DNA of 64,000 bases, from IMG/VR virus record IMGVR_UViG_3300001782_000005, positions 62,001 through 126,000 of that record; one strand, given 5' to 3'. The notes under the pieces were generated by a model. That model was given only the letters and a program-made list of their open reading frames with translations. It was not told the origin of the DNA and ran no database searches. Shown here in pieces: positions 1 to 64,000 of this stretch. The first letter of the stretch is position 1, and the number at the start of each line of letters is the position of its first letter. The position numbers were made by a program, and so were the translations under genes.

Positions 1-418
1 ATCCATTATAACTATTTGCAACAATAAGGTTAGGGTAGATGTCTCCCACCTGGGGATAATTTGTAACATTTTGTATTAGAATCTCCCCGAGCATCATCGT
101 ATACTGATAATTCATAAATACATGCTCTGTAAATATTGGAGATCCAACTTCAGAAACTGATTCTCTAATTGACGAAAGAACAATCTCATTACCAACGAAT
201 TGATATCCGTCAGAAACATAACCGGCATAGTCCCATTGCCCTGCTTCTTGATTCTCACGAGTAGGCGGACGTGTGAAAATTGCGAGCAGGGGTACTTGAA
301 CCTCAGTATTTGTTTTCAACTGCTGATACATTACTTCACTATACCTATCTGAATACTGATACACGCCTGTACTATGGACAGTTAATCCCATGTCCAACGC
401 ACGATCTAAAAATGCCAA
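1..418 (-). CDS. DUF932-like phage protein (runs off window edge)
   Basis: Not in ORF track. AGGAGG RBS then TTG at 418; reads MAFLDRALD...GYVSDGYQFVGNE...GDIYPNLIVANSYNG, resembling DUF932 motifs. Confidence 0.55.
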   Translation of the reverse strand, partial: MAFLDRALDMGLTVHSTGVYQYSDRYSEVMYQQLKTNTEVQVPLLAIFTRPPTRENQEAGQWDYAGYVSDGYQFVGNEIVLSSIRESVSEVGSPIFTEHVFMNYQYTMMLGEILIQNVTNYPQVGDIYPNLIVANSYNG

Positions 419-531
419 ATTTTACCTCCTATAGTAATAGTTATTGTTGTAATACTACAACTAGAACAAATATTTAACCAAAGTATCTAGAGGGTAGAGA
501 GGAGGCACATCTTTTACCTCCTCTTTATTTT

Positions 532-1086
532 CTATGTTAGTAAATTTTCAGTCCGTAGGGTAGTTATCAAATTATTAACATAAGATTGCATATCTTGGGG
601 CCTCAATTGCTTCACAAACTCAACATCTTTTATTATTTTCATTCTGATAGCTCCGTTGCTACCAAATATAGCTTCATTCTCCCTAAATATTCTATATTCA
701 TATTTCTTCTGTCTATCCCTCATTTTATTCTGGATATCCTCCAGTTTAGATGGGTCCGCCGCTCGACTATGTCGGATACCAACCGTTCTATAACCCTCTC
801 CTCTATCAATTGCGTAACCTTCCATTCTAAGTTTACGGAGGGTAACACTACAACAATACTCAACCTGACGAAGAAAATAGTCTTTCTGGTCTTGCCGGTT
901 AAAGAAAGACGGAAGACCCCTCTCAACGCCATTTTGCCATAGTGCTTCACCAACCTGCACTGGAAAAGTTGGAGGTGGAACTATAGTTAGATCGTGATTA
1001 CTACTTTCTAACCAGTTCCTGACATAGCTATCTACTACAGTTTGCAATGGATCTTCAAAAGGGTTCATATTTTCTCTCCTTCTCAA
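532..1086 (-). CDS. hypothetical protein
   Basis: 184-aa ORF on coding strand, GGAG RBS before MNPFED. Confidence 0.6.
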   Translation of the reverse strand: MRRRENMNPFEDPLQTVVDSYVRNWLESSNHDLTIVPPPTFPVQVGEALWQNGVERGLPSFFNRQDQKDYFLRQVEYCCSVTLRKLRMEGYAIDRGEGYRTVGIRHSRAADPSKLEDIQNKMRDRQKKYEYRIFRENEAIFGSNGAIRMKIIKDVEFVKQLRPQDMQSYVNNLITTLRTENLLT

Positions 1087-1143
1087 TGATTTCTAAAAAA
1101 TCAGAAAAACAAAACCTAGTAAATTTCAATTTCTTTTAGGATC

Positions 1144-2547
1144 TCACCTCCCCTCTTCTCTCACCAGACCTACATTTTCCATAAGTTCACTTATTTCACT
1201 ATAAAGTTGACGGTTTGATGTATGTAACAAAGTTAGACGGTGAGTAAAATACATTAGTGAACCAGAAGGAAGTTTCTCTATAATATCTCGATGTCTCCCT
1301 ATTCTGGTTTTACACTTATCTATAGCATTAGTTATAGACTCTAAATCTTTATCAATTATTTTGTGAGTATGTTGACGGCGAGAACATGAAGTACAAAGTT
1401 TTTCTCTAAAATCCACTATTGGTTGTGATTTACAATCTATACATATACAACTCGCACAATATGGAGAATCTGCTCCTTTTGGATTTCTCTTACAGTTTAT
1501 ACAAGCACAACCGCCACATATAATATTTTCTTGTGCAACTCGTGATGTATTACAAACTGGACATAGAAAAATCTCAACCACTTCCTCTTCTCTTCTCTCA
1601 GCCTCTGCTTCTTGTTCAGTTACCTGCTCCTCAGAAGTTTCAATTACTTCTTCACTTACCTCTTCACCCTCACTCTTATCTTCCTCTTCAGTATCTTCAT
1701 CCTGCTCAACAATCGCTTGTTCATCTTCTACAACCTGTGTCATATCTTGAGTTTGTGATATATCATGATCTGTAGATTCTTTATCTCTAATAGTCTCTAC
1801 ATATTGTAGAAGAATTATATCACGAAAGGAACTATACTCCATCGTTGGAACTTTTTCCCTAATTAAATAACTAATCAGGTCTTCTAAAACTCCAGAAGGA
1901 ACATTAAGAGAGTCTACTGCATTTATAAAATACTCAATATGACTCATTGTTGGAAGTCTAGACAGAGTCTTTATATCAAAACCTTCCTCTTCCCGCCTAA
2001 TCCCTTTTATGAGACTCTGAACTATTCTTTTAGGCATTGAGGTACCAGTAAATCTGTGAAGAAAATCGGCAGTCGGTGCTCCACTATTTTGCATAAGAGT
2101 GAAAGTATGTTCTTGTCTTCCTTCTGGTAACATTTTATAGAATTTCTCAAAATTTGGATCGTGCTTATCTGACCACTGCTTTATAACTCCCTTTAGATGG
2201 TAGTAAGCAATTTTTATAGACTCGATAACTACTTTGATATTCTGTTGCCAACCTGCCATATTTTCTCTAATCATTCTCTCCACCATAAGATTGTCATTTA
2301 TCTCTTCAACCGTAATTTCTACTTCACTATCTCCATCCAGCTCTCTAAGAGCTTGTAATCTATGGTGTCCAAAACAGATTTCGTATTTTCCATCTTCTAC
2401 TTTGCTGGGTCTAGCAATTATATAGTTATCCCAGAATTTATCATCAATAAAATTCTCTTTCAACTGTTCCACCTTTTCCCTATCTATGGGATAATCATCA
2501 AAATTTCTAAAAGGGTTAGGTAGCAAATCATTGACTCTAACTCGCAT
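1144..2547 (-). CDS. ParB/Srx-like N-terminal domain protein with acidic linker and Cys-rich repeats
   Basis: PNPFRN...IIARP...YEICFGHHRLQAL...REN ParB-like motifs; E/D-rich tract; tandem CxxC repeats. Confidence 0.75.
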   Translation of the reverse strand: MRVRVNDLLPNPFRNFDDYPIDREKVEQLKENFIDDKFWDNYIIARPSKVEDGKYEICFGHHRLQALRELDGDSEVEITVEEINDNLMVERMIRENMAGWQQNIKVVIESIKIAYYHLKGVIKQWSDKHDPNFEKFYKMLPEGRQEHTFTLMQNSGAPTADFLHRFTGTSMPKRIVQSLIKGIRREEEGFDIKTLSRLPTMSHIEYFINAVDSLNVPSGVLEDLISYLIREKVPTMEYSSFRDIILLQYVETIRDKESTDHDISQTQDMTQVVEDEQAIVEQDEDTEEEDKSEGEEVSEEVIETSEEQVTEQEAEAERREEEVVEIFLCPVCNTSRVAQENIICGGCACINCKRNPKGADSPYCASCICIDCKSQPIVDFREKLCTSCSRRQHTHKIIDKDLESITNAIDKCKTRIGRHRDIIEKLPSGSLMYFTHRLTLLHTSNRQLYSEISELMENVGLVREEGR

Positions 2548-2572
2548 TTGATCCTCCTTCTTTTATTAGATA

Positions 2573-3217
2573 TTAGTCAACCCTCCTAGCAAAAAATCTC
2601 ATGTATACCTCCCGCCCATCAAACCGGAACATGGGCTCTATACCTTCAACCTTAAATCTTTTCTCTTTCTCAAAATAATATTTAGCTCTATCGGGTGTCC
2701 AGATACTAGCGTGAGAATCTGGTGGTTCATTCAATAACTCAGTGGTTACTAATATATCGTGAGCTTCCCAGTCCTCCTTACTAACCATGGGTTCATTTAA
2801 GATCATACCTGCGAGACGCTCATAATTGGGGACGATACAATCAATATAACCACCAATCTTAAGAACACCCGAGAGAAGGTAAATGAAATAATCCATTTTA
2901 GCTCTTGGTACATGCTCAAGAAACCGATAAATTGAGATATGATCAAATCGTTGTGAGAAACTTTCAAGAAATTTCCATATATTAATTTTACAAGGGATTA
3001 CGTCACTTCTTCCCTCAGTAATTGACCAACTCGAAAACTCCTCCTCAATAATCTTCATACTATCAACGCCATGAGAGTACATTAAATCTACATTAATAAG
3101 GTGATATGGATCAAATTCTTCCAGATTCAAAGGCGGGAACCTTCCAGCAGCTATATTCAAAATCGCTGCTCTTTTCTTTACGGTCTCCTTGGTGGACGTT
3201 GATCGCTCATCACACAT
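2573..3217 (-). CDS. class I SAM-dependent methyltransferase-like protein
   Basis: LNIAAG motif I-like, VD, FLEHVP and LKIGGYI..VP patterns. Confidence 0.65.
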   Translation of the reverse strand: MCDERSTSTKETVKKRAAILNIAAGRFPPLNLEEFDPYHLINVDLMYSHGVDSMKIIEEEFSSWSITEGRSDVIPCKINIWKFLESFSQRFDHISIYRFLEHVPRAKMDYFIYLLSGVLKIGGYIDCIVPNYERLAGMILNEPMVSKEDWEAHDILVTTELLNEPPDSHASIWTPDRAKYYFEKEKRFKVEGIEPMFRFDGREVYMRFFARRVD

Positions 3218-3720
3218 TGATATTCTCCCTTTACTTTATTATAGAAGCACTCAGTACAATAATGTGGAGTACCCCTAAAATCAAAGCACACTTTTAAACC
3301 TTTGCCTTTAATCTTCTCATAATTCTTTCTATCTCTAGGGACCATTAATTCTAACATCTCCTTTTCATCTGCCCCATTCATAAGGCAGTTATACATTGCC
3401 CATACTGATATTTCATGTTTCTCTATCCACAACTTCTGACCTCCTCTTTCTCCGTTTCAAGTAATCATATACTCTCCACCACCGTGGGTCTTTATTCATC
3501 TTCATTCTAACAAAAGGTAGATCTCTGACTTCTGTACAATACTCACATGCTATCTTAGGACTCTCTATGTAACATGATAGGTATTGATATCTATGAGTGT
3601 CAGGGTACAGTTTTTCCATGCTTGAGCAGAAATTTAATATTAGCTCTTCATCTACTCGACCCGCCCTACACTCACTATATATATGTCGAAATGTTTCGTC
3701 TGGATCAATCCAGGTTGGAC

Positions 3721-4203
3721 TTAAGAACATGAGTTGTAGTAACCTCCATAATAATACTTTGTACCGGAATCAGAGCTATCAGTCATATAACGCGGAGACC
3801 ATCTAGCATATAAAAGTAAAACTGCGTAAACTTCTCTCCACTCATTTGATTTAAGAAGACGGTCAGGGAGTTGCTCAAGTATCTTCAAGTATGGTCCTGC
3901 CCACACTGGGTCAGTAATCCTAATGGCAACTTCAGGTCTATTTGCAACATTCTTACAGTACAAATATGCCCAATGAGGGTCAGTTATTAAATCCCTCATC
4001 TCTGGAGTATCTTCTCCATCTACACAACGCTGGAAGGCCCATTGAGAGATTTTCTTTGGTGTTAACCATAGTCTATCTTTTATTATACTTTGCTTGAGAG
4101 AGGTACGCATTAATCGCCTCCTCGCTTGCTTCTCTTTTAGCTTTTTCCAAAAATGCATCAAACTCAGCCGCCCTTTGTTCCATCCTTTTACTAACCTGAA
4201 CAT
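3721..4203 (-). CDS. hypothetical protein with short helical repeats
   Basis: WAxxxC..D..E.R.LITDPxWA repeat occurs twice; also shared with 4073..4402. Confidence 0.55.
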   Translation of the reverse strand: MFRLVKGWNKGRLSLMHFWKKLKEKQARRRLMRTSLKQSIIKDRLWLTPKKISQWAFQRCVDGEDTPEMRDLITDPHWAYLYCKNVANRPEVAIRITDPVWAGPYLKILEQLPDRLLKSNEWREVYAVLLLYARWSPRYMTDSSDSGTKYYYGGYYNSCS

Positions 4204-4402
4204 TTGTTTTTCTCTCTTTTAAGTATTTCCAACAGGCAAACTGTGTAGTAATTAATTCCCTTACTTCATTATCATCTTTAACATTTACACAATACCAAGC
4301 TGCCCAGTGAGCTATTGTATCTTCACTCATCCAATTAGCTTGATTTGTTTCTGTAAAGTACCTCCGTCTCAAATCGTTCATGATGCTCCTCTGTAAACTC
4401 AA
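4073..4402 (-). CDS. hypothetical protein, repeat shared with 3721..4203
   Basis: WAAWYCVNVKDDNEVRELITT. Confidence 0.5.
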   Translation of the reverse strand: MSLQRSIMNDLRRRYFTETNQANWMSEDTIAHWAAWYCVNVKDDNEVRELITTQFACWKYLKERKTNVQVSKRMEQRAAEFDAFLEKAKREASEEAINAYLSQAKYNKR

Positions 4403-5120
4403 CTATTACTGATTCAATAAATGGCCATATATAATGATCAAAATATCTTATCCTATCTATGTCTGTTGTATCAAGTAATTTCGTTGTAGATTTTGATATT
4501 TCAACTTCTCCATATCTTTTAAGAAAAACATTAAATTTGTCATCTGAAGACGGTATGCAAAACAATAATGGATTTCTTGATTCCATTATCTCATCGTATA
4601 TCATACGCATCTTCTCAAAAAGAAATTCTGACTTTGGATTTGTCAATTGCTTTGCTAGGAGTTTATAAACACGATCCATCTCTGGATATCGGTAAGGTAC
4701 TCCTTTAATTGCTAACTCTTCTTTTGCCATACTATAAGCAATATATTTCTTTCTATCAAAAGACAATAAGATAAAATCATATATTACTCTTTGTGGCAAA
4801 GGAATATAATTTTTTGTCTTTCTTAGAGATTGAGTGGTTATAAAACCGTCATACTGACGGACGATAATGTTTTCCTCAGAGATTTCATTCAGGAGTATGT
4901 ATTCATCAATTGTTGAGGTAGTAATATCTCGCAGAAACGTTCCTAACTCTTTATTATCTCTGATCCATAACCCAATTTGTATGTTCCTCTGCTCCTTATC
5001 CTCTAAATCCAATTTTGATAAATCAAAACCGAATCTTTCGAGGATGGTATAATGGCATGCAGAAATATCATGGAGAAAAACATTTTTGATGTAGAGTTTA
5101 CACTCTTGATTTATAACCAC
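4335..5120 (-). CDS. short family-B DNA polymerase-like catalytic (palm/thumb) protein
   Basis: DISACHYTIL (motif A-like), RQYDGF (motif C-like), KKYI...IKGV, DIDRIRYFDHYI thumb-like tail. Confidence 0.55.
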   Translation of the reverse strand: MVINQECKLYIKNVFLHDISACHYTILERFGFDLSKLDLEDKEQRNIQIGLWIRDNKELGTFLRDITTSTIDEYILLNEISEENIIVRQYDGFITTQSLRKTKNYIPLPQRVIYDFILLSFDRKKYIAYSMAKEELAIKGVPYRYPEMDRVYKLLAKQLTNPKSEFLFEKMRMIYDEIMESRNPLLFCIPSSDDKFNVFLKRYGEVEISKSTTKLLDTTDIDRIRYFDHYIWPFIESVIVEFTEEHHERFETEVLYRNKSS

Positions 5121-5350
5121 TTTACAATCTCATTTTTAATTTTGTTCCACACATAGGATGTTTGTATCCCGCTTTCTAGGTGAGTAAATACAAACTGAAT
5201 TTCCCCTTTTTCAGAAACACTAGGCATATATTTATTTCTTTCACAAAATTCTTTTGAACCCCTTACTAATTCTTCTTCGCAAGCTTCTGAGCAATTTGCT
5301 CTTACGAGGCAACCCTCGCATTTGCTCGCTGCTGATACTACTGTCGTCAT
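5111..5350 (-). CDS. small Cx2Cx5Cx3C protein
   Basis: CEGCLVRANCSEAC. Confidence 0.6.
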   Translation of the reverse strand: MTTVVSAASKCEGCLVRANCSEACEEELVRGSKEFCERNKYMPSVSEKGEIQFVFTHLESGIQTSYVWNKIKNEIVKWL

Positions 5351-5642
5351 CTATGTCCCTTCTTATTTTCGTTGATGAACCACATCCATACGATACTGTT
5401 GATGTGGCTGTAGTTCCGGTTGGGAAAATTCTAAAGAATTCTCGCAGTTCCTGAAATGTGTCAAAACCATGAAATATTCTCAACCAATCTACCTTGGCAG
5501 CGCAATATATATGACAAATCTCCCTTAGCAAACACCAATTACATGGACTAGCTTCCCACAACTCATCCATAGTTATACTTGGTTGTTTATCTGTCATTAC
5601 TAAACCCATATTACCATCCCTTCCAAAAGAATACGAAGGCAA
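5241..5642 (-). CDS. small Cx2Cx5Cx3C protein
   Basis: PCNWCLLREICHIYC; true start probably downstream of 5642. Confidence 0.55.
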   Translation of the reverse strand: MPSYSFGRDGNMGLVMTDKQPSITMDELWEASPCNWCLLREICHIYCAAKVDWLRIFHGFDTFQELREFFRIFPTGTTATSTVSYGCGSSTKIRRDIDDDSSISSEQMRGLPRKSKLLRSLRRRISKGFKRIL

Positions 5643-5788
5643 CTATTGTCAAGAAAAACTGGCATAGGAGTTCCCACACATAAACTCCATTTCTTATAAA
5701 TGCACAATATCCAAACCACCCACCCCAGGTAAGTAATATAATAGCACCCCATATATTCATATATAAATCTCGTCTAACATTATATTTA

Positions 5789-6316
5789 TCATCCCTTACC
5801 CAAGAAGCCCATAGTCTCAGATATCTCCATGATCCTCTCAAGCGAGATTGGTTTATACTCATGGACATCAACTCCTACGTTCAATATATTTCTTGTAGTT
5901 AAATAATCATCATGTACATGACCACATAAATATAATCTACTTCTATTCTCTTTTGCTCTCCTTGGATCATGTACGAGAGTGGCCTCAAAATCCCCATGTT
6001 TATAATCCAGAAGAGTGTGAACAGAGTGAAAACCCATCTTCTCATAGACAAAGGGTTTGAGATCATCATGGTTACCAAGGATGAGAATTTTCCTTCCATT
6101 TAATCTATCAACAATACCTTGAATGTAACCTCTGTGACGTGCAGTTTTTAAGGTAAGATCTCCAACTATGTGAACTGTATCACTATCAGTAATTATGGAA
6201 TTATAAATCTTAATTAAACCACTATCCATGTGAGTTGCATTTCTCCATGGACGCTTACAATATATTAAGATCATCTCGTTACCAAAATGAGGGTCTGCAT
6301 AAAAATAATCAGTCAT
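5789..6316 (-). CDS. calcineurin-like metallophosphoesterase
   Basis: ADPHFG, VGDL, GNHD, H, GHVH motifs. Confidence 0.9.
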   Translation of the reverse strand: MTDYFYADPHFGNEMILIYCKRPWRNATHMDSGLIKIYNSIITDSDTVHIVGDLTLKTARHRGYIQGIVDRLNGRKILILGNHDDLKPFVYEKMGFHSVHTLLDYKHGDFEATLVHDPRRAKENRSRLYLCGHVHDDYLTTRNILNVGVDVHEYKPISLERIMEISETMGFLGKG

Positions 6317-6527
6317 TAATTCCTTCCCTGTTCTTCCAGAACTTTACAAGCATTTCACCCCGTGTTTCTAACTTCTCAAACTCTTCAAGGTGCTTCTTAG
6401 TTATACCAGGAATTGCCAAAAGATTTGCTCTAGTCTTTGCTGATAGGTAATTATAAAACTCTATTAACTCAATACAACAATTTGAACAGTTTGAATTAAT
6501 CAGACAAGTTTTGCAAGGGTCTTCCAT
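6309..6527 (-). CDS. small Cx2Cx5Cx3C protein
   Basis: DPCKTCLINSNCSNCC. Confidence 0.6.
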   Translation of the reverse strand: MEDPCKTCLINSNCSNCCIELIEFYNYLSAKTRANLLAIPGITKKHLEEFEKLETRGEMLVKFWKNREGIND

Positions 6528-6688
6528 TGTCTACCCTCTCTTATTGCTGCTTCCATCTCTTTTATTATTGGCCTTATATCATCTTTTAACATCTCATCTA
6601 CTATTGGACAAAGTTTAGAGCATGTCACAGATATTAAGCAGGTTCTACATGGAACGTATCTTTCTTTCAAAATAGCTTCAATTATCAT
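6500..6688 (-). CDS. small Cx2Cx5Cx3C protein
   Basis: PCRTCLISVTCSKLC. Confidence 0.6.
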   Translation of the reverse strand: MIIEAILKERYVPCRTCLISVTCSKLCPIVDEMLKDDIRPIIKEMEAAIREGRQWKTLAKLV

Positions 6689-7107
6689 ACCATCTTCTCT
6701 CTTGCTGTAATAATTAACTTGGACATTTTTTCATCACCTTGACAATGCCACCCTCCTTGCTCGTCTTCATATACAGTAACTTTTTTGAATGGCAAACCTT
6801 GCAATTTCTCCTCAAATTCTTGTTTCACATGATCTGGGCAAATACAACTATTGACATCTCCTTCTGAGTATGTCCATGCCATTTCAATATAGTGTGCAAC
6901 TTTTAGAAGATCATGACGTTTCGGTCGTCCATTCCATATACGAATTGCATATTTGAGAACATTCCAAATAGAAATATGAGGAGGAGTGAAATGCATCAAA
7001 TCAACGGTTTGCCCTGATCCATATTTGCCAGTTGTAAACGAACCAATATAATCATGCATCACTTGTGCAAATTTATCCCAATTACCTACACGATCAACTC
7101 CACTCAC
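6685..7107 (-). CDS. DUF3310-like phage protein
   Basis: NVLKYAIR...G...DLLKVAHY pattern; start moved to GTG at 7107 behind AGGAGG. Confidence 0.55.
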   Translation of the reverse strand: MSGVDRVGNWDKFAQVMHDYIGSFTTGKYGSGQTVDLMHFTPPHISIWNVLKYAIRIWNGRPKRHDLLKVAHYIEMAWTYSEGDVNSCICPDHVKQEFEEKLQGLPFKKVTVYEDEQGGWHCQGDEKMSKLIITAREKMV

Positions 7108-7122
7108 TTTAATCCTCCTAAC

Positions 7123-7186
7123 TAAAAAAATGGGGCGTTCCCCTAGTTGGACATCCTGCCAAACTAGTTCCAATGGGAACGCCCCG
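7123..7186 (-). terminator. GC-rich hairpin followed by U-tract
   Basis: GGGGCGTTCC/GGAACGCCCC stem then ATTTTTTT on minus strand. Confidence 0.65.
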
Positions 7187-7195
7187 CTTCCATAG

Positions 7196-7385
7196 AAAGG
7201 GTTGAGTGAGATATTCATGCAGCTACTTCAGTTTTGTCTTCACCCATTAATTCAAATAAGGCAGATCTCTATTTGTGTATACGCGCCTAATCTTTTCTTA
7301 CCACAAATAGAAACTTTTTCTCACCCGACCCCTAGTTCAAAGAACATCGACGATATATTTTTAACGTGTTGCGTCGATCAACACG
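7196..7385 (-). ncRNA. candidate structured RNA (pseudoknot plus multi-stem domain)
   Basis: CGTGTTG/CAACACG stem with loop ATCGACG complementary to downstream CGTCGAT; GGGTGAGA/TCTCACTC and TTTCTATTTGTG/CACAAATAGAGA stems. Confidence 0.45.
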
Positions 7386-7393
7386 GCCGTAGC

Positions 7394-7558
7394 CTATCTG
7401 TATCTTGACAGCAACTCTTCTAAATCTTCTTGTGAGAGTGCTGCCAATTTTGTGAGGGTGATACTCAAGACCTCTTTCACTTGACCTATATTCACTGATT
7501 CTTTCTTCCCCTCTACTAAAGTTATTTCTTTTGCAAATTCGTTGAGATCAATTGTCAT
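7394..7558 (-). CDS. 54-aa protein resembling the HU/IHF N-terminal helices
   Basis: Below ORF-track cutoff; GGAGGG RBS; MTIDLNEFAKEITLVEGKKESVNIGQVKEVLSITLTKL. Confidence 0.5.
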   Translation of the reverse strand: MTIDLNEFAKEITLVEGKKESVNIGQVKEVLSITLTKLAALSQEDLEELLSRYR

Positions 7559-7567
7559 AATACCCTC

Positions 7568-8353
7568 CTATGCAAAGATACTTATTAAGACATTATCAAT
7601 CTGTAAAAGATGGGTAGTGTCTCGCATCTCTGCCTGTCTTTGTGTAAACCATACAAGAACATCTTGATTTGTAGTTACTCCTTCCCTAAATTTTTCGAAC
7701 TGTGGATAAAGTAATATTACAGCTTCAATATCAGCAGGTCTGGTCAACTTTTGGATAATACTAGTTGAGTCAACTTCAGGAATATTAATCCCCTTTCCTC
7801 TTTTCTTTAATTTAACCCTTGCGTAAGGAACTAATATTGTGCCTTCAATTTCGATACAGAAAACGATAACCAAACCAGTCCTTGTCCAATATGCTTTTAA
7901 AACTTTGTCCCCCTGACGATAAATGATCAGAAATCCGTTAGTAAGAACCATCATCGCATATCCAGGCAAATCTAGAACCTGATATATATGAGCATTCTTT
8001 ATCAGGTCAATTGCCCACTCACCAGTTTCACCATCTGGATCAAGGTATTTATAAATTAGAAACCTCTTTGGATTTACATCTTTAATAGAAACTTTTGTAT
8101 GACTAATACCAGGCAGGATTTTATGATTCACCTCAAACCAATCATAAAGACACATAGTTCTAATATTAAACTGATCACTTTGGGAAGGAGTTTGTTGTGG
8201 TGGAGTAACTTGAGGTCGAGTCGGTTGACTCTCTAAATCTAGAGATTGCTCCTCTGGCGTTTCAGTTTCGAAGCTCTCTAGCATACTAGTTAAGTCCCCT
8301 CTCTCTTCTTCACCCATCCTTGACTCCTTTCGATCATTGGGTAGGAACGGCAC
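7568..8353 (-). CDS. hypothetical protein
   Basis: Long ORF; likely start MGEEE (8317) after AAGGAG. Confidence 0.65.
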   Translation of the reverse strand: MPFLPNDRKESRMGEEERGDLTSMLESFETETPEEQSLDLESQPTRPQVTPPQQTPSQSDQFNIRTMCLYDWFEVNHKILPGISHTKVSIKDVNPKRFLIYKYLDPDGETGEWAIDLIKNAHIYQVLDLPGYAMMVLTNGFLIIYRQGDKVLKAYWTRTGLVIVFCIEIEGTILVPYARVKLKKRGKGINIPEVDSTSIIQKLTRPADIEAVILLYPQFEKFREGVTTNQDVLVWFTQRQAEMRDTTHLLQIDNVLISIFA

Positions 8354-8467
8354 TAATCCGTTTCTTACCCTCGTTCACATATGTAACCTTAAATTCGATC
8401 CCTTCAATAAAAAATTTCGTACCAACTTGTGGTAATTGGGTTTTCTCTTCCTCTCTTATTGGCCGCC

Positions 8468-8845
8468 CTAGAGAGTCGGTTTGTGTATTAATTCGTTCTG
8501 TTCCCTCCATTTTGATTTTACTCCTTCACTTCTCCATTCTTCAATGTTTATATCAGCATAAGCTTCTAATGCTGCACCAGCCAACGTCATTATCTTTACA
8601 ATGTGCTCATAAGTCCTTACTGGCGCACTGCCCTGCAATTGTTGTTCTTTACAGGTCTTTAACCATGGTGGAAGGGCGGGAGTCCATTTAGTTACATATT
8701 CTTCTTTTGCTCTTTTTATATAATCATCTAGAAATTCCAGGAAACTTGCAAGGTTGAGACTAGGGTTATTTTGATATTCACCAAATGCATCCCGTTGATA
8801 GTTTCTCTCTTTTTCATAGAGTTTAGTTACTTCGTTGGTATTCAT
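8468..8845 (-). CDS. MazG-like all-alpha NTP pyrophosphohydrolase-like protein
   Basis: ERxYQ...G N-terminus and KIxxLAGAALE C-terminal helix. Confidence 0.45.
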   Translation of the reverse strand: MNTNEVTKLYEKERNYQRDAFGEYQNNPSLNLASFLEFLDDYIKRAKEEYVTKWTPALPPWLKTCKEQQLQGSAPVRTYEHIVKIMTLAGAALEAYADINIEEWRSEGVKSKWREQNELIHKPTL

Positions 8846-8864
8846 CGAGTCTCCTTAATTCGAA

Positions 8865-8942
8865 TGGTCGGGTAGGACAGATTTGAACTGCCGACCCCCT
8901 GCTCCCAAGGCAGGTGCGCTAACCAGACTACGCTACTACCCG
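8865..8942 (-). tRNA. tRNA-Pro(UGG)
   Basis: Cloverleaf; anticodon arm CCTGC-CTTGGGA-GCAGG; TTCAAAT T-loop; encoded CCA. Confidence 0.95.
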
Positions 8943-9198
8943 ACTATTGATTCAAAAGAATATTATTACAAATTTCAGAATATTTACAGTCCTCAGTACA
9001 CTCTTCTATGTTTCTCGCAAAACAATCATGAAATCCATTTTCTATTTGTTTTTTTCTTACATATTTAGTAATGCACTTGTCACATAAACCACCAGATAAT
9101 TCTTCTGATTCTTCACCTCGGACCCATCTTCTACCACACTTAATACAAACATAGGTCATTTTATCTGGCCCCTTATCCTGATAATTCAACATAGATCC

Positions 9199-9651
9199 CT
9201 ATTTATAATTTTGTTCTGCCTCTTTCTTAGGCAGTACTCTGTGGCGAAGAAGAACTTCTACGATTGCTTCACGTATTTCTTTTGTGACAGCGTCTTCAAA
9301 AAAACCAACATTCAAACCAAATTCAACCTTTAATAATTCCATAGCTATATCAATGACTTGACCCATAGTTGCCCGACCGTGTGAACCAAATCTATTCTTT
9401 ATGATATAAACGCCTCTATCTGGATCGTCAAGAGGTTTTATAATTGAAACAACTAGGTCGGCTATATATAACCATCTTGGAGGAGTTCCATGAGGGTGAT
9501 CCTCTCTTAACTGAAATGGATCTGGCAAGTCAGGTTGACTAGCTTTTTCAAAAGTCAATGCCACGTTATCATTCTCTAATATAGATTGTAAATCATCTCG
9601 ACTCATTTTATGCAAATCTCTACCCATATCAAAGATTTTCTTTTTTCCCAT
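9199..9651 (-). CDS. protein resembling a DnaB/RadA C-terminal fragment
   Basis: IADLVVSI...YIIKNRFGSHG; no Walker A. Confidence 0.45.
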   Translation of the reverse strand: MGKKKIFDMGRDLHKMSRDDLQSILENDNVALTFEKASQPDLPDPFQLREDHPHGTPPRWLYIADLVVSIIKPLDDPDRGVYIIKNRFGSHGRATMGQVIDIAMELLKVEFGLNVGFFEDAVTKEIREAIVEVLLRHRVLPKKEAEQNYK

Positions 9652-10036
9652 GTGGATTCTCCCTCATAGGTCTTATATTATGTCTCCTCATAAGTTCAAT
9701 AATAAATTCCGATAATTCCGTTTCAATCATATCATCAAATACTTCAATACCACAACCAAGGTTTGCTTTTAGCAACCTAACAAATAAAGAAACTAAATCA
9801 ACCGGGTGAACATCATCCTCGATTCTTCCATTTTTATCTTTAACAATACTAATCTGTCCATCCTTAGATATTAGCATCACATCAACAAACTCAACAGCAT
9901 CTACCATTCCATATATACTAAGTATATTCAAAAATAATTCCCTAGGAGTAAGTTCCTGTGGGATCTCTCCCTTTGAATCTCTAACCCTATGCCTTAAACT
10001 AGGAAATTCAGATAAAATACCTTCCGTCGAAACCAT
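9629..10036 (-). CDS. paralog of 9199..9651
   Basis: Similar C-termini GCGIEVFDDMIETELSEFIIELMRRHNI vs GLNVGFFEDAVTKEIREAIVEVLLRHRV. Confidence 0.45.
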   Translation of the reverse strand: MVSTEGILSEFPSLRHRVRDSKGEIPQELTPRELFLNILSIYGMVDAVEFVDVMLISKDGQISIVKDKNGRIEDDVHPVDLVSLFVRLLKANLGCGIEVFDDMIETELSEFIIELMRRHNIRPMRENPHGKKENL

Positions 10037-10859
10037 TCTCTACTCCTTTATAATTCATTGCAATTGCTTCAGATGTATGAATAGATTCTTCATGTGTACA
10101 TTTCACAATCCAATCATAAATATCTTCCCTCTTATTTAACTCATTTGAAATTGCTCTAATCGCATCCTCAACGAACATTGGATTACTTGCGGCAATCCTA
10201 GCAATTTCCTGTTCATCCACTCGTTTAATAACTGGGTAAGGTAGAGTAAGAACAGCTTTTTCAATTGTCTCAATTATATCTTCTAACCAAACGTAATTTG
10301 GTTCTATTGTCTCAATTAATACGTCAGCAAATGATCTTTGAGCATGAGGATAACCAAGTGAATCTTTGTCACCTAAATCTGAACATAACTCTGCTGAGCA
10401 TGGGCAATAAGATGAATATTGAACTCTAATACCTTGAAAAAATCTAAATTCTCCGTTATTCAATTGTCCCTCAAACTTACAATTATAATAAATAGGAAAT
10501 TCATTGTCCGATACTGGAGATTTTCTCAAAACTGGAAGTTTAAACTCAAACTTCATAAAACTAGAAGTTGACCCAATATTATCTTTTAGATTTATAAGAA
10601 TCTCATTGATTAGAAAATGTTTCAACGGTCGCCTCAAGTATGGCTTTAGCGTAAGCAGGAGTCGAGACATTGATATCCCTCTGGTATTATCCTCTAGGTC
10701 GGTTCTCATTGAGACTTTTGCAACCATCTCACGGAACCCTCCAAATTTTGATTCAAGCATGAAGGGAACTTCAACGTTCTCGACTCCCACTTGATAAATT
10801 GGTATTTTAATTGCTGGTTCTGTACATTGAATATCCGGTAACTCACAAGTTTTATCCAA
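10008..10859 (-). CDS. folE2: GTP cyclohydrolase IB (FolE2)
   Basis: LPDIQ, RGISMSR, CPCS, HAQRS, KRVDE, NPMFVED, EESIH motifs. Confidence 0.92.
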   Translation of the reverse strand: MDKTCELPDIQCTEPAIKIPIYQVGVENVEVPFMLESKFGGFREMVAKVSMRTDLEDNTRGISMSRLLLTLKPYLRRPLKHFLINEILINLKDNIGSTSSFMKFEFKLPVLRKSPVSDNEFPIYYNCKFEGQLNNGEFRFFQGIRVQYSSYCPCSAELCSDLGDKDSLGYPHAQRSFADVLIETIEPNYVWLEDIIETIEKAVLTLPYPVIKRVDEQEIARIAASNPMFVEDAIRAISNELNKREDIYDWIVKCTHEESIHTSEAIAMNYKGVENGFDGRYFI

Positions 10860-10860
10860 T

Positions 10861-11751
10861 TTACCCTCCTGCTACATAGCTGCCAATTCTTTTTCGAAGA
10901 ACTTTTGGAACTTCTTTATACTTTTTAAACTGGCCAATTACTTCATTCATGTCACTGATATATGACCAAACCCTCGGACTATGATCCATATTATAAACAA
11001 GTTCTCCGTACCTTTTCTCACCGTGAAGGAGTTTCTCTGTATCCTCTTCATCAGTTTTTCCTGACTCAAGAAGACTATTGATAAATTTTGTTTGGGTGTT
11101 AATTGTTCTCTTATGACCTTCAATTACTTGGTGTATATCAGTTAGAATACAATTCTCATATCTATCATCATACGGTTTTCCATTCTTATGATGAACCTGA
11201 GTTCCGGTACCCTTTCCGTTTCTAAATATCCAATCAAGATTATGCTTAAAATTGAAGATTAGCATAAATCTTGAAATTAATAAAGTTCCATATGGAGTCT
11301 CAGTCCCAGGAGGGAAATCTCTCCTTGTGTCAATACATTGTATTTTTCCCCCCGCAGTTCTTACTTTAAATCTACATATATCAATACAATCTGGAACTGG
11401 AGGAATTTTGCCAAGTGCACAAGTCGGACATTTGTCTGGAAACTGTATATACCAGTAGAAGAGTCCTTCTAAAATACAGTCAACATAAGGAAGGATATTA
11501 TAACTATCTTCTTTCCGAGGTTTCTTATATAGATCAAGAGGATGCTCCCAATCTAACCACACTTCTTTTGGTAATACTTTAAAACCTAAGCAAAACCGAC
11601 ACTTTTTATTACTAGGATCTACTCCTTTTCCGTCACATATATAACACTCGATAAAACCAAAAGACCTTGGTTCTGCCTGGATAAGAGGAAGATGTTTCTG
11701 TATATTAGAAGACCTTAACTTTTCCTGAGCATCTTGTAGCGCTATATTCAT
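10861..11751 (-). CDS. Zn-finger plus HNH endonuclease-like protein
   Basis: CxxCxGxG repeats; VHHKNGKPYDDRYENC HNH-like motif. Confidence 0.6.
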   Translation of the reverse strand: MNIALQDAQEKLRSSNIQKHLPLIQAEPRSFGFIECYICDGKGVDPSNKKCRFCLGFKVLPKEVWLDWEHPLDLYKKPRKEDSYNILPYVDCILEGLFYWYIQFPDKCPTCALGKIPPVPDCIDICRFKVRTAGGKIQCIDTRRDFPPGTETPYGTLLISRFMLIFNFKHNLDWIFRNGKGTGTQVHHKNGKPYDDRYENCILTDIHQVIEGHKRTINTQTKFINSLLESGKTDEEDTEKLLHGEKRYGELVYNMDHSPRVWSYISDMNEVIGQFKKYKEVPKVLRKRIGSYVAGG

Positions 11752-11954
11752 TTTTCAGTTCCCTCCCTCTTCATTGGTACCAGCCCAAGTCCTTCACATT
11801 TAGTACATCTATCAGATTCTTCCTTCAAAGAACTTCCATAACCATTACAATGGTCACATTGAGTAAATCCAAATCTTTCGGGATCAATCATTAATTTAAA
11901 TGGAGATGGTTTACTCATAACAATTTCTCCTTTCCTTTCCTTATTCTCTCCCAT
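11748..11954 (-). CDS. small DnaJ-type zinc-finger protein
   Basis: CDHCNGYG...CTKCEGLG. Confidence 0.55.
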   Translation of the reverse strand: MGENKERKGEIVMSKPSPFKLMIDPERFGFTQCDHCNGYGSSLKEESDRCTKCEGLGLVPMKREGTEK

Positions 11955-12157
11955 ATTTCTATAACGTGTAATTGCTCTCTATTTATTTCCTCACTCAACT
12001 GATGGTCAACTTCAAACGAACCATCTACATATCCATCCTGAGGAGGAAGAGCAGTTCTATCATCCTCAGCAATTTCTATTGCTTCCTCAAGGGTATTTGC
12101 ATTGATTTCTAATTCACCATAGACTTGCCATGTGCAGGCGATCTTAAAGGTAGGCAT
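11915..12157 (-). CDS. hypothetical phage protein
   Basis: GGAG RBS; I.ANTLEEA.E.A pattern seen in small phage proteins. Confidence 0.55.
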   Translation of the reverse strand: MPTFKIACTWQVYGELEINANTLEEAIEIAEDDRTALPPQDGYVDGSFEVDHQLSEEINREQLHVIEIWERIRKGKEKLL

Positions 12158-12211
12158 TTGACTCCTAAATTATTGATTTTGTTGAGTATTCTAAATTTTA
12201 AAATTTGAAAT

Positions 12212-12509
12212 AAAAGGAGGGCTCCAAATAGCAGCCGGAAGTGTTGGTTTGCCTGAGAGAAGGCAACACTTGTTGACCCGGATTTTTCATACCCTTTAAT
12301 CTTGTTGACTTGAATCTTAAGGGGCCCATGGTATTTACCCTCGGTGGGAGCCGAGTTAGTCTTGACTATCTACCTCCTCTAATAGGACCGGTAGACTGAG
12401 TCTTGAATCTTGAAAGGTCTATTTATCAGCTCCTATGCTGGTGCCTAAATAACGTTTTAGACAAACGCTCTCATACTACCTAGATTACGCCACCGAAGCC
12501 CAACTCCTT
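12212..12509 (-). ncRNA. candidate ~300-nt structured ncRNA
   Basis: Ends pair (AAGGAG/CTCCTT and GGGCTTC/GGAGCCC); internal stems CTACC/GGTAG, CTCGG/CCGAG, AAGTGTTG/CAACACTT; six CAAG motifs; U-tract after the closing stem. Confidence 0.7.
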
Positions 12510-13058
12510 TTAATCCAGTAATGGGGTTGTAGCATTAATGACCTCTAGACGTGCACTAATATTGTCGAAGAGATCATTCCAAACTCTTAGTTGTTTATTT
12601 TTCTCCTTTTCATCATACATATGCTCAACTCGTAGGGTTTCTCCAGCTGCAACATGAGCTCCTCTCATGCCCATCTGACCCAATCTAGTTTGAGCATAAT
12701 TTATATTTAGTGCTTCATAGGTTCCTGTAATGAGATTCTTCATAGATCTGTCAAGAAATAGAAGATCACTAATTGTATATTCTACTCCCTGGATCTCTAC
12801 AATTGTTTGTAAATTTGTTCTTTCAATTCTATTTTTTAACTTGAGGGCCTCCTTATGGAGATCAATATTGGATTGGATAAGCGCTTGTACCTCTTTCTTC
12901 TGAGACTTTTCATCTCCAAAAAGGGGTCGTTCATTTGAAACAATAGAGGCATATTGATTAATACTTCGAATATTGCTTTCCATCCTCTTCTGAATAACTC
13001 CTAATCTTTTTAACCCCTCAACTATCATCATTGGTCTCTCTTCTTGTTTTTCCGTCAT
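12510..13058 (-). CDS. DIP1984-like coiled-coil protein
   Basis: IVEGLKRL..IQKR...IERTNLQT...TISDLL...ISARLEVINATT pattern; likely start MMIVE. Confidence 0.6.
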   Translation of the reverse strand: MTEKQEERPMMIVEGLKRLGVIQKRMESNIRSINQYASIVSNERPLFGDEKSQKKEVQALIQSNIDLHKEALKLKNRIERTNLQTIVEIQGVEYTISDLLFLDRSMKNLITGTYEALNINYAQTRLGQMGMRGAHVAAGETLRVEHMYDEKEKNKQLRVWNDLFDNISARLEVINATTPLLD

Positions 13059-13512
13059 CCTTCCCTCCGATCTGCTTGCTTTTATATTTGGTCCCGAACT
13101 TCTCCTCCCAGTAGTCCAAACCCTTACAAATCATCCCCCACAAAAAGGTTTTATTTGTTGGTATACCATTCCTCATGAATTGGCGTTCGAGTTGCTCAAG
13201 GTATTCATCCCTAACATAGTTAACTTCACAAGTTGGACAATGAATTACTTTAACAGCTTTGAGAGTCATCGTCCCTTCAATAACAGGCACATCAATGGAC
13301 CTTCTTCGTGCTTCATGTGGTCCCCCAGGACATTGACATTTTTTAACTGTTAATTTTACCTTTTCTCCCTTCTCAAATACCTTTAAGAATGGACTTTCAC
13401 ACTCATGGTCATGAACATAAAGAGATATCTCGCCTTTTACATGGTTGATTGTTGCATCAGTAATAAATAAGTCTTCACCACAATTACATTTCACCTTATA
13501 TTCAATTTTCAT
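13018..13512 (-). CDS. zinc-ribbon protein (YgiT/MqsA-type finger)
   Basis: CNCG...HDHEC and CQC...VIHCPTCEVNY. Confidence 0.55.
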   Translation of the reverse strand: MKIEYKVKCNCGEDLFITDATINHVKGEISLYVHDHECESPFLKVFEKGEKVKLTVKKCQCPGGPHEARRRSIDVPVIEGTMTLKAVKVIHCPTCEVNYVRDEYLEQLERQFMRNGIPTNKTFLWGMICKGLDYWEEKFGTKYKSKQIGGKDDGKTRRETNDDS

Positions 13513-13524
13513 TAATTTCTCCTA

Positions 13525-14508
13525 TGATTCACTAGAGAATGCTGGATTACTTTTTTTGCCTTGGTTCACTTTTTATAATAGGTTTCTAGGCTACAGAGGT
13601 TCACTAATTGGGGTTGGTTTTAGTAACACCCCCGGTTCACTATATATTGCTGGTTTTTTGGTTGTGTGTGCTGGTTCACTCTACATCTGTGGACTTCTAT
13701 CTGCAGTTGGTTCACTACTACCACACGGTTTTCTTAATTTTGTTGGTTCACTTGGCACTGTAGGTTAACTGCGGTCGTCTGGTTCACTTTGGTCGTATGG
13801 TCTCCTGGGACATCACGGTTCACTAATTTATACTGGATTCTTCTATGTCATGGTTCACTGTTTTACAATGGGTTCCTTTCATCGAAAGGTTCACTAATCA
13901 GTGGTGATTAATTTTCGTGCCTCAGGTCCACTATTATCATCTGGTTTTCTCACCCCGACGTGGTTCACTTTCGTTTTTTGAATACTGATGTCTTCTGGTT
14001 CACTACCTTAACCTGGTTTTCTTTGGGCCCCTTTGGTTCACTTATACTACTGGTTTACTATACTACATTGGTTCACTCCACTCAGGTGGTTTACTGCAGG
14101 CATGTGGTTCACTCCTCAACATCGAATCCTTAGTCTATACTGGTTCACTTTGCCCGTCAGAATTTTTACATCGAGTTGGTTCACTGCGTTGCGATGGGTT
14201 ACTCCACCAATCTGGTTCACTTAAGAGTAGTGGTTTCTAATCAGTAGTGGTTCACTCTCTATTGTTGAGTTTTTTAACATATTCTGGTACACTCGTTTAA
14301 ACTGATTTCTTTGCCTTCCTGGTTCACTATTGGGTCCTGAGTATTTTTGCGTCTGGTTCACTTCCTCCGCCTAGGGTTAGTGGATAGCATTGGTTCACTC
14401 GGCATCGTTGGAATAATCTAAGATACTGGTTCACTAAAACTGACTGGTTTTTCTTTTCAAAGTTGGTTCACTCCCGATATTTGGTTTACTGTTATGGGCT
14501 GGTCCACT
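13525..14508 (-). repeat. TIGR-type tandem interspaced guide RNA array: 27 units of ~36 nt with two repeats and two ~9-nt spacers per unit
   Basis: GGTTCACT (3 variant forms) at 28 positions from 13526 to 14501, spacing 34-39 nt (mean ~36). On the minus strand: edge AGTGAACCA, degenerate loop repeat ~AGWAAACCA, unique spacers. Confidence 0.88.
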
Positions 14509-14766
14509 CATAATGTTGAGCAATCTTTCTGCATTTTCCAGATTTGACATACTTTTTATATTTTCATAATCCTTCTCAACTTGCTCTAGTAAATTTCTCA
14601 AGATCTTCATAAGCATAGGTCTTGTAACTGGATGTGGATGTTCCATATGATTATGAACTAATTTTCCTTCGCCATTTATTGCTACAATAATATTTATAAC
14701 TTTTACTGTATGTGCATTGTTTAGATTATCACGAAAAATATCTATATGAGGCTCTTTCTCTATCAT
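14434..14766 (-). CDS. hypothetical 110-aa protein whose 3' end reads into the array
   Basis: Start moved to MIEKE (AAGGA RBS) because the upstream part of the ORF is tRNA-His. Confidence 0.5.
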   Translation of the reverse strand: MIEKEPHIDIFRDNLNNAHTVKVINIIVAINGEGKLVHNHMEHPHPVTRPMLMKILRNLLEQVEKDYENIKSMSNLENAERLLNIMSGPAHNSKPNIGSEPTLKRKTSQF

Positions 14767-14779
14767 TGACTTCCTTTTC

Positions 14780-14859
14780 TGGGGTGTCGGGTGGGAATCG
14801 AACCCACGCTCAACAGGGGCCACAACCCTGCGCCCTTATCCAATTCGGGCCACCGACAC
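14780..14859 (-). tRNA. tRNA-His(GUG)
   Basis: Acceptor GTGTCGG/CCGACAC, C73, CCA; anticodon arm CAGGG-TTGTGGC-CCCTG. Confidence 0.93.
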
Positions 14860-15378
14860 TTATTCTACTGCATTCTTCCAGTCCGAAACTAGCTTCTTAT
14901 GATTCAATATATCTATCTCACATTTCGGGCAGTTTACACCATGTTCATCCAAACTTCTTAAGACATCTTCTAGTGCTTTATTTCTGTTCCTCAATTTCCG
15001 AAAAGCTGCCATAGGATTTGCTACTGGACAATCTTCCTCATGCCCATAAGAATCACACCTTTCAAGACACTCCATGTCTTCACTAGTATCCGTCAGATAC
15101 TGTTTAAGAATATCCAATTCTTTCTTCAATTTACTCATTGGATGTTTTGGGCATATCTCAATATGTTGTTTTAAAACTTCTGCCATAGAAACAGGTACTT
15201 CATCCTTCGGCCCATACCTATGACCACAATATACACAATTAACATACATTCCAGACTGAAGATCGTTTATCCATTGTTGTATCTGACTAACTTCATTTTT
15301 CCAGTCTCTAAGGATATCATAAACCATATCCCCAGAAGTTCCCCTTTCGGCTAATTTATACCACTCTTCAATATTCAT
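14860..15378 (-). CDS. zinc-binding hypothetical protein
   Basis: CVYCG...HIEICPKHP and CPKC motifs; start moved to MNIEEW behind GAGG. Confidence 0.6.
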   Translation of the reverse strand: MNIEEWYKLAERGTSGDMVYDILRDWKNEVSQIQQWINDLQSGMYVNCVYCGHRYGPKDEVPVSMAEVLKQHIEICPKHPMSKLKKELDILKQYLTDTSEDMECLERCDSYGHEEDCPVANPMAAFRKLRNRNKALEDVLRSLDEHGVNCPKCEIDILNHKKLVSDWKNAVE

Positions 15379-15398
15379 AATATCCTCTCTTATAGGGA

Positions 15399-15529
15399 CC
15401 TTGCCTAGCTTGTCAGCAACCTGCCGGTTCATCCGTTTTATCTCTCGGTCAGTGGGGGGTACCAATTCCCACCTAGCAGGATACTCCTTCCCCAGACTTT
15501 TTCACTGGCCTCTAACAAGCATGGCAAGG
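15399..15529 (-). ncRNA. candidate rod-like structured RNA
   Basis: CCTTGCC/GGCAAGG and GCTTGTTAG/CTGACAAGC closing helices; internal CCTGC/GCAGG, GTGGG/CCCAC, CCAG/CTGG. Confidence 0.55.
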
Positions 15530-15536
15530 AGGCGCC

Positions 15537-15749
15537 TCAGTTAAAAATTAAATCTAAAATGTCTTCAGCTGCTTTATTTCGAGTATCATAATCAGTTATT
15601 CCATACCGATCATGAAGAAGCATCGCAACATTGCTAACGTATGCAATTTTAAGACCCTCATCTTTTTTAAGAGCATCTCTTATTGTCTTTCTTGCTTCTG
15701 CTATTTTATTCACATATTTCTCCTTAGAAAAATTGGCCGGGAGTTGCAT
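15537..15749 (-). CDS. hypothetical protein
   Basis: Likely true start is the GTG of (V)NKIAEARK after AAGGAG. Confidence 0.55.
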   Translation of the reverse strand: MQLPANFSKEKYVNKIAEARKTIRDALKKDEGLKIAYVSNVAMLLHDRYGITDYDTRNKAAEDILDLIFN

Positions 15750-15793
15750 TACCCAGACAGAGCTCCCGGACGTGCTGGGTCACGCCTGGCCAA
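15733..15793 (-). ncRNA. three-way-junction RNA with kissing loops (candidate leader or ncRNA)
   Basis: P1 TTGGCC/GGCCAA, P2 GGCGTG/CACGTC with loop ACCCAG, P3 CGGGAG/CTCCCG with loop containing CTGGGT. Confidence 0.55.
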
Positions 15794-15797
15794 GATG

Positions 15798-15920
15798 TTA
15801 GCAATATGGACAATACCACTGAGGACTGAACCTCTTACAGCGATCACAATATGTATAATGGCCCGTAAGTGAAAGTTCTAATTTCCTAAGTAGTCTGCCC
15901 AACCAACTTAGTTCATGCAT
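15798..15920 (-). CDS. 40-aa zinc-ribbon microprotein
   Basis: MHELSWLGRLLRKLELSLTGHYTYCDRCKRFSPQWYCPYC; start overlaps HNH stop. Confidence 0.45.
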   Translation of the reverse strand: MHELSWLGRLLRKLELSLTGHYTYCDRCKRFSPQWYCPYC

Positions 15921-16449
15921 CGCTTTCCATTTTCGAGCACTCACGCCATATCTCCTTAAGTAAGTCATGAATTCCATATTCCTTCATTCTTAACGTAAGA
16001 AATTCAGAAATAGTTGGTTGATATGGTTGCTTCTTTGGATATATATTTGCCTCTCTTGGAGATCTGTCCCCCTTCTTGTTATTACAGTCTTTACAAGAAG
16101 TTAGACAGTTATCAAAATTGTTTTGACCTCCACGAGATTTTGGGATCATGTGATCTATTGTTAAATTTCCTCTGTCTGTGCTACCGCAGTATTGACAAGT
16201 CCAATTATCCCTAATCAACACATTCTTTGGTCTAAAAGGGACTTTGTTCTTGTAAATCGAGCGAACCAATTTTAGCAGTCGCAGAATCAGAGGAAGAGTA
16301 ATAACAATAGTTCGCCCAACGTTGGCAATTTGGCGGTCACCGTACTTCAAAACTTCTACTTTGTTTTGAATCATTAGGCATACCGCCCTTCGCCAACGAA
16401 GAGTACACAAGTAAGTGTAGTCGGCGTTAAGCAGCAGCACACGTTCCAT
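15913..16449 (-). CDS. HNH endonuclease (McrA-like)
   Basis: VLLLNADY N-terminus; RDNWTCQYCG...TIDHMIPKSRGG...CKDCNNKKG. Confidence 0.92.
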   Translation of the reverse strand: MERVLLLNADYTYLCTLRWRRAVCLMIQNKVEVLKYGDRQIANVGRTIVITLPLILRLLKLVRSIYKNKVPFRPKNVLIRDNWTCQYCGSTDRGNLTIDHMIPKSRGGQNNFDNCLTSCKDCNNKKGDRSPREANIYPKKQPYQPTISEFLTLRMKEYGIHDLLKEIWRECSKMESDA

Positions 16450-16661
16450 AACCCTTACCTCCTTTAGGTATAACTAATGGTTTCACAAATTGGACATTGA
16501 TATACTAACCTCGGTCTCTCTTCTGTTCCAACCCATCTTCTAATTTTCCACATCTTTATTAAACAACTAGAACAGAAGCTTAATTTTACTTCTTTCTTTA
16601 ATATCGTCCAAAAGAATTTAATTCTTACTCTTAAAAATGAAGGTATCATTTTGTCATCCTT

Positions 16662-16736
16662 TGGACACTACGCCTGGATTCGAACCAGGGATCACGGATT
16701 TGCAATCCGTTGCCTTAACCTCTTGGCCACGTAGTG
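16662..16736 (-). tRNA. tRNA-Cys(GCA)
   Basis: Acceptor CACTACG/CGTAGTG, U73, CCA; ACGGA-TTGCAAA-TCCGT. Confidence 0.95.
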
Positions 16737-16740
16737 TATT

Positions 16741-16817
16741 TGGCACGCACGGAGGGACTCGAACCCCCAACCGCAGGTTTTGGAGACCTGTGCTCTTCGC
16801 AATTGAGCTACGTGCGC
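16741..16817 (-). tRNA. tRNA-Trp(CCA)
   Basis: CAGGT-CTCCAAA-ACCTG; TTCGAGT T-loop; CCA end. Confidence 0.93.
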
Positions 16818-16818
16818 A

Positions 16819-17412
16819 CTAAATGTGTGGCATTAGCCTTGCATAGATAAGACCACAAGTTTCAAGGCTAATAATTGCAGTTGTCACATATTCACATGCC
16901 ATTTTTGCTTTTCTGAGATCATCAAAATTGGAATAATTAAAACGACCTGCACACTCAAGTTTAAGTTGAGGTATTCTGTTTAATCCAGAATTGAACAAAC
17001 TAGCGATAAGTCTCTCTCCACACTCAGGACATATCCTCATCGCAAAACATTTATTAAAATAACCCATCTGCTCCCACTTATTTTCAATATTTGTTCTAAC
17101 GTTTTTGTGAACTTTATACTTTTGGAGATTATTCATAGGTCTAGGGCTAGATTTGTAGCTTTCTTTCCATCTTCTGAAGTAAATTTTTACTTCGAATTTA
17201 CAGATTTCTGGTTTTCCACATCTCAAAATAATATGTGCCCACTTCACTTTTTTATTACTAGTATAAGAGAAATCGCTTGACTGTTGTATGCCACTTATTT
17301 TTAAATCCCAACCACAGAAAGGGCAAATAAACACATTGATTGCTCTATGAGAATATGGTTTTGATTTCCATTTATCTTCAACCTTTGTTATTGGAATGAA
17401 TGGATTCGGCAT
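16819..17412 (-). CDS. double zinc-ribbon protein
   Basis: CPFCG and CPECG; the second domain is paralogous to 18783..19076 (WEqM.f.eKC.A.R.CPECGERL). Confidence 0.55.
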   Translation of the reverse strand: MPNPFIPITKVEDKWKSKPYSHRAINVFICPFCGWDLKISGIQQSSDFSYTSNKKVKWAHIILRCGKPEICKFEVKIYFRRWKESYKSSPRPMNNLQKYKVHKNVRTNIENKWEQMGYFNKCFAMRICPECGERLIASLFNSGLNRIPQLKLECAGRFNYSNFDDLRKAKMACEYVTTAIISLETCGLIYARLMPHI

Positions 17413-17631
17413 CTTCTTCCTCAGCTACTCTAAATCCAGTTAGGTCAGCAACTCCGACTACCCCTTTCATTTTTTTAGCAAGATCACTAGGTCCCTTTTC
17501 ACAATCATGGGGTCTGTATATGAAGTTATAACTGGATAAATACATCAGTACAGATTCAAGTGGTTCATTTGTCTCAATTACGTCAGGAAAATTAGCCTGA
17601 CAAAATCTACAACGATAAAAGCAATGTAATT

Positions 17632-17910
17632 TCATCTTATCTTCAACTCCTTTGTTACCGTATTCTGTGTAACCGCAAAAGCACAACTATTTGGATCTAC
17701 ATCAGGTCTATTAAGATAATCTAGAATTTTGTGGGTTGCCTTATCGGCACACTCGGTACTACAAATGGAAAGTATAAGACATCCGAAGCACGGATCATCG
17801 AGATTCTCTATATCAACTTTTTCTAAATCTTCTTTGCCAAGTTTGAAGTATCGTTGAAGCAACCCTTCTGTTATGGTTCGGATACTTTTTAAACGCTTGT
17901 TTATTCTCAT
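17632..17910 (-). CDS. small Cx2Cx5Cx3C protein
   Basis: DPCFGCLILSICSTEC. Confidence 0.5.
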   Translation of the reverse strand: MRINKRLKSIRTITEGLLQRYFKLGKEDLEKVDIENLDDPCFGCLILSICSTECADKATHKILDYLNRPDVDPNSCAFAVTQNTVTKELKIR

Positions 17911-18220
17911 TTAAAATTTCCTCTAGTGCGACAGCAACTCCTGCACTTCGACTAATTCCAGCTTCACAATTAACAACTATTTCTTCGGGTTGAGTTAATC
18001 TAAGAAAGTTCAGAATTGATACTGCATGCCATTCATTAATTAGTTTATCACTTTTATCTCTTGCTTCATCGAGATCATGAAAGTGTAACTTGAGTGACCT
18101 CCATGCTTCAGAAACATTGGGATGTTTTCTGCCGGGGTCTGTTATGGAGATTAAGATTGATTTATTTGAAGGAATTAACCTCTCTACTTGCCTCCTTGAA
18201 TAAATATTAATCTTTACCAT
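17813..18220 (-). CDS. protein-tyrosine/dual-specificity phosphatase-like protein
   Basis: CX5R P-loop VNCEAGISRSAGVA; ISITDP and FHD motifs. Confidence 0.85.
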   Translation of the reverse strand: MVKINIYSRRQVERLIPSNKSILISITDPGRKHPNVSEAWRSLKLHFHDLDEARDKSDKLINEWHAVSILNFLRLTQPEEIVVNCEAGISRSAGVAVALEEILNENKQAFKKYPNHNRRVASTILQTWQRRFRKS

Positions 18221-18238
18221 TTTATTCCTTTAAATTGA

Positions 18239-18347
18239 TGCGGGGTGAGGCGGGAGTCGAACCCGCACGGTCAGTTATGACCACGTGGAGAAATAATATC
18301 ACCCACGCATGTCTGCCCACTAGTATTAAAGTTCCATCACTCACCCC
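18239..18347 (-). ncRNA. aberrant class II tRNA-like RNA
   Basis: 8-bp GGGGTGAG/CTCACCCC acceptor, perfect T-arm GCGGG-TTCGACT-CCCGC, variable arm GGTCA/TGACC, enlarged D and anticodon loops, no CCA. Confidence 0.65.
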
Positions 18348-18782
18348 ATTCCCCCCTAAGAGCTTGTTTTACCTTAGCCTTTGCATTATTCAGTCTAAAC
18401 TTAACAAGATCATAACCTTCAAATAAATTTAACCTTTCTGCTTTATCCATTAACTTTTCAATCAGATCTAAAATCCTAATTAAATCTTCTTGTGCAGATT
18501 CAACAGATGCTATACCCAAGCACCATTTTCTTTCAATCTTCACAACTTCATCAACAATTTCTTTCATCTCCTTAGAGAATCTTCGTAATTTCATCTCATC
18601 AAAATTCACAACTTGATTCATTATTCTCCTCCGTTAGATAACTCAAAGCTACTTCTGCATTACAGTGAAGACACCCTGCTTCGCCAGTTTCAGTATTTGC
18701 AAAACATTCTTCAAAGTCAATAACATCCATCAACACATCTCTGATTTTTTTGATTTTTTCTCCTGATATACAGCACATTTCT

Positions 18783-19076
18783 TTATCTCTTAAAAAAAGA
18801 GGTTTTCTTTAAAGGGTGTAATGTTGGAGGGATAGTCATTGATGTAGTTACTTTTGCCCATTTCTGATAAACCTCCCTATTGTCGTCACTTATTTCAACA
18901 TGAAGCATATAGTGACATTTTTTACTAGAACAAGACAATCTTAGTGAAGGTTGTTGAAAAACCAGAAGTCGCTCACCACACTCAGGACATTTCCTTATAG
19001 CCATACATTTCTCAATAAAACTCATATCTTCCCACTGCTTCTCTAAATCTGATGCAATTTCTAAACCCGTCTTCAT
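18783..19076 (-). CDS. zinc-ribbon protein
   Basis: CPECGERL...CSSKKCHY. Confidence 0.55.
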   Translation of the reverse strand: MKTGLEIASDLEKQWEDMSFIEKCMAIRKCPECGERLLVFQQPSLRLSCSSKKCHYMLHVEISDDNREVYQKWAKVTTSMTIPPTLHPLKKTSFFKR

Positions 19077-19079
19077 ATC

Positions 19080-22076
19080 TCACTCCTTCAATACTCCAAT
19101 AACATTAAAATATGCATCAAGCAGTTTCACAGATTCTGAAACATCATCTTCCTCATCTTTCGGTTTAATAAATTCCGATTCAATTGTTTCGTTGATATAT
19201 CTATTCTTTAAATCTATACAATCTGATTTTGTTGTTAAAAATTCAGAAAGGTTAATTGGTCCATCGTGAGCAATTAAACATGCTGTCTCCATTTCCCCAC
19301 ATCTCTGACCACCACGATGCTTCCTTCCTCCTAAAGGTTGCAGAGTTTTCTTTGCATATGATCCAATACCTCTAGCGGCTAATCTTGTCTCAGCAATATG
19401 CACCATCTTAAAGAAATAGATATAACCAGCGGCAACTTTATTTAGAAGCTTCTCTTTTGAGATTGGATCATAGATATCGTATTCAAACGAAGTTCCAGTT
19501 TTCTCCATTGCCTCTTTTACCATTTCCATTGAAACAGATTCAAATGGAGGTTGAATTAGTGATAGCCCTGCAATAAAATCTTTACTAATCACCTTTGGCA
19601 GTTGTTCTTCGAATTGCTTGTAATACCAATTCCCTTCTGTATTATCAATCACTTTTATATAGTGAAGTAAACTTTTCCTAACTTGTTTTTGACTACCCTC
19701 ATCAATCAAGTCAAAAAGTTTCTTCCTTAAATCAATAAAAGACATTGATAGGTGTAACTCAAATAATTGACCAATATTCATCCTAGAGATTATCCCAAGC
19801 GGATTTATACAAATATCAACATTCCTACCATCTGGAAGTTGAGGCATTTTCTCATGTGGAACTATCCTTGAAATAACTCCTTTATTCCCATGCCTATTTG
19901 CAATTTTATCTCCAGCCTCTATTGGTCGATAATAAATTCCGAACATCTCAACTCTTACACCGTTAACTGGTTCCCCCTTAACTTTATACCTACCAATATG
20001 AGAGAATTTGCTCAAATTTCGATCTCGAATAAATTGTTTAGCTTGCTCGACCGAAAGATGTTCATGTAAGACTTTCTGAAAATCTTTTTCCTTCTTTTGT
20101 TGTTTCTCGATCTTTTCTTCAATCCATTTCTTATACTCAGGTATTTCTTTATTCCACACATTTGCATAGACATTTGCATCAGTAATCCAAACTCTCTTTC
20201 TAGTGGTGAGTGGTGTCTCTTCTTCAAAAATTGAATAGAAGTCTAATCCTGCCGTAACTTCTTTCATTTTTGCATAAGGTTTTCCGGGAGCTATCGACTC
20301 CATTACATTAGGTAGTGGTTTATATACATTCTCGGTTAAACTTAGAAGTACTTTATTAGGCGGAATTGTAAACGATAAATCTCTATAATGGACAGATGTA
20401 AATACATCTTCTTTAACTAATCTATCAGATATAACTATTCCGTCCTCATAATTATAACCATAATAGGTCATAACTGCAGTTAATAAGTTTCGACCAAAAT
20501 TTATCTTACCATCTGTACAGAATCCGCTCTCAGCTAATATATCTCCTGCTTTAAATTTATCTCCAACTTTTACATAGATATTCATACCATCCATATTCTC
20601 AACATATATTTTCCTAAGGCCAATATCAAAGACATCAGCTTCATTATCATCATATTTAACAATCAAGAATTCTTGATTCAAAAATACTACTTCACCATCC
20701 TTTTTTGCTCTTCTAACAAATTGAGTAAAATCTGTATATAATCCCTCACATCCAGATTGAATTGTGGGAATATCAAATTCCCTGAGCATTATTGATTGTC
20801 TCATCTGAGATGCAGACATTTGTAATCTAGTCTGATCATTATGCTCGAGAAAAGGAACCATCGAAACTGGAATTGAAATGATTTGTTTATCCAAAATTTC
20901 TTCAGAAAACCGTAAATTATTATCTAATTTTACATTTGGAATCAAATTTTGAATAACTCCACAATTATCCCTGTCTGGAGTATCCACTGGACAAATCCTA
21001 CCAAACATACTTGGACAAATATCTCTCAAATGCTCAGGAACGTTCTCACGATTAAAACCACCTGGCCCAATTAAACTTATTCTTGATAAACGAGTCAATT
21101 CCTCAATCGGATTTATTGCAAAATCAAATTGAACAATATCCGACACATTACACTCTGAGAGGATTTGAGAAGAATTGATATTAAACTTTGGTTGCCTTGC
21201 TGTTCTATTCGACATACATAAATCAAAGACAGCTTTAGAAACTTTTGCTAAAATCATATATTCAGCACATCTAACTCTCTTATTTCTAAAATCAGTATCA
21301 TCATATACTACTCCAGCAATCGCATTGAATAATTCTTCTATTAGGGATCCAGTTGTGAAATATTCAGCAGACATTACATCAGCCTTAAGTATTAGATCAA
21401 GAGCATATACAAGATCCTCACCCTTTGATTTTGCGTTATAGTGTGAATAGTGTGCTCCGACCTCTCTTATAAAATCATCTTGTGTCCAACCAGCTGAATT
21501 TTCATAATAGAGTTTTAAATCCAGCATTAACTTATCATATATAGTATTACCACTTACTTCTAGAGCAGATAGTTTGAATCTTTGATTCAATTCATCCATT
21601 CCATAGTAAGCAAACATTATTAAAGCAAATGGAACTTTCTTCCCAAGAATACTCAACTTTACATGAGGTTGTTCTCTATCGTCAAAGACCATTATTGAGG
21701 CAACATTCGTCCTCAATTTGATTGATTTTCCTCTAGTAACAATAGGAATATCAAAGAGTTGAAATTGTGGAATCTTTTTCCTGCCTTTAATCATTATATA
21801 GTTTCGATCAATAAGTTTTGGTATTGCCATACTCAAGTCTATCTCAGAGTTTCCTTTCTGTAATTTAATAACCATGCTCTGCTTTAAGGTTTTGAATAAC
21901 TCACCTGAAGTAAATTTTGAGTCTTTAATTATAAAATCAGTTACTGTAAATCCCAGTTCTTCGGCAGGTTTTAAGATTTGCCTTACTTTCTCGGTTAATG
22001 AAGAGTATTCTCTCTCTCTGATAGAGAAAATATTACTCTCCTCATTAACCTTAAAATACGGATTGAGTATGTTCAA
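19080..22076 (-). CDS. rpoB: DNA-directed RNA polymerase beta-like subunit (set 1)
   Basis: GRICPVDTPD, PFLEHND..R.QM.ASQMRQ, GYNYEDG, GDKIANRHGNKG, SRMN.GQ, QP..G....GGQRCGEME. Confidence 0.95.
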   Translation of the reverse strand: MNILNPYFKVNEESNIFSIREREYSSLTEKVRQILKPAEELGFTVTDFIIKDSKFTSGELFKTLKQSMVIKLQKGNSEIDLSMAIPKLIDRNYIMIKGRKKIPQFQLFDIPIVTRGKSIKLRTNVASIMVFDDREQPHVKLSILGKKVPFALIMFAYYGMDELNQRFKLSALEVSGNTIYDKLMLDLKLYYENSAGWTQDDFIREVGAHYSHYNAKSKGEDLVYALDLILKADVMSAEYFTTGSLIEELFNAIAGVVYDDTDFRNKRVRCAEYMILAKVSKAVFDLCMSNRTARQPKFNINSSQILSECNVSDIVQFDFAINPIEELTRLSRISLIGPGGFNRENVPEHLRDICPSMFGRICPVDTPDRDNCGVIQNLIPNVKLDNNLRFSEEILDKQIISIPVSMVPFLEHNDQTRLQMSASQMRQSIMLREFDIPTIQSGCEGLYTDFTQFVRRAKKDGEVVFLNQEFLIVKYDDNEADVFDIGLRKIYVENMDGMNIYVKVGDKFKAGDILAESGFCTDGKINFGRNLLTAVMTYYGYNYEDGIVISDRLVKEDVFTSVHYRDLSFTIPPNKVLLSLTENVYKPLPNVMESIAPGKPYAKMKEVTAGLDFYSIFEEETPLTTRKRVWITDANVYANVWNKEIPEYKKWIEEKIEKQQKKEKDFQKVLHEHLSVEQAKQFIRDRNLSKFSHIGRYKVKGEPVNGVRVEMFGIYYRPIEAGDKIANRHGNKGVISRIVPHEKMPQLPDGRNVDICINPLGIISRMNIGQLFELHLSMSFIDLRKKLFDLIDEGSQKQVRKSLLHYIKVIDNTEGNWYYKQFEEQLPKVISKDFIAGLSLIQPPFESVSMEMVKEAMEKTGTSFEYDIYDPISKEKLLNKVAAGYIYFFKMVHIAETRLAARGIGSYAKKTLQPLGGRKHRGGQRCGEMETACLIAHDGPINLSEFLTTKSDCIDLKNRYINETIESEFIKPKDEEDDVSESVKLLDAYFNVIGVLKE

Positions 22077-22320
22077 CTTTTCCTCCAGTCTTTTTTATAA
22101 TCCATGTTACAAACCTTATTACATCTCCGTCTGTAAGATCACTCATATAGTTTCTATCAATTTTTCTTGAAATCCACCCATAAAGATCATGATCTTTTAA
22201 TAAATGAGCATTTAATCTTATGAATCTTAGTAATCTCCTTCTAGTAAATTGTCTAGTTTGACAAGACACATCAAACGAATATAGAAGTCCTTCCACCTTC
22301 ATCACAAGTCTCTCCCACAT
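22051..22320 (-). CDS. small hypothetical protein between beta' and beta
   Basis: Overlaps both flanking genes. Confidence 0.5.
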   Translation of the reverse strand: MWERLVMKVEGLLYSFDVSCQTRQFTRRRLLRFIRLNAHLLKDHDLYGWISRKIDRNYMSDLTDGDVIRFVTWIIKKTGGKVEHTQSVF

Positions 22321-25010
22321 AAAATCTTATCCATAACACCATAATATCTTCCTGGTTGTAAGATTCCTTTTAAGATATGCTGTTTTGGTCTTGAAAATGC
22401 TAAACCTAATAACCAACTTTCATAACTTGGAACTTTCTGCACCGAGTGATACTCAGGAGATAATTTTTCTCTACCTTCTATTAATCTCCACTTCCTAATT
22501 CCTTTCCACATCAACTGGGATACAACACATTCAAAATGAACATGATGAATATTTCTATTTGTGTTATAGACATCAAAGAGATCTGATACAATATCTACAT
22601 AATTCTTATTATCGAATTTATGTAGAAGTTTTGATGCACTCGCAAGATCACCAATGATATCCATCTGCCTTACAGCTTCATCATCTGCTTGTTCACCTTC
22701 TTTTACATGGGCTACTCCAGATGTGTGGAACGTTCTAAGAACCAATTGAGTATTACACTCCCCTAAACTTTGTGCAGCAATGACCCCAATGAATCTGCTA
22801 TTTAAAACTTTATATAATTCTCCATAACATTTCTTACATATTTTTGGACTTGTACAAAAGATTGGACTCCTTATGTGAATAACCTTTCCAACTAAATCTA
22901 AATAATTTTCCTTCGTTATCATCTCCAAAACACCATTATTATCATAATATCTATAAGTCAACATTCTAGCTTTCTTATTATCTTTTACGTAAACTAAAAG
23001 AAGATCATTTGTTCCACAATCTTCATGGTCTCCTATCTGAAGATTTGCACAAGCAAAAATTAGTTTTCTCGAAAGATATCCAGATGCTCCAGTATTAAGT
23101 GCGACATCAAGTAATCCTTTTCTACAACCATATGTAGAATTGAAAAATTCTTCCTCAGTCAGACCTTCTAAAAGACTATGTTTTATTGGAGTTGGAAGAA
23201 TCTGACCCCTAAAATTAGAGATAAACCCTCTAGTTAGAATTATCTGCCTGACTTGATCCCAACTACCTCTTGCTCCAGACTCAACCATATATGAATATTT
23301 AAAACTATCTTTAAGTGATCTTGTAGTCTCATCATTTGAGATCATCTCAATCTGATGTCTTATACTATGATCAGAATAGATTTCGTGCTTTATTTTTGTT
23401 AAATCTCCATTAAATGAGTCAAGAGACATGGTCGCACCAAATAAAGTTGAATACTTGAAACCAATAAATTTTATTCTATCAAGAACTTGCTTAATAATAT
23501 CAACAGGATATTTAGATTTAATATCATTGAGTATCTTCATCAATTTTCTTTTTCTGATTGCTTCGTTGACTAAAGGATAATCAACCGGCAGACACTCATT
23601 AAATATTTTAATTCCCTCACTAATTTTCTCTCCCTTAAATTCAACTTCATTTGATAAATCTAGAAAGCTATCACTTGTTAGAGCATATACTCCAAGAATT
23701 ATGTCTTGACTAGGGGTTGTCGCTAAACTCTCATTCGCAGGATTGCTTAAGTTTCTTGTTATTAGAAATTTCTCTCTAACTTCTTGTTTTGATTGCTCAG
23801 AGATTGGAATATAGACTGCCATCTGGTCACCATCAAAATCAGCATTAAAACCAGGGCAAGCAAGTGGATGAATCTTAATAACATTGTCTAGAGATATCTT
23901 AACATTAAAACCCATCATACTTAATCTGTGTAACGATGGTTGCCTATTTAATAAACAAACCTCATCTTTGGCAATTTCTTCACAAACTCGGTATAGGACT
24001 GGTGACTTCGTTTCTATACAATCATCAACAAAATCAATTGCATCATTTAATAACTTAAATCTACCAATCTCAATGAGTTTCTTTGATATCTGCAGTTTAA
24101 ATAATTCAAGAAACATTAGGTAAGGCAAAACACACTCATCTAAATTCAATACCGGATCAGGAATTATCACTGCCCGACCAGAAAAGTCAATTCTTTTTCC
24201 TAAAATATTTCCCCTAATAAGACCTTCTTTCTTTGCTAATTTAGAGATAATATGTGAATATAACTCATTTACATCTTTCTGAATTTGAGTAAAGTAACTA
24301 TAGAATAGTTTCTTATCTCTATGTATATCAACTATTGTATCTCTCATAATTTCTTTTTTCGTCAATATCTGAATATAATATCTATTTATCTGATCAACCA
24401 CTTGGTTGTTTCTTTCAATATTTTTCGCTGCTGGTCTAAGATCAGGGGGCAACACAAGCACATTATGTATGAACATCTTATCCAAATTATCTCGAATAAC
24501 TTTCCACTCCAGAATTCCATCCTCAACAAACATATGGGAGAGATCCCCTATTAATTTTCCAATTGCCTCTATCTTCTCAAATTTTTCTGCATCTTTCGGA
24601 ACCGCAGATTCACTAGTGGCTACTCCATATTCATCTTCTCGTACAAATAAAATACTTTGTTCATTCTTCATTAAATCATCCAGAAGTCCTTTTACTTTTG
24701 AACCTCCAATATCAACTATTAACTCATAGAAAATCGGATTGACAACTGGAAATGGAAGAACTATTCTAGCAAATCTCCTTCTCCTCTCATCACTATTAAC
24801 AATATCTACCTCACAAATAGCACAAGTTCCACCAGCACCAGAAATTCCATAATACGTGCCACACTGGCATGTATAATTCCTAACTGGTCCAAAGATTTGT
24901 TCAGAGAATAAACCCTTCGGATGGAACTTCTTCTTGCTCATCATTTTCGTTGAACTTACTTGTTTTAGCTCCTCCGAAAACTTATTAATGTCAAGAAGAC
25001 TTGGCATCAT
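22302..25010 (-). CDS. rpoC: DNA-directed RNA polymerase beta'-like subunit (set 1)
   Basis: GLFSEQIFGP + CQCG..CAIC, GKRIDFSGRAVI, NRQPSLH, NADFDGDQM, SGYLSRKL, TQLVLRTFHTSG. Confidence 0.96.
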   Translation of the reverse strand: MMPSLLDINKFSEELKQVSSTKMMSKKKFHPKGLFSEQIFGPVRNYTCQCGTYYGISGAGGTCAICEVDIVNSDERRRRFARIVLPFPVVNPIFYELIVDIGGSKVKGLLDDLMKNEQSILFVREDEYGVATSESAVPKDAEKFEKIEAIGKLIGDLSHMFVEDGILEWKVIRDNLDKMFIHNVLVLPPDLRPAAKNIERNNQVVDQINRYYIQILTKKEIMRDTIVDIHRDKKLFYSYFTQIQKDVNELYSHIISKLAKKEGLIRGNILGKRIDFSGRAVIIPDPVLNLDECVLPYLMFLELFKLQISKKLIEIGRFKLLNDAIDFVDDCIETKSPVLYRVCEEIAKDEVCLLNRQPSLHRLSMMGFNVKISLDNVIKIHPLACPGFNADFDGDQMAVYIPISEQSKQEVREKFLITRNLSNPANESLATTPSQDIILGVYALTSDSFLDLSNEVEFKGEKISEGIKIFNECLPVDYPLVNEAIRKRKLMKILNDIKSKYPVDIIKQVLDRIKFIGFKYSTLFGATMSLDSFNGDLTKIKHEIYSDHSIRHQIEMISNDETTRSLKDSFKYSYMVESGARGSWDQVRQIILTRGFISNFRGQILPTPIKHSLLEGLTEEEFFNSTYGCRKGLLDVALNTGASGYLSRKLIFACANLQIGDHEDCGTNDLLLVYVKDNKKARMLTYRYYDNNGVLEMITKENYLDLVGKVIHIRSPIFCTSPKICKKCYGELYKVLNSRFIGVIAAQSLGECNTQLVLRTFHTSGVAHVKEGEQADDEAVRQMDIIGDLASASKLLHKFDNKNYVDIVSDLFDVYNTNRNIHHVHFECVVSQLMWKGIRKWRLIEGREKLSPEYHSVQKVPSYESWLLGLAFSRPKQHILKGILQPGRYYGVMDKILCGRDL

Positions 25011-25335
25011 ATTCCTCCCAACTAAAATCTAACCATGGTTTGAAATAACAATCGTCGAGATAGAAATTACATATTACCATCTCAATAAATTGCCTAAATT
25101 TTTCGTCGTATTTCTGCCTCTTAATCTTCTCATCTAAGCAAAGTTCTCCAGTATCAGGATTCGCATTTGGATGCTTTGCATTAATGATCACCTTACTGAT
25201 ATAACCATCTACAAGGTAAATTTTATAATTAGTTACAATGTAATCATTATTAATTCTAGAAATTCTAAATGTTTCATCCTTGTAGAAAAATCTTCCCGGA
25301 ACAAGATACGTATTATAATCTAATATCTGTTCCAT
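24991..25335 (-). CDS. minimal UBC/E2-like protein
   Basis: HPNANPDTGELCLD matches the E2 signature HPN(I)...GxICLD including the catalytic Cys. Confidence 0.65.
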   Translation of the reverse strand: MEQILDYNTYLVPGRFFYKDETFRISRINNDYIVTNYKIYLVDGYISKVIINAKHPNANPDTGELCLDEKIKRQKYDEKFRQFIEMVICNFYLDDCYFKPWLDFSWEEYDAKSS

Positions 25336-26204
25336 TACGCACCACCAGTAACAAATAGTAACTGAATATAATTTTCCTCAACTCTAATCACAAAATTTCT
25401 TTCAAACGGATAGAGATTCATTACTGATTTTAAATTATCAACTACAGCCTGAGGGGTATTTAATTGGCCTCTGGGAACAATCTTGCAACCAACATGTCTT
25501 TCCCTCTCACCCAAGCAAACTTTAACATCTCTCTCTTGATTTATTTCCATAATTGGGCGAAAACTTTGCTCTAACTTTAGCAATCTAGAATCATCTATAT
25601 CAGGTTCATAAATTAAATCTGTATCTCTACTTTTGTCCTGAATATCTCTACTAATTGCTTTTGCATGATGATCTAAACTTATTTCATATATTTCTTGGTT
25701 AGCTATCCATTGATTAATGATACTATTACTATCAATCAAGATAGCAAGTTGTAATGCAGCATTTTTAAGATCGTTTTTCTTTAAAGGTAGGTTATATCTG
25801 CCGTCATAATTAAAAGGATAGTTTATATTTTTTCGACAGTCGATAATAAGGTATCGGCCAGAAATAGATGCTCGAATATCTATTATATTGCCTCGGTCAT
25901 AGACATAGTCTCTGCAATCTATAACCAGGTCACAGGTAGGAAGTTCGGTTTCTCCTTCTATAAATTTTTCTCTGGATATTGCCATTATAATATCTTCATT
26001 AAAAGACTTCAAGTGATTATATAAAGCATTTACCTTTAAATCTCCAATGTCTCGTTTTGTATAAATCGAATTTCTAATATTTTTCTCTCGTACAATATCT
26101 GGATCAATTAAAATTAGTTCTTTTATGTTATCAGTACTAGCCAAACTTTCAGCTAGATAACCGCCTAAAGATCCAATTCCAAGGATTGCGATTCTTTGTT
26201 TCAC
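25335..26204 (-). CDS. ThiF/E1-like protein (divergent)
   Basis: ILGIGSLG, LIDPDIV..KN, K, VIDC; lacks the canonical NLxRQ arginine. Confidence 0.8.
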   Translation of the reverse strand: MKQRIAILGIGSLGGYLAESLASTDNIKELILIDPDIVREKNIRNSIYTKRDIGDLKVNALYNHLKSFNEDIIMAISREKFIEGETELPTCDLVIDCRDYVYDRGNIIDIRASISGRYLIIDCRKNINYPFNYDGRYNLPLKKNDLKNAALQLAILIDSNSIINQWIANQEIYEISLDHHAKAISRDIQDKSRDTDLIYEPDIDDSRLLKLEQSFRPIMEINQERDVKVCLGERERHVGCKIVPRGQLNTPQAVVDNLKSVMNLYPFERNFVIRVEENYIQLLFVTGGA

Positions 26205-26242
26205 GCTCGATCCTTTATTGTTTGTTCTTCATTTAGAGAATA

Positions 26243-26273
26243 GTGACCGAGATCAATAAATGACCTCGGTCAC
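26243..26273. terminator. intergenic hairpin
   Basis: GTGACCGAG...CTCGGTCAC inverted repeat. Confidence 0.5.
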
Positions 26274-26276
26274 CAG

Positions 26277-26750
26277 TTATTTTAAACTATTTTTGAGTTC
26301 AATTATTTCTCGAACCCTCTCTAACAAACTCTTGGTTTCTTCACGAAACGTCTGAGCACGACCGTACTGTATTGGATCAAGATTCTTTATATAATGGTGA
26401 AATAAATTTGGCCGTCCAACATCATCGTAGCATGCCTTCAAATGCTCAACTAGACGTGTTACTGTTCCCTCATAATGCTCAATGACAATCTCCGATTCAT
26501 CAATGGTCACTAACATATCTATAAGACGCATCAACTTTTTAAAGTGTAATTTCTCAACAACTTTGAGGTTTTCTTTACGCCTAATTTTGTCGAGCTCTTC
26601 TTGTTTAATCATATACAATTTAATTTTCTCACCTTTTTCGTTTTCAACAAGGTAATGATCTTCATCTTTCTCAATAATTTTAAGATCCACGAGTTTGTCT
26701 CCATGATGCCAGAAGGGAAATACATATACACTCTTTATTAGCATCTCCAA
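26277..26750 (-). CDS. hypothetical protein
   Basis: 157-aa ORF bracketed by two hairpins. Confidence 0.6.
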   Translation of the reverse strand: MEMLIKSVYVFPFWHHGDKLVDLKIIEKDEDHYLVENEKGEKIKLYMIKQEELDKIRRKENLKVVEKLHFKKLMRLIDMLVTIDESEIVIEHYEGTVTRLVEHLKACYDDVGRPNLFHHYIKNLDPIQYGRAQTFREETKSLLERVREIIELKNSLK

Positions 26751-26751
26751 A

Positions 26752-26787
26752 TGTGGTGGGACAAGTTATATAACCTGCCCCACCACA
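26752..26787. terminator. hairpin downstream of the Ubl gene
   Basis: TGTGGTGGG...CCCACCACA inverted repeat. Confidence 0.5.
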
Positions 26788-26801
26788 AATTAAACAACTT
26801 T

Positions 26802-27269
26802 TTATCCCTTCCGGCCTGCGGCCTTTAGGAATTCGAGATTGTCCCCTTCTTTCAGCACATAGTTGCCATCGACAGTCTTTCCATTGACAACTCCCTGTGC
26901 CATTCGGTCTATGTTCAAGACTTCCCTGAGAAACTCAGAGACAGCACCAACTGTCTTTCCACAGACGCTGAAGTCTCCAGCGGCAGCACCACATGACACA
27001 CGAATCGTTGTAGTAGTCTTATCACCAAATTTTGCAGTTGGTTTGGTGAGAATACTCTGCATGCTAAATTCAGCCTTGGTAAGTTTGTCATCCTTTGGTG
27101 CAGCTTTGGGAGCAGCAGCCGCCGTAACTGGACCCTGTTTCTCAAGGATAAGGTCAATAACAGTATCTTTGGGTTTCTTGGAGTACCCAACACAACCCAA
27201 ATTCTTTGCCATTGCTCGAAGTTCTTTCACAGTCTTCTCTGCCAGTTGTTCTCTAGTAAAACTAGCCAT
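26802..27269 (-). CDS. ubiquitin-like (beta-grasp) protein with N-terminal Rho-N/HeH-like domain
   Basis: TVKELRAMAKNLG..GYSKK.K N-domain; GKTV...VNG...VLKEGDNLEF and C-terminal AAGRKG. Confidence 0.85.
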   Translation of the reverse strand: MASFTREQLAEKTVKELRAMAKNLGCVGYSKKPKDTVIDLILEKQGPVTAAAAPKAAPKDDKLTKAEFSMQSILTKPTAKFGDKTTTTIRVSCGAAAGDFSVCGKTVGAVSEFLREVLNIDRMAQGVVNGKTVDGNYVLKEGDNLEFLKAAGRKG

Positions 27270-27282
27270 TCCGATCTCCTTT

Positions 27283-27984
27283 TTAATTCTCTAGTGGTTT
27301 TCTAGTTTTAGGATCAGCTCTCATTGATAGAACATCGAAATACACTTCAGAGTAATTGGCATTATTCTTCACAACAGTATTGTAGAATGCAAAACACATA
27401 AATGTTGCAACTCCTAAATTTGTAAAGAATAATTGTGGTTCTGATTGGGATAACTCCTCGCAACTCATCTCACCCGGTGTTCTATCTATTGGATGTTCAA
27501 TTTCCGGATGATAATCACTCAATGACGGAGTTATGTTTCTACCCCCCTTTCTCACAAAGATTTGGACATTGCCATCAGTGTACTCATTCCCTCCTGATAT
27601 AACAATAATGTCATTGAGTGTTTTGGTATGATCTGAGATAATTTTTCTCGTCTTATGATTATCAACGCATACGAAGACTATATCTCCCGACTTAATGAGC
27701 GACTCTACGTTACTACGGTCAACATAATCATCAAATGCAGAGTAATTTAATTCTGTGTATTTCTCTTGAAATTCGGTGGCCTTAACTATTGATTTCTTGC
27801 CACCAGCGATCAAAAACTCCTGTCTATCTCGGTTCTTTGGTTCGAAAGTATCTCCATCTATGAAGGTAATCCTAGCTTCAAATCCGTTTCCATAATTTAG
27901 AAATCTAGAGAGTTTATCAGCTAGGACTGTACCAACTCCACCAATACCTATGACTTTAATCAGTAACTCAGTCATCATCACCAC
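27283..27984 (-). CDS. E1/ThiF-family Ubl-activating enzyme
   Basis: VIGIGGVG, IDGD.FEPKNRDRQ, CVDN..TR, SGGN, SCEE (candidate catalytic Cys), QLFFTN. Confidence 0.9.
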   Translation of the reverse strand: MVMMTELLIKVIGIGGVGTVLADKLSRFLNYGNGFEARITFIDGDTFEPKNRDRQEFLIAGGKKSIVKATEFQEKYTELNYSAFDDYVDRSNVESLIKSGDIVFVCVDNHKTRKIISDHTKTLNDIIVISGGNEYTDGNVQIFVRKGGRNITPSLSDYHPEIEHPIDRTPGEMSCEELSQSEPQLFFTNLGVATFMCFAFYNTVVKNNANYSEVYFDVLSMRADPKTRKPLEN

Positions 27985-28984
27985 ACCCCTCCTCTCTGGT
28001 ATTTAACGGGAGTTGGTGTTGGTAGAATCCTTCTTGCCCAGTATAGAAGCCACCGCCGCCTTCATCCGGTTCAAGACCATCAAGAGGATCGTACTCTTCT
28101 GGATCGAAGACGTAGCCTCCGCCGTATCTATACCAATAGGGGAGCCAGGATCCGTGGGGTAACTCACTGGGGTCGGCAGGGGATCGAACCCTACCTCGCT
28201 GAGTTGATCCAGGTGACCAAGTATAGACCACCGGGGTTCTCTTCTCAACAAACTCCATCCATGTAGGTTCAAAAGGGACTTCAGCAACATAAAATCCTTT
28301 TTGAGATTTTGAATCTTTCTCATATACTCTTACACCATTCTTTATTTCAAAGGATGGGCGAAATATGTGCTGATGATAGTTACAATAATCAACAGATTCA
28401 GCCCCTTCTACATAATCATTGGTATCAACTATAAAGCGCATCCCATTCACTACAATAGATGTAGAGATAGTGAGAAGACCTTTACTTAAGTCACCGACAG
28501 TTATATGTAAACCGTCAAAATGCTTTTCATCAGAGTCATCAATGCCAGAATGGAAAGCTCCAAAACCGGCATGACTATGAATTGTACACATTAAGATATA
28601 ACCTTGTGCTTGCCAAGGAGACTCTCTCTTATAATCTACAGAACCTCCTGAGACTTCTTGAAAAGGTACTTGAATTTTAAAATCTCTCTTTTTCTCATTA
28701 TAGTGAAGCAAAGCAATAGCTTCACTTTTATGCTCATCGTAAACTTTTCTGAAGAAACTAACAATTCTTTTAAAATCCTCTCCCGGAACTTTTGGTATAT
28801 CTAATGTCGCATAGGACTTCACATGATTTAAATGCGGAATACCACTTGCTGGAACTAATGCATCAAGTATACCCAATTTCTTTCTAATATAGATGCCATT
28901 ACCTGCAACCACATAGAAAATATCATCATCGGGCAACTCTTGAGTTCCATCTGCTACGAAGACGTTGAACATGCACACCTCCAA
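27968..28984 (-). CDS. JAB/MPN+ metalloisopeptidase
   Basis: SEA...TIHSHAGFGAFHSGIDDSDE (E...HxH...S..D). Confidence 0.9.
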   Translation of the reverse strand: MEVCMFNVFVADGTQELPDDDIFYVVAGNGIYIRKKLGILDALVPASGIPHLNHVKSYATLDIPKVPGEDFKRIVSFFRKVYDEHKSEAIALLHYNEKKRDFKIQVPFQEVSGGSVDYKRESPWQAQGYILMCTIHSHAGFGAFHSGIDDSDEKHFDGLHITVGDLSKGLLTISTSIVVNGMRFIVDTNDYVEGAESVDYCNYHQHIFRPSFEIKNGVRVYEKDSKSQKGFYVAEVPFEPTWMEFVEKRTPVVYTWSPGSTQRGRVRSPADPSELPHGSWLPYWYRYGGGYVFDPEEYDPLDGLEPDEGGGGFYTGQEGFYQHQLPLNTREEGCGDDD

Positions 28985-31458
28985 TCTGCCACCATCCTTA
29001 GACCTTGTCTATCTGGTACTTCTATATAACCACCATGCATATTAGGATAGACATATTTAACTGAAAATCTATCAAGTTGTCTCTGTGTAAAACGAGGTTG
29101 CAGAAGACCCCACCAAATAGTCCTCTCATCTGGGTATACAGTTCCGGTAGTTATATATCTATGCATATACGCAGTCGGGTATTTTCTCAATCTCCCATAA
29201 CCATCTTTCATCAGCATATATGGAGACCATCTAGAAGACATAGTGTACATAAGAAAATCTCCCATCTGATGTGCAATTCTAGTTGCTGGTGGCGCAATCT
29301 GCACCTGATTCCACAATCTAGAAGATGGAGCCAAATATGAAAATTTAGAGAGATAGTGTTCATGTGCCCAAAGTGTACAACGATTCGAGCAGAGCATAAG
29401 AGGAACATCTGTTCCCGTATCAGTTATAAAACCAATGATTTGATTTACATCTTTCTTGGGGAATTTACTAATTCCCGCAACATTAGCTCTTAGTTTTGTG
29501 CCTGCTATTAAACCATTATACTCCTCAATAATCTTTCGAATTTTTCCAATAAATACCTGACCCCGACCTAAATCTGCATAGTTTATTGTTGCTATATCAT
29601 CATCTTTACCTCTTGCAGTTATCTTAATTATTCTATTTTCATCAATACTTATACCTATTATCTCTCGTATTATGGTCATATCTTCGGGTTTATTCCAATC
29701 TACAAAGACTACTTTATCTCCAATCTTGAAGTTCAAATCAATGTCATAACTTGGAAGATTGAACTCTCCATCCTTTACTAAATTCTCAAATGCATAATCA
29801 GCATTGAAGGAAAATTCATTAGATCTCGTGCCAACATAGAGAATACCAGTACCCTTCATTATCCTATGATCCCCATTGATAGAAGTAAACATCAACGGAC
29901 CAACTCGAAAAATGGGATGATGAACTGAAGTATCCTCATCCATCAACTTATACCGACTCTCAATAGTTTCAAAGGTTTCGTTTATCTCATAGCTAGATTC
30001 TCGATCTTTAAACCTTACACTTAAAAGACCTCTGTCATTTACATCAATTCCTTTAAGTTCGGCAGGTCTCCCAGTATAAAGGAGTATATCGGAAGGTCTG
30101 CTTATCAGAGTATACTCACGACCAACTTCCATCTCAATACCATAAAGGTTTATCTTCTGGTTAAAAATCTTCAAATCCAGGACGTCAGCAAAATAATAGT
30201 CTATACCTAACTTAACTTCGATATTGCCATCCATGGCAGTTCTGATTTCATTTACTTTTCGGTAACTCCTCATGGGGTATGCCATTTCAACAATATCTCC
30301 AGCTCTTATTGTAAGCCCATTCTTTAACTCCAATGAATCTATTGTATTTGTTTTAACTAATTTCTTAACTAAGGTATCCTTCATCTTCTCCGTTAATAAT
30401 TTTTCAGTCAATTGATCCTCCTCATCTCTAAGTATAAACGTATGAGGTGGATAACCAGGCATACCCTTAAATCCATTAACCCAATAAGTTTTACCTTCAA
30501 GTTCAAATTTATCTCCTATAGAAAGTAAATTTTCCCCTAAAGATATACTCTCACATGGATCCATATATACCTTGGCCTCATCTGTCTGAATTGGTTCAGT
30601 AAATAATTCAGCCAATTTGTAGAAATCAAGAGTTCTGCTATAAGTCGACTGCCTTTTAAGACTTGCTACTTTTGTTATCTCCTCCTTCAAAGTTCTTGCA
30701 TGATGTTTCCAATCTACTTTAAATACAAACATTGGGTCCTTATAAGAATAATACTGCCAGGTTAGAAAGTCAGACACTTCCCCAATATCTTCGTACATCT
30801 TATATGCATGGAGGTAATCAGTATTGAAACTATTGTTCCAGAACCTATTAAGAGCTTTATTGCAAACTGATTGAGTATTATCTCCATAGGATGAACCTTC
30901 TCCCAGACAAACATTGAAACTATGATCAATGTTTAGCAGATTTGGAATCAAAAGATAATCTACTATGCTGGTTATTGGATGTATCCTATAAAATACTCTA
31001 AGTGCATATAACTCAAAGAATTTGGTAATGGACATTATATAAACGACATATGGGAAAGCTAAAGTTACTCTATATGGTCTCTTTCCATCCCTATACTGTT
31101 TTAATACTTCATCAGTATAACCAAAATAGTCCAACTTTCCGGTCTTCCTCAATTTCTCGATGTTATATTCCAAACTCATATCGAGGCGAATTGTTCTAAC
31201 ACAGGGAGGGTCTTCAATAACTACGACCCTCCCACCGTTGCTAGTAGGTTGTAAAAAACGACAATTCTGAGGAAGAATTTCGTCTGGCCGGCGATTAGCC
31301 ATTCTAGTTATCAAACGGGTAATTAATTCACTTGTATTTAACAACCTTTGCCTTATTGTTGGTGTCGCTTTTGCTTCATCTTCACCAGAGTCAATTTCAG
31401 ATAGGCAAAGACTAGAAAATTTCTCACTTATAATTATCTCGTTTATCTCACGTTTCAT
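28954..31458 (-). CDS. large protein with N-terminal prokaryotic E2 (family D-like) domain
   Basis: LAFPY...PNLLNIDHSFNVCLG...FWNNSFN; ~550-aa unknown C-terminal region. Confidence 0.75.
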   Translation of the reverse strand: MKREINEIIISEKFSSLCLSEIDSGEDEAKATPTIRQRLLNTSELITRLITRMANRRPDEILPQNCRFLQPTSNGGRVVVIEDPPCVRTIRLDMSLEYNIEKLRKTGKLDYFGYTDEVLKQYRDGKRPYRVTLAFPYVVYIMSITKFFELYALRVFYRIHPITSIVDYLLIPNLLNIDHSFNVCLGEGSSYGDNTQSVCNKALNRFWNNSFNTDYLHAYKMYEDIGEVSDFLTWQYYSYKDPMFVFKVDWKHHARTLKEEITKVASLKRQSTYSRTLDFYKLAELFTEPIQTDEAKVYMDPCESISLGENLLSIGDKFELEGKTYWVNGFKGMPGYPPHTFILRDEEDQLTEKLLTEKMKDTLVKKLVKTNTIDSLELKNGLTIRAGDIVEMAYPMRSYRKVNEIRTAMDGNIEVKLGIDYYFADVLDLKIFNQKINLYGIEMEVGREYTLISRPSDILLYTGRPAELKGIDVNDRGLLSVRFKDRESSYEINETFETIESRYKLMDEDTSVHHPIFRVGPLMFTSINGDHRIMKGTGILYVGTRSNEFSFNADYAFENLVKDGEFNLPSYDIDLNFKIGDKVVFVDWNKPEDMTIIREIIGISIDENRIIKITARGKDDDIATINYADLGRGQVFIGKIRKIIEEYNGLIAGTKLRANVAGISKFPKKDVNQIIGFITDTGTDVPLMLCSNRCTLWAHEHYLSKFSYLAPSSRLWNQVQIAPPATRIAHQMGDFLMYTMSSRWSPYMLMKDGYGRLRKYPTAYMHRYITTGTVYPDERTIWWGLLQPRFTQRQLDRFSVKYVYPNMHGGYIEVPDRQGLRMVADWRCACSTSS

Positions 31459-31484
31459 CGCCTACTCCTCAGAGATTACCAAGA

Positions 31485-31847
31485 TTAAGTCTGAGCAACT
31501 GTCGTTGTTTCTTCCTCTGACGCTTCTTCTTGTGTGGGTTCAGATTGAGTTTGTGGAGCAGCTTGTTCAGACTCAGCTTGGACTTCATCGAGATTTTGCC
31601 AACCACTTCCTCCCGACTCGCCAGCCTGTGGGGTTTCTGACGCTGGAGGTACTGGAGGTGCTTGACGGCCCTGCTCTGCCATGACTTGCTCAACCGGGCG
31701 ATTCTCATTGAAAGCGACCATATAATTAACCATATCTCCCTTTGGCCTACCAATGACACCCTTGATGCTATGATCACGACAAAGTTGGTTCAACTCGACA
31801 ATTGTCTTGCCTTCCAAATTTTCTCTTCTCAGGTCCTCTGATGCCAT
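31485..31847 (-). CDS. Rho-N/HeH-like domain protein with acidic disordered tail
   Basis: RENLEGKTIVELNQLCRDHSIKG resembles the Ubl N-domain. Confidence 0.6.
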   Translation of the reverse strand: MASEDLRRENLEGKTIVELNQLCRDHSIKGVIGRPKGDMVNYMVAFNENRPVEQVMAEQGRQAPPVPPASETPQAGESGGSGWQNLDEVQAESEQAAPQTQSEPTQEEASEEETTTVAQT

Positions 31848-31849
31848 AC

Positions 31850-32215
31850 CTACTCTCCTCTCATTTGTTTATAAGTTTCCGCAAAGCGTAGAAGAACCTT
31901 TTCAGCCTTTACCTCTTTAACTTCTATAGCTCTAATTCTTCTAGCTGGTCTATCCACCGAGGAAGGTGGACCTTTTACCCAAACGCTTACTATGTAAGAC
32001 TCTTTGGATTCTCTTTCGAGAGCAACAAATGCAACCTCTCCTTGACTCCGACCAGGAACTTCCAAACAGAGAAATATATTTGGTCCTGTTGGTAAATCAT
32101 CAATATGCTCTACTTTATCTTTTTCTTCTTCAAAGATTGTGTCACACAATCTTTTAACTTGTTCATCCAATTCAGAAGATTTAATTTGAGTTAACAACTC
32201 ACTAAGAACTGGCAT
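31850..32215 (-). CDS. hypothetical protein
   Basis: Tightly packed ORF on coding strand. Confidence 0.55.
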   Translation of the reverse strand: MPVLSELLTQIKSSELDEQVKRLCDTIFEEEKDKVEHIDDLPTGPNIFLCLEVPGRSQGEVAFVALERESKESYIVSVWVKGPPSSVDRPARRIRAIEVKEVKAEKVLLRFAETYKQMRGE

Positions 32216-32561
32216 CTCTTAATCCTTTGTTATAGGTTGAGACATAACCCTGTATTACATTGAGAACATGGTCTAGAAATTCCTGCTTTGATTGATCTTT
32301 CATATTATTGTTTAATATCTCTGCTTGAATACAACTGTAAATGTTACCAATGAAGATTAGCATACTCTCATCTGTATCTCCACTATCTGGTACCATAACA
32401 GCATTACCGCCCTGCACATCAATCAACGAAAAAGTTTCTTCGATGTTCTTAAAGGCCAATTTGCTAATTCTTAAATTACAATTTGGAGCTTTTAACCATA
32501 GTCTCCCTTCCTCAGGCACGACTTCCAACGTACCTAGTACAAAGTTCTTCTGGATCCTCAT
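32202..32561 (-). CDS. hypothetical protein
   Basis: Tightly packed ORF with GGGG RBS. Confidence 0.55.
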   Translation of the reverse strand: MRIQKNFVLGTLEVVPEEGRLWLKAPNCNLRISKLAFKNIEETFSLIDVQGGNAVMVPDSGDTDESMLIFIGNIYSCIQAEILNNNMKDQSKQEFLDHVLNVIQGYVSTYNKGLRDASS

Positions 32562-32568
32562 TATCCCC

Positions 32569-32874
32569 CTACTTTCTTATCGAGTATTGCTTCTCAGCTG
32601 TCCGAAGCCATTCAGTTCTGTCAAAAGGGACACTTCTCCAATCTTTCTTATCAAGATCATACACATGAATGATCTTGTGTTGATCTATCAGCTTGAGGAT
32701 CTTAGCAAGGTTTACATCTTTTGGATGCATCTCTTTCGGAATATTAGCGAAATTGAGAGTACACCTCATTATTCTTTCTTCATTGTTTCTCTTCCTGAAC
32801 TTTACAGTAACCTCATCCTCAGTTCTGATTCTCTCAAGAAACTCAATTGCGTTCTTGATTACATCATCTGCCAT
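32569..32874 (-). CDS. WYL_2/Sm-like SH3 beta-barrel phage protein
   Basis: VKFRKRNNEERIMRCT...VYDLDKKDWRSV. Confidence 0.75.
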   Translation of the reverse strand: MADDVIKNAIEFLERIRTEDEVTVKFRKRNNEERIMRCTLNFANIPKEMHPKDVNLAKILKLIDQHKIIHVYDLDKKDWRSVPFDRTEWLRTAEKQYSIRK

Positions 32875-33354
32875 TCAGGTACCTCCAAAACCATATTTGA
32901 CCATAAGCTGCTCTAGTTCTATAAGGAAATTTGCAGTATCTTGAGTATACTCTTCAAGTACTATCTTTCCCTTAGCCCTAACATTGGGACTTTCAGCCTT
33001 CATATAGAAGGGGAGGACTAACTCACCTTTCTCAACTGGTGCTACTGCCTGACCTCTTACTGGAGAACCCAACGGAACAGTTTGTGGTTCAATGGTCTTA
33101 TTTTTGAAGTTAACATAGAGAAACTTATTCTCCCGATTTTTTGTAACATGACGACCTTTTCTTAGGAACCTGATCACATTATGAATAGTCTTTCTGCTCT
33201 TTTCACTTATTCCGGTATCAATAACCGCCTGCATCAAGTCGTCCTCTTCAAAACCATACTCTGTACCGTATTTAGCACATAGATTATCTTTGATCAGAAG
33301 ACCACGATCTTGATACCTCATTCTTCTTGCCGGTTCCTTTACCACTCTAAGCAT
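32875..33354 (-). CDS. hypothetical protein
   Basis: ORF coupled to neighbours. Confidence 0.55.
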   Translation of the reverse strand: MLRVVKEPARRMRYQDRGLLIKDNLCAKYGTEYGFEEDDLMQAVIDTGISEKSRKTIHNVIRFLRKGRHVTKNRENKFLYVNFKNKTIEPQTVPLGSPVRGQAVAPVEKGELVLPFYMKAESPNVRAKGKIVLEEYTQDTANFLIELEQLMVKYGFGGT

Positions 33355-34381
33355 CCCTCCTTTCTTTATGGACTAAGTTATCAAAGAGATTTGGATTCTT
33401 CGATAACAACTTGGACATAATCATACACGTCCAATTACATTTCCGGCAATATTTTTCTTTATCTGATTTAATCATTTTCTTCAGTGCAAAATAGAGTCGA
33501 CCGTCTTCATTTATACAATTGATAGCTTTGATTTTTGGAGTCATCATTCCTCTAATCCTAAGACAAAGTCTGACAGACCCGTCTGCATCAATTGTCAAGT
33601 TGTGTACATCCTTCTCAATTTCACAATCTAATTCTGCCGGAAGTATTTTGATTATCTCAGGGAGGAGGACCGAGGCCATATGAACATCTAATTTATTGTC
33701 AATGATTCGGTTAAAAGCATCCAGAAGCACGCTGTCTTTCTGCACTAGCAGAGTCTCATCCGTAATATGAGCAAAGTCATAGTACGGAGACTTCGCGATG
33801 TCAATCACTGTGATGTCGCTGCTTATTCCCAATTTAGACAATTCGTCAACTAATTGGTAGAGATAACTAACCGTTTTACTATCGACAGTTATCTCTGCAA
33901 CGATATCTTTTATACATTCTCGATACTTTTTCAATCGTTCAAGACCTTTGATGCTCTTTTTGACTCGGTCTGTTCCCTCCTCCTCTGAGAAAATGATTGG
34001 ATCAATTGAAGAAGTTAAACCAGTGATATAATCTGTTTTAGATATTAGATTTTCTAACATTGGTTGAACTTCATCACTATTGTTGGTTATGATGGTGTAG
34101 TTAATATCATTGTCATTACAATAATTTACAATCTCTGGTAGATCTTTTCTTAGTAGTGGCTCACCTCCATAAAATAGGTGGAAACAGTCTGGGTTATGTA
34201 TATGAAGTCTTCTAAGACACTCAATAACAAAACCCGTTGACATCTCATTCTTGAAATAATGCCCCAAGGATGGGTAGTGATTCTTAGGTCTATCTTTATA
34301 ATTTCTTGCGATTCTACAATAACCACAAGATAGGTTACATCTTCTTGTCAAGAGCCAACTTACAATTTGAATTTTATCCAT
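33347..34381 (-). CDS. radical SAM enzyme with C-terminal Cys cluster (Twitch/SPASM-like)
   Basis: CNLSCGYC, GGEPLLR, ITN; DGSVRLC...CRKCNWTC. Confidence 0.9.
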   Translation of the reverse strand: MDKIQIVSWLLTRRCNLSCGYCRIARNYKDRPKNHYPSLGHYFKNEMSTGFVIECLRRLHIHNPDCFHLFYGGEPLLRKDLPEIVNYCNDNDINYTIITNNSDEVQPMLENLISKTDYITGLTSSIDPIIFSEEEGTDRVKKSIKGLERLKKYRECIKDIVAEITVDSKTVSYLYQLVDELSKLGISSDITVIDIAKSPYYDFAHITDETLLVQKDSVLLDAFNRIIDNKLDVHMASVLLPEIIKILPAELDCEIEKDVHNLTIDADGSVRLCLRIRGMMTPKIKAINCINEDGRLYFALKKMIKSDKEKYCRKCNWTCMIMSKLLSKNPNLFDNLVHKERRDA

Positions 34382-34678
34382 TTAGACTCTTTCCCTTCTT
34401 GTGTTCATATCATTAATTAAGGCAATCTCCTTTGCATCACACATACTTGAACAGTTTGGTTGTACTATACAATTTTCACATGGACCTATATTACCCATAA
34501 CCGTTACAACCTTCGATGGTTCATCAGATATTTCCTTTAATCTTCCAACCATATGCATATTATTGATAAAACCATCAGATACTACCACGGTGTGATACTT
34601 GATCTCGGGATCGGGTATCTCGGTCCACTGACGTATACTTTTGGTTCTTTTGGACAACTGTTTCTCTTGTGTGCCCAT
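34382..34678 (-). CDS. small Cx2Cx5Cx3C protein
   Basis: GPCENCIVQPNCSSMC; true start probably near 34553-34559. Confidence 0.55.
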   Translation of the reverse strand: MGTQEKQLSKRTKSIRQWTEIPDPEIKYHTVVVSDGFINNMHMVGRLKEISDEPSKVVTVMGNIGPCENCIVQPNCSSMCDAKEIALINDMNTRRERV

Positions 34679-34755
34679 GTATTCGTACCTCTTACCTTTC
34701 TTCTATTCCCTGATCTCATCTTTACCCTAAATCCACAATACGGACATATTGCCAT
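34582..34755 (-). CDS. 57-aa zinc-binding microprotein
   Basis: Strong AAGGAGG RBS; MAICPYCG...AHKRNSC; missing from ORF track. Confidence 0.5.
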   Translation of the reverse strand: MAICPYCGFRVKMRSGNRRKVRGTNTWAHKRNSCPKEPKVYVSGPRYPIPRSSITPW

Positions 34756-34768
34756 AAAATCCTCCTTT

Positions 34769-37003
34769 CTACATAAATCTTAAATTCTCATCTGCATCAA
34801 TCTGATCAATATGTCTATGACTAATGATAAATATACTCTTATCTTCACTCACAAGTGAACGTAATAATTTTGACACATAACTTATATTATCATCGTCTAG
34901 CGCGTCAAATATCTCATCAAATAATAATATATTAAATTGCATATTATGGATACGACTCTGTAAGTCACCAAGAGTTAAGATTGTAGCAATATCAACAAGT
35001 CTTGTTTGACCCCCCGAGAATTGAAGTCTTGAGTTTGCCTTAGTCTTCGTATCAAGAACATTTACTGAAATCTTGTCCCTCATTTCTCCAGCCTTTGTGG
35101 CCTTTAATGTATCAAATGATACAATATATCTTCCTCCTGCGATTCTTTCCAAATAGTGACCAATCCTTTTATTCATAAATGGAATAGACTCGTCAATTAG
35201 CATACTTGGAATACCAGCAGAAGAAAATGCTCCTTTCCAAAATTCTAGAATTTTTATATCAGATTTTGCGAGTTCCAAACTCGCTCTGAGGTTTACAATT
35301 TCCTCTGAAAGTGTTTTCTCCTTACCAATTGCTCCATTTAGACCAGTTTCGTCGTACTCTCTTTTCTCAATTGACTTAATCACATTTTCAATACCTCTCA
35401 AATCAGATTCAAAACCTACAAGACGTCTTTCGAGTGCTGAAATGTGATCAATCTTAGTCTGAAGATCGGCAGCGTGTTCTCTTAGATCAACTAATTTCTG
35501 ATTCAAAGCAAACTTTTCATCTTCAGATTGTTCCCTAATTTTATCAATTGCCTCAACTGTCAACTCATTTATCTTATCTGTGAGTTCTTCTAATTTCTTC
35601 TTTGCCTCTGAGATCGCATCATCATGGGCACGTCTATGATTTCTTGCATCATTACTAGACCGTGCCTTTATATCAGCAACCTCATTATTTAATTTATCGA
35701 GTTCATCATTCAGTACACCAACTTCTGCATCCAATTGAGCATTCTCTTGCTGAAGATCTTTTATCTTCTCTTCTATTTCTGATAAAAGGACTTTAAGTTC
35801 GTTGACAGTTTTTTCATCAATTTCTTGCCTACAAGTTGGGCATACAGATACCTTTCCATCTAATATGGCCGCACTAAAATCCTTAGTTTGCTCTTGCATC
35901 ACACTAATTCTATCACCATTAGTAACAGCTTTTAAACGCTTTTCATTTATCATACTTCTAACATCATTAATTTTCATTATGTATGACTTCTCTTCTTCAT
36001 TTAATAATTTGTCAACTTTTGCAAGAGCATCTGCAAGATTATCATTTGCTTCACTTCTTTTTTTGTCATAAGAAGCATTAATCTCTGAAATCTTCAGCAT
36101 ACTCTTTGACCTTACCCCATTAATCTTGGTCTCCATATCAGAATCAATTGTAGACAATTTTGCCTGTACTTGATTGATCTTCTCAGAGTTTTCGGACATC
36201 TGTAAGGGAAGGTCCAACTTATGGTACTCCTCAATAGATTCTTTGAGTATACTAATCTCGTCTTCTTTCTTTTTATAATCTAGTTGACAAACTTCAAGAT
36301 CTTTCTGTTTTAACTCATAAAACTGTCTTTTTTCTTCAAGATATCTGCTAATTGTAGACTTCATCTCTTCAATTAGTGCCTCATTAGTATTTATTTTATT
36401 TTCAATTGATATAATCTGTTTAGCGGCCTCATTTAATTCTTCTGTAGAAATTTTAGAGTAGACAACATAATCATCAAGAGTTAATATCTTTCTAAATATC
36501 TCCTTTTGCTGAGAGTCTGTTAGATCAGTAAAGAAGGTCTTAACCTTTTGACCAAATAATAGAGTATTCATAAATAGTTTCTCAGGTGTAATGAGATTCT
36601 CAATCAAAGGTTTGACTTCTCTATGACCGCTTCCAATGTCAACAAATTTTCCATTCCTTTTCTCTTTTAAAATAACTGTGCTACCAACTTTGGAATATTT
36701 ATGAAAACGCTCAGCTATATACTCAATATTATCAACATCAAACTCAACCCATGTCTTACAGTTCTTGGCAATGGTTGTATTCATCACATCATCTGCTCTC
36801 GACCCCTTGGTTGTAACTCCATAGAATGTAAATGGAATTATATCGAATAAGGTCGATTTGCCGACTCCGTTAGGACCGCTTATAAGAACGAGCTGATTAT
36901 CATTAAACTCAATTTCAATTGGTTCAATATAACAACAGAAATTTTTCGCCCCAGCTTTCTTGAATTTAACTTTTCTCATCATCCACCCATAACACTTGGC
37001 CAA
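34769..37003 (-). CDS. sbcC: SbcC/Rad50 (gp46-like) ATPase
   Basis: GPNGVGKST, coiled coil with CPTC hook, FSGGQ, LLFDEIFDALD, ISH. Confidence 0.93.
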   Translation of the reverse strand: MAKCYGWMMRKVKFKKAGAKNFCCYIEPIEIEFNDNQLVLISGPNGVGKSTLFDIIPFTFYGVTTKGSRADDVMNTTIAKNCKTWVEFDVDNIEYIAERFHKYSKVGSTVILKEKRNGKFVDIGSGHREVKPLIENLITPEKLFMNTLLFGQKVKTFFTDLTDSQQKEIFRKILTLDDYVVYSKISTEELNEAAKQIISIENKINTNEALIEEMKSTISRYLEEKRQFYELKQKDLEVCQLDYKKKEDEISILKESIEEYHKLDLPLQMSENSEKINQVQAKLSTIDSDMETKINGVRSKSMLKISEINASYDKKRSEANDNLADALAKVDKLLNEEEKSYIMKINDVRSMINEKRLKAVTNGDRISVMQEQTKDFSAAILDGKVSVCPTCRQEIDEKTVNELKVLLSEIEEKIKDLQQENAQLDAEVGVLNDELDKLNNEVADIKARSSNDARNHRRAHDDAISEAKKKLEELTDKINELTVEAIDKIREQSEDEKFALNQKLVDLREHAADLQTKIDHISALERRLVGFESDLRGIENVIKSIEKREYDETGLNGAIGKEKTLSEEIVNLRASLELAKSDIKILEFWKGAFSSAGIPSMLIDESIPFMNKRIGHYLERIAGGRYIVSFDTLKATKAGEMRDKISVNVLDTKTKANSRLQFSGGQTRLVDIATILTLGDLQSRIHNMQFNILLFDEIFDALDDDNISYVSKLLRSLVSEDKSIFIISHRHIDQIDADENLRFM

Positions 37004-37262
37004 ATAAGTTTGTTAGCCATATCTTCGCATGTTGCTCAACATTATCAAATGAATCAGCATCAAAATATGCTAAGATAGACTCTCTTAACGTTGGGTAACC
37101 AGACCTCATCAACATGCCTGCAATTGCCAACATTGCATCCTGTTCTTTTAATGTGAGTTCCTCCTCAACCGGACCACCAGAGAGGGTTACTAACAAATCA
37201 AAAAGGTCCTTTATCACAACATTAGCTGGATTGTGCAAATTTGCTTTCTTCTTAGACATCAC
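36966..37262 (-). CDS. small hypothetical protein between sbcD and sbcC
   Basis: Overlaps both neighbours. Confidence 0.5.
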   Translation of the reverse strand: MMSKKKANLHNPANVVIKDLFDLLVTLSGGPVEEELTLKEQDAMLAIAGMLMRSGYPTLRESILAYFDADSFDNVEQHAKIWLTNLFGQVLWVDDEKS

Positions 37263-38287
37263 AATTCCTTTGCTGCTTTTTCAACAATCCTAAGACCAAT
37301 TTCCAGATATTTCGGTTGATCTTCTGGTTTTATCCCCTTTATGTCCATATATTTCAAGAATTTCTCATCTAAGGACATACTAGACTCAATACCTCTGTCT
37401 GTAATATCTCTCTCAGCTTTATCAATAATTAGAAATTCTTCAGCAATATGTTCAACATCAACACCCAGATCATCCCGAAATATCCTGACTTCATGACCTA
37501 TTGCCTGAAATTTCTTTGCCTTTTCAATTATCTCCTCTTTATTCTCATTCGTTATTTTAAATTCAAAATGTTGTTTATAACCAACCGTTGGAATAGATTC
37601 AATTGTTTCCAATTCAGTATCAACTACTAAAAATCTTTTCTCCTCATGCTTTTCTCCCCAATCTAATTGAATTGGAGAACCAACATAATATAATTTAATC
37701 TCATCAGCAATTATCTCTTGTGGTGTATGATAATGACCAAGCAAGACATATTTATATTTTCCAATAAGATCTTTAAGACCCATCTTTGAAACTATACTAA
37801 CTCCAGAATTCAATACAGCTTCATTCAAACCAAAGTGGGAAATGAGAAACTTACAAGAATTCTTCTTGATAGTTTCAACCATATCGTGTGCATATGGAAT
37901 AAAAGCAACATCGTAGTACTCAAAATAGTCTCTCAAATTTCGACTAACAAGTATTACATTGTTACACGCAACTAGACCTTTTAGTGCCGATACTGCATCC
38001 ACTCCCTTTCCGGATAGATCATGATTACCGTCTATCAAAACAAATTCTATGTCTGAATATGCATTGAAAAGATCTATTAGAACTGACTGAGCAAGAGCAT
38101 AGATAATTGATTTTCCATGAAGAATATCTCCAGCGACAAAAACTCTACCAATTTTATGCTCTCTACAATAAATCAACATTGATTCAATACAACTTTTCAA
38201 TGCCATTAATCTCTCAGGTAAATTACCAATTAATTTATCTTGTGTATAACCAGCAAAATGCCAATCTGCACTTAGACCAAACCTCAT
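37259..38287 (-). CDS. sbcD: SbcD/Mre11 (gp47-like) nuclease
   Basis: ADWH, AGD, GNHD, SH, GHYH, GSPIQLDWGE. Confidence 0.92.
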   Translation of the reverse strand: MRFGLSADWHFAGYTQDKLIGNLPERLMALKSCIESMLIYCREHKIGRVFVAGDILHGKSIIYALAQSVLIDLFNAYSDIEFVLIDGNHDLSGKGVDAVSALKGLVACNNVILVSRNLRDYFEYYDVAFIPYAHDMVETIKKNSCKFLISHFGLNEAVLNSGVSIVSKMGLKDLIGKYKYVLLGHYHTPQEIIADEIKLYYVGSPIQLDWGEKHEEKRFLVVDTELETIESIPTVGYKQHFEFKITNENKEEIIEKAKKFQAIGHEVRIFRDDLGVDVEHIAEEFLIIDKAERDITDRGIESSMSLDEKFLKYMDIKGIKPEDQPKYLEIGLRIVEKAAKEL

Positions 38288-38468
38288 TTCTTCTCTCTTC
38301 TCCTTTCAGCATCTAAACTCTCAAGTCGAGAAATTTCAGATTTAACTTCTGCCAGCATCGTATCCCTTGAAGGTAAATTAAGTCTTTTATACTCTATGTT
38401 TCTTTCCAAAAGTCCTTCTAAAATTAACAGATGTTTATAATCGACAAATTCATCAATTGTTAATTTCA

Positions 38469-39878
38469 TCATTCCCCTCGTATTATTTCAATTGCCACTC
38501 GTTCATCTATTTCAACTATTCGCCCATCTGAATAAGCAATGAGATAATTCCGTTCCCACTGCTTATCTTGATAATATCTCAATCGACCATAATATGTTTC
38601 TCGTATCTCCGTAACTCCTATATCAATCATGTCTACAACTACGGGTCTACTTTTTTCATCTGCTTCTCTTACAACCCGTCCACACATTTGCTCAACATTC
38701 TTAATTGGACTGGTCATAATCAGGCAGTCTTTCTTTGGGATATCTACTCCGTCTCTTATCTTTCCAGGAGTTGCAAAAGTCACTTGATACTTCAATTCTT
38801 CATTTGTTGCACTCCTAATAAACATAGACTTACTAGAAACATTTAACCATTTAAATAACTCTTCGATCATCTTAATTCTCTCTGAGACGAATATAACTTC
38901 TCTTCCGTTTATAGAGAACTTTGTTAAAAGACCCTTACATAAAGACATGAACATTTTCGACTTCTTAAGTAGATTTAAATACCTAGACCTCTGAAATTTA
39001 TCACCCCAATAAATATATTTGTAGCTCCTATTCAACATGCCAGAATCAAACAGTAAAACCGTAACTTTCGCATCCATTATAGATGCTTCACCCTCTGGCA
39101 CATATGTCTCGCCAAGGTGAAAATTGATAATATCCCCATTTCCATCATATCTATATGGCGTAGCACTCAAACCGTATGTTAACCTCGCTGGCATATGTAG
39201 AGAACACTCTGAAAACCTTGGGGCTCCAACAGATGTGTGAACTTCATCAGCGATGAACATACCAATATTTGCCTGATTTAAGGCTAATAGAAAGTTATAT
39301 CTATTTCTCTTTAATATTGAAACAAAGGTTTGATCAGTCGTAATTATTAGGGGTTTCTTAAGAGCATGAATAAAGTTAGATGATGTTAATCTTACTACAT
39401 CATTTTTATTTATATTGGTATGCTCAAGTGCACGCTCTGCCCATTGGTCAACAAGGCTATCTCTGTGCACCAAAACTAATGTTTTCTTCTTCTTATTGGC
39501 AATTACATAAAGTGCAACAACTGTCTTGCCCGATCCAGGGGGCGCTTGAATTGTTGCATTAGTATTTCTGAGCATATGAACTGCCATATCTTGTTGTAAT
39601 TCATCTCTAAACTCAATGTTATGATCTATATTAATATTCTCGCCAATATGACTATGATCTTCAATATGACATTCCGGAATATACTCATGTATTGGGAAGA
39701 ACCTCGGAATCGTCAGAAATTTATCAGATTCCAAGAAGAACCTGTGAACTTGATACACTGACTCTTGATGGTAGTCCAGTGATCTCCTCGTTAAGAACGC
39801 CCTCATCTTTATGTAAAATGATTCATTCTCATAGGTTCTTGATATTGCAATTCCCGCCCTCTTCTTTAAAGTATACAT
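38469..39878 (-). CDS. superfamily 2 DExH helicase (UvsW/XPB-like)
   Basis: PGSGKT, DEVH, SAT, QMCGRVVR. Confidence 0.92.
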   Translation of the reverse strand: MYTLKKRAGIAISRTYENESFYIKMRAFLTRRSLDYHQESVYQVHRFFLESDKFLTIPRFFPIHEYIPECHIEDHSHIGENINIDHNIEFRDELQQDMAVHMLRNTNATIQAPPGSGKTVVALYVIANKKKKTLVLVHRDSLVDQWAERALEHTNINKNDVVRLTSSNFIHALKKPLIITTDQTFVSILKRNRYNFLLALNQANIGMFIADEVHTSVGAPRFSECSLHMPARLTYGLSATPYRYDGNGDIINFHLGETYVPEGEASIMDAKVTVLLFDSGMLNRSYKYIYWGDKFQRSRYLNLLKKSKMFMSLCKGLLTKFSINGREVIFVSERIKMIEELFKWLNVSSKSMFIRSATNEELKYQVTFATPGKIRDGVDIPKKDCLIMTSPIKNVEQMCGRVVREADEKSRPVVVDMIDIGVTEIRETYYGRLRYYQDKQWERNYLIAYSDGRIVEIDERVAIEIIRGE

Positions 39879-40297
39879 TATGATTCAAACTCTGCCATTG
39901 AGTCATCGTTTTCCCAGATCCTAACACGCCTCACATGAATAGGTTTGGAACGTGCTTGGAATTTCTCTCTTAATGCAAAAAGTAATTCTTGACACATTCT
40001 CTCAGCAGTCGGATCACCAGGAGTCAAAAGAACTCTCATTCCTTTATCTCTCATCAAATCAACCAACTCCTTATCATCTACATTAAGGAATAGGGCGTGA
40101 TCCCAATCATCAATAATTTCCATGACCATCCCTTTCAACTCAGAGAAATCCATTATCATTCCATCTGAATTAAGAGATCGACTAGAAACAGTAACTTGAA
40201 TTCTTAAGTTATGGCCATGAAAATTCTTACAAAGACCTGAGTGTTTACTCAAGCGATGACCACATGAAACTCTAAAAGTTTTTGTCACAGAAAACAT
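39878..40297 (-). CDS. queD: 6-carboxytetrahydropterin synthase (QueD/PTPS)
   Basis: GHRL...CKNFHGHN, GMIMDF, DH..LN, PTAE, IWE. Confidence 0.92.
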   Translation of the reverse strand: MFSVTKTFRVSCGHRLSKHSGLCKNFHGHNLRIQVTVSSRSLNSDGMIMDFSELKGMVMEIIDDWDHALFLNVDDKELVDLMRDKGMRVLLTPGDPTAERMCQELLFALREKFQARSKPIHVRRVRIWENDDSMAEFES

Positions 40298-40755
40298 TTA
40301 TCTTTCCTCCGTGGTTCGAGCATAAGTTTCTCCTCAAGGTTTCCATCTTCCGGATAAATATCTCTCATAATATATGGATTAACTGTATTTCTCCTCTCCC
40401 ACTGTCTTGCTATACCGCCTCGATTTGGGTTCGGAAAATCAATTCTTATAGAGACTTCAACACCAATTCTATAAAACTCTTCTCTAATATGACTAGTGAG
40501 TATATGGACATTTCGTTCAGCAACTTCTCTCATTACATCAAAATCAGGTGGATTATTTTTAGGAATCATATTATCCACAAATGGAACTCTTCCAGTTGAT
40601 TTACAATTACAACATGGAGCATAAATATCAATTTTTCTATAAGTCATACCTTGCCCATTACAACTAAGGCAATTTTCATTATGATCTTCTGCTCTACGAA
40701 GGAGATCTGGTAATGCCTCTACTAGCCTAGATAATTTACCTTTTTTATCTGCCAT
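40285..40755 (-). CDS. zinc-finger hypothetical protein
   Basis: CLSCNGQG...CCNCKSTG. Confidence 0.55.
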   Translation of the reverse strand: MADKKGKLSRLVEALPDLLRRAEDHNENCLSCNGQGMTYRKIDIYAPCCNCKSTGRVPFVDNMIPKNNPPDFDVMREVAERNVHILTSHIREEFYRIGVEVSIRIDFPNPNRGGIARQWERRNTVNPYIMRDIYPEDGNLEEKLMLEPRRKDKCFL

Positions 40756-42061
40756 TCATAACCTCCGCATATTGACCTAAAGAAAATTGGAAAACATTAT
40801 CTAAATCTCTTTTTAATTTTGTAACCTCTTGATTTACCTCATCTATATCAATAGATACAGATAAGAGCTTACTAATTCTGTATTTTGCAAATAGATTATT
40901 AACCATTTTCTCATTTAAACCAGTTCTAGAACAGATATCATCAATTATAGGTCTAACGTCTTTTATCTGTTTCTTTAAATGCTCAGATAATATTGGTCTA
41001 ATAGTCTGAAGTACTATATACTCTTTGACCATTTCCTGACAACGAGTTATCTCGGAATTTAACATCGCTGAATTTGCTTCAAGAAACACTTTATAACTGT
41101 TCAAAAGTAATTCGTCAACTGAAGCAGTCCTAACCCGTCTATTAGCATCAACCACAACTATTTCAAATGGAATATTTCCTGTAAGAGCCTTATCTAATTT
41201 CTTTGAGAATTTGTTATATATAGCATCTTTATTTCTCTGTTTCAAGACTTTAAATACAATATATGTTTCTTCTGTTGAGAGATCCTGAAATCCAATATCG
41301 TTATTATCTCTCTCCTTTGCAAATTTATTAAGTAAAGATTCGAATTTTCTTCCAGGCGGCCACGATCTTAGAATAACTGAATGATCCTTCGGATGTGCTA
41401 TTATAACCCCTTTAACAGATATAGATGCTTTACCTGTTGACAGTAAGTTCTCAATTTCTCTGTCTGGAGAAATAATCGCACAATCAGATATAGGTTTAAT
41501 AACTGGTTTCGTCTTCCTTTGACCAAGGAGAAATAATAATCTCTTATATAAATCTTCAACTTTAAAACATGGGATAAATGTTTTGTAGCCAAATCCTATA
41601 CCTTGAGTATACTCTTTCCCAAGAAGGCATAGAGGAAACATTGTTGGAAGAAAAAGTGGTTCTTTCTCATCTAATTCGCCTTCTCGCCACGGAACATACT
41701 TGATCAGCTTGAAGGCAAGGGTCTTAGATAGTTTTGATAACCTGCAACCAGTATATCTCATAGCAGCAGGAGGAGTTGGTTCTACTCCTATATTGGCCCC
41801 AAAACTACCCTGCCCATCTAAGAACCCCTGCCTAACAAGCTGAACAATCGTCCCATAGGACGTCCCATGAGGATGAAAGTGACCAAGACAATGGCCATCG
41901 ACCCTAGCACTCTTAACAAATCTTTCACCAGCAATTTGATATGCTGATAAAAGAACTCTTCTCTCAACAGGTTTTAACCCATCTAAATCTAAAGGGAACG
42001 CTCGAAACGCGTTCACATATTGACCATATGATCTATAAAACTCTGGAACTTTCCTGTCCAT
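40745..42061 (-). CDS. type IIA topoisomerase A subunit without C-terminal pinwheel
   Basis: DGLKPVERR, KSAR, HPHG, AAMRYT (catalytic Tyr); 438 aa. Confidence 0.93.
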   Translation of the reverse strand: MDRKVPEFYRSYGQYVNAFRAFPLDLDGLKPVERRVLLSAYQIAGERFVKSARVDGHCLGHFHPHGTSYGTIVQLVRQGFLDGQGSFGANIGVEPTPPAAMRYTGCRLSKLSKTLAFKLIKYVPWREGELDEKEPLFLPTMFPLCLLGKEYTQGIGFGYKTFIPCFKVEDLYKRLLFLLGQRKTKPVIKPISDCAIISPDREIENLLSTGKASISVKGVIIAHPKDHSVILRSWPPGRKFESLLNKFAKERDNNDIGFQDLSTEETYIVFKVLKQRNKDAIYNKFSKKLDKALTGNIPFEIVVVDANRRVRTASVDELLLNSYKVFLEANSAMLNSEITRCQEMVKEYIVLQTIRPILSEHLKKQIKDVRPIIDDICSRTGLNEKMVNNLFAKYRISKLLSVSIDIDEVNQEVTKLKRDLDNVFQFSLGQYAEVMNGR

Positions 42062-42069
42062 CTCAACCC

Positions 42070-42444
42070 CTAGTGTTTAGTCACCCCTTTTGGTTCACAA
42101 CAAGCACAAGCGACTCTCTCAATTGGAGTTAATTTCCATACTTCATGTCCATCATATTCAGCTTCTTCAAATTTCATATTCGGCAACCCATGTAGTGCAA
42201 TAACCTCTTGTCTAGCCTTATTGATATTTTCTACTTTAACGTCATTTATTAACCAATCGCAAACAGTATTCAAAAGGGAAGTTGCTACATACATAAAAAT
42301 CTCGCTAGACTCAATTAAAAGGTCTGGAAATCCAAATTCCCTCATACCATGTGTATGTACCATATATATGTAACTTCCTTCCTCTGGTAAAACTCCATGA
42401 ACTTCAATCTGTTTAATTACATCAACTCTCTCATTTTTTTCCAT
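42070..42444 (-). CDS. hypothetical protein (DUF4262-like)
   Basis: HTHGMREFGFPDL pattern. Confidence 0.45.
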   Translation of the reverse strand: MEKNERVDVIKQIEVHGVLPEEGSYIYMVHTHGMREFGFPDLLIESSEIFMYVATSLLNTVCDWLINDVKVENINKARQEVIALHGLPNMKFEEAEYDGHEVWKLTPIERVACACCEPKGVTKH

Positions 42445-44236
42445 GTTCTCCCTCCATATTTAATAACTCTCTTTTTGCACTAACATCACTAAATAACTTC
42501 ATAATTTCATTTAGATTATCTGAGAACCTAATTGGAATTAATCTCCTCGTTTTCTCATCAATTGCACATACTCTTAGTTGATCAGGATTTAGTTCTCCCA
42601 AACCTTTAAAACGGGAAATCTTCCTATTTCCACTTCTTGCTTTCTTAATTTGCTCTTCAGTCCATAACGGAATAAATTGTTTACCTTCAGTTATTGCATA
42701 CAGTGGAGTCTGCACTAAATAATAGTGTCCATTTTTTATCACATCAGGAACTAAGTTGGCAAGGATAATTGTCAAAAGACAAAAGATATGTCCACCATCT
42801 TCATCTGCATCCGTAGCACAAATAATCTTCTCATATTTCAAACCGTTAATATCAAAGTGGGGTCCAACTCCTGTTCCTAATGCTTGAATTAATTCTCCAA
42901 CCTCTTTATTCTTCAAAATATCCTTCGTGTTAATAATGGAAGGAATTTTACCCCGAAGTGGAAAAATAGCATGGAGACGGGGATCACGACAAGAAATAAA
43001 AGAACCACCAGCAGAATCGCCTTCGACAATAAATAACTCTCCTTTAGAACCTGTACAATCGCGTAATTTAGTAAACTTCGTAGATGCTCTTTTTCCATTT
43101 GTAACATTCCTTAAATTCTTTGAATCTAGTTTCTTCCTATATAATTCAAACTGCTCAAGCAGAATCTCAAGCAACTGCTGGTTCTTATCAAAATGTTGCT
43201 CAATTTTCTGTTTAAGAGGATTTGTCAATCTCAATAAGTCATTCTTAGTATTGGTTAGTCGATGCTTTATTTGACCTGAAAATTCTGGATTCTTTAGGGA
43301 TAGACTCAGATATGCTCTTAATCCACAGAGACAATCGTTTGGTTGGAATTTTACCCCAATTCTCTTTGCCCTTGATGTAAACATATCTTTCAAAATATCT
43401 AAGAAAACATTTATGTGAGTTCCACCACCTTCTACTGGAAGAAGGTTAACTGAAGTATGAATCCTTGGAGTTATTGTTCCATTTCTAGAATAACAAAACT
43501 TAACTTTGAAATTTTCGGGTCTTAAACCAGGATCAATATAGATAACTGGTGAAATTTCCCTATCTGTATCCTTCAAGCAATGAGTCATAAAATACTCTTG
43601 CATGTCTAACTTAATGACTTCACGATTTCCATCTATACTCAAAGCAAAAGTACATCTTGGCAATTCAACTGATGCAATCAGTAAGCGACTTCTAATTCTT
43701 TCAATATCTGGAACCAAATTTTCAAAGATCTTCTTATCTGGTTTAAATTGAATTAATGTTGAAAAAGGTTTCTTATCTGTAAATTTATTGATTTCTTTTC
43801 TTCGAAATTTTGCACTCTCAAACTCAAACTTTGCTTTCTTACTATTTCTATATATCACAACCTCATAGAAGTCACTTAAAGCATTTATTGCAACCAAACC
43901 AACGCCGTGACGTCCACTACAAATATCATATGCCGTTTTTATACCCTGAAATTTTGCTCCAGAGAAAAGTTTACTTGAGATAATTCTGGGGATATCATTA
44001 CTGATGGGAATTCCTCTACCATTATCAATCACTTGATAGATATGATTTTTAGTATCTAGATTTATTGCCACGACGTTGGCAAACCCCGCCAAACATTCAT
44101 CAAGACTATTATCCAATGCTTCTTCAATTAAATGGACGGGGTTTGCCGTCTCCCCAATATACATTCCAGGATTTAACCGTATATGGGTGACTTCGTCGAG
44201 GACTTTAACTTCAGACGACGTATATTTTTTTGTCAT
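42431..44236 (-). CDS. type IIA topoisomerase B subunit (GHKL + TOPRIM)
   Basis: PGMYIG, DNSLDE, DNGRGIP, EGDSAG, PLRGKI, TDADEDG, RFKGLGE. Confidence 0.95.
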   Translation of the reverse strand: MTKKYTSSEVKVLDEVTHIRLNPGMYIGETANPVHLIEEALDNSLDECLAGFANVVAINLDTKNHIYQVIDNGRGIPISNDIPRIISSKLFSGAKFQGIKTAYDICSGRHGVGLVAINALSDFYEVVIYRNSKKAKFEFESAKFRRKEINKFTDKKPFSTLIQFKPDKKIFENLVPDIERIRSRLLIASVELPRCTFALSIDGNREVIKLDMQEYFMTHCLKDTDREISPVIYIDPGLRPENFKVKFCYSRNGTITPRIHTSVNLLPVEGGGTHINVFLDILKDMFTSRAKRIGVKFQPNDCLCGLRAYLSLSLKNPEFSGQIKHRLTNTKNDLLRLTNPLKQKIEQHFDKNQQLLEILLEQFELYRKKLDSKNLRNVTNGKRASTKFTKLRDCTGSKGELFIVEGDSAGGSFISCRDPRLHAIFPLRGKIPSIINTKDILKNKEVGELIQALGTGVGPHFDINGLKYEKIICATDADEDGGHIFCLLTIILANLVPDVIKNGHYYLVQTPLYAITEGKQFIPLWTEEQIKKARSGNRKISRFKGLGELNPDQLRVCAIDEKTRRLIPIRFSDNLNEIMKLFSDVSAKRELLNMEGEHGKK

Positions 44237-45151
44237 CTACCCTCCCTTACTTTGCATAACGTCCTTGATTGTTACAAACTTATCTGAACCATCCAGTTTC
44301 ATACCACTTACCTTTCTCGTTAACTTTTCATTTTCCCTCTGCAAATAGGAAACTTGTGTTTCTAATTTCTTATTACTTTCCTGCTCGTTAAGAATTTGTT
44401 GTGATAATCTATCATTTGTCTCTTCTAAAGTCTTGATTCTGCTTTCACATGATTCTTTCAATTGCAATATAGCAACATAATCTTTCTTCACAACTGAAAG
44501 TTGAGTTTTTAGCGACTTATTTTGATCTTCTAGATTAGACTTACACTCCTTTATCTTCGTAAGCTCTTCATCATATTCGCCTAGTGATTTTACCAGAATT
44601 TCTTGGTTATTAAAAGTGTCGGCCAAAACTCGTCTGAACATTCTAGAAAGTGATTTATCACTAATTCGAGTCGAAGTAAGAATATCTTTGAGATCTTCAT
44701 TTGTCAATTGGCTAAAATCTATATCGTGCCATCCGGGAAGATCTTTCTCTTCTTTAACTTCAATTACAGAACCTGGATCTTCAAACTCTGTTTTTTCATA
44801 CATAGATATCAGAGGAAAACCAAGTTCTTTTCTAGAGGAGACCATTTCAACATTTGCTGAACCTCTCCTCGATGACATCTCTTTCACTTCTGAAAGAGAG
44901 AGTTTAAAGGGCCACTTACCTCTCTCGTCAACTATATAATATACTTGTTTCTGTTTAGCAATCCTTCTCTTCTTAACTGAGAATCCTGCGTTGGCTAAAA
45001 TATTAAAATAGTGCTTAAGAGTAGACTCCTTCGCATTAATTTCAAATTTATCTACAATAATTCGATGTAAAACGTCTGTATTCAAAATTGTATTTGGAGG
45101 GAGATTAGAAGTATAACCCACCAGAACCCGGAAAAGTTCGCTCGTTTTCAT
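44237..45151 (-). CDS. hypothetical protein with C-terminal coiled coil
   Basis: Heptad-rich C-terminal half; AGGAGG RBS. Confidence 0.6.
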   Translation of the reverse strand: MKTSELFRVLVGYTSNLPPNTILNTDVLHRIIVDKFEINAKESTLKHYFNILANAGFSVKKRRIAKQKQVYYIVDERGKWPFKLSLSEVKEMSSRRGSANVEMVSSRKELGFPLISMYEKTEFEDPGSVIEVKEEKDLPGWHDIDFSQLTNEDLKDILTSTRISDKSLSRMFRRVLADTFNNQEILVKSLGEYDEELTKIKECKSNLEDQNKSLKTQLSVVKKDYVAILQLKESCESRIKTLEETNDRLSQQILNEQESNKKLETQVSYLQRENEKLTRKVSGMKLDGSDKFVTIKDVMQSKGG

Positions 45152-45182
45152 TTATAAATCCTCCTTCAATATTTCTAAAATG

Positions 45183-45211
45183 GGACCCAGGTAGCTTAGC
45201 TACCCGGGTCC
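45183..45211. terminator. intergenic hairpin
   Basis: GGACCC-GGTAGC/GCTACC-GGGTCC stem. Confidence 0.55.
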
Positions 45212-45217
45212 TCTAAC

Positions 45218-45616
45218 CTATTCTTGTTGCTTCTTAAATTCCTCAAGTTGCTCAGCACAAAGAGTTCTTCCTCTCATAAGTGCTGCGATGAAGGAGTCTA
45301 TGTGATCCAAATCTTGAATCAAAAACTCTGTACTTGTTTTTAGATATCCTGTAGAGACTAACCTAAAGGCCGCCTTTATAGTTCTCCAGATATTTCTAAG
45401 TTTCTCAGATGCCGGTGCACTAATATCATAGTGGCAATACTCAACATCTTTATGAAAGTATAGAAATACCATCCCAAACTTCTTATCAAACTCCATTTCA
45501 ATTGTTGCATCATGCTCGGGGTCTTTACAGTCACACGCAACCCTATACATGATTGAGTTAGGCCATTCACCAATTAACATCACTCCTTTTGCCACTTCAA
45601 AACCTTTTTTGTTCAT
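45218..45616 (-). CDS. hypothetical protein
   Basis: CDC...H motif; coupled to the VWA gene. Confidence 0.55.
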   Translation of the reverse strand: MNKKGFEVAKGVMLIGEWPNSIMYRVACDCKDPEHDATIEMEFDKKFGMVFLYFHKDVEYCHYDISAPASEKLRNIWRTIKAAFRLVSTGYLKTSTEFLIQDLDHIDSFIAALMRGRTLCAEQLEEFKKQQE

Positions 45617-45617
45617 A

Positions 45618-47006
45618 TCATATCCTCACAATGAAACCTGTTCGGTTTAACGTCTCAATACTTCCCCTCGCTTCTGAAACACACCAAATAAGTTTCTTCG
45701 GTAACATCTTTCTTGGTAGAGCATTTATATTCTCTGTATATCCATCTGTAAAACCAAGAGTAACATCTGTACCCAACTCTCTTGCCCTCTTAAGAGCAGG
45801 GGCCATTGCTGTACCACCCCGACCTTTTACATTAAACTGTATATCACGAAGCTTCTTTACTTCGTACTCCTTCTGAAGTCTTGCATCACATTCAAGAACT
45901 ACAACTCTTGTATGACGATCTTTTTCCATTATACTTCCACAAGCAGAAAGAGCATCAAGAATTTCATCCTTGGACATACTGCCTGACGTGTCAATAATCA
46001 AAGAAATATAGAAAGAATAATCTCTTTTCTTTCCAGGAAATGGAGAAAATATTGGAGTCCCATCATCTGAAAGGGTGAAGAGATAGGCCCTCTTTCTGTT
46101 GACCCTTGTAGGTGATCTTCTAAATTTAGACAACCTAGATCCCCTAACAAGTCGTCTAATAATCTCATAATAGGGTGCTTTTGGAGGTCTAAGCGCCTCA
46201 TCAATTAAATCTTGAATATGAGATGGAAGAGTGCCTCTCCTCTTATTAAAATTTTTAACTGCCTCTCTGATAACATTTCCAACATTTGTATCTATTTTCC
46301 TAGATAGAGAACTAAGATCAGTTACTCCTTCTAAATTCTTAGTCCAATGACCATGATCATCCAAAGGCATTCCATCCCCACCAGAGCAATCTGGACACAT
46401 TACCTCTATTGGTTGATCACCCTTTCCGCCTTCGGACTTACCAAGACCTTCACCTGATGCCCCACATTGAGGACACTGAATTTCCTTAACCCTCTTCATC
46501 AATAGGTTATAATATTCTTCAGCAATCCTTTTTGGTGGAAGTTTATGATTTTCAGGGAACTCAGGAAAGACTTTATTCTCTCCAATTTTTACCTCTTGAG
46601 GCATATTCATTTGAGTATTAACGCAACAGTCGGCAGCAATGTTCCAAATACTAGCCTTTAGTGGTTTACGTTTGTCATTTAACTCATTAGCTAATATTCT
46701 TATTAACCTAGGAACATGCTTATTTAATACGTGCATACCTTCATGCTCTAGAATGAGCATGAGAACATCATCAGTTGCCATATCTACTAAATCTGGATGG
46801 TAATATAGTGCGATCAAACCATCATGCTCTGGCGCCACTCCCATAATAGATGGAAGCTCCTTGTTTGATCTTCTCGCCAGTCTTGAGAATAAATAACCCC
46901 AATAGGAGTTTCCCAAGACCATTCTGGCTATCAACTCCTTTAATCTTTCATCTGGGGTCATAATTTCCTCACTTGTTATTACGACCGACTGCAACGATCG
47001 GTTCAT
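45618..47006 (-). CDS. DUF2201-type metallopeptidase + VWA domain protein
   Basis: HEGMH, WNIAAD..VN, IIDTSGSM, GRGGT, FTDGY. Confidence 0.9.
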   Translation of the reverse strand: MNRSLQSVVITSEEIMTPDERLKELIARMVLGNSYWGYLFSRLARRSNKELPSIMGVAPEHDGLIALYYHPDLVDMATDDVLMLILEHEGMHVLNKHVPRLIRILANELNDKRKPLKASIWNIAADCCVNTQMNMPQEVKIGENKVFPEFPENHKLPPKRIAEEYYNLLMKRVKEIQCPQCGASGEGLGKSEGGKGDQPIEVMCPDCSGGDGMPLDDHGHWTKNLEGVTDLSSLSRKIDTNVGNVIREAVKNFNKRRGTLPSHIQDLIDEALRPPKAPYYEIIRRLVRGSRLSKFRRSPTRVNRKRAYLFTLSDDGTPIFSPFPGKKRDYSFYISLIIDTSGSMSKDEILDALSACGSIMEKDRHTRVVVLECDARLQKEYEVKKLRDIQFNVKGRGGTAMAPALKRARELGTDVTLGFTDGYTENINALPRKMLPKKLIWCVSEARGSIETLNRTGFIVRI

Positions 47007-48252
47007 AAAAATCTTTTCTATACACCTCAGATAATTTCATTAAATCTGTATGAAGTTTCGTAATATAACGAAATTCATCAGATGTCCTACTAAAATTATC
47101 TACTTGAGATACGAAAAGCGCCGCCGTATCAATTGGCATATCTGTCAGAAAAGAGACGATATTTTTCTGTTCCTTGATTGTATAATTGGGTCTTGAGGTT
47201 GATACAAACGTAGTAAATGCAACCATCAATTCCCCAAGTTTAGCGTTGTTCTGTTCCTTCACATACTGCTGTACCTGTTTCCTAACTTTAGGGTAATCAT
47301 AAAAGACATCTCTTGGATTAATGTCTTTCCTTTCTCTGGCAAACTCCATAAACATTCTCGTCATATTTACATTGAGCAAACCAGAAATTAAGAAATCAAG
47401 TTCAGCATATGAAGATGCAATCCCCCCTCTTGCTTCATAACCCCATAGAATATTTGAAACTCTCTCATAACTTGCGGGATTTGCATAAACACTACCTCTT
47501 CTCTGTGCGTCAAAATCATAGAGATAGTCTGGATGTGATTGGATAAACTCAACAACTAAAGAGTGAAAACCACTTGCAATTGCATGGTTCAAAAAATCTT
47601 GAGGTGATACTTCAACATATAAATGTAACATCCTCCTTAATCCAGCAGCATCTTCAAGCTGATCAACACTATACTCAGCGTCGTCAGGATTATCAAGAGA
47701 AACAACAAACCACCCCTTTGGAAAGGGGAATAGATGAATTTTATTCTCATTCTGCACCTGCCAAAGAAGCTGCTGCAAATTATGATCACCTCTTGAAAAC
47801 TCATCAATTATATAGATCCCATAGCTATCCGGGTCAGTCGGGATGAAATCAGAATATAGCATCTCAAACTTCTGTTGTCCTTCCCTTGTGACCGGAAACG
47901 GAATCAGAAAATCATCTCGTGAAAGCACAGGACACTGGATTTTAATCTGATTAAATAATCTTCCAGTCTCCTTTGTCAGCTCATCACTAATTTGTAAACA
48001 GATCTCAGTCTTACCAACGCCTGCTGGGCCAAGTATATGAAATGTTTGTTTTAAAATATCTCTACCTTGATCCCAACAGGCCAAAACATTAAGGATGTGA
48101 GTTTTGATCAGTTCCTTTATTCGATTGATGCTCAAAACTGCAATATTCAGCCTCTCAAAGTATTTTTGAACTTCCTGACCTTCGCTCATCCTATACTCCC
48201 TTCGAGATGTACTATAGGCATTGTTAATTCTTTCAATGTTCCATAAGATCAA
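46969..48252 (-). CDS. MoxR-like AAA+ ATPase
   Basis: GPAGVGKT, IIDEFSR, NP..RR, NPASYE; adjacent to VWA partner. Confidence 0.88.
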   Translation of the reverse strand: MILWNIERINNAYSTSRREYRMSEGQEVQKYFERLNIAVLSINRIKELIKTHILNVLACWDQGRDILKQTFHILGPAGVGKTEICLQISDELTKETGRLFNQIKIQCPVLSRDDFLIPFPVTREGQQKFEMLYSDFIPTDPDSYGIYIIDEFSRGDHNLQQLLWQVQNENKIHLFPFPKGWFVVSLDNPDDAEYSVDQLEDAAGLRRMLHLYVEVSPQDFLNHAIASGFHSLVVEFIQSHPDYLYDFDAQRRGSVYANPASYERVSNILWGYEARGGIASSYAELDFLISGLLNVNMTRMFMEFARERKDINPRDVFYDYPKVRKQVQQYVKEQNNAKLGELMVAFTTFVSTSRPNYTIKEQKNIVSFLTDMPIDTAALFVSQVDNFSRTSDEFRYITKLHTDLMKLSEVYRKDFYEPIVAVGRNNK

Positions 48253-48261
48253 TCTATTTAG

Positions 48262-49206
48262 TTAAAACTCAATATCATCAAAACTAAATTGCTTTGGTTT
48301 AGGTTCCTCTGATTGTGGAGGTTTCTCCTGCGGTTGCCCAGCTGGAGTTTCAGTCGTCTGGTCAGTAGTAGGAAATTGCTGCTCTGGAGAAACAGCTGGT
48401 TTTTCCTGTCCTTCAGCATAACCAGATACCTTTTTACCTCTAGACCAATCAAACTTCTCATTAAATTGTTCAAGAGTTTTCTTGGTTATGCGAAGTACAT
48501 TCATAACCACATTATTCGACAACTTCTCGCCTCTATCTAATGAGAAAACTTGCTTTGGTCCCCAATTAGAAGACTCAGTTGCAATTCCAATCTTTGTAAC
48601 AAATCTCTTGTTATTAACATGGACTTTCTCAAACCTTTTTGTGTCATCGGTTTGCGGGGTAAATATAGGATCGAAATCATCAGACTGCAAATTATTTATA
48701 TAATCTGCAACCCTAGAATACTTCATACCTTTTCCTCTGATGAAGACAAATGTAGGTTTTTTATCTTCGCCTACTACTGGGTTACCCTGACTATCACAAT
48801 ATATACCTGCAACAACTAGTTGTGCTCGGCAAGGATTGCAGAAATCAGAAGCAGCTCGTTCAGCTGAGTTCACACCACACTTGACTCCAGATGTGCCATA
48901 CCAAGGAGGATCGCCCACTTGATATGAAAAACACTCAATACTTTCTCTTCCTTGATTATCTCTCCTTATCTTTGCAAGAAGGCCTTTAACATGAGTAACA
49001 ATCATATAGACTTGATCTATATTATACTCAACTCCTCTAACTTGCAACTTCCCCGCTTGTTCTTGAAGTCCAAGATGATTTTGCCTCGTTTGACCCGCAA
49101 TATATACGGAGTGAAAAAATTCATCTTCAGGATCTACTGGTTGTCTAGACTCATAGCCAGTATCCATTAAATCGCCATAATCTTCAAGATTGAAGTCATT
49201 GCCCAT
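48262..49206 (-). CDS. putative ssDNA-binding/annealing protein
   Basis: Flexible tail ending in acidic/aromatic FSFDDIEF; replication-gene context. Confidence 0.5.
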   Translation of the reverse strand: MGNDFNLEDYGDLMDTGYESRQPVDPEDEFFHSVYIAGQTRQNHLGLQEQAGKLQVRGVEYNIDQVYMIVTHVKGLLAKIRRDNQGRESIECFSYQVGDPPWYGTSGVKCGVNSAERAASDFCNPCRAQLVVAGIYCDSQGNPVVGEDKKPTFVFIRGKGMKYSRVADYINNLQSDDFDPIFTPQTDDTKRFEKVHVNNKRFVTKIGIATESSNWGPKQVFSLDRGEKLSNNVVMNVLRITKKTLEQFNEKFDWSRGKKVSGYAEGQEKPAVSPEQQFPTTDQTTETPAGQPQEKPPQSEEPKPKQFSFDDIEF

Positions 49207-49220
49207 CTTTCTAACACCTC

Positions 49221-49796
49221 CTATTTATTCACAACTAAACAGAAATTCGATGAATTTCTATCCTCTGGTAATGTAATAATAGAAAATTCATCATTAAACC
49301 AACATTTAACATTCTGATCAAGAAGATCGCTAGAGATGAACTTATTGACTTCTTTAAATTCAGGCATTTGTAATTCTTCATCTTCGATTGTAATTGGATT
49401 AACTTTTCTAACTTTTTCGTCGGTTATATCACCAGCAATTAACTTTGGGTGGGGACAATAGACTATTACTAATCTATCTCCAACCCTTCTAAAAATCTCA
49501 TTCTTAAAGAAATACGCATTTGTGTCAATATCAAACGCGACCTTCTCAGCATCTAATACTCTCTTAATAGATGTGTGTTGTCTACACAGCACACCGTCAT
49601 CTTTTGAATTGCATGGTTCACAATCTGAATTGTCAACACGGTATTTTATTCCTCTTATCTCGAAATTTTTATCTGCAGCTTTCGAGAAGTAATACAATAT
49701 TTTCCTCTTGTTTAGCAAGAACTTGACGACGGTAATCGGGTAGACATCAACATTTAGTCGCTCAACAAACTTCTCGGCAGACATGGACTTTAACAT
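49221..49796 (-). CDS. hypothetical protein
   Basis: CEPC...CRQH motif. Confidence 0.6.
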   Translation of the reverse strand: MLKSMSAEKFVERLNVDVYPITVVKFLLNKRKILYYFSKAADKNFEIRGIKYRVDNSDCEPCNSKDDGVLCRQHTSIKRVLDAEKVAFDIDTNAYFFKNEIFRRVGDRLVIVYCPHPKLIAGDITDEKVRKVNPITIEDEELQMPEFKEVNKFISSDLLDQNVKCWFNDEFSIITLPEDRNSSNFCLVVNK

Positions 49797-49843
49797 ACCG
49801 TTACGACTCCCTTATTAAAACAAAAAAAGTGTTGTCTACTCCA

Positions 49844-49956
49844 GCTAGCGATCACTCGACCACTAGCGCCACTAATTTATCCACTTTTTTTCCAGTATAA
49901 TATCATCGGATAAGTGAATAAATTAGCGGTGCTAGCAGTCGAGTAATCAACGTAGC
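49844..49956 (-). other. long imperfect inverted repeat (RNA hairpin)
   Basis: ~40-bp stem; most mismatches become G-U pairs on the minus strand. Confidence 0.6.
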
Positions 49957-50496
49957 GATGCTAACCTATTTTTTCTTTATCTTTTCCTCTTCTTCTTCCT
50001 TTAATTGTTTCGGAATCCTAACTTTCCATAAACGGGCTGTTTGGAGGACTTTTATTAAATCCTCACTTTTGTTAATCTTGTCAATAATTCTATTCTTAAC
50101 TCTACGAAATAACTTGCTCATAAGCACACCAAGCAAGTAATATCGCTTAGTAACTTGGTATGTAAAGTCCTAACATCATTCTGCCTTAATGTAAGTGTGT
50201 GCGCACATTTTAAATTGAAAAATGATCCAGGTGACTCAGTTATGCTCACAGCCCTTCCCTCCCATCTCTGATTTCTCCACACCTATCGCAGATGTCATAG
50301 ATGTAGTTTCGGTTCAAAAACGACTTGATCACCACCCCGATCTCATTTGACATAAGTGGCATCCCGTTAGCCTCTCTTTGACCTCCTAAATTAGTAATTA
50401 AGTTGGTCAGATCTGCCATGTCTAGATTTTCTGGGAAGGAGTAAGAAAACCTAGGTCTAAACTTGTGCCTATTGTTACTACAATCAAATGGCCACA

Positions 50497-50796
50497 TTAT
50501 GCAGCTCCTGTTACGTTTTTGATTCCTGCACAATTATCCCCCTTGGCCACCATTAAACCTTGATCAACTCTCTGATCTAAAGTTTGTTTTACATCAGGTG
50601 ACATTTTTCCACAGCCCCATCCTTTTGGTCCCATAAGGAGATATCTACAGGTTTCTTCACTTCCAGGTCTACATACTTTTAAAACATACTCATCATCTAT
50701 AAAAAACTCCAATCTACCCTCCTTTCTGCCAACGGAAAATTTTCTATACTCAAGAAAACATAGTTGAGTTTTACTTGAGTTATTATTTGAGAGCAA
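50497..50796 (-). CDS. hypothetical Cys-rich phage protein
   Basis: VCRPG...TCRYL...WGCGK...AKGDNC. Confidence 0.55.
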   Translation of the reverse strand: MLSNNNSSKTQLCFLEYRKFSVGRKEGRLEFFIDDEYVLKVCRPGSEETCRYLLMGPKGWGCGKMSPDVKQTLDQRVDQGLMVAKGDNCAGIKNVTGAA

Positions 50797-50872
50797 TGCA
50801 CCCAGGTGATTAACCTCAACGGACCGCTAAAAAATGCAGCCCTCCCAAGCGACTTACATGCTCAAGTCTACA

Positions 50873-50980
50873 AAAAAGAAAGACAGTAATTGTTGGTAAA
50901 TAAATTTTTTTCTATGAAAGGGGGGATTTCCTCTTAGGAAATTAACTAAATAAAAAACCAACAACTACTATCCTTCTTAG
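50873..50980 (-). ncRNA. candidate small RNA with closing stem, C-rich bubble and U-tract
   Basis: GATAGTAGTTGTTGGT/ACCAACAATTACTGTC stem, ATTTCC/GGAAAT hairpin, CCCCCTTTCAT, TTTTTT. Confidence 0.45.
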
Positions 50981-50982
50981 TA

Positions 50983-50996
50983 ATTAATATATATAG
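50983..50996 (-). promoter_or_regulatory. candidate phage promoter CTATATATATTAAT
   Basis: Exact 14-mer repeated at 63136..63149; both copies intergenic. Confidence 0.45.
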
Positions 50997-51018
50997 AAGG
51001 TTCTCAGTTTCCAAAAAA

Positions 51019-51282
51019 TTAACTAAGGTCAAGAGACGTTGGTTTGTTATAATTTTCAAGGTTAAACTTCAATGTACCTTTCTGAAAACTATCAGAAGCA
51101 TTTTTCATCATGTCTTTTGTATGAATAGGCATATCAGAATCAGTTACATGGAGGAGAAGTCCACCCTTAAATGAAAATACGACTCCATCTGGAGTATGAT
51201 CAACTCCAATTAAGTCTTGTCTATCACATTCAATTTTGACAGAACCTTTCGAGACATTAATTTTATCAATTTTGCTCATCAA
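51019..51282 (-). CDS. hypothetical protein
   Basis: ATGA overlap with upstream gene. Confidence 0.6.
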   Translation of the reverse strand: MMSKIDKINVSKGSVKIECDRQDLIGVDHTPDGVVFSFKGGLLLHVTDSDMPIHTKDMMKNASDSFQKGTLKFNLENYNKPTSLDLS

Positions 51283-51875
51283 AATTCTCCTTCGATCATT
51301 CTCAATGAAATCAATGACTTGTTCTTCTCACTGGCCCTAATGAACCATTCAATCAGTTTGTCTTTTATATATGTTCTAAGAAATATAGCAAATAACTGCT
51401 CAGAGTCATAAGTTTCAATCTGATTTGTAATTGCTTCCACCAGTTGATTTCCGTTATCATAACAATATTGTTCAATATTAACCCCTCTAGGATCTACTTT
51501 TAAATATTTCCAAACATCTCCAATAAACTCAACATGATTAAACTCTAGAAACTTTATTAGGTTATAAACCTCGTCAAAATGATATTGATTTTCTAACTCA
51601 ACTCTCTCCGGAAATTCAAAATCATATATCTCTAGTACCTTCTTAAGAATATGTTGACAAAGTACTTGCTGAGCTTCAAAAGGCCTTAATCTAATATCTG
51701 TTATAAAATTTTGGTATATCTCTTTAAACTCGTCCTTACCAATTGCATGAAGAAATTCTAGGAGATCGTATTTAAGAATATTATCAGCAGTATACTCATA
51801 TTGCGTTATATCCGAATCAACCTCAGGTGAAGGATCAACATATGCAGTTAGAACCTTAAGATTAGCATCAGGCAT
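51279..51875 (-). CDS. hypothetical protein downstream of RNAP beta (set 2)
   Basis: 198-aa ORF starting 2 nt after the beta stop. Confidence 0.65.
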   Translation of the reverse strand: MPDANLKVLTAYVDPSPEVDSDITQYEYTADNILKYDLLEFLHAIGKDEFKEIYQNFITDIRLRPFEAQQVLCQHILKKVLEIYDFEFPERVELENQYHFDEVYNLIKFLEFNHVEFIGDVWKYLKVDPRGVNIEQYCYDNGNQLVEAITNQIETYDSEQLFAIFLRTYIKDKLIEWFIRASEKNKSLISLRMIEGEF

Positions 51876-51877
51876 AT

Positions 51878-54800
51878 TTATCTCCCTGAAAGCATCATTG
51901 CTGTAAAGTAGCTGTCTAACACTTCTCCAGCTGGATTAATTTTCGGTTCCTTATATCCAGCACTTCCAGTTTGGACAATCTCAGATATAATTTCATTTTT
52001 TGTAACATGATCATCACTTAGAGGACCCATCATCTCAGCAAGAAGAGAAGGACAATTATAAGAAATGAGAGAATATGTTTCTGCCTCTCCCATTCTCTGT
52101 CCACCCCCTCTTCTTTTTCCAGCAGTTGGTTGAAGAGTCTTGGGTTTCACTGGCCCAGTACTTCTACTATGAATTTTCAAATCTCCAATATGCTCAAGTT
52201 TATAGATATACATATAACCAACTGGAACATCTGATCTAGTCCTAGTATTATATTCTGGTATAAATAGTTTATATCCAGGTTTTAGATTTAACATCTTAAG
52301 AACGGCTTGAATTGCTTGATGACTTGGTGCCTTAAACGGTGGAATTACAATAGGCACTGCCTTCTTCTGATTTATCTGATTCAACATTTGTTTATATCTA
52401 GTTGGTGATAATTTTAAAATACCGTTGGCTAAAGAATTAGAATATTCATTATTCTTCGATGTATCTAATCTATTCATAACTCTTTTAACTAGAGCTGCTA
52501 CCTGATCTTGCTTCTTTATCTCAAGGAATCTCCTAGCTAATTCTCTAGATACTAAACCACAATATAACTCATATAATTGACCTAAATTCATTCTTCCAAG
52601 TATTCCAAGAGGATTTAAGATAACTTCAACTCTCTCACCCCAAGGAGTTCTTGGCATCTCATTAGCTGGTTCAACTAAAGATACAATTCCTTTATTGCCA
52701 AACCTATTACATAGTTTATCCCCAAGACCTATCCTCAATTCCTGCTCAATCTTAAACCTTACTAAAATTCCCTTAATTGTCTCGCCCCTTACAGAAAACT
52801 TTTCTTTTGGGGCTACTCCATATTTTCTCCTTGTCCTTGAGATCAAATTCTTCAATTGCGGAAATTTTGTCTCACCAATATTTGAGAATACCTCAATTTC
52901 AACAACTCTACCACCAGGACTTTTAAGAGTATAAATTCCTCCAGCTATAGCCTCACCCTCATCTTCTTCATACCCAAGCAATTCTTCAATTTCTCCAATA
53001 GTTCTCCTAAGTAGAGGTTCTCCTTTCTTTGTATCTTGACCGATCCCGACTATACTAATCAAACGATCATCTTTTGAAACTAGAGTGTCTTCAGTTAAAC
53101 CATGCAGAGAAGTTAACTTATCGCCTGATATTAAACTATCACTTATGACTATTCCGTCCTCAAAGTTATAACCTTTATAAGGCATCATTGCGGTTAGAAG
53201 ACTTCTGCCCAAGCACATTGTTCCGCCAGAAAGAGCACTACCTTCAGCAACAATTTGATTCTTTTTAACAGTCTGACCAATTTTCACAGTAGGCTTAAAT
53301 ACACTAAGAGTATCCTTACTCGTCCCAGACCTGAGATGAGCAGGACTAAGATCAATTGATTGTGCTCTGCCCGCACTACAATCAATCATCATCCTATCCG
53401 ACGTAATAGATTTAACTTTCCCTGCACACGGAGACCTTTTCACATAAACGTCTGATAGAACATTAGGTAAGACGGATTCATAACCAGACTGAACATCGGG
53501 TGGTTCGGGGTTCTTTAATGGCAATGCCTGTCTAGATTGATTAGCTGCCATCATAACCCTAACTCCATCATTATTCTCAATGAATGGAATCATAGCTGTA
53601 GAAACTGATAACATACCGGAGTACTCAGTATTAGTAGCAGGTTTTGTTTGAAATAAACCTCTAGCTGAAGTAATAAGAGCATTTACTGTTAGATGTTGTG
53701 TAATACCAATACTATCACTCTCCGGAGTATCTAACGGATCAATATTGCCGAAATATGATCTATGTACATTAAGAGCGGCTCCCTGCATTGCTCGTTTGTC
53801 CGGAATACCCCCAATATTTCTTCCTATTGGAGTGGTCCTTGTCATAACCGCCATCTCTTCAATTGGATTAACATACTCCATATCAACAACAATTTGAGAG
53901 TTTATAAAATCGCTCAATAGTTTACCTGGGACAATTCTAAGAGTAGCTTTAGTGTTTCCAGCAAGAACTTGTTCCTTATACTCAGTATATGCAGCTAATA
54001 CCTGTTTTAAAGCGAAATGTGCAAGAACTTCTGATGCTCTTATCCTCTGTTGTGATAAATCATTTCTATCTTCTACATAACCCTCTATAACCTTTGTGGC
54101 CATATATTTCATAATCATATAGAGATCTGTAGGTAATTGCTTATTCATAAGTACTTGTTTTGCAATCGGATCAACAATATTCTCAACATTAGACATGATA
54201 TGAAATGTAGAAGCAATGCGACCAGTCATCGCAATAATTAAACTATTCCAATATTGTTTGTCGGGAAACGGGGCTTCTATATTATATAAATAAGGTTTAG
54301 CTTGAATCAGAGATTGACAAAGTTCTTCTTTGAGTTCATTATTAGTACCATCAAAAAATACAGCTTGAGTTTCATTAACCCTTACACCAAATTCAGTTTT
54401 CTTAATTACCTTTGTTTCCTCAATCCTATACTTTATACCATATAATTTTAAAGTCTGCTCAAAACCAAATGCAAAGGATAAAACTGCAAGGAATGGAAGC
54501 CGATAGGTCATAAATATTTCCAAATAATTTTTCTTTCTACCCCGTTTACTATAAATACGAAATATCGAATAAATACTTTCAAACTTAGATTCGTATGGTT
54601 TTGGAAATGTAATCGGATTCTGAATCATTTGATTGATTAAACATTTTCTCCTGCCGTGAATACTAAAAGTTCCTGAGACAGGGTCAATCTTGGGCATCTC
54701 CATCTCGATAGTATGTATATTTCCATACTTATCTTCCAATACTACTATCATAATACTAACATCTGATTTATCTAATTCTCCCTTCCTGGTTGGTTTGTCA

Positions 54801-55972
54801 ACTATCTTTATAGATTTAATTTTTATAGGTATTTCTTTCTTCTCAAGAGTTCTAAAGACGTTCGTCATATCTTTTCTTAAATTTGTCGAGAAATCTACCT
54901 GTCTCTTCTCAAAAAGATGTTCTGGAGATTTTTTATCAACCATTTTTGGAACATTAGCTGTTTGAACAACAATATCATCAGTTGTACTAACAGTTGGTTT
55001 TGGTTTCAAAACTTCGTCAATAAATGCTTTATCAATAGCTTTCAGAGCTATAATTCTCTTTTCTCTTGGAATAGCTTTTGCAATCTTTTTGGATCTTTCA
55101 ATATCTCCACTAGTATTATAAAGAATCGAAGCAGTAGCAACTTCTTCAACTTCATCTGGTTTAATTTCTTTACTAACAACTTTTTCAGCAGTCTGTTTAT
55201 CTTTATTAAAGAAAGCAGCAATAGAGTCTTTTACTTTAGCTTGGTTCTTAGCAGGTATATGTTTAGCAACTTTAGTCATAACTTCTTCGGTTGCTGCCTT
55301 TATATTCTCTTCCTCTTCTTTTTCCAGATCAATTGATTTGATATTTCTAATATATGTAAGCATCCTTTGAAGATTGAAATCTCTATTTCTAACTAAGAGT
55401 CTATATTTTGTGCTTGATTCATCAATGGTTCCATATAGGAGATGATCAAAAGTTGCACCTTCAGATTTCATCATCTGAAGGATTGGAAAAATCTTCCTAT
55501 TACGAAGCGAATTAAACTCCTTTGTAGCATCCACAGTATATAAGAGAATTTTTAAATAATCTGGAGAAAAACTATTAAGAGTTTTAAATAAAACATTCTT
55601 TAAAAGAAAACCAGCTCTCTGTCTATAATTAATTGGTTTATAAACAGTATCAATCGCAACTAAATATTGTGATAAATCATAAAAAAGATTTCTATTCTGT
55701 GGAAACTTCATATTTGTTGAATATGCCATTAAACCTAATGTCTTATATGCTTTTCTAACTTCTCCAACTAATCTCGTTCTAGGAATCTTAGTAACCGGAA
55801 CAAGGACATATCGAACATCAACTCGCCTTATTCCCAATTTTGGATAATCATCTAAAAAATTTGAATTCTCACTAAAATATATAAGTAGAGTTTTCTTCTT
55901 ATCCATAGGAAATCGAAGGCCAGTAGCAACTTGACTATATAACTTAAGTTTATCAACTCTAAAAATAGCCAT
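51878..55972 (-). CDS. rpoB: DNA-directed RNA polymerase beta-like subunit (set 2) with ~350-aa N-terminal extension
   Basis: GNIDPLDTPE, PFIENND..R.MM.ANQSRQ, GYNFEDG, GDKLCNRFGNKG, GRMNLGQ, GGQRMGEAE. Confidence 0.95.
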   Translation of the reverse strand: MAIFRVDKLKLYSQVATGLRFPMDKKKTLLIYFSENSNFLDDYPKLGIRRVDVRYVLVPVTKIPRTRLVGEVRKAYKTLGLMAYSTNMKFPQNRNLFYDLSQYLVAIDTVYKPINYRQRAGFLLKNVLFKTLNSFSPDYLKILLYTVDATKEFNSLRNRKIFPILQMMKSEGATFDHLLYGTIDESSTKYRLLVRNRDFNLQRMLTYIRNIKSIDLEKEEEENIKAATEEVMTKVAKHIPAKNQAKVKDSIAAFFNKDKQTAEKVVSKEIKPDEVEEVATASILYNTSGDIERSKKIAKAIPREKRIIALKAIDKAFIDEVLKPKPTVSTTDDIVVQTANVPKMVDKKSPEHLFEKRQVDFSTNLRKDMTNVFRTLEKKEIPIKIKSIKIVDKPTRKGELDKSDVSIMIVVLEDKYGNIHTIEMEMPKIDPVSGTFSIHGRRKCLINQMIQNPITFPKPYESKFESIYSIFRIYSKRGRKKNYLEIFMTYRLPFLAVLSFAFGFEQTLKLYGIKYRIEETKVIKKTEFGVRVNETQAVFFDGTNNELKEELCQSLIQAKPYLYNIEAPFPDKQYWNSLIIAMTGRIASTFHIMSNVENIVDPIAKQVLMNKQLPTDLYMIMKYMATKVIEGYVEDRNDLSQQRIRASEVLAHFALKQVLAAYTEYKEQVLAGNTKATLRIVPGKLLSDFINSQIVVDMEYVNPIEEMAVMTRTTPIGRNIGGIPDKRAMQGAALNVHRSYFGNIDPLDTPESDSIGITQHLTVNALITSARGLFQTKPATNTEYSGMLSVSTAMIPFIENNDGVRVMMAANQSRQALPLKNPEPPDVQSGYESVLPNVLSDVYVKRSPCAGKVKSITSDRMMIDCSAGRAQSIDLSPAHLRSGTSKDTLSVFKPTVKIGQTVKKNQIVAEGSALSGGTMCLGRSLLTAMMPYKGYNFEDGIVISDSLISGDKLTSLHGLTEDTLVSKDDRLISIVGIGQDTKKGEPLLRRTIGEIEELLGYEEDEGEAIAGGIYTLKSPGGRVVEIEVFSNIGETKFPQLKNLISRTRRKYGVAPKEKFSVRGETIKGILVRFKIEQELRIGLGDKLCNRFGNKGIVSLVEPANEMPRTPWGERVEVILNPLGILGRMNLGQLYELYCGLVSRELARRFLEIKKQDQVAALVKRVMNRLDTSKNNEYSNSLANGILKLSPTRYKQMLNQINQKKAVPIVIPPFKAPSHQAIQAVLKMLNLKPGYKLFIPEYNTRTRSDVPVGYMYIYKLEHIGDLKIHSRSTGPVKPKTLQPTAGKRRGGGQRMGEAETYSLISYNCPSLLAEMMGPLSDDHVTKNEIISEIVQTGSAGYKEPKINPAGEVLDSYFTAMMLSGR

Positions 55973-56325
55973 TATTTCTCCACTCTTATTGAATCTTCCT
56001 CATTATGTGTAGTAGCTACCTCAACAAACTGACAATCAGTAACTCCTTTAAATCTATGTTTTTGACCCGGAAAAACTCTATGAGATTGACTAGCGCCCAA
56101 GACAAAAGTTTCACCTTCGACATCCAATAAAAGTGCTCCATTTAGAATATAAAATGTTTCATCTTTTATTGGATGGTAATGATAACGACCCTTTGAGGAC
56201 CACTTTCCCTTTTTTATTGTTATGAGTTTTCCACAATATTTATCATTGTTCTCAAACCATAACTCGCTTCCCCATGTCTTCTCGACTAACTTATGTTCGC
56301 GCTTCATGCTACCTTCCTTTGACAA
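55972..56325 (-). CDS. cupin-fold protein
   Basis: KTWGSE...HYHPIKDETFYI...HRF...EV. Confidence 0.85.
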   Translation of the reverse strand: MSKEGSMKREHKLVEKTWGSELWFENNDKYCGKLITIKKGKWSSKGRYHYHPIKDETFYILNGALLLDVEGETFVLGASQSHRVFPGQKHRFKGVTDCQFVEVATTHNEEDSIRVEK

Positions 56326-59317
56326 GTGTTCCTGTTACGACTTTTTCAAGAATACTAGGTTCAAATTTCCGGTCAGCTGTTAAACCCGTCCATACAGCTT
56401 TTCTTATATCTTCAAAAGCTACAGAATGGACAAATCCTGTAGTAAAGACGATCTCCTTAAAATTTATCATTATTGGATCCCAAGTTTTCCCTAATCGAGC
56501 AGGAATACTAGTATCAGATCTGTCTCTTAATACATTTGATATAAGTACCTCAAGGTGAACAATATCCATACCAGACATTTCTTTATAAACAGCAAATAAT
56601 TTTCTAAATAGATGACTAACGTCTTTATAAACTTCTCTCCCTGCCAATAATCTTGTAACATAATTAACTTGTTTCTCAATATCTACAGCCTCAAGAGTTA
56701 CTTCAAGAATATAAGTATTTGCAGAAAAATATAGTTTAAGAGCTTCCCGACCAACCTTCTCCATATTTCTTGCTTGAATCTCAACTGGATAATCTAGAGC
56801 AATGCTAAATTGAATATCCTCATAATCTATCTGGCATAAAAGACTCTTGACCCAAATCTTCCCATTGTCAATTCTTATATCGTTATTCATATCATAAATT
56901 GACAAATCAATAGTTATAACACAATCTTTCTTTGTAACCAGAAAACTTTCTTGTTGCTCTAGGTATTTCTTCGCAGCAATTTCTGTAAGCATTGGTTCAT
57001 TATCAGAAATATCTTTTATCATATCTTTTTTACGAATCTCAACTGCTCCACCAGTATGAAAAGTCCTCATTATTAACTGAGTTCCACGTTCTCCAATCAC
57101 TTGCGAGGCAATCATTCCTATATACGGACTTTTATGCCTTTCAACTAGGCGACCATAACAAGTATGACAAACTTTAGGAGTTAAACAATAAATGGGAGTT
57201 CGGAGATTAACTATATCTCCACTCTTATAGTCAGCAGTATTAAACGGTTCTACTCGACCTTTCTCAATGATATATCTTCCAAACATACGACCCATTAAAT
57301 CTTTATCAAGTTTTAGATCCACAGTTCGATCAGTTCTGCAATCCCTTACTGTCCTATTAAGTTCAACAGAATCTAAAACATATGCCAACTGTCTAGAAAA
57401 ATAACCTGTCTCAGCAGTATTGTGCACTCGATCTATAATACCTCTTCTAGATCCATAGGTCTGATTAAAAAATTCAGTATTCTTTAAACCATCTGAAAAC
57501 GAACCTTTAATAGGATCTAATATCTTTCCCGTAGGATCTGATACAATGCCCTTTGCAACAAGTATCTGCATTGGGCCTCCCCAACCCTTTGCAGAACCAG
57601 ATTCAACTAAATCATATATACCTTTATCTTGCAAATGTTTCTTTAAAATTTTCTCCATCTTTCGGAGAATAGTATCTGCTTCCTCAGTGGAGGCCTTATC
57701 TAAATCTTTCTTTAGCTGATATATTTCATCCGGGAGTTCAATCTGGTCTAGCGAAATAGTTGGAGACATTATTGTTGCAAATTTAAACCCAACTTTTTCT
57801 AATCTAGAAACACTTTCCCTAACTAAATCATCATCATATTTCGCAAACAATTTATCTACTGTATCTTTAACAACTTTCTTCGTTACTATTTCATTAATAA
57901 ATTCAAAGTCTTGAGGAAAACAACTATTAAAAATAGCCCTACCCATTGTAGTTCTGCGTCTTCTATATATAACTGGAATATAAGGATCAGTAGCCTTTTG
58001 TAAATCTTCATCACTAACTGAAATAGGTGAAGCGGTCCTTTTTACATCTTTAGTAATAGTATATAAACCCACATACATTTCTTTACTAAGTTCAAAAGTT
58101 ACTGCTCGTGAAGATTCTCCAGACTGAGCTCTCATCATTTTCTCTATAGCCTCAGCCTGAGATTCATTTGTGAGAGGGTGATATATAGCCATCGTATCAC
58201 CATCAAAATCAGCATTAAATCCACCCACTTGCATAGTGCATACTTGGATTGTATCGCCATGTACTAATTTTGGTTTAAAAGCTCTAATGGACTCTGGATG
58301 CAATACAGGATCTCGTTTTGCAAGAACTGCTCTACCAGTTATAACAACTTCTGTTGCATCAGTAAATAAGTCATATAAACTTTTGGGAATCTTATCTCCA
58401 TCTCTGATTGATTTCAGAACTCTCTGAATACTATCAACAGACAAGTCTAAGTCTGTAGCTTCCTTAACTTCTCTCTCAAGAGTTGCACGATCAACCTTCC
58501 CAGAATATAATAAGTGATGGATAATAAAAGGTTCAAAAAGACTAACTGCCATTCTAAATGGAAGACCAATTTCATTGACTTTTAAATCAGGTCCTGGTGT
58601 AATTACTGCACGCCCTGAAAAATCAACTCTTTTGCCTGCTAACTGTTCACGAATAATACCATTCTTTTTTGCTATCTTTGCTCTAACAAATTTATCATGG
58701 TCAATAACTGCAGATTGTAAGCCCCAATTTAATAAATCAAAAAGAGGGCCAGTTTTAGCTGAACTCTGAACCTGAAATGAACGACGCATAATTGCAAGAT
58801 AAATATCATTCATCTCATCAATTATCCAATTGCCTGCATCATCTTGAAAAGCAGATCTAAAATCTGGAGGAATAATAGGTAGTTTATCAATGAAGAGAGT
58901 TTTCTTATTATATGCGTCTTGAAGAACTTTGATAAATTTTTGTCTTTGGCTAGTATCAATACGAAATTTAATGTCTGGAAATAAATCAATAAATGCTTTT
59001 ATTCCGGTCACACCTCCAGACTCAATTTTCAACCGACCGCTGCCATCCAATACAAATTGTTCTTCTGCTGACAGGAATTTTTCGGCTTTCTTATCTAATT
59101 GAACTAAAATTGTATATGCAGAAGGGTGGACAATTTTTGTATAGAGATTTATATACGAGTATTTTGTCCTTCTATCTCTAGATCCAACAGGGCCAAAGAT
59201 CTGCTCAGAGAATAGTCCCTCTGGATGAAATTCTCCTGTTCTCAGCAAATAGTCAGTTGAAGTAACTGGAGTCAAACCTTTGACGAATTTATCAACGTCA
59301 AGGAGTCTAATCATCAC
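56309..59317 (-). CDS. rpoC: DNA-directed RNA polymerase beta'-like subunit (set 2)
   Basis: GLFSEQIFGP, GKRVDFSGRAVI, KRDPVLH, NADFDGDTM, TGYFSRQL, TQLIMRTFHTGG. Confidence 0.96.
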   Translation of the reverse strand: MMIRLLDVDKFVKGLTPVTSTDYLLRTGEFHPEGLFSEQIFGPVGSRDRRTKYSYINLYTKIVHPSAYTILVQLDKKAEKFLSAEEQFVLDGSGRLKIESGGVTGIKAFIDLFPDIKFRIDTSQRQKFIKVLQDAYNKKTLFIDKLPIIPPDFRSAFQDDAGNWIIDEMNDIYLAIMRRSFQVQSSAKTGPLFDLLNWGLQSAVIDHDKFVRAKIAKKNGIIREQLAGKRVDFSGRAVITPGPDLKVNEIGLPFRMAVSLFEPFIIHHLLYSGKVDRATLEREVKEATDLDLSVDSIQRVLKSIRDGDKIPKSLYDLFTDATEVVITGRAVLAKRDPVLHPESIRAFKPKLVHGDTIQVCTMQVGGFNADFDGDTMAIYHPLTNESQAEAIEKMMRAQSGESSRAVTFELSKEMYVGLYTITKDVKRTASPISVSDEDLQKATDPYIPVIYRRRRTTMGRAIFNSCFPQDFEFINEIVTKKVVKDTVDKLFAKYDDDLVRESVSRLEKVGFKFATIMSPTISLDQIELPDEIYQLKKDLDKASTEEADTILRKMEKILKKHLQDKGIYDLVESGSAKGWGGPMQILVAKGIVSDPTGKILDPIKGSFSDGLKNTEFFNQTYGSRRGIIDRVHNTAETGYFSRQLAYVLDSVELNRTVRDCRTDRTVDLKLDKDLMGRMFGRYIIEKGRVEPFNTADYKSGDIVNLRTPIYCLTPKVCHTCYGRLVERHKSPYIGMIASQVIGERGTQLIMRTFHTGGAVEIRKKDMIKDISDNEPMLTEIAAKKYLEQQESFLVTKKDCVITIDLSIYDMNNDIRIDNGKIWVKSLLCQIDYEDIQFSIALDYPVEIQARNMEKVGREALKLYFSANTYILEVTLEAVDIEKQVNYVTRLLAGREVYKDVSHLFRKLFAVYKEMSGMDIVHLEVLISNVLRDRSDTSIPARLGKTWDPIMINFKEIVFTTGFVHSVAFEDIRKAVWTGLTADRKFEPSILEKVVTGTLVKGR

Positions 59318-59817
59318 TCACCTTTTTGAGCGTTCAAGTATTTCTTTACATTATTTAGCATTCTGGTAACCATGGCCTTTTTAATAGCCATATCTTCCGG
59401 TTTAGGAACCTCCTTAGAATATTTCCTATATATAAACTCAAGTCTCTTTGTTACCCCCTGCAAATTCGTTACATCAACCCTAGGATCGCCAATCGTTGAT
59501 AATTTATTTGCAAGTTTCATTGAAAACATCACAATTCTAGGATCAACGAACCCAATCCTGTTACAAATGGGAAAGAATGGTATATCTTTCCTATTAATTG
59601 ACAAACTCAAAAAGCATTTAGGAAACTTCTCAAAAAGGCCCTTTCTAAGGTCAGGATCACTCAACCATTCTAAATCCCTATGATAAGTAAAGGGCCTCAT
59701 ATGCTCATATGCTCGCCTAATTAACTCCTCAAGAATGACCAGATCTTTATCCGTATGCTTCATCATTTTCCTCCAGACATGTAATATCTTCTCCATCATA
59801 AAAGGGACTATCAACAC
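59314..59817 (-). CDS. hypothetical protein coupled to beta' (set 2)
   Basis: 4-nt overlap with beta' start; likely start MMKHTD. Confidence 0.6.
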   Translation of the reverse strand: MLIVPFMMEKILHVWRKMMKHTDKDLVILEELIRRAYEHMRPFTYHRDLEWLSDPDLRKGLFEKFPKCFLSLSINRKDIPFFPICNRIGFVDPRIVMFSMKLANKLSTIGDPRVDVTNLQGVTKRLEFIYRKYSKEVPKPEDMAIKKAMVTRMLNNVKKYLNAQKGE

Positions 59818-60214
59818 TGCAAATTGCTACCTCGTCAATATCTTTTTCTGCAGCGTCCAAGTCCGAACCTATACCTAATTTAGCAATAAGAATATCCGGG
59901 TCAAACGGTTTCTTTATAACAGTAACTAAATCATATTCATTACAAAATCCTAGACATTCATCAGTAATTTCATCAACCATTAGAAAAACTTCAATTTCTT
60001 CTTCAACTAATAATCTAAGAAACTTTACATCCTTCTTCCTGATACATGGAATTTCAGTATCTACAATTACAACATTGACCATCTTCTTAGATATATGCTG
60101 AAAGACTTCATCAAGAGTGGCTCTCAAACTTACGCTAGATACTCCAGTTTCAAGAAAACTTCGATATATTCCATACTTTGAAATATCGTCAGAAAAAACC
60201 AAAATTTCCTTCAT
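59747..60214 (-). CDS. CheY-like receiver domain protein
   Basis: ILVFSDD, VVIVD, IKKPFD. Confidence 0.65.
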   Translation of the reverse strand: MKEILVFSDDISKYGIYRSFLETGVSSVSLRATLDEVFQHISKKMVNVVIVDTEIPCIRKKDVKFLRLLVEEEIEVFLMVDEITDECLGFCNEYDLVTVIKKPFDPDILIAKLGIGSDLDAAEKDIDEVAICSVDSPFYDGEDITCLEENDEAYG

Positions 60215-60379
60215 TCAGTACTCCTTATTCATCTGTTTCTTAGAAATTCAAAGTTGGCAAAAATCAACTTTGTAAATATATAATATTATTAAAAAAATAA
60301 TTTCAACAAAAAGTTGAAATTGCCGATTCTGGTATATTACCATGGAAAAATTGGTGTCTGTAACTTATTGAAAATAAAC

Positions 60380-61108
60380 CTAAATTTTCGCCATATTTTG
60401 AGAAAAAGAATCCAACTTATTTATCTTAACTTCCATACATCTTAAACCTAAAGTTGATAATGAATATAATGAAATAAAATTACCACGAAATTTATTCGGT
60501 GCTAGATCCAGGTTAACCTGTCCTGGACTCCTTTTATATTCCACACTATAATCTTGCAATTCTGGCGCTGTTGAAAGAATCTTCTTTAGTAACATACGAG
60601 TAGAGTCAACATTCATCTTTCTGCTCAAGTTACAAAACAAATGAAATCCTTCTTTACCCGTGAATCTAATCTGAACCTTATCAATAATTGGAACCCTTTT
60701 CAGCAAAATTCTATAACAGTCAGCAGCAGCTTTCTTTGCCTTACTAAAACTATCTGCATCAATATCAACAATCGCAATATCTTCCATCCTTTTCATCGCG
60801 GAGTGAATACTAATAACCCGACCATGGATTTCATTATCCCAGTTTGCATTTGTTAGACGTATATATTGAGTCTCTTTTCCTGCTCTCCTAATGATCAACT
60901 TATTTATATCAATCGCAATATAAAACATTAGATCTCGACCAACAACTTCTTTTAAGAGCTTACTCTTCACCTTCTGATAATATTCATATGTATCTATTTC
61001 TCGTAATCCTTTCGGATAAAACTTATTCTTAACAGTAACTGTTTCAGGATGCTGTGGATAACCCATCATTATCTCCCTGGATAATTTGGTATTTGCTCTG
61101 GTCGGCAA
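60380..61108 (-). CDS. LigD-type primase-polymerase (AEP) domain protein
   Basis: IVDID, FTGKEGFHL, VNLD motifs. Confidence 0.8.
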   Translation of the reverse strand: MPTRANTKLSREIMMGYPQHPETVTVKNKFYPKGLREIDTYEYYQKVKSKLLKEVVGRDLMFYIAIDINKLIIRRAGKETQYIRLTNANWDNEIHGRVISIHSAMKRMEDIAIVDIDADSFSKAKKAAADCYRILLKRVPIIDKVQIRFTGKEGFHLFCNLSRKMNVDSTRMLLKKILSTAPELQDYSVEYKRSPGQVNLDLAPNKFRGNFISLYSLSTLGLRCMEVKINKLDSFSQNMAKI

Positions 61109-62097
61109 TCAACCGGATTAACTGATTTATCATCTCTAAATCTTAAAAACCTCGGAATGACAAGGGTAACAGATGATCTTGCACCAACTTGTTGATACAC
61201 TCCATTTCTATACTCATAAGCAGACATCTGTTTAAGATGTGCTCTATCGTATCGAATTTCAATAACTCGCTCAGGAGGAACAAGAAATTCAGTACCTAAA
61301 TCCTGAACCTTTGTTTTTTGTACTTCCTTAAATAAAAATTTTCTCTGAGCATGAGTATACCCGCTTCCCACATTTGAACTTAACAAGAATGTTCCATCCT
61401 TATCAACCCAAGCAGTCTTCAAATATGAAATCCAACCTTTTTCCCAAGCAGGCATTATAGTACTGCCAGCACCAATTACAGCAACATCAGCTGTATAGTG
61501 GGGTTTAACTTTAAATGCTCTTCCATCAGGCATTCGAGCAACTATACCCTCAATGCCAACTATATTTTGAACCTTTCTCCATAAATCTCTGAATTCTTTT
61601 ATACCACCTTTGACCCAATTTGGTATATGAATTCTTCCTGCTCTTCCCTTAAAAAATCTATTGATAAGATCAAGTGCAGTAGGAAAGGACTTTACCTTCT
61701 TATCATTAATCATCATTACATCAAATGTATAATGATGGACTAAAGGGGCATTTTGAGGTTTATAAGAGGTTTTAATAATACTCTCCGTCTTATTGAATGG
61801 AAGAATTTTACCACTTTTAACTGCAATAACCTCTCCCATTATAATCGCAGATTTTATATTATTTCTAAGAAGAACACTTCGATACTCATCTAAAACGGGA
61901 ACGTCCTTAATCTCTATATTATTGATGGAGACCAATTTAGCATCTTCTCCACGAAATATCATTGCACCAAGTTGGCCATCCATCTTCGCAATAAAATACG
62001 CACCACTTACATCGTGAAACTCAGTGACAAAATCTTCATAGGATAACTCTTTTAACCGCAGTTTATTCTTCCAAACTGCAGCATAATTTATTGCCAT
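61069..62097 (-). CDS. ATP-dependent DNA ligase
   Basis: KMDG (motif I), MGE, FD, EGIV, KVK, VGSG, PRFLRFRDDK. Confidence 0.88.
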   Translation of the reverse strand: MAINYAAVWKNKLRLKELSYEDFVTEFHDVSGAYFIAKMDGQLGAMIFRGEDAKLVSINNIEIKDVPVLDEYRSVLLRNNIKSAIIMGEVIAVKSGKILPFNKTESIIKTSYKPQNAPLVHHYTFDVMMINDKKVKSFPTALDLINRFFKGRAGRIHIPNWVKGGIKEFRDLWRKVQNIVGIEGIVARMPDGRAFKVKPHYTADVAVIGAGSTIMPAWEKGWISYLKTAWVDKDGTFLLSSNVGSGYTHAQRKFLFKEVQKTKVQDLGTEFLVPPERVIEIRYDRAHLKQMSAYEYRNGVYQQVGARSSVTLVIPRFLRFRDDKSVNPVDCRPEQIPNYPGR

Positions 62098-62164
62098 AAA
62101 TACCTCAATTCACGATAGTAACATTTTTAATTTGTTCTTAAAGAAACAAAAAAAAGAGTAGTTC

Positions 62165-62190
62165 AAAAAATAAGGGGACAGTGCCCCTTA
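62165..62190 (-). terminator. rho-independent terminator
   Basis: TAAGGGG/CCCCTTA stem followed by TTTTTT on minus strand. Confidence 0.65.
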
Positions 62191-62517
62191 CTTCACTTCG
62201 AATCTAATTCTGAGCTAAAACGAACTAGCTGCCCACACAATAAACTTTGATGCCTTAATTGTGCAGAAGCCAATGATAATGATGGTCCATGAGATAACAC
62301 CACCCATTATCATGAGTTCAGACAGGAATCCCATCCAATCTCCAAACTTTTCAGACTTAGTTGCTTCTTTCACTTCTATCCTCCTTGAGAATTATCTTAG
62401 TATATGCCAGCCGCTCGCCCCATGAACACTCCGATAATGAAAGGCCAGAATATTACAAGAGCGATAACTAGGGATATACTAATGGCAAGAACTGTTGAAA
62501 GAACAATCTCTTTGAAT

Positions 62518-62895
62518 TTACTCATCTCTTCCATCTCGATCCTCCTTGAGGATTGGAATCTCATCACCATCAGCCAAAATTTCCAATAGACGACCTAATA
62601 CCACATGGTCAAGACCTTCAATAGGAGTATGGATTACTTGAACATCATCTGGAAGTTCAGCTGCACGAGTATGAGGAAGAATTGCTTCCAGGACACTTAT
62701 GTGAGTTTCCATCGACTCTAATAGGTTATCTCGTATTGGATGCCTTGATCTACTAGACTCGATAAGGTCTTTAGCATTCTTTACTTCCTCAATTTTATAC
62801 TCAAGAGTTGCTGTTAGATCCATAAGCACCTCCTGCGAGAGTTTTCTCTCTTTCTCTTTCAAGGTAAGCATTACGACAGTAATTTGAACACTCAA
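62518..62895 (-). CDS. hypothetical protein
   Basis: ORF on coding strand. Confidence 0.5.
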   Translation of the reverse strand: MSVQITVVMLTLKEKERKLSQEVLMDLTATLEYKIEEVKNAKDLIESSRSRHPIRDNLLESMETHISVLEAILPHTRAAELPDDVQVIHTPIEGLDHVVLGRLLEILADGDEIPILKEDRDGRDE

Positions 62896-63088
62896 TATCA
62901 GTGGGTTGAAGTTCGCCCTCTACGAAATTAAACCTCTGAGGACAAGTAACTTCAACTCCTTCAAAATAGACCTCTATAAACTTAACTCCGCAGTGACTAC
63001 AATTTCCATTTACATACTTTAATGCTTTCCTAACTCTCTCGATATGACCACACACTAAACAAATCACATAATTAACTTTAATTTCCAT
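62801..63088 (-). CDS. zinc-ribbon protein
   Basis: CLVCG...CSHCG; AGGAGG RBS. Confidence 0.6.
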   Translation of the reverse strand: MEIKVNYVICLVCGHIERVRKALKYVNGNCSHCGVKFIEVYFEGVEVTCPQRFNFVEGELQPTDIECSNYCRNAYLEREREKTLAGGAYGSNSNS

Positions 63089-63135
63089 TGGTATTATCCT
63101 CCTTTAAAAAGTTTACAAACACAGCCCTATCATTG

Positions 63136-63149
63136 ATTAATATATATAG
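63136..63149 (-). promoter_or_regulatory. candidate phage promoter CTATATATATTAAT
   Basis: Second exact copy, between a terminator-like hairpin and an AGGAGG-led gene. Confidence 0.45.
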
Positions 63150-63200
63150 TTTTAGATCGTTATAAGTAGACAAAAAAATAAGCGGCAAAATTAAGCCCGC

Positions 63201-63452
63201 TCATCCTCTATATTTTACATCTTTACGCCAAGTATTTAAATCTGATGTACACCCAGCACCAACATAGATCATTCTTGCAAATGCTCTCTTCTCCCTAGCC
63301 TGTTTACACCAATAACGACCAGCCTCTTCATCCCACATAAGTTTATTACAACGCATATCTTCATCAACCCAATTATGAAAAAGAGCAGCAAAACATGGAA
63401 TTTTAAGGCAGCAATAACCACAACCAACACATGGTTGATAATTTTCATTCAT
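63201..63452 (-). CDS. CxxCxxCC (YkgJ-like) Zn/Fe-chelating protein
   Basis: PCVGCGYCC...C...C...C. Confidence 0.65.
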   Translation of the reverse strand: MNENYQPCVGCGYCCLKIPCFAALFHNWVDEDMRCNKLMWDEEAGRYWCKQAREKRAFARMIYVGAGCTSDLNTWRKDVKYRG

Positions 63453-63548
63453 TAATTAATCTCCTGGAAAAAAATAAGGCAGCAACCAAGCAGGGGCATG
63501 GCGGTACCCAAAAAGGGTAACACTTCAACTCAGTTGCTGCCTAATTTA

Positions 63549-63782
63549 TTATCTGTGACAAATCGAAGTCCTAGTTCTAGGACCTCTTCTTCTTTTTCTT
63601 TTCTTCTTAAGTCTAATACCGGCCTCACTAGCAAGATCTGGATTTTCTCCCACTATTCTGTAGACTTCCGACCTATCCATGCCCAATTCGCTCGCTGCCC
63701 CCAGTGGCCCGAGTTTAGCCACTAATTGACAAACTCTTTGCGCCCTTATAATTCGAAAATCCTTGGGTTCTTGCATGAGCAT
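63549..63782 (-). CDS. small helix-turn-helix protein
   Basis: GAASELGMDRSEVYRIV. Confidence 0.55.
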   Translation of the reverse strand: MLMQEPKDFRIIRAQRVCQLVAKLGPLGAASELGMDRSEVYRIVGENPDLASEAGIRLKKKRKRRRGPRTRTSICHR

Positions 63783-64000
63783 TCTCCCAGAAAAAATAAA
63801 GCAACAACCAGGAGAGGGGGAGGGTTTTTGGACTCATTAAAAACCCTTAACTGTCCCGGTTGTTGCCAATTAGTTAATTTCTGAATTTGATCTCCTTTTC
63901 TTTATGGCCATTCTCAATGGTTTGATCTCCCCCCATAGGGCAACCACACAGTAACCTGTAAAAATTCCAAGGTAATCATGAGCAATATCCATCATATCGA

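What the first reader, a model, noticed from the sequence alone, without database searches (positions are those of the whole stretch)
12212..13058. DIP1984-like gene immediately followed by a ~300-nt structured RNA with repeated CAAG motifs
Seen: directly after the stop codon, AAGGAG-TT-GGGCTTC can pair with GGAGCCC-TCCTT ~290 nt later, followed by a U-tract. Inside are GC-rich hairpins (CTACC/GGTAG, CTCGG/CCGAG, AAGTGTTG-GCCT/AGGC-CAACACTT). Six CAAG motifs occur (plus-strand CTTG at 12269, 12301, 12309, 12361, 12402, 12409), including GTCAACAAG twice and AAGATTCAAG twice. Inference: a protein-RNA module in which an oligomeric coiled-coil protein binds the iterated motifs (RNP scaffold or type III TA-like logic). 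It lies ~0.5 kb downstream of the guide array on the same strand and may share its transcript.
Basis: partly seen in the sequence, partly recalled or inferred. Interest (0 to 1): 0.7.

Follow-up and report, generated by a model that had tools for sequence, protein, structure and literature searches.

The report
Phage protein gene with partner RNA
A jumbo phage from marine sediment encodes a small helical protein of the uncharacterised DIP1984 family, followed at once by a 298-nt, elaborately folded RNA absent from Rfam 15; the pair recurs across dozens of phages, and bacterial DIP1984 genes carry a structured RNA of their own, which points to an undescribed protein-RNA particle.

Summary
Window 12212..12509 (-) is a real 298-nt structured RNA.

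- **Conservation:** 75 of 82 distinct homologous loci carry it on the same strand. It starts a median of 12 nt after the stop codon of the 182-aa gene.
- **Structure:** Sixty non-redundant copies show strong covariation. They share a closing helix P1, two H-type pseudoknots, a 3' hairpin domain, and two blocks of about four single-stranded heptads (U-N-A-A-G-N-N, 7-nt period).
- **Linkage:** The protein gene is the only conserved neighbour. An RNA-first scan found the RNA only next to that gene.
- **tRNA context:** tRNA genes often follow within 7-19 nt. Distant variants enclose a tRNA.
- **Protein:** It is a remote DIP1984/DUF6847 homologue (3KDQ, Z 12.4; hhalign E 2.4e-6).
- **Bacterial parallel:** True DIP1984 genes in sampled bacteria (Bacillota, plus one genome of another phylum) are also followed by a covarying, pseudoknotted RNA.
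- **Prior knowledge:** No Rfam family and no paper I found describes either RNA.

The best reading is a dedicated protein-RNA particle whose protein may bind the heptads cooperatively. Binding, transcription and function are untested. The link to the upstream 36-nt array and the toxin-antitoxin reading are not supported.

The parts
12510..13058 (-). 182-aa helical protein, a remote member of the DIP1984/DUF6847 superfamily. Strong GGAGG ribosome-binding site before the ATG at 13058.
   Evidence: ORF. AF2 pLDDT 89. 3KDQ is the only full-length fold match, Z 12.4 (Foldseek E 6e-3). 25 of 42 relatives give weak hits to NF038048 and 21 of 42 to PF20935. hhalign against Bacillota DIP1984: probability 88.9%, E 2.4e-6.
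12212..12509 (-). The whole structured RNA, 298 nt, from the first base of P1 to the U-run after P1.
12488..12509 (-). 5' strand of P1. The core is GGGCUUCGGUGGCG, with a clade-specific AAGGAG extension.
   Evidence: P1 is 92% paired over 60 sequences, with up to 6 pair types per position. 17 of 25 alifold pairs show compensatory changes.
12469..12487 (-). Conserved junction after P1. The family consensus is G-UAAA, about 6 nt, then GAAA.
   Evidence: Invariant G and A columns.
12442..12468 (-). Pseudoknot PK1. A short stem whose loop pairs with the segment just downstream.
   Evidence: Own loop against own downstream segment scores 5.66, against 3.93 for cross-pairings. 44 distinct helix sequences.
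12427..12440 (-). Small hairpin in the variable region. In 35 of 60 relatives this region holds a hairpin with a 7-nt CU-NNN-AA loop.
12396..12415 (-). Heptads H1-H3 (UCAAGAU, UCAAGAC, and a degenerate UCAG).
12369..12395 (-). Hairpin inserted between H3 and H4 (CUACC/GGUAG). Found only in the window's clade.
12355..12368 (-). Heptad H4 plus the conserved UAAC that leads into PK2.
12325..12355 (-). Pseudoknot PK2. Stem 1 is CUCGG/CCGAG. The loop CCCA pairs with the downstream UGGG across an A-rich GUAAAUA linker.
   Evidence: Stem 1 shows CG/GC 42:16 and AU/UA 30:22. Stem 2 forms in 60 of 60 sequences with 40 distinct helices.
12293..12321 (-). Heptads H5-H8 (UUAAG, UCAAG, ACAAG, UAAAG).
12282..12292 (-). 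Conserved A-rich junction GAAAAAU, placed before the 3' hairpin.
   Evidence: Invariant A, A and C columns.
12235..12281 (-). 3' hairpin domain. P8 is CCGG/CCGG, P9 is AAGUGUUG/CAACACUU, and the apical stem is GCC/GGC.
   Evidence: Covariance model R1: 97.9% of cells paired against 84.2% shuffled, 85 double-change cells against 22.9, and 0 of 500 shuffles as high.
12214..12234 (-). Invariant GCUG, then the 3' strand of P1.
12205..12213 (-). U-rich tail after P1. In 18 of 60 relatives a tRNA gene starts 7-19 nt after P1 instead.

Best explanation
Window 12212..13058 (-) is a self-contained two-part module: a small helical DIP1984-superfamily protein plus its own 298-nt structured non-coding RNA, encoded 12 nt after the stop codon and so made from the same transcript.

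The RNA is closed by a long helix P1. It contains two H-type pseudoknots and a conserved 3' hairpin domain. It also presents two single-stranded blocks of about four heptads (U-N-A-A-G-N-N, 7-nt period), one on each side of pseudoknot PK2.

I propose that the protein binds this RNA to form a stable particle. Several protein copies would line up cooperatively on the heptads, with the pseudoknots acting as fixed structural anchors. This resembles the way TRAP and HutP read spaced NAG triplets, and the way T4 gp32 nucleates at a pseudoknot next to a single-stranded operator.

The 3' end would be set either by P1 plus a U-run or by RNase P cleavage at the following tRNA. Because the module sits in phage tRNA islands and distant versions enclose a whole tRNA, the particle probably acts on tRNA or translation.

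Shown: the RNA, its fold, and its strict linkage to the gene. Inferred: co-transcription, protein binding, the heptads as the binding site, and the tRNA-related role.
For: 1. The RNA is real.
- A profile finds it on the same strand just after the gene in 75 of 82 distinct loci that have at least 400 nt downstream.
- There is strong covariation in P1, PK2 stem 1, P8 and P9.
- Both pseudoknots are supported against cross-pairing controls.

2. The linkage is tight.
- The distance from the stop codon to P1 has a median of 12 nt.
- Among 549 flanking ORFs in 60 loci, the DIP1984-like gene is the only family present in more than 8 loci.
- A pattern scan of viral contigs for the RNA's 3' core gave 11 true RNAs. 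Ten have the gene directly upstream. The eleventh is cut by the locus end, but it lies on a contig already known to hold the gene.
- The 277-kb genome holds one copy of the gene and one of the RNA.

3. The heptads are conserved and periodic.
- There are on average 7.3 U.A.G motifs per RNA in the two blocks, against 1.35 after shuffling.
- 196 of 316 spacings are exactly 7 nt.
- U, A and G were required by the search pattern; the second A is 82% and C is the commonest second base.

4. The same arrangement exists in cells.
- Bona fide DIP1984 genes occur in 15 of 301 sampled Bacillota genomes. In at least one genome of another phylum (L188; a second, L189, is less clear) the gene is followed by the same kind of RNA.
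- These genes are followed by a conserved ORF-free region of about 220 nt.
- That region has a covarying long-range helix (7 different helix sequences in 13 loci) and a covarying pseudoknot.
- Their neighbouring genes are unrelated.

5. There is a tRNA context.
- 38 of 60 loci have same-strand tRNAs within 2.5 kb, and 18 of 60 have one 7-19 nt after P1.
- Distant variants in L024, L025 and L027 enclose a tRNA inside P1.
Against: - No binding evidence exists. The complex prediction with RNA was not folded.
- No RNA-seq run holding this sequence was listed, so transcription is unverified.
- The protein is not detectably similar to any known RNA-binding fold. Apart from 3KDQ it matches only generic helical hairpins.
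- The bacterial RNAs lack obvious heptads, so the heptads may serve something other than binding the shared protein.
- Homology between the phage RNA and the bacterial RNA is not demonstrated. The hits at the expected position reach only E 1-7.
- One close homologue (L044) lacks the RNA and has other repeated hairpins instead.
Confidence: 0.6

Rival explanations
1. The RNA works without the adjacent protein. It would be another ornate phage RNA of tRNA islands, like GOLLD and ROOL, perhaps self-assembling or carrying tRNAs. On this reading the gene merely travels with it as part of one mobile cassette.
For: - It is phage-encoded, lies in tRNA islands, has multiple pseudoknots, and sometimes has tRNAs embedded.
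- These traits are reported for GOLLD and ROOL, for which no protein partners are known (PMC12286853, read).
Against: - Gene and RNA are separated by a median of only 12 nt.
- The RNA was not found apart from the gene in the one RNA-first scan I ran. The gene, at 38% identity or more, lacks the RNA in only one locus, L044.
- Bacterial DIP1984 genes outside any tRNA island keep a 3' structured RNA too.
- There is no Rfam match to GOLLD, ROOL or any other family, even at E up to 10.
Confidence: 0.15
2. The RNA is a cis-acting 3' untranslated element of the DIP1984-like mRNA. It would act as a stabiliser, a terminator, or an autoregulatory operator bound by the protein to limit its own synthesis, with no function in trans.
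For: - It lies immediately 3' of the ORF on the same strand.
- P1 is followed by a U-run in the window and in many relatives, and the bacterial versions are followed by terminator-like hairpins.
- No minus-strand promoter-like site lies between the gene and the RNA.
Against: - About 300 nt with two pseudoknots, eight periodic repeats and invariant junctions is far more than stabilisation or termination needs.
- In 18 of 60 loci a tRNA follows within 7-19 nt, so transcription must read through. P1 there is not a terminator.
- The terminator scan found nothing on the minus strand.
- Distant variants enclose a tRNA.
Confidence: 0.12
3. The module is a toxin-antitoxin-like pair. The helical protein, whose relatives are annotated 'septicolysin', would be harmful, and the RNA would sequester it, as in type III systems.
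For: - It is a stand-alone two-part module with patchy distribution (15 of 301 sampled Bacillota), variable neighbours, occasional tandem duplicates, and a presence in phages.
- Relatives are reported on Acinetobacter plasmids (papers listed).
Against: - The RNA has no tandem 30-40-nt units and lies downstream of the gene, not upstream.
- The fold is a helical bundle, not a ToxN- or Kid-like endoribonuclease.
- There is no hit in the PADLOC defence library.
- The 'septicolysin' name has no functional support in the papers found.
- It sits within the tRNA islands of large phage genomes (the window's is 277 kb).
Confidence: 0.08
4. The protein binds the conserved core (P1 junction and PK1, the parts that resemble the bacterial RNA). 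The heptads are a phage-specific addition that titrates a host factor, for example an RNA-binding protein or a tRNA-directed nuclease, so that the RNA acts as a sponge or decoy.
For: - Heptads are prominent in the phage RNAs but not in the bacterial ones.
- The phage RNAs carry tRNA-like pieces. There is an anticodon-loop-like CU-NNN-AA hairpin in 35 of 60, and whole tRNAs in distant variants.
- Within one RNA, A-A-G and A-C-G versions of the heptad coexist, so the reader of the motif tolerates A or C at that position.
Against: - No candidate host factor that reads UNAAG at 7-nt spacing is known to me.
- No experiment or computation here addresses it.
- It overlaps with the main explanation rather than excluding it.
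Confidence: 0.15

Closest known systems
GOLLD and ROOL RNAs (large ornate RNAs of phages and prophages)
   Same: They are phage-encoded, often near tRNA islands, and rich in pseudoknots. tRNAs are sometimes embedded in GOLLD (PMC12286853). This RNA likewise sits in tRNA islands, and distant variants enclose a tRNA.
   Different: There is no sequence or structure match in Rfam 15 at any threshold tried. This RNA is about 300 nt, whereas GOLLD often exceeds 800 nt and ROOL is, from my memory, about 580 nt. It has periodic single-stranded heptads. It is always paired with a dedicated protein gene, whereas no protein partner has been identified for ROOL (PMC12286853).
TRAP and HutP RNA recognition (oligomeric proteins reading spaced NAG triplets), from established knowledge
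   Same: These systems use iterated purine-rich triplets at a fixed spacing. HutP reads UAG triplets separated by 4 nt, which gives a 7-nt period, arranged in two blocks. Here AAG recurs with a 7-nt period in two blocks.
   Different: TRAP and HutP are beta-rich ring oligomers that control attenuation in 5' leaders. Here the protein is a helical bundle, the RNA lies 3' of the gene, and binding has not been shown.
T4 gene 32 translational operator (a pseudoknot that nucleates cooperative protein binding on adjacent single-stranded repeats), from established knowledge; mentioned in PMC10690425
   Same: A pseudoknot lies directly next to an unstructured, repeat-containing stretch.
   Different: The gp32 operator lies 5' of its gene and is short, and gp32 is an OB-fold single-stranded-DNA-binding protein. 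This RNA lies 3' of its gene, is closed by P1, and is far more elaborate.
Type III toxin-antitoxin systems (ToxIN and similar)
   Same: A small protein gene is paired with a non-coding RNA that contains repeats and pseudoknots, and the pair occurs on mobile elements.
   Different: In ToxIN the RNA is a tandem array of about 36-nt units upstream of an endoribonuclease toxin. Here there is a single complex RNA downstream of a helical protein.
DIP1984 (PDB 3KDQ), NCBIfam NF038048, Pfam DUF6847
   Same: It is the only full-length fold match (Z 12.4, 151 of 152 residues). There is profile-profile similarity (E 2.4e-6), with shared TN and C-terminal N motifs.
   Different: The window protein itself does not reach either family's HMM threshold. 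The family has no known function, and no association with RNA was found in the literature searches.
tmRNA with SmpB
   Same: It is an RNA of about 300 nt whose ends pair, with several pseudoknots, partnered with a small protein and encoded by some large phages. One distant locus, L022, has a tmRNA gene next to the homologue.
   Different: There is no T-arm, no acceptor or CCA end and no tag reading frame. ARAGORN and Rfam call nothing here.

Membership tests
DIP1984 family (NCBIfam NF038048) / Pfam DUF6847 (PF20935) | The protein scores over the family HMM's curated cut-off. | tested here: not met
   The window protein gives no hit at E <= 0.01 in NCBIfam or for PF20935. Of its 42 relatives, 25 hit NF038048 (best E 2e-6) and 21 hit PF20935 (best 5.9e-5). 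A phage relative on MAG contigs scores only 20.5-20.6 bits against the 70-bit cut-off.
DIP1984 family (NCBIfam NF038048) / Pfam DUF6847 (PF20935) | The same fold as the solved member, 3KDQ. | tested here: met
   AF2 model with pLDDT 89. VIA-align Z 12.4 over 151 of 152 residues, while the next hits at Z 8.4 cover only a helical hairpin. Foldseek E 6e-3, probability 1.00.
DIP1984 family (NCBIfam NF038048) / Pfam DUF6847 (PF20935) | Profile-level homology to bona fide members. | tested here: met
   hhalign of 42 phage proteins against 13 Bacillota DIP1984 proteins: probability 88.9%, E 2.4e-6, 156 aligned columns.
Any described RNA family (Rfam 15, 4227 models, including tRNA, tmRNA, RNase P, GOLLD, ROOL, OLE, raiA) | A covariance-model match at or near the gathering score. 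| tested here: not met
   There is no hit over 12212..12509 at gathering thresholds. At E <= 10 only a 15.5-bit suhB match against a 41-bit gathering score. There are also none for a relative (L018) or for the bacterial RNAs at E <= 1.
Type III toxin-antitoxin | The antitoxin RNA is a tandem array of about 30-40-nt repeats located upstream of the toxin gene. | tested here: not met
   The RNA lies downstream, is a single unit closed by P1, and its repeats are 7 nt.
Type III toxin-antitoxin | The toxin is a ToxN/AbiQ-type endoribonuclease. | tested here: not met
   The fold is helical and matches only 3KDQ. There are no significant PADLOC hits.
tmRNA | A tRNA-like domain (acceptor stem and T-arm) plus a tag-peptide reading frame. 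| tested here: not met
   ARAGORN finds four tRNAs and no tmRNA in the window, and Rfam finds none.
TRAP/HutP-type repeat-reading regulators | RNA with at least 3 NAG triplets at a fixed short spacing. | tested here: met
   AAG-centred heptads, on average 7.3 per RNA, with a 7-nt spacing in 196 of 316 intervals.
TRAP/HutP-type repeat-reading regulators | A ring-shaped beta-rich oligomeric protein that acts on a 5' leader. | tested here: not met
   The protein is a helical bundle and the RNA lies 3' of the gene. The oligomeric state was not testable.
Intrinsic terminator only | A short GC-rich hairpin followed by a U-run, and nothing else conserved. | tested here: not met
   The scan finds no minus-strand terminator. 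About 300 nt are conserved and covary. tRNAs follow within 7-19 nt in 18 of 60 loci.

The most novel reading that the evidence does not exclude
DIP1984/DUF6847 proteins, a family with a solved structure but no known function, are RNA-binding proteins. Each is encoded together with its own cognate structured RNA, and the pair forms a previously unrecognised class of ribonucleoprotein particle found in sampled Bacillota, in a genome of another bacterial phylum, and in jumbo phages. In phages the RNA has gained periodic heptads and tRNA-like modules, and even whole tRNAs. It is built into tRNA islands, which suggests a role in handling or protecting tRNAs or translation during infection.
Probability: 0.45. 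Interest if true: 0.85.

Novelty: categorically new. Interest (0 to 1): 0.82.

Why it matters
**A candidate new RNA class.** Conserved, complex-folded RNAs of unknown function are rare. This one shows strong covariation in P1, PK2 stem 1 and the 3' hairpin, and each pseudoknot's second stem beats cross-pairing controls. It is absent from Rfam 15.

**A built-in lead.** Unlike GOLLD and ROOL, it comes with an obvious candidate partner: one small protein encoded 12 nt upstream. The question of what the RNA does therefore becomes directly testable by co-expression, pull-down and cryo-EM.

**A hypothesis for an orphan protein family.** DIP1984/DUF6847 is a structural-genomics orphan (3KDQ). The profile search found 906 sequence clusters at 50% identity. 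This is the first concrete functional idea for the family.

**A link to phage tRNA islands.** The tight embedding in tRNA islands bears on the open question of why large phages carry tRNA arrays and ornate RNAs next to them.

**An unusual recognition code.** The 7-nt periodic single-stranded repeats flanking a pseudoknot would be worth understanding in their own right.

Tried and rejected
- **Complex prediction.** I submitted two protein copies plus the 298-nt RNA. The tool did not fold it and says it is no evidence either way.
- **Transcription.** Only DNA metagenome runs from marine sediment and seawater hold the sequence, and no RNA run was listed.
- **Rfam.** Nothing was found for the phage RNA or the bacterial RNA, at gathering thresholds or at permissive E-values.
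- **Phage collection.** A blastn of 4 kb around the locus gave no match.
- **Homology between the phage and bacterial RNAs.**
  - nhmmer in both directions, and a covariance model of the 5' domain, gave only non-significant hits.
  - Three of those eleven hits do fall exactly at the expected place (L117, L025, L027).
  - I therefore treat homology as plausible, not shown.
- **tmRNA.** Considered because the ends pair and there are pseudoknots. Rejected because there is no T-arm and no tag frame.
- **RNase P-like P4.** GGAAAAAUCC...CUGGCUG resembles GGAAAGUCC...CCGGCUU. Rejected because the helix encloses only one hairpin and the flanking pairs do not fit, by inspection.
- **Pairing between the two heptad blocks.** Watson-Crick pairing works only for A/U-only copies, so I rejected it (inspection).
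- **Alternative AGCC/GGCU pairing.** Rejected because there is no covariation.
- **Protein-RNA covariation on A-A-G against A-C-G heptads.** Dropped because both forms coexist within single RNAs.
- **Defence-system libraries.** PADLOC gave no significant hit.
- **Literature.** Searches on DIP1984, septicolysin, DUF6847, 3KDQ and large phage RNAs found nothing on function or on this RNA. The catalogue of about 8,500 candidate viral RNAs of 29-151 nt (PMC10690425) could contain a fragment of it, but its supplements are not held.
- **The 43-aa ORF at 12198..12329 (-) inside the RNA.** Dismissed. The conservation pattern is helical covariation with indels, not coding.
Full report
**Setting.** The window is bases 62001-126000 of a 277-kb virus record with direct terminal repeats, a jumbo phage assembled from marine-sediment metagenomes. 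ORFs and the four tRNA genes (Pro, His, Cys, Trp) in the stretches I examined lie on the minus strand. No record in the phage collection resembles the region.

**Checking the observation.**
- On the minus strand, a 182-aa ORF (12510..13058) ends at a TAA.
- Twelve bases later, a 298-nt ORF-poor stretch begins (12212..12509).
- Its two ends pair: AAGGAG-UU-GGGCUUCGGUGGCG pairs with UGCUAUUUGGAGCCC-UCCUU. U's follow.
- The fold is more stable than shuffles, at -93 kcal/mol with z = -2.5.
- The six CTTG positions, the two GTCAACAAG copies and the two AAGATTCAAG copies are exactly as reported. Six CAAG is well above chance (1.3 expected, P about 0.0004).

**Is it conserved?**
- The protein has 47 relatives in the 5.8-billion-protein index.
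- A profile search finds 906 clusters at 50% identity.
- Protein-guided scans fetched 25 viral, 80 metagenomic and 7 MAG loci.
- A DNA profile built from 14 downstream regions finds the same element on the same strand, just after the gene.
- Over all loci, 75 of 82 distinct loci with at least 400 nt downstream carry it.
- The seven exceptions break down as follows:
  - Five are distant homologues at 24-28% identity.
  - One has a partial gene.
  - One (L044) has three copies of a different hairpin element in that place.
  - L097, which first looked negative, does carry the RNA, cut off by the contig end.

**Structure.** Sixty non-redundant copies were aligned.
- **P1.**
  - It is 92% paired, with up to six different pair types at a position.
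  - RNAalifold on 14 sequences found compensatory changes in 17 of 25 pairs.
- **3' hairpin domain.** A covariance model gave these counts:
  - 97.9% of cells paired, against 84.2% in shuffles.
  - 85 double-change cells, against 22.9.
  - 0 of 500 shuffles reached the observed values.
  - All slid controls were far lower.
- **PK2.**
  - The stem of the central hairpin flips CG/GC (42:16) and AU/UA (30:22).
  - Its loop pairs with a segment about 10 nt downstream in all 60 sequences, using 40 different helix sequences. This makes an H-type pseudoknot with an A-rich linker.
- **PK1.** A second pseudoknot of the same design follows the 5' junction.
- **Invariant single-stranded pieces.** These are G-UAAA after P1, GAAAAAUCC before the 3' hairpin, and GCUG between that hairpin and P1.

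**The repeats.**
- The unit is a heptad: U, then C>A>U, then A, then A (82%) or C, then G, then A>U, then C/U.
- There are four copies before PK2 and four after it.
- That is on average 7.3 per RNA in the two blocks, against 1.35 in shuffled blocks.
- 196 of 316 spacings are exactly 7 nt.
- In the window these are H1-H3 (12396-12415), H4 (12355-12368) and H5-H8 (12293-12321). A hairpin found only in the window's clade is inserted between H3 and H4.
- The CAAG at 12269-12272 belongs to helix P9.

**Linkage to the gene and to tRNAs.**
- Among the same-strand ORFs flanking the 60 loci, only the DIP1984-like gene is shared. The next family occurs in 8 loci.
- The distance from the stop codon to P1 has a median of 12 nt.
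- I ran a search that ignored the protein, using a pattern for the 3' core against all viral contigs.
  - It gave 48 hits, of which 11 are the true RNA.
  - Ten of these have the gene directly upstream.
  - The eleventh is cut by the locus end, on a contig known to hold the gene.
- The phage has one gene and one RNA.
- 38 of 60 loci have same-strand tRNAs within 2.5 kb. In 18 of 60, a tRNA begins 7-19 nt after P1. There, transcription must continue through the RNA, and RNase P would define its 3' end (inference).
- The distant homologues in L024, L025 and L027, and probably L022, are followed by a 340-360-nt variant. It has the same P1, 5' junction (GAUAAAAACYG) and 3' core. In the first three loci it also has a whole tRNA inside P1, and in L024 and L027, whose sequences I read, a single run of about ten CAAG-type repeats.
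- 35 of 60 RNAs carry a hairpin whose 7-nt loop reads CU-NNN-AA, the shape of an anticodon loop.

**The protein.**
- Pfam and NCBIfam do not name the window protein. PHROGs gives only a weak match to a family labelled tail fibre.
- The AlphaFold model is confident, at pLDDT 89.
- Its only full-length match among solved structures is 3KDQ, the Corynebacterium diphtheriae protein of unknown function, which I take to be DIP1984, the namesake of the family. Z is 12.4 over 151 of 152 residues, and the next hits at 8.4 cover one helical hairpin.
- AlphaFold DB matches include entries named septicolysin.
- 25 of 42 relatives weakly hit NF038048, and 21 of 42 hit PF20935.
- Profile-profile comparison with true Bacillota DIP1984 proteins gives 88.9% probability and E 2.4e-6, with shared TN and C-terminal Asn motifs.

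**An unexpected extension.** I then asked whether true DIP1984 genes also have such an RNA.
- In 301 sampled Bacillota genomes, 15 carry the family above its cut-off.
- In 13 loci the gene is followed by a conserved ORF-free region of about 220 nt. It has these parts:
  - GGUAGC-UAAA near the start.
  - A long-range helix with seven different covarying sequences, for example AGUACG/CGUACU, AGCGC/GCGCU and GACAUG/CAUGUC.
  - A pseudoknot of the same design as PK1, again covarying.
  - An invariant ACUACC.
  - A 3' GUGAGGGYGGG-NNN-GGGG tail.
- One of two loci from another phylum shows the same element.
- Neighbouring genes are unrelated housekeeping genes.
- Four of 14 copies include a T-arm-like hairpin, against 0.29 expected.
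- Rfam has nothing for these either.
- The phage and bacterial RNAs share short motifs and their order. Model-based searches do not establish homology.

**Interpretation.**
- The shown facts are a covarying, complex RNA, strict adjacency to one protein family, the same arrangement in cells, and a tRNA-island context in phages.
- These are best explained by a dedicated protein-RNA particle.
- Placing the protein on the heptads is an analogy with TRAP, HutP and gp32. It is inference.
- The heptads could instead address a host factor, since the bacterial RNAs lack them.
- The cis-element, RNA-only and toxin-antitoxin readings are weighed in their own sections.
- The 36-nt array upstream is not part of the module. 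It accompanies it only in the window's clade.

**Prior knowledge.** Full-text searches found no functional work on DIP1984, DUF6847 or 3KDQ, and no description of this RNA. GOLLD and ROOL are the nearest described things: phage RNAs near tRNA islands, with tRNAs sometimes inside GOLLD, and no protein partner identified for ROOL (PMC12286853). I could not inspect the supplementary catalogue of PMC10690425.

**Limits.**
- There are no expression data.
- There is no binding evidence.
- The full-length RNA model was not attempted, because I judged it too long to calibrate.
- Actinomycetota and Deinococcus DIP1984 loci were not examined.

Noticed in passing
window 13530..14471 (-); also L004, L005, and L091:3505-4020: An array of about 26 units of about 36 nt. 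Each unit is AGUGAACC(A), then about 10 variable nt, then (A)AAACC(A), then about 9 variable nt. It lies upstream of the module only in the window's clade. An analogous 36-nt array with different boxes (AGCGAGCCA and GAGAAAACCA) lies 160 nt downstream of the RNA in the unrelated locus L091, flanked by promoter-like TTGACA..TATAAT sites and a GC-rich hairpin. Both boxes end in CCA in both arrays. Function unknown.
   Followed up: partly
L117-L130, L188 (bacterial genomes): Bona fide DIP1984 genes of Bacillota, and of one genome of another phylum, are followed by a conserved, covarying, pseudoknotted RNA of about 220 nt that ends in GUGAGGGYGGG-NNN-GGGG. It is not in Rfam.
   Followed up: partly
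L024:3060-3415, L025, L027, L022: Distant homologues of the protein (24-28% identity) are followed by a 340-360-nt variant of the RNA. In three of the four loci it encloses a whole tRNA gene inside the closing helix. Some of the anticodon calls are odd. In L024 and L027, whose sequences I read, there is one long run of CAAG-type repeats (about 8-nt period in L024).
   Followed up: partly
L044:560-1010: One close homologue lacks the RNA. It has instead three copies of a different hairpin element of about 95 nt (GGGGAGGUUACUAAAUAAGCUUACAUG ... UUGACUUACCUCC) and a tRNA.
   Followed up: no
L022:1806-2161: A phage-encoded tmRNA gene (tag ANPDLALQAA) lies directly upstream of a distant DIP1984-like gene.
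   Followed up: no
window 50799..50851 (-): Rfam DUF3800-VI RNA motif, 44 bits against a gathering score of 35.
   Followed up: no
window 10008..10859 (-): A FolE2-type GTP cyclohydrolase I (Pfam E 1e-62). From general knowledge, phage FolE homologues often belong to 7-deazaguanine DNA-modification pathways; I did not test this here.
   Followed up: no
window 8865..8942, 14780..14859, 16662..16736, 16741..16817 (all -): tRNA-Pro(UGG), tRNA-His(GUG), tRNA-Cys(GCA) and tRNA-Trp(CCA). The module sits inside this loose tRNA island.
   Followed up: yes
G019:C35 and G109:C4 (Bacillota): Two DIP1984 genes lie 2 kb apart in the same orientation in each of two genomes, that is, tandem duplicated modules.
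   Followed up: no
window 13018..13512 (-) and 11748..11954 (-): The flanking small ORFs are zinc-ribbon or CxxC proteins. One gives a weak YokU-like hit and the other a DnaJ-type CXXCXGXG hit. They are conserved only in the window's close relatives.
   Followed up: partly

What the first reader, a model, noticed from the sequence alone, without database searches (positions are those of the whole stretch)
13018..15378. The array has no recognisable Tas effector: orphan array or new partner protein
Seen: none of the ORFs in 64 kb shows a Nop/IS110-like RNA-binding domain that I can recognise. The gene directly upstream is an unknown 110-aa ORF (14434..14766) whose last ~25 codons are the first two array units. 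Downstream lie a Zn-ribbon gene and the DIP1984-like gene with its RNA. Inference: the Tas protein is encoded elsewhere in the genome, or the guides load or decoy a host or competitor Tas in trans, or a non-Nop neighbour is the partner. The last two would, to my knowledge, be undescribed.
Basis: partly seen in the sequence, partly recalled or inferred. Interest (0 to 1): 0.75.

Follow-up and report, generated by a model that had tools for sequence, protein, structure and literature searches.

The report
Second guide-RNA array, effector encoded far away
The repeat array is a real TIGR guide-RNA array, but it is not an orphan: the same 277-kb jumbo phage genome encodes one TasA effector about 142 kb away beside a second array with the identical repeat, so this is a known kind of system laid out in two places.

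Summary
The array is real. It has 27 units of about 36 nt at window 13525-14508, read on the minus strand. The edge repeat is AGUGAACCA, the loop repeat is A-rich (consensus AGAAAACCA), and there are two spacers of about 9 nt per unit. This is the same AG-N4-CCA format as the characterised array of Salicola phage CGphi29.

However, the window is part of a complete 277,131-bp phage genome. That genome has exactly one Tas gene, at genome 218135-219298 (minus strand), outside the window.
- It scores 116.5 bits against NCBIfam TIGR_Tas_endo (cut-off 100).
- Its best solved relatives are TasR 9MTY and TasH.
- It has no nuclease domain, so it is a TasA.

Directly upstream of tasA lies an array of about 40 units with the identical edge repeat. 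Related phages keep both arrays at the same two places, and homologous guides turn up in either array. This supports one guide pool serving one effector.

The layout (a conserved distal array inside a small operon) is not described in the papers I could search. The guides' targets remain unknown.

The parts
13525..14508 (-). Dual-repeat TIGR array ('W-array'). It has 27 units of about 36 nt plus a terminal edge repeat. The edge repeat is AGUGAACCA, the loop consensus is AGAAAACCA (degenerate), and the two spacers are about 9 nt each.
   Evidence: Searches give the parsing and statistics. One search shows that the generic AG-N4-CC x3 pattern hits only this array and the Tas-adjacent array, and only on the minus strand. 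One search shows the same repeat format as the SpTasH array.
14434..14766 (-). 110-aa ORF directly upstream of the array. It has a conserved core of about 87 aa (motif HxHMxHPxPxTRP). Its variable tail is the translated first two array units. Its function is unknown.
   Evidence: no relatives outside the clade. Searches show homologues at the same place in four relatives at 36-55% identity. One search gave an AF2 model with pLDDT 52, which is not usable.
13018..13512 (-). 164-aa Cys/His-rich protein directly downstream. Its ribosome-binding site follows the last edge repeat (AGTGAATCA-TAGGAGAAATTA-ATG). Residues about 58-140 resemble a YgiT/MqsA/YokU-type zinc finger, which is a lead only.
   Evidence: Searches give YokU at E 0.004-0.005, below the cut-off. 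One search is the Atlas structure lead. Searches show that all relatives found have the array upstream.
14780..14859 (-). tRNA-His (GUG). It lies 13 nt upstream of the 110-aa ORF on the same strand and is probably part of the same transcription unit.
14860..15378 (-). 172-aa Cys/His-rich ORF of unknown function. It abuts tRNA-His. It is present in one relative (L008) and absent in another (L007), so it is not tied to the array.

Best explanation
The window's array is the second, distal array of a dual-repeat TIGR-TasA system of a 277-kb jumbo phage. The only Tas gene is a 387-aa TasA: a Nop domain with insertions and no HNH or RuvC domain. It sits at genome 218135-219298 (minus strand), immediately after an array of about 40 units with the same edge repeat.

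Most likely mechanism:
1. The minus strand of the window is transcribed through tRNA-His, the 110-aa ORF, the array and the 164-aa gene.
2. TasA dimers made from the distant gene bind each unit through the CCA (box C) and AG/UG (box D) motifs of the edge and loop repeats.
3. TasA cuts within the edge repeats using its C-terminal Tyr/His loop and keeps 36-nt tigRNAs.
4. Each tigRNA's two 9-nt spacers pair with opposite strands of a DNA target.
5. Lacking a nuclease, the complex blocks transcription or replication of that target rather than cutting it.

Shown here: the array anatomy, the identity and uniqueness of TasA, the identical repeat at both loci, conserved synteny of both arrays, and guides shared between them.

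Inferred: transcription, processing by TasA in trans, and a repressor-type action. The targets are unknown.
For: TasA identity:
- NCBIfam NF052498 TIGR_Tas_endo scores 116.5 bits against a cut-off of 100, and it is the only hit in the genome.
- phmmer against PDB gives TasR 9MTY at 3e-13 and TasH at 1e-5.
- The AF2 model has pLDDT 90. Its best Foldseek matches are TasH 9W04 and TasR 9MTY, followed by IS621 and Nop5.
- The Nop alignment starts at about residue 38, so there is no room for a nuclease domain.
- Y376 aligns with the catalytic Y289 of SpTasH, and a His follows at position 385 (role of Y/H from PMC13421893).
- There is no paralogue.

One system:
- The edge repeat AGTGAACCA and the loop consensus are identical in both arrays, and loop conservation is similar (AG..CC kept in 12/27 and 12/37 units).
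- Relatives keep both arrays at syntenic sites with 15-54 units.
- 11 of 74 homologous guide pairs sit in the other array type.
- Spacers differ less (0.11 per site) than loop repeats (0.20 per site), while flanking DNA is mostly 70-80% identical.

Expression (weak): an RNA library holds two short contigs on the array (one 98.8% identical over 164 nt) and none on the flanking genes.

Function by analogy: TasA proteins act as RNA-guided repressors (bioRxiv 10.64898/2026.09.09.750476).
Against: - There is no direct evidence that this array is transcribed in an infection or processed by TasA. The RNA-library contigs could be carried-over DNA.
- No sigma-70-like promoter and no terminator stand out around the array. 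Published arrays usually end in a terminator.
- Loop repeats are degenerate: only 12 of 27 units keep both AG and CC. Some units may therefore not load.
- No target was found in the phage's own genome, in relatives' loci, or for one conserved guide in the viral collection.
- The complex prediction was not folded, so it is no evidence either way.
Confidence: 0.85

Rival explanations
1. One of the conserved flanking proteins (the 110-aa ORF upstream or the 164-aa zinc-finger protein downstream) is a dedicated partner or accessory of this array. It might be a new effector, or a factor that works with TasA-tigRNA complexes from this array only.
For: The order 110-aa gene, array, 164-aa gene is kept in all relatives found, at 63-80% identity for the 164-aa protein. 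The array starts inside the 110-aa ORF and mostly ends at the ribosome-binding site of the 164-aa gene. That is the same position tasA holds after the other array.
Against: - Neither protein matches any RNA-binding, Nop, IS110 or nuclease family.
- The 164-aa protein's only lead is a YgiT/MqsA-type zinc finger.
- The Tas-adjacent array has neither gene next to it.
- The repeat is identical to TasA's own, and guides move between the arrays.
- In L015 and L008, extra DNA separates the array from the 164-aa gene.
- Synteny within one phage clade is expected by descent alone.
Confidence: 0.08
2. The distal array is a decaying duplicate of the Tas-adjacent array, left by a rearrangement and no longer used.
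For: Loop repeats are degenerate and unit lengths vary from 34 to 39 nt. No promoter or terminator was recognised.
Against: - The Tas-adjacent array is just as degenerate.
- Edge repeats are nearly invariant.
- The array is kept at the same site in phages whose flanking DNA has diverged to mostly 70-80% identity, with different unit numbers (15-43).
- Many spacers are identical across those phages.
- Array sequence appears in an RNA library.
Confidence: 0.05
3. The guides are made to load or decoy a Tas protein of the host or of a competing phage, not the phage's own protein.
For: Nothing specific. The only supporting point is that no Tas gene is adjacent.
Against: The repeat equals the one next to the phage's own tasA. 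In published systems repeats are locus-specific and co-vary with their Tas (PMC12045711).
Confidence: 0.02

Closest known systems
Dual-repeat TIGR-TasA systems (for example FpTasA of Flavonifractor plautii; Faure et al. 2025, PMC12045711)
   Same: [quoted passage not shown] Repeats carry CCA and AG/UG box motifs, and the loop is A-rich. The effector is a solo Nop-domain protein of 300-400 aa, and the system is phage-borne.
   Different: In the papers I read, arrays are described upstream, downstream, flanking or inside tas, and surveys looked only around tas loci. Here a second array of 27 units lies about 142 kb from tas. It sits inside a small operon of unrelated genes, has no terminator, and has more degenerate loop repeats.
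SpTIGR-TasH of Salicola phage CGphi29 (NC_020844; PDB 9W03/9W04)
   Same: Same 9+9+9+9 unit and AG-N4-CCA repeat format (AGCGAGCCA / AGACAACCA against AGUGAACCA / AGAAAACCA). The Nop domains are homologous, and the C-terminal PxY..EKLG..H processing loop aligns.
   Different: SpTasH carries an N-terminal HNH nuclease and cuts DNA. The phage protein here has none. SpTIGR is a single array of about 11 units directly after tasH, with a terminator.
Ralstonia jumbo phage phiRSL1 ORF034 with its downstream array (NC_010811)
   Same: It is the only cultured phage in the held collection with a homologue of this TasA (31% identity over 90% of the length). It is also a jumbo phage and has a long degenerate dual-repeat array.
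   Different: phiRSL1 has a single array next to the gene and none elsewhere in its 231 kb. The record annotates the gene as a transposase and does not annotate the array.
CRISPR loci with a second array far from the cas genes that shares the repeat (own knowledge, by analogy)
   Same: One effector set serves several arrays with the same repeat placed at different genome sites.
   Different: The protein family, guide architecture and processing are all different. No spacer-acquisition genes are known for TIGR.

Membership tests
TIGR array (dual-repeat type) | Two alternating 8-12-nt repeats separated by spacers of about 9 nt, giving units of about 36 nt repeated many times | tested here: met
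   27 units, of which 24 are 35-37 nt. Spacer A is 9 nt in 18 of 27 units and spacer B is 9 nt in 19 of 27. The definition is from PMC12045711.
TIGR array (dual-repeat type) | Box C (CCA) and box D (UG or a co-varying dinucleotide) present in both the edge and loop repeats | tested here: inconclusive
   Edge repeat: AG, UG and CC are invariant, and CCA is kept in 81% of units. Loop repeat: AG in 18/27, CC in 17/27, both in 12/27. The Tas-adjacent array shows the same degeneracy.
TIGR array (dual-repeat type) | [quoted passage not shown] | tested here: not met
   No terminator-like site lies near 13525. The last edge repeat is followed by the ribosome-binding site and start codon of the 164-aa gene. 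The paper describes this feature as typical, not obligatory.
TIGR-Tas system | A Nop-domain Tas protein encoded next to the array | tested here: not met
   There is no match in the window with five different queries. The nearest Tas gene is about 142 kb away.
TIGR-Tas system | A Tas protein in the same genome whose own adjacent array has the same repeats | tested here: met
   NF052498 scores 116.5 bits against a cut-off of 100. There is a single locus. The adjacent array of about 40 units has the edge repeat AGTGAACCA.
TIGR-Tas system | The array is transcribed and processed into 36-nt tigRNAs bound by Tas | not testable with these tools
   The only evidence is two short contigs on the array in one metatranscriptome. 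The complex prediction was not folded.
TasA (as opposed to TasH or TasR) | Nop domain alone, with no N-terminal HNH or RuvC domain | tested here: met
   Homology to TasR and TasH starts at about residue 38 of 387. The model shows only loops and one short helix before residue 34. There is no HNH or RuvC Pfam match; the HNH matches belong to other proteins.
Dual-repeat Tas (self-processing) | C-terminal loop carrying the Tyr/His processing pair | tested here: met
   Y376 aligns with Y289 of SpTasH and is nearly invariant in 48 homologues. H385 follows. Catalysis itself was not tested.
Orphan array (no cognate effector in the genome) | The complete genome lacks any Tas gene | tested here: not met
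   The genome is complete by direct terminal repeats and contains one TasA gene.

The most novel reading that the evidence does not exclude
The distal array may be more than spare guide storage. It could be a TasA-dependent switch for its operon, or its two conserved flanking proteins could be TIGR accessory factors.

The array begins inside the 110-aa ORF, upstream of that ORF's stop codon, and ends at the ribosome-binding site of the 164-aa gene. Cutting at the edge repeats would therefore remove the stop codon from the upstream message and free the downstream message. Expression of both genes would then be tied to TasA levels.

Guides conserved across diverged phages would in that case be hard-wired regulators rather than an adaptive memory.
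Probability: 0.12. Interest if true: 0.6.

Novelty: new member of a known kind. Interest (0 to 1): 0.3.

Why it matters
The finding's main claim, a guide array without an effector, does not hold, so there is no new RNA-guided protein here.

What remains is a well-documented natural example of one TasA serving two arrays placed about 142 kb apart in a jumbo phage, with about 64 parsed guide units (27 in the window array and 37 of about 40 in the other) and relatives for comparison. Published surveys searched only the surroundings of tas genes, so such distal arrays would be undercounted.

The clade also bears on an open question about TIGR, namely where spacers come from and what they target. 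Many guides are conserved across phages whose flanking DNA is only about 70-80% identical, and guides move between the two arrays. This looks more like inherited, selected guides than rapid acquisition.

Tried and rejected
- Pfam Nop (PF01798) and Transposase_20 (PF02371) found nothing in the whole genome. These models are too far from this TasA. The protein-level query SpTasH and NCBIfam NF052498 were what found it.
- Self-targets. All 54 well-formed guides were tested against the phage's own genome, in both possible strand geometries with gaps of 0-3 nt. Counts were the same as for mispaired control guides.
- Targets in other sequences. 222 guides of this phage and four relatives were tested against the genome and relatives' loci at up to 1 mismatch. 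One hit was found against four in the controls.
- Target of the most conserved guide (unit 18) in the viral collection. There were 10 and 15 scattered hits with unrelated flanks, which is chance level for 18 nt.
- Structure of the 110-aa protein. pLDDT was 52, so no fold search was made.
- Atlas look-alikes of the 110-aa protein were only unnamed viral proteins.
- Complex of the TasA dimer with one array unit. The job was not folded by the tool, so it is no evidence.
- A sigma-70 promoter and terminator scan around the array found nothing above the shuffles.
- No phage record matched the locus at DNA level.
- No RNA run holds this exact DNA. Only one related metatranscriptome was offered.
Full report
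**What is in the sequence**

Between window 13525 and 14508 the + strand carries GGTTCACT every 34-39 bases. There are 24 exact copies in about 1 kb. The whole 277-kb genome has 54 copies on that strand and 4 of the reverse complement, where about 4 per strand are expected by chance.

Read on the minus strand, each unit is:
- an edge repeat AGUGAACCA;
- a spacer of about 9 nt;
- an A-rich loop repeat with consensus AGAAAACCA;
- a second spacer of about 9 nt.

There are 27 units plus a terminal edge repeat.

I fetched the experimentally characterised array of Salicola phage CGphi29 for comparison. It has the same 9+9+9+9 format and the same AG-N4-CCA repeat shape (AGCGAGCCA / AGACAACCA), on the coding strand of tasH. 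Faure et al. name CCA 'box C' and UG 'box D' and describe an A-rich loop repeat (PMC12045711).

A generic pattern (AG-N4-CC three times at 18-nt spacing) hits the genome 22 times. All hits are on the minus strand and all are inside TIGR arrays. So the array is real, it is a dual-repeat TIGR array, and the minus strand is the sense strand. All neighbouring genes are also on the minus strand.

None of the following finds anything inside the window:
- Pfam Nop (PF01798) and Transposase_20 (PF02371);
- the NCBIfam TIGR-Tas model (NF052498);
- the SpTasH protein;
- the phage's own TasA;
- a 48-sequence TasA profile.

The 110-aa ORF at 14434-14766 does run through the first two units. AGT GAA CCA reads Ser-Glu-Pro, and its stop codon overlaps the third edge repeat.

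**The effector is elsewhere in the same genome**

The window is bases 62001-126000 of a complete phage genome of 277,131 bp with direct terminal repeats.

SpTasH, used as a protein query, hits one 387-aa ORF at genome 218135-219298 on the minus strand. The evidence that this ORF is a Tas protein is:
- It scores 116.5 bits against NCBIfam NF052498 'TIGR-Tas system RNA-guided endonuclease', cut-off 100.
- It is the only such match in the genome.
- Against solved structures it matches TasR 9MTY (3e-13) and TasH (1e-5).
- A model built from 48 homologues has pLDDT 90. Its best Foldseek matches are TasH and TasR complexes, then IS621 recombinase, then archaeal Nop5.
- It belongs to a large family: 1966 cluster representatives at E <= 0.001, mostly 300-400 aa, with the homology starting near their N-termini.

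Homology to TasR and TasH begins at about residue 38. No HNH or RuvC domain is present, so it is a TasA. Y376 aligns with the catalytic Y289 of SpTasH, and a His follows at position 385 (role of these residues from PMC13421893).

**The two arrays belong together**

Directly upstream of tasA, at genome 220837 down to 219311, lies an array of about 40 units with the identical edge repeat and the same loop consensus. Its last edge repeat is followed by the ribosome-binding site and start codon of tasA.

The window array ends the same way, at the ribosome-binding site of the 164-aa gene. Loop-repeat conservation is similar in the two arrays: AG and CC are both kept in 12/27 and 12/37 units.

Related phages keep both arrays:
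- One relative (TasA 83% identical) has 54 units before tasA.
- Four relatives (164-aa protein 63-74% identical) have 15, 43, 20 and 30 units between homologues of the 110-aa and 164-aa genes.

Of the 27 window units, 11 have a recognisable homologue in another phage. In 11 of 74 homologous pairs across phages, the two members sit in different array types. For example, unit 36 of this phage's Tas-adjacent array is unit 3 or 4 of the distal array in three relatives.

Spacers of homologous units differ at 0.11 per site and loop repeats at 0.20 per site, while flanking DNA is mostly 70-80% identical. One pool of guides, one repeat and one Tas gene give the simplest reading: TasA serves the window array in trans.

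**Expression**

No run holds this exact DNA as RNA. One leaf-litter metatranscriptome has two short contigs that lie on the array: 13533-13696 with 2 differences in 164 nt, and 13888-13969. It has none on the flanking genes. This is compatible with an abundant array transcript but is weak, because DNA can be present in RNA libraries. No promoter or terminator stands out.

**The neighbours**

- The 110-aa ORF is a real gene. Homologues sit at the same place in four relatives at 36-55% identity, with an invariant M-x-H-x-x-P-x-T-R-P stretch and a variable tail made of translated array. It has no relatives outside the clade, no family match, and a model too poor to use.
- The 164-aa protein is clade-specific. 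Its only lead is a YgiT/MqsA/YokU-type zinc finger in residues about 58-140.
- The 172-aa ORF is missing in one relative.
- The Tas-adjacent array has none of these genes beside it.

I cannot exclude that the flanking proteins cooperate with the system, but nothing points to it beyond synteny within one clade.

**Function**

By analogy with tested TasA proteins, which bind DNA with tigRNAs and repress transcription without cutting (bioRxiv 10.64898/2026.09.09.750476), the most likely action is RNA-guided binding of foreign or host DNA.

I found no targets:
- The phage's own genome gives the same counts as mispaired controls.
- So do the loci of its relatives.
- The viral collection gives chance-level hits for the most conserved guide.

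**Comparison and novelty**

This is a TIGR-TasA system, a known kind. The only unusual feature is the layout. A second array is conserved far from tas, embedded between unrelated genes, starting inside a coding sequence and lacking a terminator.

The two survey papers looked only around tas genes, and none of the texts I searched mentions orphan or distal arrays. The one cultured phage with a homologue, Ralstonia phage phiRSL1, has a single array next to the gene.

I rate this as a new member of a known kind, with modest interest.

Noticed in passing
outside the window: genome about 220893-221037, minus strand (L010:8890-9046:-): A tRNA-like RNA of about 145 nt lies just upstream of the Tas-adjacent array. 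It has a 10-bp acceptor-like stem, a GGGUUCGAUUCCC T-arm and a long extra arm (MFE -61.5 kcal/mol, z -4.2). A hairpin with a U-run follows, and then the first edge repeat. ARAGORN and Rfam do not call it. The window array's operon likewise starts right after tRNA-His.
   Followed up: partly
L018:3932-6340 (Ralstonia phage phiRSL1, NC_010811 13180-15578): ORF034, annotated 'transposase', is a TasA homologue (31% identity). The 1.4-kb 'empty' stretch after it is an unannotated TIGR array of about 37 units. No second array exists in that genome.
   Followed up: yes
window 15913-16449 (-): A stand-alone HNH endonuclease of 178 aa (Pfam HNH 3e-16; partial matches to the HNH part of IscB and Cas9). 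It is kept 1.4-2.7 kb upstream of the distal array in relatives. No link to the nuclease-less TasA is shown.
   Followed up: partly
Its only matches are PHROG 1491 ('tail fiber protein', 7e-8) and weak Pfam hits. It overlaps the end of the 164-aa gene by 41 nt.
   Followed up: partly
window 50799-50851 (-): Match to the Rfam DUF3800-VI RNA motif (44.1 bits, gathering score 35).
   Followed up: no
window 8865-8942, 16662-16736, 16741-16817 (-): Three more tRNA genes (Pro, Cys, Trp) lie on the same strand as the array, interspersed with many small Cys-rich ORFs.
   Followed up: no
L006:5367-5665: In the relative's Tas-adjacent array, a 298-nt stretch holding a small ORF with its own ribosome-binding site is inserted between two edge repeats. 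This shows that these arrays tolerate embedded genes.
   Followed up: no
outside the window: genome about 1300-26600: Dense short repeats of ACTACAAC-type words (Thr-rich coding repeats by their look) occur in several stretches. They are unrelated to the TIGR arrays.
   Followed up: no

What the first reader, a model, noticed from the sequence alone, without database searches (positions are those of the whole stretch)
13525..14508. TIGR-type dual-spacer guide-RNA array (27 x ~36 nt)
Seen: GGTTCACT recurs at 13563, 13598, 13634, 13673, 13709, 13745, 13781, 13817 and on to 14428, 14465, with variants at 13526, 13925, 14286 and 14501 (28 copies, spacing 34-39). Midway between copies is a second, looser repeat (TGGTTTTCT, TGGTTTACT, TGGATTCT...). 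The two repeats are separated by unique ~9-nt segments, e.g. GGTTCACT-actaccaca-CGGTTTTCT-taattttgt-T. On the transcribed (minus) strand this reads AGTGAACCA-N9-AGWAAACCA-N9. Established: alternating edge and loop repeats with two 9-nt spacers in 36-nt units define TIGR arrays, which are processed to 36-nt tigRNAs that guide Nop-domain Tas proteins to both DNA strands. Inference: the virus carries a 27-guide RNA-guided targeting repertoire. It is not CRISPR (repeats and spacers are far too short).
Basis: partly seen in the sequence, partly recalled or inferred. Interest (0 to 1): 0.95.

Follow-up and report, generated by a model that had tools for sequence, protein, structure and literature searches.

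The report
Remote TIGR guide-RNA array in jumbo phage
This 983-base stretch of an uncultured jumbo phage is a real TIGR array of 27 dual-spacer guide RNAs; its partner Tas protein lies about 135 kb away in the same genome, beside a second and larger array.

Summary
GGTTCACT occurs 24 times exactly, plus 4 one-mismatch variants, at 13526-14508 with 34-39 nt spacing; chance predicts 1.4 copies in the whole window. On the minus strand each unit reads AGUGAACCA, 9 nt, a looser A-G-(A/U-rich)-CCA repeat, 9 nt.

The TIGR interpretation is supported, with one correction: the 64-kb window contains no tas gene. The window is identical to parts of two IMG/VR jumbo-phage contigs of 224 and 277 kb. Both contigs encode a 387-aa Tas protein 133-143 kb from this array. 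That protein scores above the NCBIfam TIGR-Tas cut-off, and its predicted fold matches the solved TasH and TasR structures best. It sits directly behind a second array of about 40 units with the same edge repeat.

The protein has no recognisable nuclease domain, so it is TasA-like. Binding or repression is therefore more likely than cutting.

Three related phages keep an array at the same syntenic site, but with 15-43 units and mostly different guides. All six reading frames of the array are closed.

No target was found above chance.

Verdict: a new member of a known kind. The notable features are that it is a remote array without an adjacent tas gene, and that the phage carries about 68 guides.

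The parts
13526..14508 (-). Dual-repeat TIGR array: 28 edge-repeat copies bounding 27 units of 34-39 nt. Each unit is edge AGUGAACCA, spacer A (9 nt), loop repeat A-G-(A/U-rich)-CCA (7-12 nt), spacer B (9 nt).
   Evidence: All six frames are closed, with 10-35 stops each.
14500..14508 (-). First edge repeat of the array, variant AGUGGACCA. It is full length, not 5'-truncated, and lies inside the 3' end of the upstream ORF.
13525..13533 (-). Last edge repeat, variant AGUGAAUCA. It is followed directly by UAGGAGAAAUUA and the ATG of the next ORF. No terminator-like site is present.
   Evidence: The array beside tas ends the same way: edge repeat, AGGAG, then the ATG of tas.
14437..14769 (-). ORF of 111 aa with no family match. 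It starts 11 nt after tRNA-His, and its last ~24 codons run into the first two array units. The array is probably transcribed by read-through from here (inference).
   Evidence: Homologues of 46-56% identity in L005, L008 and L037 also end inside the first units of their arrays.
13018..13512 (-). ORF of 164 aa with only weak zinc-ribbon hits. It starts 13 nt after the last edge repeat and keeps this position in the related phages.
14780..14859 (-). tRNA-His (GUG), upstream neighbour on the same strand.

Best explanation
The region is a dual-repeat TIGR array that serves, in trans, a Tas protein encoded elsewhere in the same jumbo-phage genome.

Shown here:
- the array architecture;
- its membership in a large family of viral arrays that lie next to tas genes;
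- a Tas gene in the same genome, beside a second array with the same edge repeat.

Inferred mechanism:
1. The array is transcribed leftward on the minus strand, probably as part of the transcript that runs from tRNA-His and the 111-aa ORF into the 164-aa ORF.
2. Dimers of the 387-aa Tas protein bind the CCA (box C) and AG (box D) ends of the edge and loop repeats.
3. The precursor is cut inside each edge repeat into guides of about 36 nt.
4. In each guide, spacer A pairs with one DNA strand and spacer B with the other strand of an adjacent 9-bp half-site. One strand of the target therefore reads as spacer A followed by the reverse complement of spacer B.
5. This Tas has no nuclease domain, so the likely outcome is sequence-specific DNA binding that blocks transcription or replication, as published for TasA. 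Cleavage is unlikely.

What the 27 guides bind is unknown.
For: Architecture.

Family. A scan of IMG/VR for three AGTGAACC copies at 25-31 nt gaps gave at least 120 loci. In 58 of them a ~293-aa protein cluster is present. That cluster is Tas: NF052498 gives 171 bits for L085, and the cluster profile hits PDB TasH at 7e-48 and TasR at 1e-41. In all 87 arrays that share a locus with tas, the AGTGAACC strand is the tas strand, and the median gap is 39 bp.

Same genome. The window equals L067 and L079 with 0 mismatches. Those contigs also hold L121/L123, with tas at L121:10001-11164. That protein scores 116.5 bits against a cut-off of 100 and covers the whole profile. The AlphaFold model has pLDDT 80, and its ten best Foldseek hits are all TasH or TasR at probability 1.00. 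An array with 42 edge copies ends at the tas ribosome-binding site.

Box motifs. Both repeats start with AG and end with CCA. This fits the published rule that the motifs may diverge but covary between edge and loop (PMC12045711).

Guide-like evolution. L005, L008 and L037 keep the order ORF111-array-ORF164, with flanking proteins 46-77% identical, but carry 37, 15 and 43 units and share only a few recognisable guides with the window. Some window guides have relatives in the array beside tas in phage L124.

No nuclease. TasA acting as a repressor: bioRxiv 10.64898/2026.09.09.750476.
Against: - No tas gene lies within the 64-kb window, whereas published arrays flank tas.
- No RNA data exist, so neither transcription nor processing is shown.
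- The histidine that SpTasH uses to process its precursor (H296) aligns with Ile383 in this Tas. A histidine follows two residues later (H385), and the tyrosine is conserved (Y376). Self-processing is therefore uncertain.
- There is no terminator at the 3' end of the array.
- No target was found above chance in the window plus 1.2 Mb of related loci. The same holds for two guides scanned against IMG/VR and for one guide scanned against 185,579 genomes (25 scattered hits).
- The loop repeat is loose: G at its second position in only 15 of 27 units.
Confidence: 0.9

Rival explanations
1. The array is an inactive relic: a copy of the array beside tas that was moved to a distant site and is no longer expressed or used.
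For: There is no adjacent tas gene, no terminator and no recognisable promoter. The loop repeat is loose.
Against: - The edge repeat is better kept here (24 of 28 exact) than in the array beside tas (29 of 42 exact).
- Three related phages keep an array at the same syntenic site although their flanking proteins have diverged to 46-77% identity. Those arrays have gained and lost units, which decay alone would not produce.
- None of its guides duplicates a guide of the array beside tas in the same genome.
- Arrays far from tas recur on at least three other phage contigs.
Confidence: 0.06
2. The repeats are binding sites in DNA, such as iterons or a centromere-like array for a replication or partition protein, rather than a transcribed guide array.
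For: The region is a regular array of a short motif with a spacing of about 3.4 helical turns. A weak ParB-N-like hit lies about 11 kb away (ORF 1144-2547, E 6e-4, below the Pfam cut-off).
Against: - The same repeat lies within tens of bases of tas, always on the tas strand, in 87 of 87 cases. Strand would not matter for a duplex binding site.
- The two-repeat, two-spacer layout and the CCA/AG ends match the published tigRNA anatomy.
Confidence: 0.02
3. The region encodes a protein made of 12-residue repeats (S-E-P-x-x-x-S-K-P-x-x-x in the minus-strand frame that starts at the edge repeat).
For: - Units average 36 nt, which is 12 codons.
- The upstream ORF reads through the first two units in that frame.
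- Among close relatives, related guides differ mostly at spacer positions 3, 6 and 9 (31 of 54 differences).
Against: - All six frames carry 10-35 stop codons across the 983 nt, and the longest open run on the sense strand is 49 codons.
- Unit lengths of 34, 35, 37, 38 and 39 nt break any frame.
- In-phase stop codons in the spacers are as frequent as out-of-phase ones, 5-7% in each phase.
- Arrays in the relatives are closed in the same way.
Confidence: 0.01
4. The region is a CRISPR array.
For: It has repeats alternating with unique spacers.
Against: The repeats are 7-12 nt and the spacers 9 nt, there are two different alternating repeats, and no cas gene was found among the scanned neighbours.
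Confidence: 0

Closest known systems
Dual-repeat TIGR-TasA systems (Faure et al. 2025, PMC12045711; for example the Flavonifractor plautii FpTIGR locus)
   Same: - Alternating edge and loop repeats of about 9 nt, two 9-nt spacers and units of about 36 nt.
- CCA at the 3' end of both repeats.
- An effector that is a Nop-domain protein without a nuclease domain.
- Viral origin.
   Different: - The array is 133-143 kb from tas instead of flanking it.
- The genome holds two arrays with about 68 guides in all, against the 'most often 5 to 15' units reported.
- Box D is AG rather than UG in both repeats.
- The loop repeat varies in length (7-12 nt).
- There is no terminator at the 3' end.
SpTasH of Salicola phage CGphi29 (PDB 9W03, 9W04, 21KL; PMC13421893)
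   Same: It is the best structural and profile match of the phage's Tas. Both are phage-encoded and use dual-repeat arrays. The tyrosine of the C-terminal processing loop is conserved (Y289 in SpTasH, Y376 here).
   Different: SpTasH carries an HNH nuclease and cuts DNA, and its spacers total 16 nt. Here there is no HNH, and the catalytic H296 position is Ile, with a His two residues later.
TaTasR of a Thermoproteota archaeon (PDB 9MTY)
   Same: The Nop and coiled-coil core (profile E 1e-41). The edge repeat UGCGAGCCA and loop repeat UGAAACCCA have the same 9-nt layout as AGUGAACCA and AGUAAACCA here. The target reads as spacer A followed by the reverse complement of spacer B.
   Different: TasR has an N-terminal RuvC domain, which this protein lacks.
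Ralstonia jumbo phage phiRSL1 ORF034, annotated 'transposase' (NC_010811.2, 13180-14217)
   Same: It is the closest homologue in a cultured phage (30.7% identity over 90% of the protein). That phage is also a jumbo phage, of 231 kb. A dual-repeat array whose repeats begin with AG and end with CC fills the unannotated 1.4 kb downstream of the gene.
   Different: The repeat sequences differ (AGUCACCC and AGUGUGCC types), and the array lies next to the gene.
Box C/D guide RNAs with Nop5, and IS110 bridge RNAs
   Same: [quoted passage not shown] Weaker Foldseek hits go to IS621, ISCro4 and Sulfolobus Nop5.
   Different: Those systems guide RNA methylation or DNA recombination, and their guide RNAs are not arranged in long regular arrays of 36-nt units.

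Membership tests
TIGR array (dual-repeat type) | Two distinct alternating repeats of 8-12 nt, separated by spacers of about 9 nt, in units of about 36 nt repeated in tandem | tested here: met
   There are 27 units of 34-39 nt. The edge repeat is 9 nt, the loop repeat 7-12 nt, and both spacers are 9 nt.
TIGR array (dual-repeat type) | Both repeats end with box C (CCA) and start with box D (UG, or a variant that covaries between edge and loop) | tested here: met
   Edge repeat: CC in 27 of 27 units and the final A in 22 of 27. Loop repeat: C 19/27, C 26/27, A 21/27. Both repeats start with AG (edge 27/27; loop A 25/27 and G 15/27). Box D is thus a variant shared by the two repeats, as the published rule allows.
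TIGR array (dual-repeat type) | Array located directly upstream or downstream of a tas gene | tested here: not met
   A Tas profile search of all six-frame ORFs of the window gave no hit at E <= 1. The nearest tas gene is 133-143 kb away on the same contigs.
TIGR array (dual-repeat type) | A Tas (Nop-domain) protein encoded in the same genome, with a matching repeat | tested here: met
   L121:10001-11164 scores 116.5 bits against NF052498, cut-off 100. The 42-copy AGTGAACC array ends at its start codon. The window and L121 lie on the same IMG/VR contigs, and the window matches L067 and L079 with 0 mismatches.
TIGR array (dual-repeat type) | Repeat strand is the strand of tas (the transcribed strand) | tested here: met
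   87 of 87 arrays that share a locus with tas are co-oriented with it. In the window this is the minus strand, which is also the strand of all neighbouring genes.
TIGR array (dual-repeat type) | Transcript processed into tigRNAs of about 36 nt, cut inside the edge repeat | not testable with these tools
   No RNA data are available. As an indirect point, the Tas C-terminal loop keeps the tyrosine (Y376), but the histidine is shifted by two residues.
TIGR array (dual-repeat type) | Spacers vary between related genomes while the repeats stay constant | tested here: met
   The syntenic arrays in L005, L008 and L037 have 37, 15 and 43 units. Only about 4-8 units in each are recognisably related to window units.
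TIGR array (dual-repeat type) | Spacer pairs match DNA targets, read as spacer A followed by the reverse complement of spacer B | tested here: inconclusive
   No hit with 1 mismatch or fewer in the window plus 1.2 Mb of loci, and 2-mismatch hits are no more frequent than in control arrangements. Public scans for two guides gave scattered hits at chance level.
TIGR array (dual-repeat type) | Array ends with a truncated edge repeat followed by an intrinsic terminator | tested here: not met
   The last edge copy is full length with one mismatch. It is followed by a ribosome-binding site and an ATG, and no terminator-like site was found.
Tas protein family (tested on the L121 protein, which lies outside the window) | Nop-type RNA-binding fold with a coiled-coil, related to TasR and TasH | tested here: met
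   NF052498 is matched over the full profile. Foldseek probability is 1.00 against ten TasH or TasR chains, with TM-score up to 0.68 on the target.
TasH or TasR (nuclease-bearing Tas) | N-terminal HNH or RuvC domain | tested here: not met
   Only 37 residues precede the Nop profile. Pfam gives nothing except the IS110-type Transposase_20 helix-hairpin region. The model shows helices plus one four-strand insertion.
CRISPR array | One repeat of about 23-47 nt, spacers of similar length, and usually cas genes | tested here: not met
   There are two repeats of 7-12 nt and spacers of 9 nt. No cas gene was found among the scanned neighbours.

The most novel reading that the evidence does not exclude
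Jumbo phages of this lineage may run one Tas protein from several arrays dispersed across the genome. Under this reading the remote array is a fully active second guide bank that exchanges units with the array beside tas. Such banks would be missed by catalogues that look only around tas genes. A second, weaker lead is that related guides in this lineage differ mainly at every third spacer position, in the same way in spacers A and B. This could reflect a rule of how this TasA reads its guides, or of how spacers arise, and such a rule is not known for TasR or TasH.
Probability: 0.45. Interest if true: 0.6.

Novelty: new member of a known kind. Interest (0 to 1): 0.5.

Why it matters
TIGR-Tas systems were described in 2025, and their natural targets and biological role are still unknown. 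This locus shows three things.

- A TIGR array can sit more than 130 kb from its tas gene. Surveys anchored on tas genes therefore undercount guides. The held literature has no paper that mentions orphan TIGR arrays, or TIGR arrays together with jumbo phages.
- A single phage can carry about 68 different guides for a Tas protein that lacks a nuclease.
- The set of four to five related phages, whose arrays are partly shared and have undergone turnover, is useful material for asking how TIGR arrays gain and lose units and what they bind.

Tried and rejected
- **Tas among the neighbours.** Pfam, PHROGs and NCBIfam gave no hit for the neighbouring ORFs. The 201-aa ORF gave no PDB sequence hit; the 178-aa ORF matched only HNH domains. 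That 178-aa ORF (15913-16449) is a stand-alone enzyme of the IscB/Cas9 HNH type, conserved in the relatives. I found nothing that links it to the array beyond proximity.
- **Known phages.** Megablast of 11 kb around the array against 50,697 phage records found nothing.
- **Target search.** I tried both possible half-site orders, with a gap of 0 or 1, against the window plus 1.2 Mb of loci. Nothing exceeded the controls. After fixing the order from the published tigRNA1 and its target, I scanned IMG/VR for guide 18 (3 hits) and for a degenerate form of guide 12 (44 scattered hits). I then scanned the genome collection for guide 18 (25 hits in unrelated taxa). All of this is consistent with chance.
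- **Coding repeat.** Rejected on stop-codon counts.
- **Period-three variation among related guides.** It is present in the window's lineage (31 of 54 differences) but not in other lineages (12 of 53). It was noticed after the fact, so I report it as unexplained.
- **Palindromic targets.** Spacer A resembles spacer B slightly more often than in shuffled pairs (5.5% against 3.0% at 6 or more matches). The shuffle mixes arrays of different base composition, so I draw no conclusion.
- **Published catalogue.** Neither the contigs nor the Tas peptides appear in the stored part of Table S1 of Faure et al. That file was cut when stored, so this says little.
- **tRNA upstream of the array beside tas.** No tRNA and no Rfam family was found there, despite a stretch that resembles a tRNA 3' end.
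- **False positives in the pattern scan.** Five of the 120 pattern loci (L010, L049, L063, L080, L083) are coding repeats, not TIGR arrays. They were excluded from the guide statistics.

Full report
**1. The observation**

The region was read directly. GGTTCACT occurs 24 times exactly on the + strand between 13563 and 14472. It occurs once elsewhere in the window, on the other strand. Shuffles that keep dinucleotide content give a mean of 1.41 copies and at most 5.

Four one-mismatch copies lie at 13526, 13925, 14286 and 14501. They complete a chain of 28 copies with spacings of 34-39 nt.

Read on the minus strand, each of the 27 units has four parts:
- AGUGAACCA, with AGUG, A6 and CC invariant;
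- nine variable bases;
- a second, looser repeat that starts with A (25/27) then G (15/27), is A/U-rich, and ends in C (19/27), C (26/27), A (21/27);
- nine more variable bases.

If both spacers are taken as 9 nt, all variation in unit length falls in the loop repeat, which is 7-12 nt long.

**2. Not coding, not CRISPR**

Across the 983 nt, each of the six frames has 10-35 stop codons. The longest open run on the sense strand is 49 codons. Unit lengths that are not multiples of three break any frame. In a set of 1,068 distinct units from this array family, stop codons in phase with the repeat are as common as out-of-phase ones, at 5-7%. The repeat and spacer sizes are far outside those of CRISPR.

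**3. Surroundings in the window**

All neighbouring genes are on the minus strand.
- Upstream lie tRNA-His (14780-14859) and a 111-aa ORF (14437-14769) whose last ~24 codons run into the first two units.
- Downstream, the last edge copy is followed after 13 nt by the ATG of a 164-aa ORF, with an AGGAG in between.
- There is no terminator-like site.

None of the neighbouring ORFs matches a Tas, Nop or IS110 family. A Tas profile finds nothing in any six-frame ORF of the window at E <= 1.

The 178-aa ORF at 15913-16449 is a stand-alone HNH enzyme of the IscB/Cas9 HNH type.

The window is from a jumbo phage. It encodes two sets of multisubunit RNA polymerase beta and beta' genes, a type II topoisomerase, an SbcC-like ATPase, a helicase and a ligase.

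**4. Relatives of the array**

Clustering the ORFs of these loci gave one real family present in 58 of them, with a median length of 293 aa. This family is Tas:
- NCBIfam NF052498 ('TIGR-Tas system RNA-guided endonuclease') gives 171 bits for the L085 member.
- A profile of 42 members hits the solved TasH at E 7e-48, TasR (9MTY) at 1e-41, and IS621/ISCro4 at about 1e-10.

Of 167 arrays detected in these loci, 87 share the locus with tas. All 87 have the AGTGAACC strand on the tas strand, and the median gap is 39 bp. This fixes the transcribed strand of the window array as the minus strand.

Five loci turned out to be coding repeats and were set aside.

**5. The same phage encodes Tas, far away**

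L067 (IMGVR_UViG_3300001782_000005, 277 kb) equals window 6065-19911 with 0 mismatches. L079 (IMGVR_UViG_3300027893_000003, 224 kb) equals window 13363-23789 with 0 mismatches.

Both contigs carry a second array and a tas gene (L121, L123). These loci differ from each other by one base in 21 kb. A third contig, IMGVR_UViG_3300027888_000004 (L122), also carries this tas locus.

The window array lies at 31.1-32.1 kb and tas at about 165.4 kb in the 224-kb contig. In the 277-kb contig the window array lies at 75.5-76.5 kb and the array beside tas at about 219.5-220.8 kb. The separation is therefore 133-143 kb, and the two arrays have the same orientation.

The array beside tas has 42 edge copies (29 exact). 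It ends with an edge repeat, AGGAG and the ATG of tas.

The 387-aa Tas protein:
- scores 116.5 bits against the curated cut-off of 100, over the whole profile;
- gives an AlphaFold model with mean pLDDT 80.2 and pTM 0.75;
- has TasH or TasR chains as its ten best Foldseek hits in the PDB, all at probability 1.00, followed by IS621/ISCro4 and archaeal Nop5.

Only 37 residues precede the Nop profile. No HNH or RuvC domain is detected. It is therefore a TasA-type protein.

In the C-terminal loop, the tyrosine that SpTasH uses to cut its precursor (Y289; PMC13421893) aligns with Y376. The catalytic H296 aligns with Ile383, and a histidine follows at 385. Most family members have histidine at both positions.

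**6. Match to the published anatomy**

Faure et al. [quoted passage not shown] The repeats are 8-12 nt and the spacers about 9 nt. Both repeats start with box D (UG) and end with box C (CCA). These motifs may diverge, but they then covary between edge and loop.

Here both repeats end with CCA and both start with AG, so box D is a covarying variant.

The published synthetic TaTasR tigRNA1 is AGCCA-UGCAAGCCC-UGAAACCCA-UUGCCUUAG-UGCG. Its target oligonucleotide contains TGCAAGCCC followed by CTAAGGCAA (Table S3).

Two features differ from the published description. The array is not next to tas, and it lacks a terminal terminator.

**7. Evolution**

Three related phage contigs (L005, L008, L037) keep the gene order HNH, ORF111, array, ORF164, ORF182 ... 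FolE2. Their flanking proteins are 45-92% identical to those of the window.

Their arrays have 37, 15 and 43 units. Only a handful of units in each are recognisably related to window units, and these sit at different ranks in the array.

Two window guides, units 4 and 12, have close relatives in the array beside tas in another relative, L124. Units therefore move between the two arrays, or descend from a common pool.

Within the window's own genome the two arrays share no guide. The repertoire is thus about 27 plus about 40 guides.

Arrays tens of kilobases from tas also occur on at least three other phage contigs.

The closest cultured relative of this Tas is ORF034 of Ralstonia jumbo phage phiRSL1, annotated as a transposase (30.7% identity). 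A dual-repeat array fills the unannotated 1.4 kb downstream of it.

**8. Targets**

No site matching spacer A followed by the reverse complement of spacer B, with 1 mismatch or fewer, exists in the window or in 1.2 Mb of fetched loci. Two-mismatch hits are no more frequent than for control arrangements.

Public scans gave the following:

| Guide | Collection | Hits |
|---|---|---|
| 18 (most conserved) | IMG/VR | 3 |
| 18 | 185,579 genomes | 25, in unrelated taxa |
| 12 (degenerate form) | IMG/VR | 44, scattered |

All of this is what chance predicts.

The spacers have 43.8% G+C, against 36.1% for the window. No set among 2,000 random sets of 54 nine-mers from the window reached that value. 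This weakly suggests that the guides are not drawn from this part of the phage's own genome.

**9. Mechanism and confidence**

That this is a TIGR array serving the phage's Tas protein is well supported (0.9).

Several further steps are inferences from published work on other Tas proteins (PMC12045711; PMC13421893; bioRxiv 10.64898/2026.09.09.750476). They are:
- that the array is transcribed by read-through from the upstream ORF;
- that it is processed inside the edge repeats;
- that it guides DNA binding without cleavage.

I put DNA binding or repression as the outcome at roughly 0.55. The targets are unknown.

**10. Novelty**

TIGR arrays are a known kind, and the 2026 preprint catalogues 6,685 of them around tas loci. 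This one is a new member. Its distinctive features are:
- its distance from tas;
- the size of the phage's total repertoire;
- the AG box D;
- the shifted processing histidine.

The held literature has no paper that mentions orphan TIGR arrays, or TIGR arrays together with jumbo phages. That is absence from this library only.

Noticed in passing
window 13526-14508 compared with L005:4099-5444, L008:4348-4893, L037:2571-4126, L121:8462-9990 and L124:7674-9987: Among 22 families of related guides in the window's phage lineage, 31 of 54 variable positions fall at spacer positions 3, 6 and 9, in both spacer A and spacer B. In 18 families from other lineages the figure is 12 of 53. The array is not translated, and a contiguous opposite-strand target in a gene would not give the same phase in both spacers. 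The pattern was noticed after the fact and remains unexplained.
   Followed up: partly
window 13526-14508 (spacers only): The 54 spacers have 43.8% G+C, against 36.1% for the window. None of 2,000 random sets of 54 nine-mers from the window reached this value. The guides may therefore be aimed at DNA richer in G+C than this part of the phage genome.
   Followed up: partly
window 15913-16449 (-): A stand-alone 178-aa HNH endonuclease whose HNH domain is closest to those of IscB and Cas9 (NCBIfam guided_IscB, 53.9 bits, below cut-off). It is 84-87% identical in the three related phages, which makes it one of the best-kept genes near the array. No link to the array was shown.
   Followed up: partly
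window 19080-25010 and 51878-59317 (-): Two separate sets of multisubunit RNA polymerase beta-like and beta'-like genes, as in phiKZ-type and phiR1-37-type jumbo phages. Sigma-70 promoter scans are therefore of little use for this genome.
   Followed up: no
window 10008-10859 (-): A FolE2-type GTP cyclohydrolase I (Pfam 212 bits), 90-92% identical in the related phages. It may belong to a 7-deazaguanine or folate-related pathway. The adjacent 296-aa ORF has only a faint HNH_3 hit.
   Followed up: no
window 1144-2547 (-): A 467-aa ORF with a weak ParB N-terminal domain hit (E 6e-4, 20 bits, below the cut-off of 26). Some published TasA loci are paired with a ParB-like gene. This ORF is 11 kb from the array, and the hit is too weak to build on.
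   Followed up: no
window 50799-50851 (-): Rfam match to the DUF3800-VI RNA motif (44.1 bits, gathering score 35).
   Followed up: no
window 8865-8942, 14780-14859, 16662-16736 and 16741-16817 (-): Four tRNA genes (Pro-UGG, His-GUG, Cys-GCA, Trp-CCA) lie in the same leftward gene block as the array.
   Followed up: no
L197 (Ralstonia phage phiRSL1, NC_010811.2 9249-18187): 3932-4969 and 4970-6390: ORF034, annotated 'transposase', is a Tas homologue. The unannotated 1.4 kb after it is a dual-repeat array with AGUCACCC-type and AGUGUGCC-type repeats. The small ORFs 031-033 upstream, where the AGUCACCC repeat motif also occurs once, may be spurious calls.
   Followed up: partly
L121:8380-8445: Just upstream of the array beside tas lie a 25-nt stretch that resembles the T-arm and acceptor 3' end of a tRNA, then a 15-bp hairpin with a T run. 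Neither ARAGORN nor Rfam calls a tRNA there.
   Followed up: yes
L121:12344-13798 (-): The T4 gp23-type major capsid gene lies 1.2 kb from tas. Its best match among cultured phages is Yersinia jumbo phage phiR1-37, at only 25.7% identity. The phage therefore belongs to a lineage with no close cultured relative.
   Followed up: partly
L010, L049, L063, L080, L083: These loci matched the three-copy AGTGAACC pattern but are protein-coding tandem repeats with in-frame, highly similar units. A pattern scan of this kind therefore gives some false positives.
   Followed up: partly
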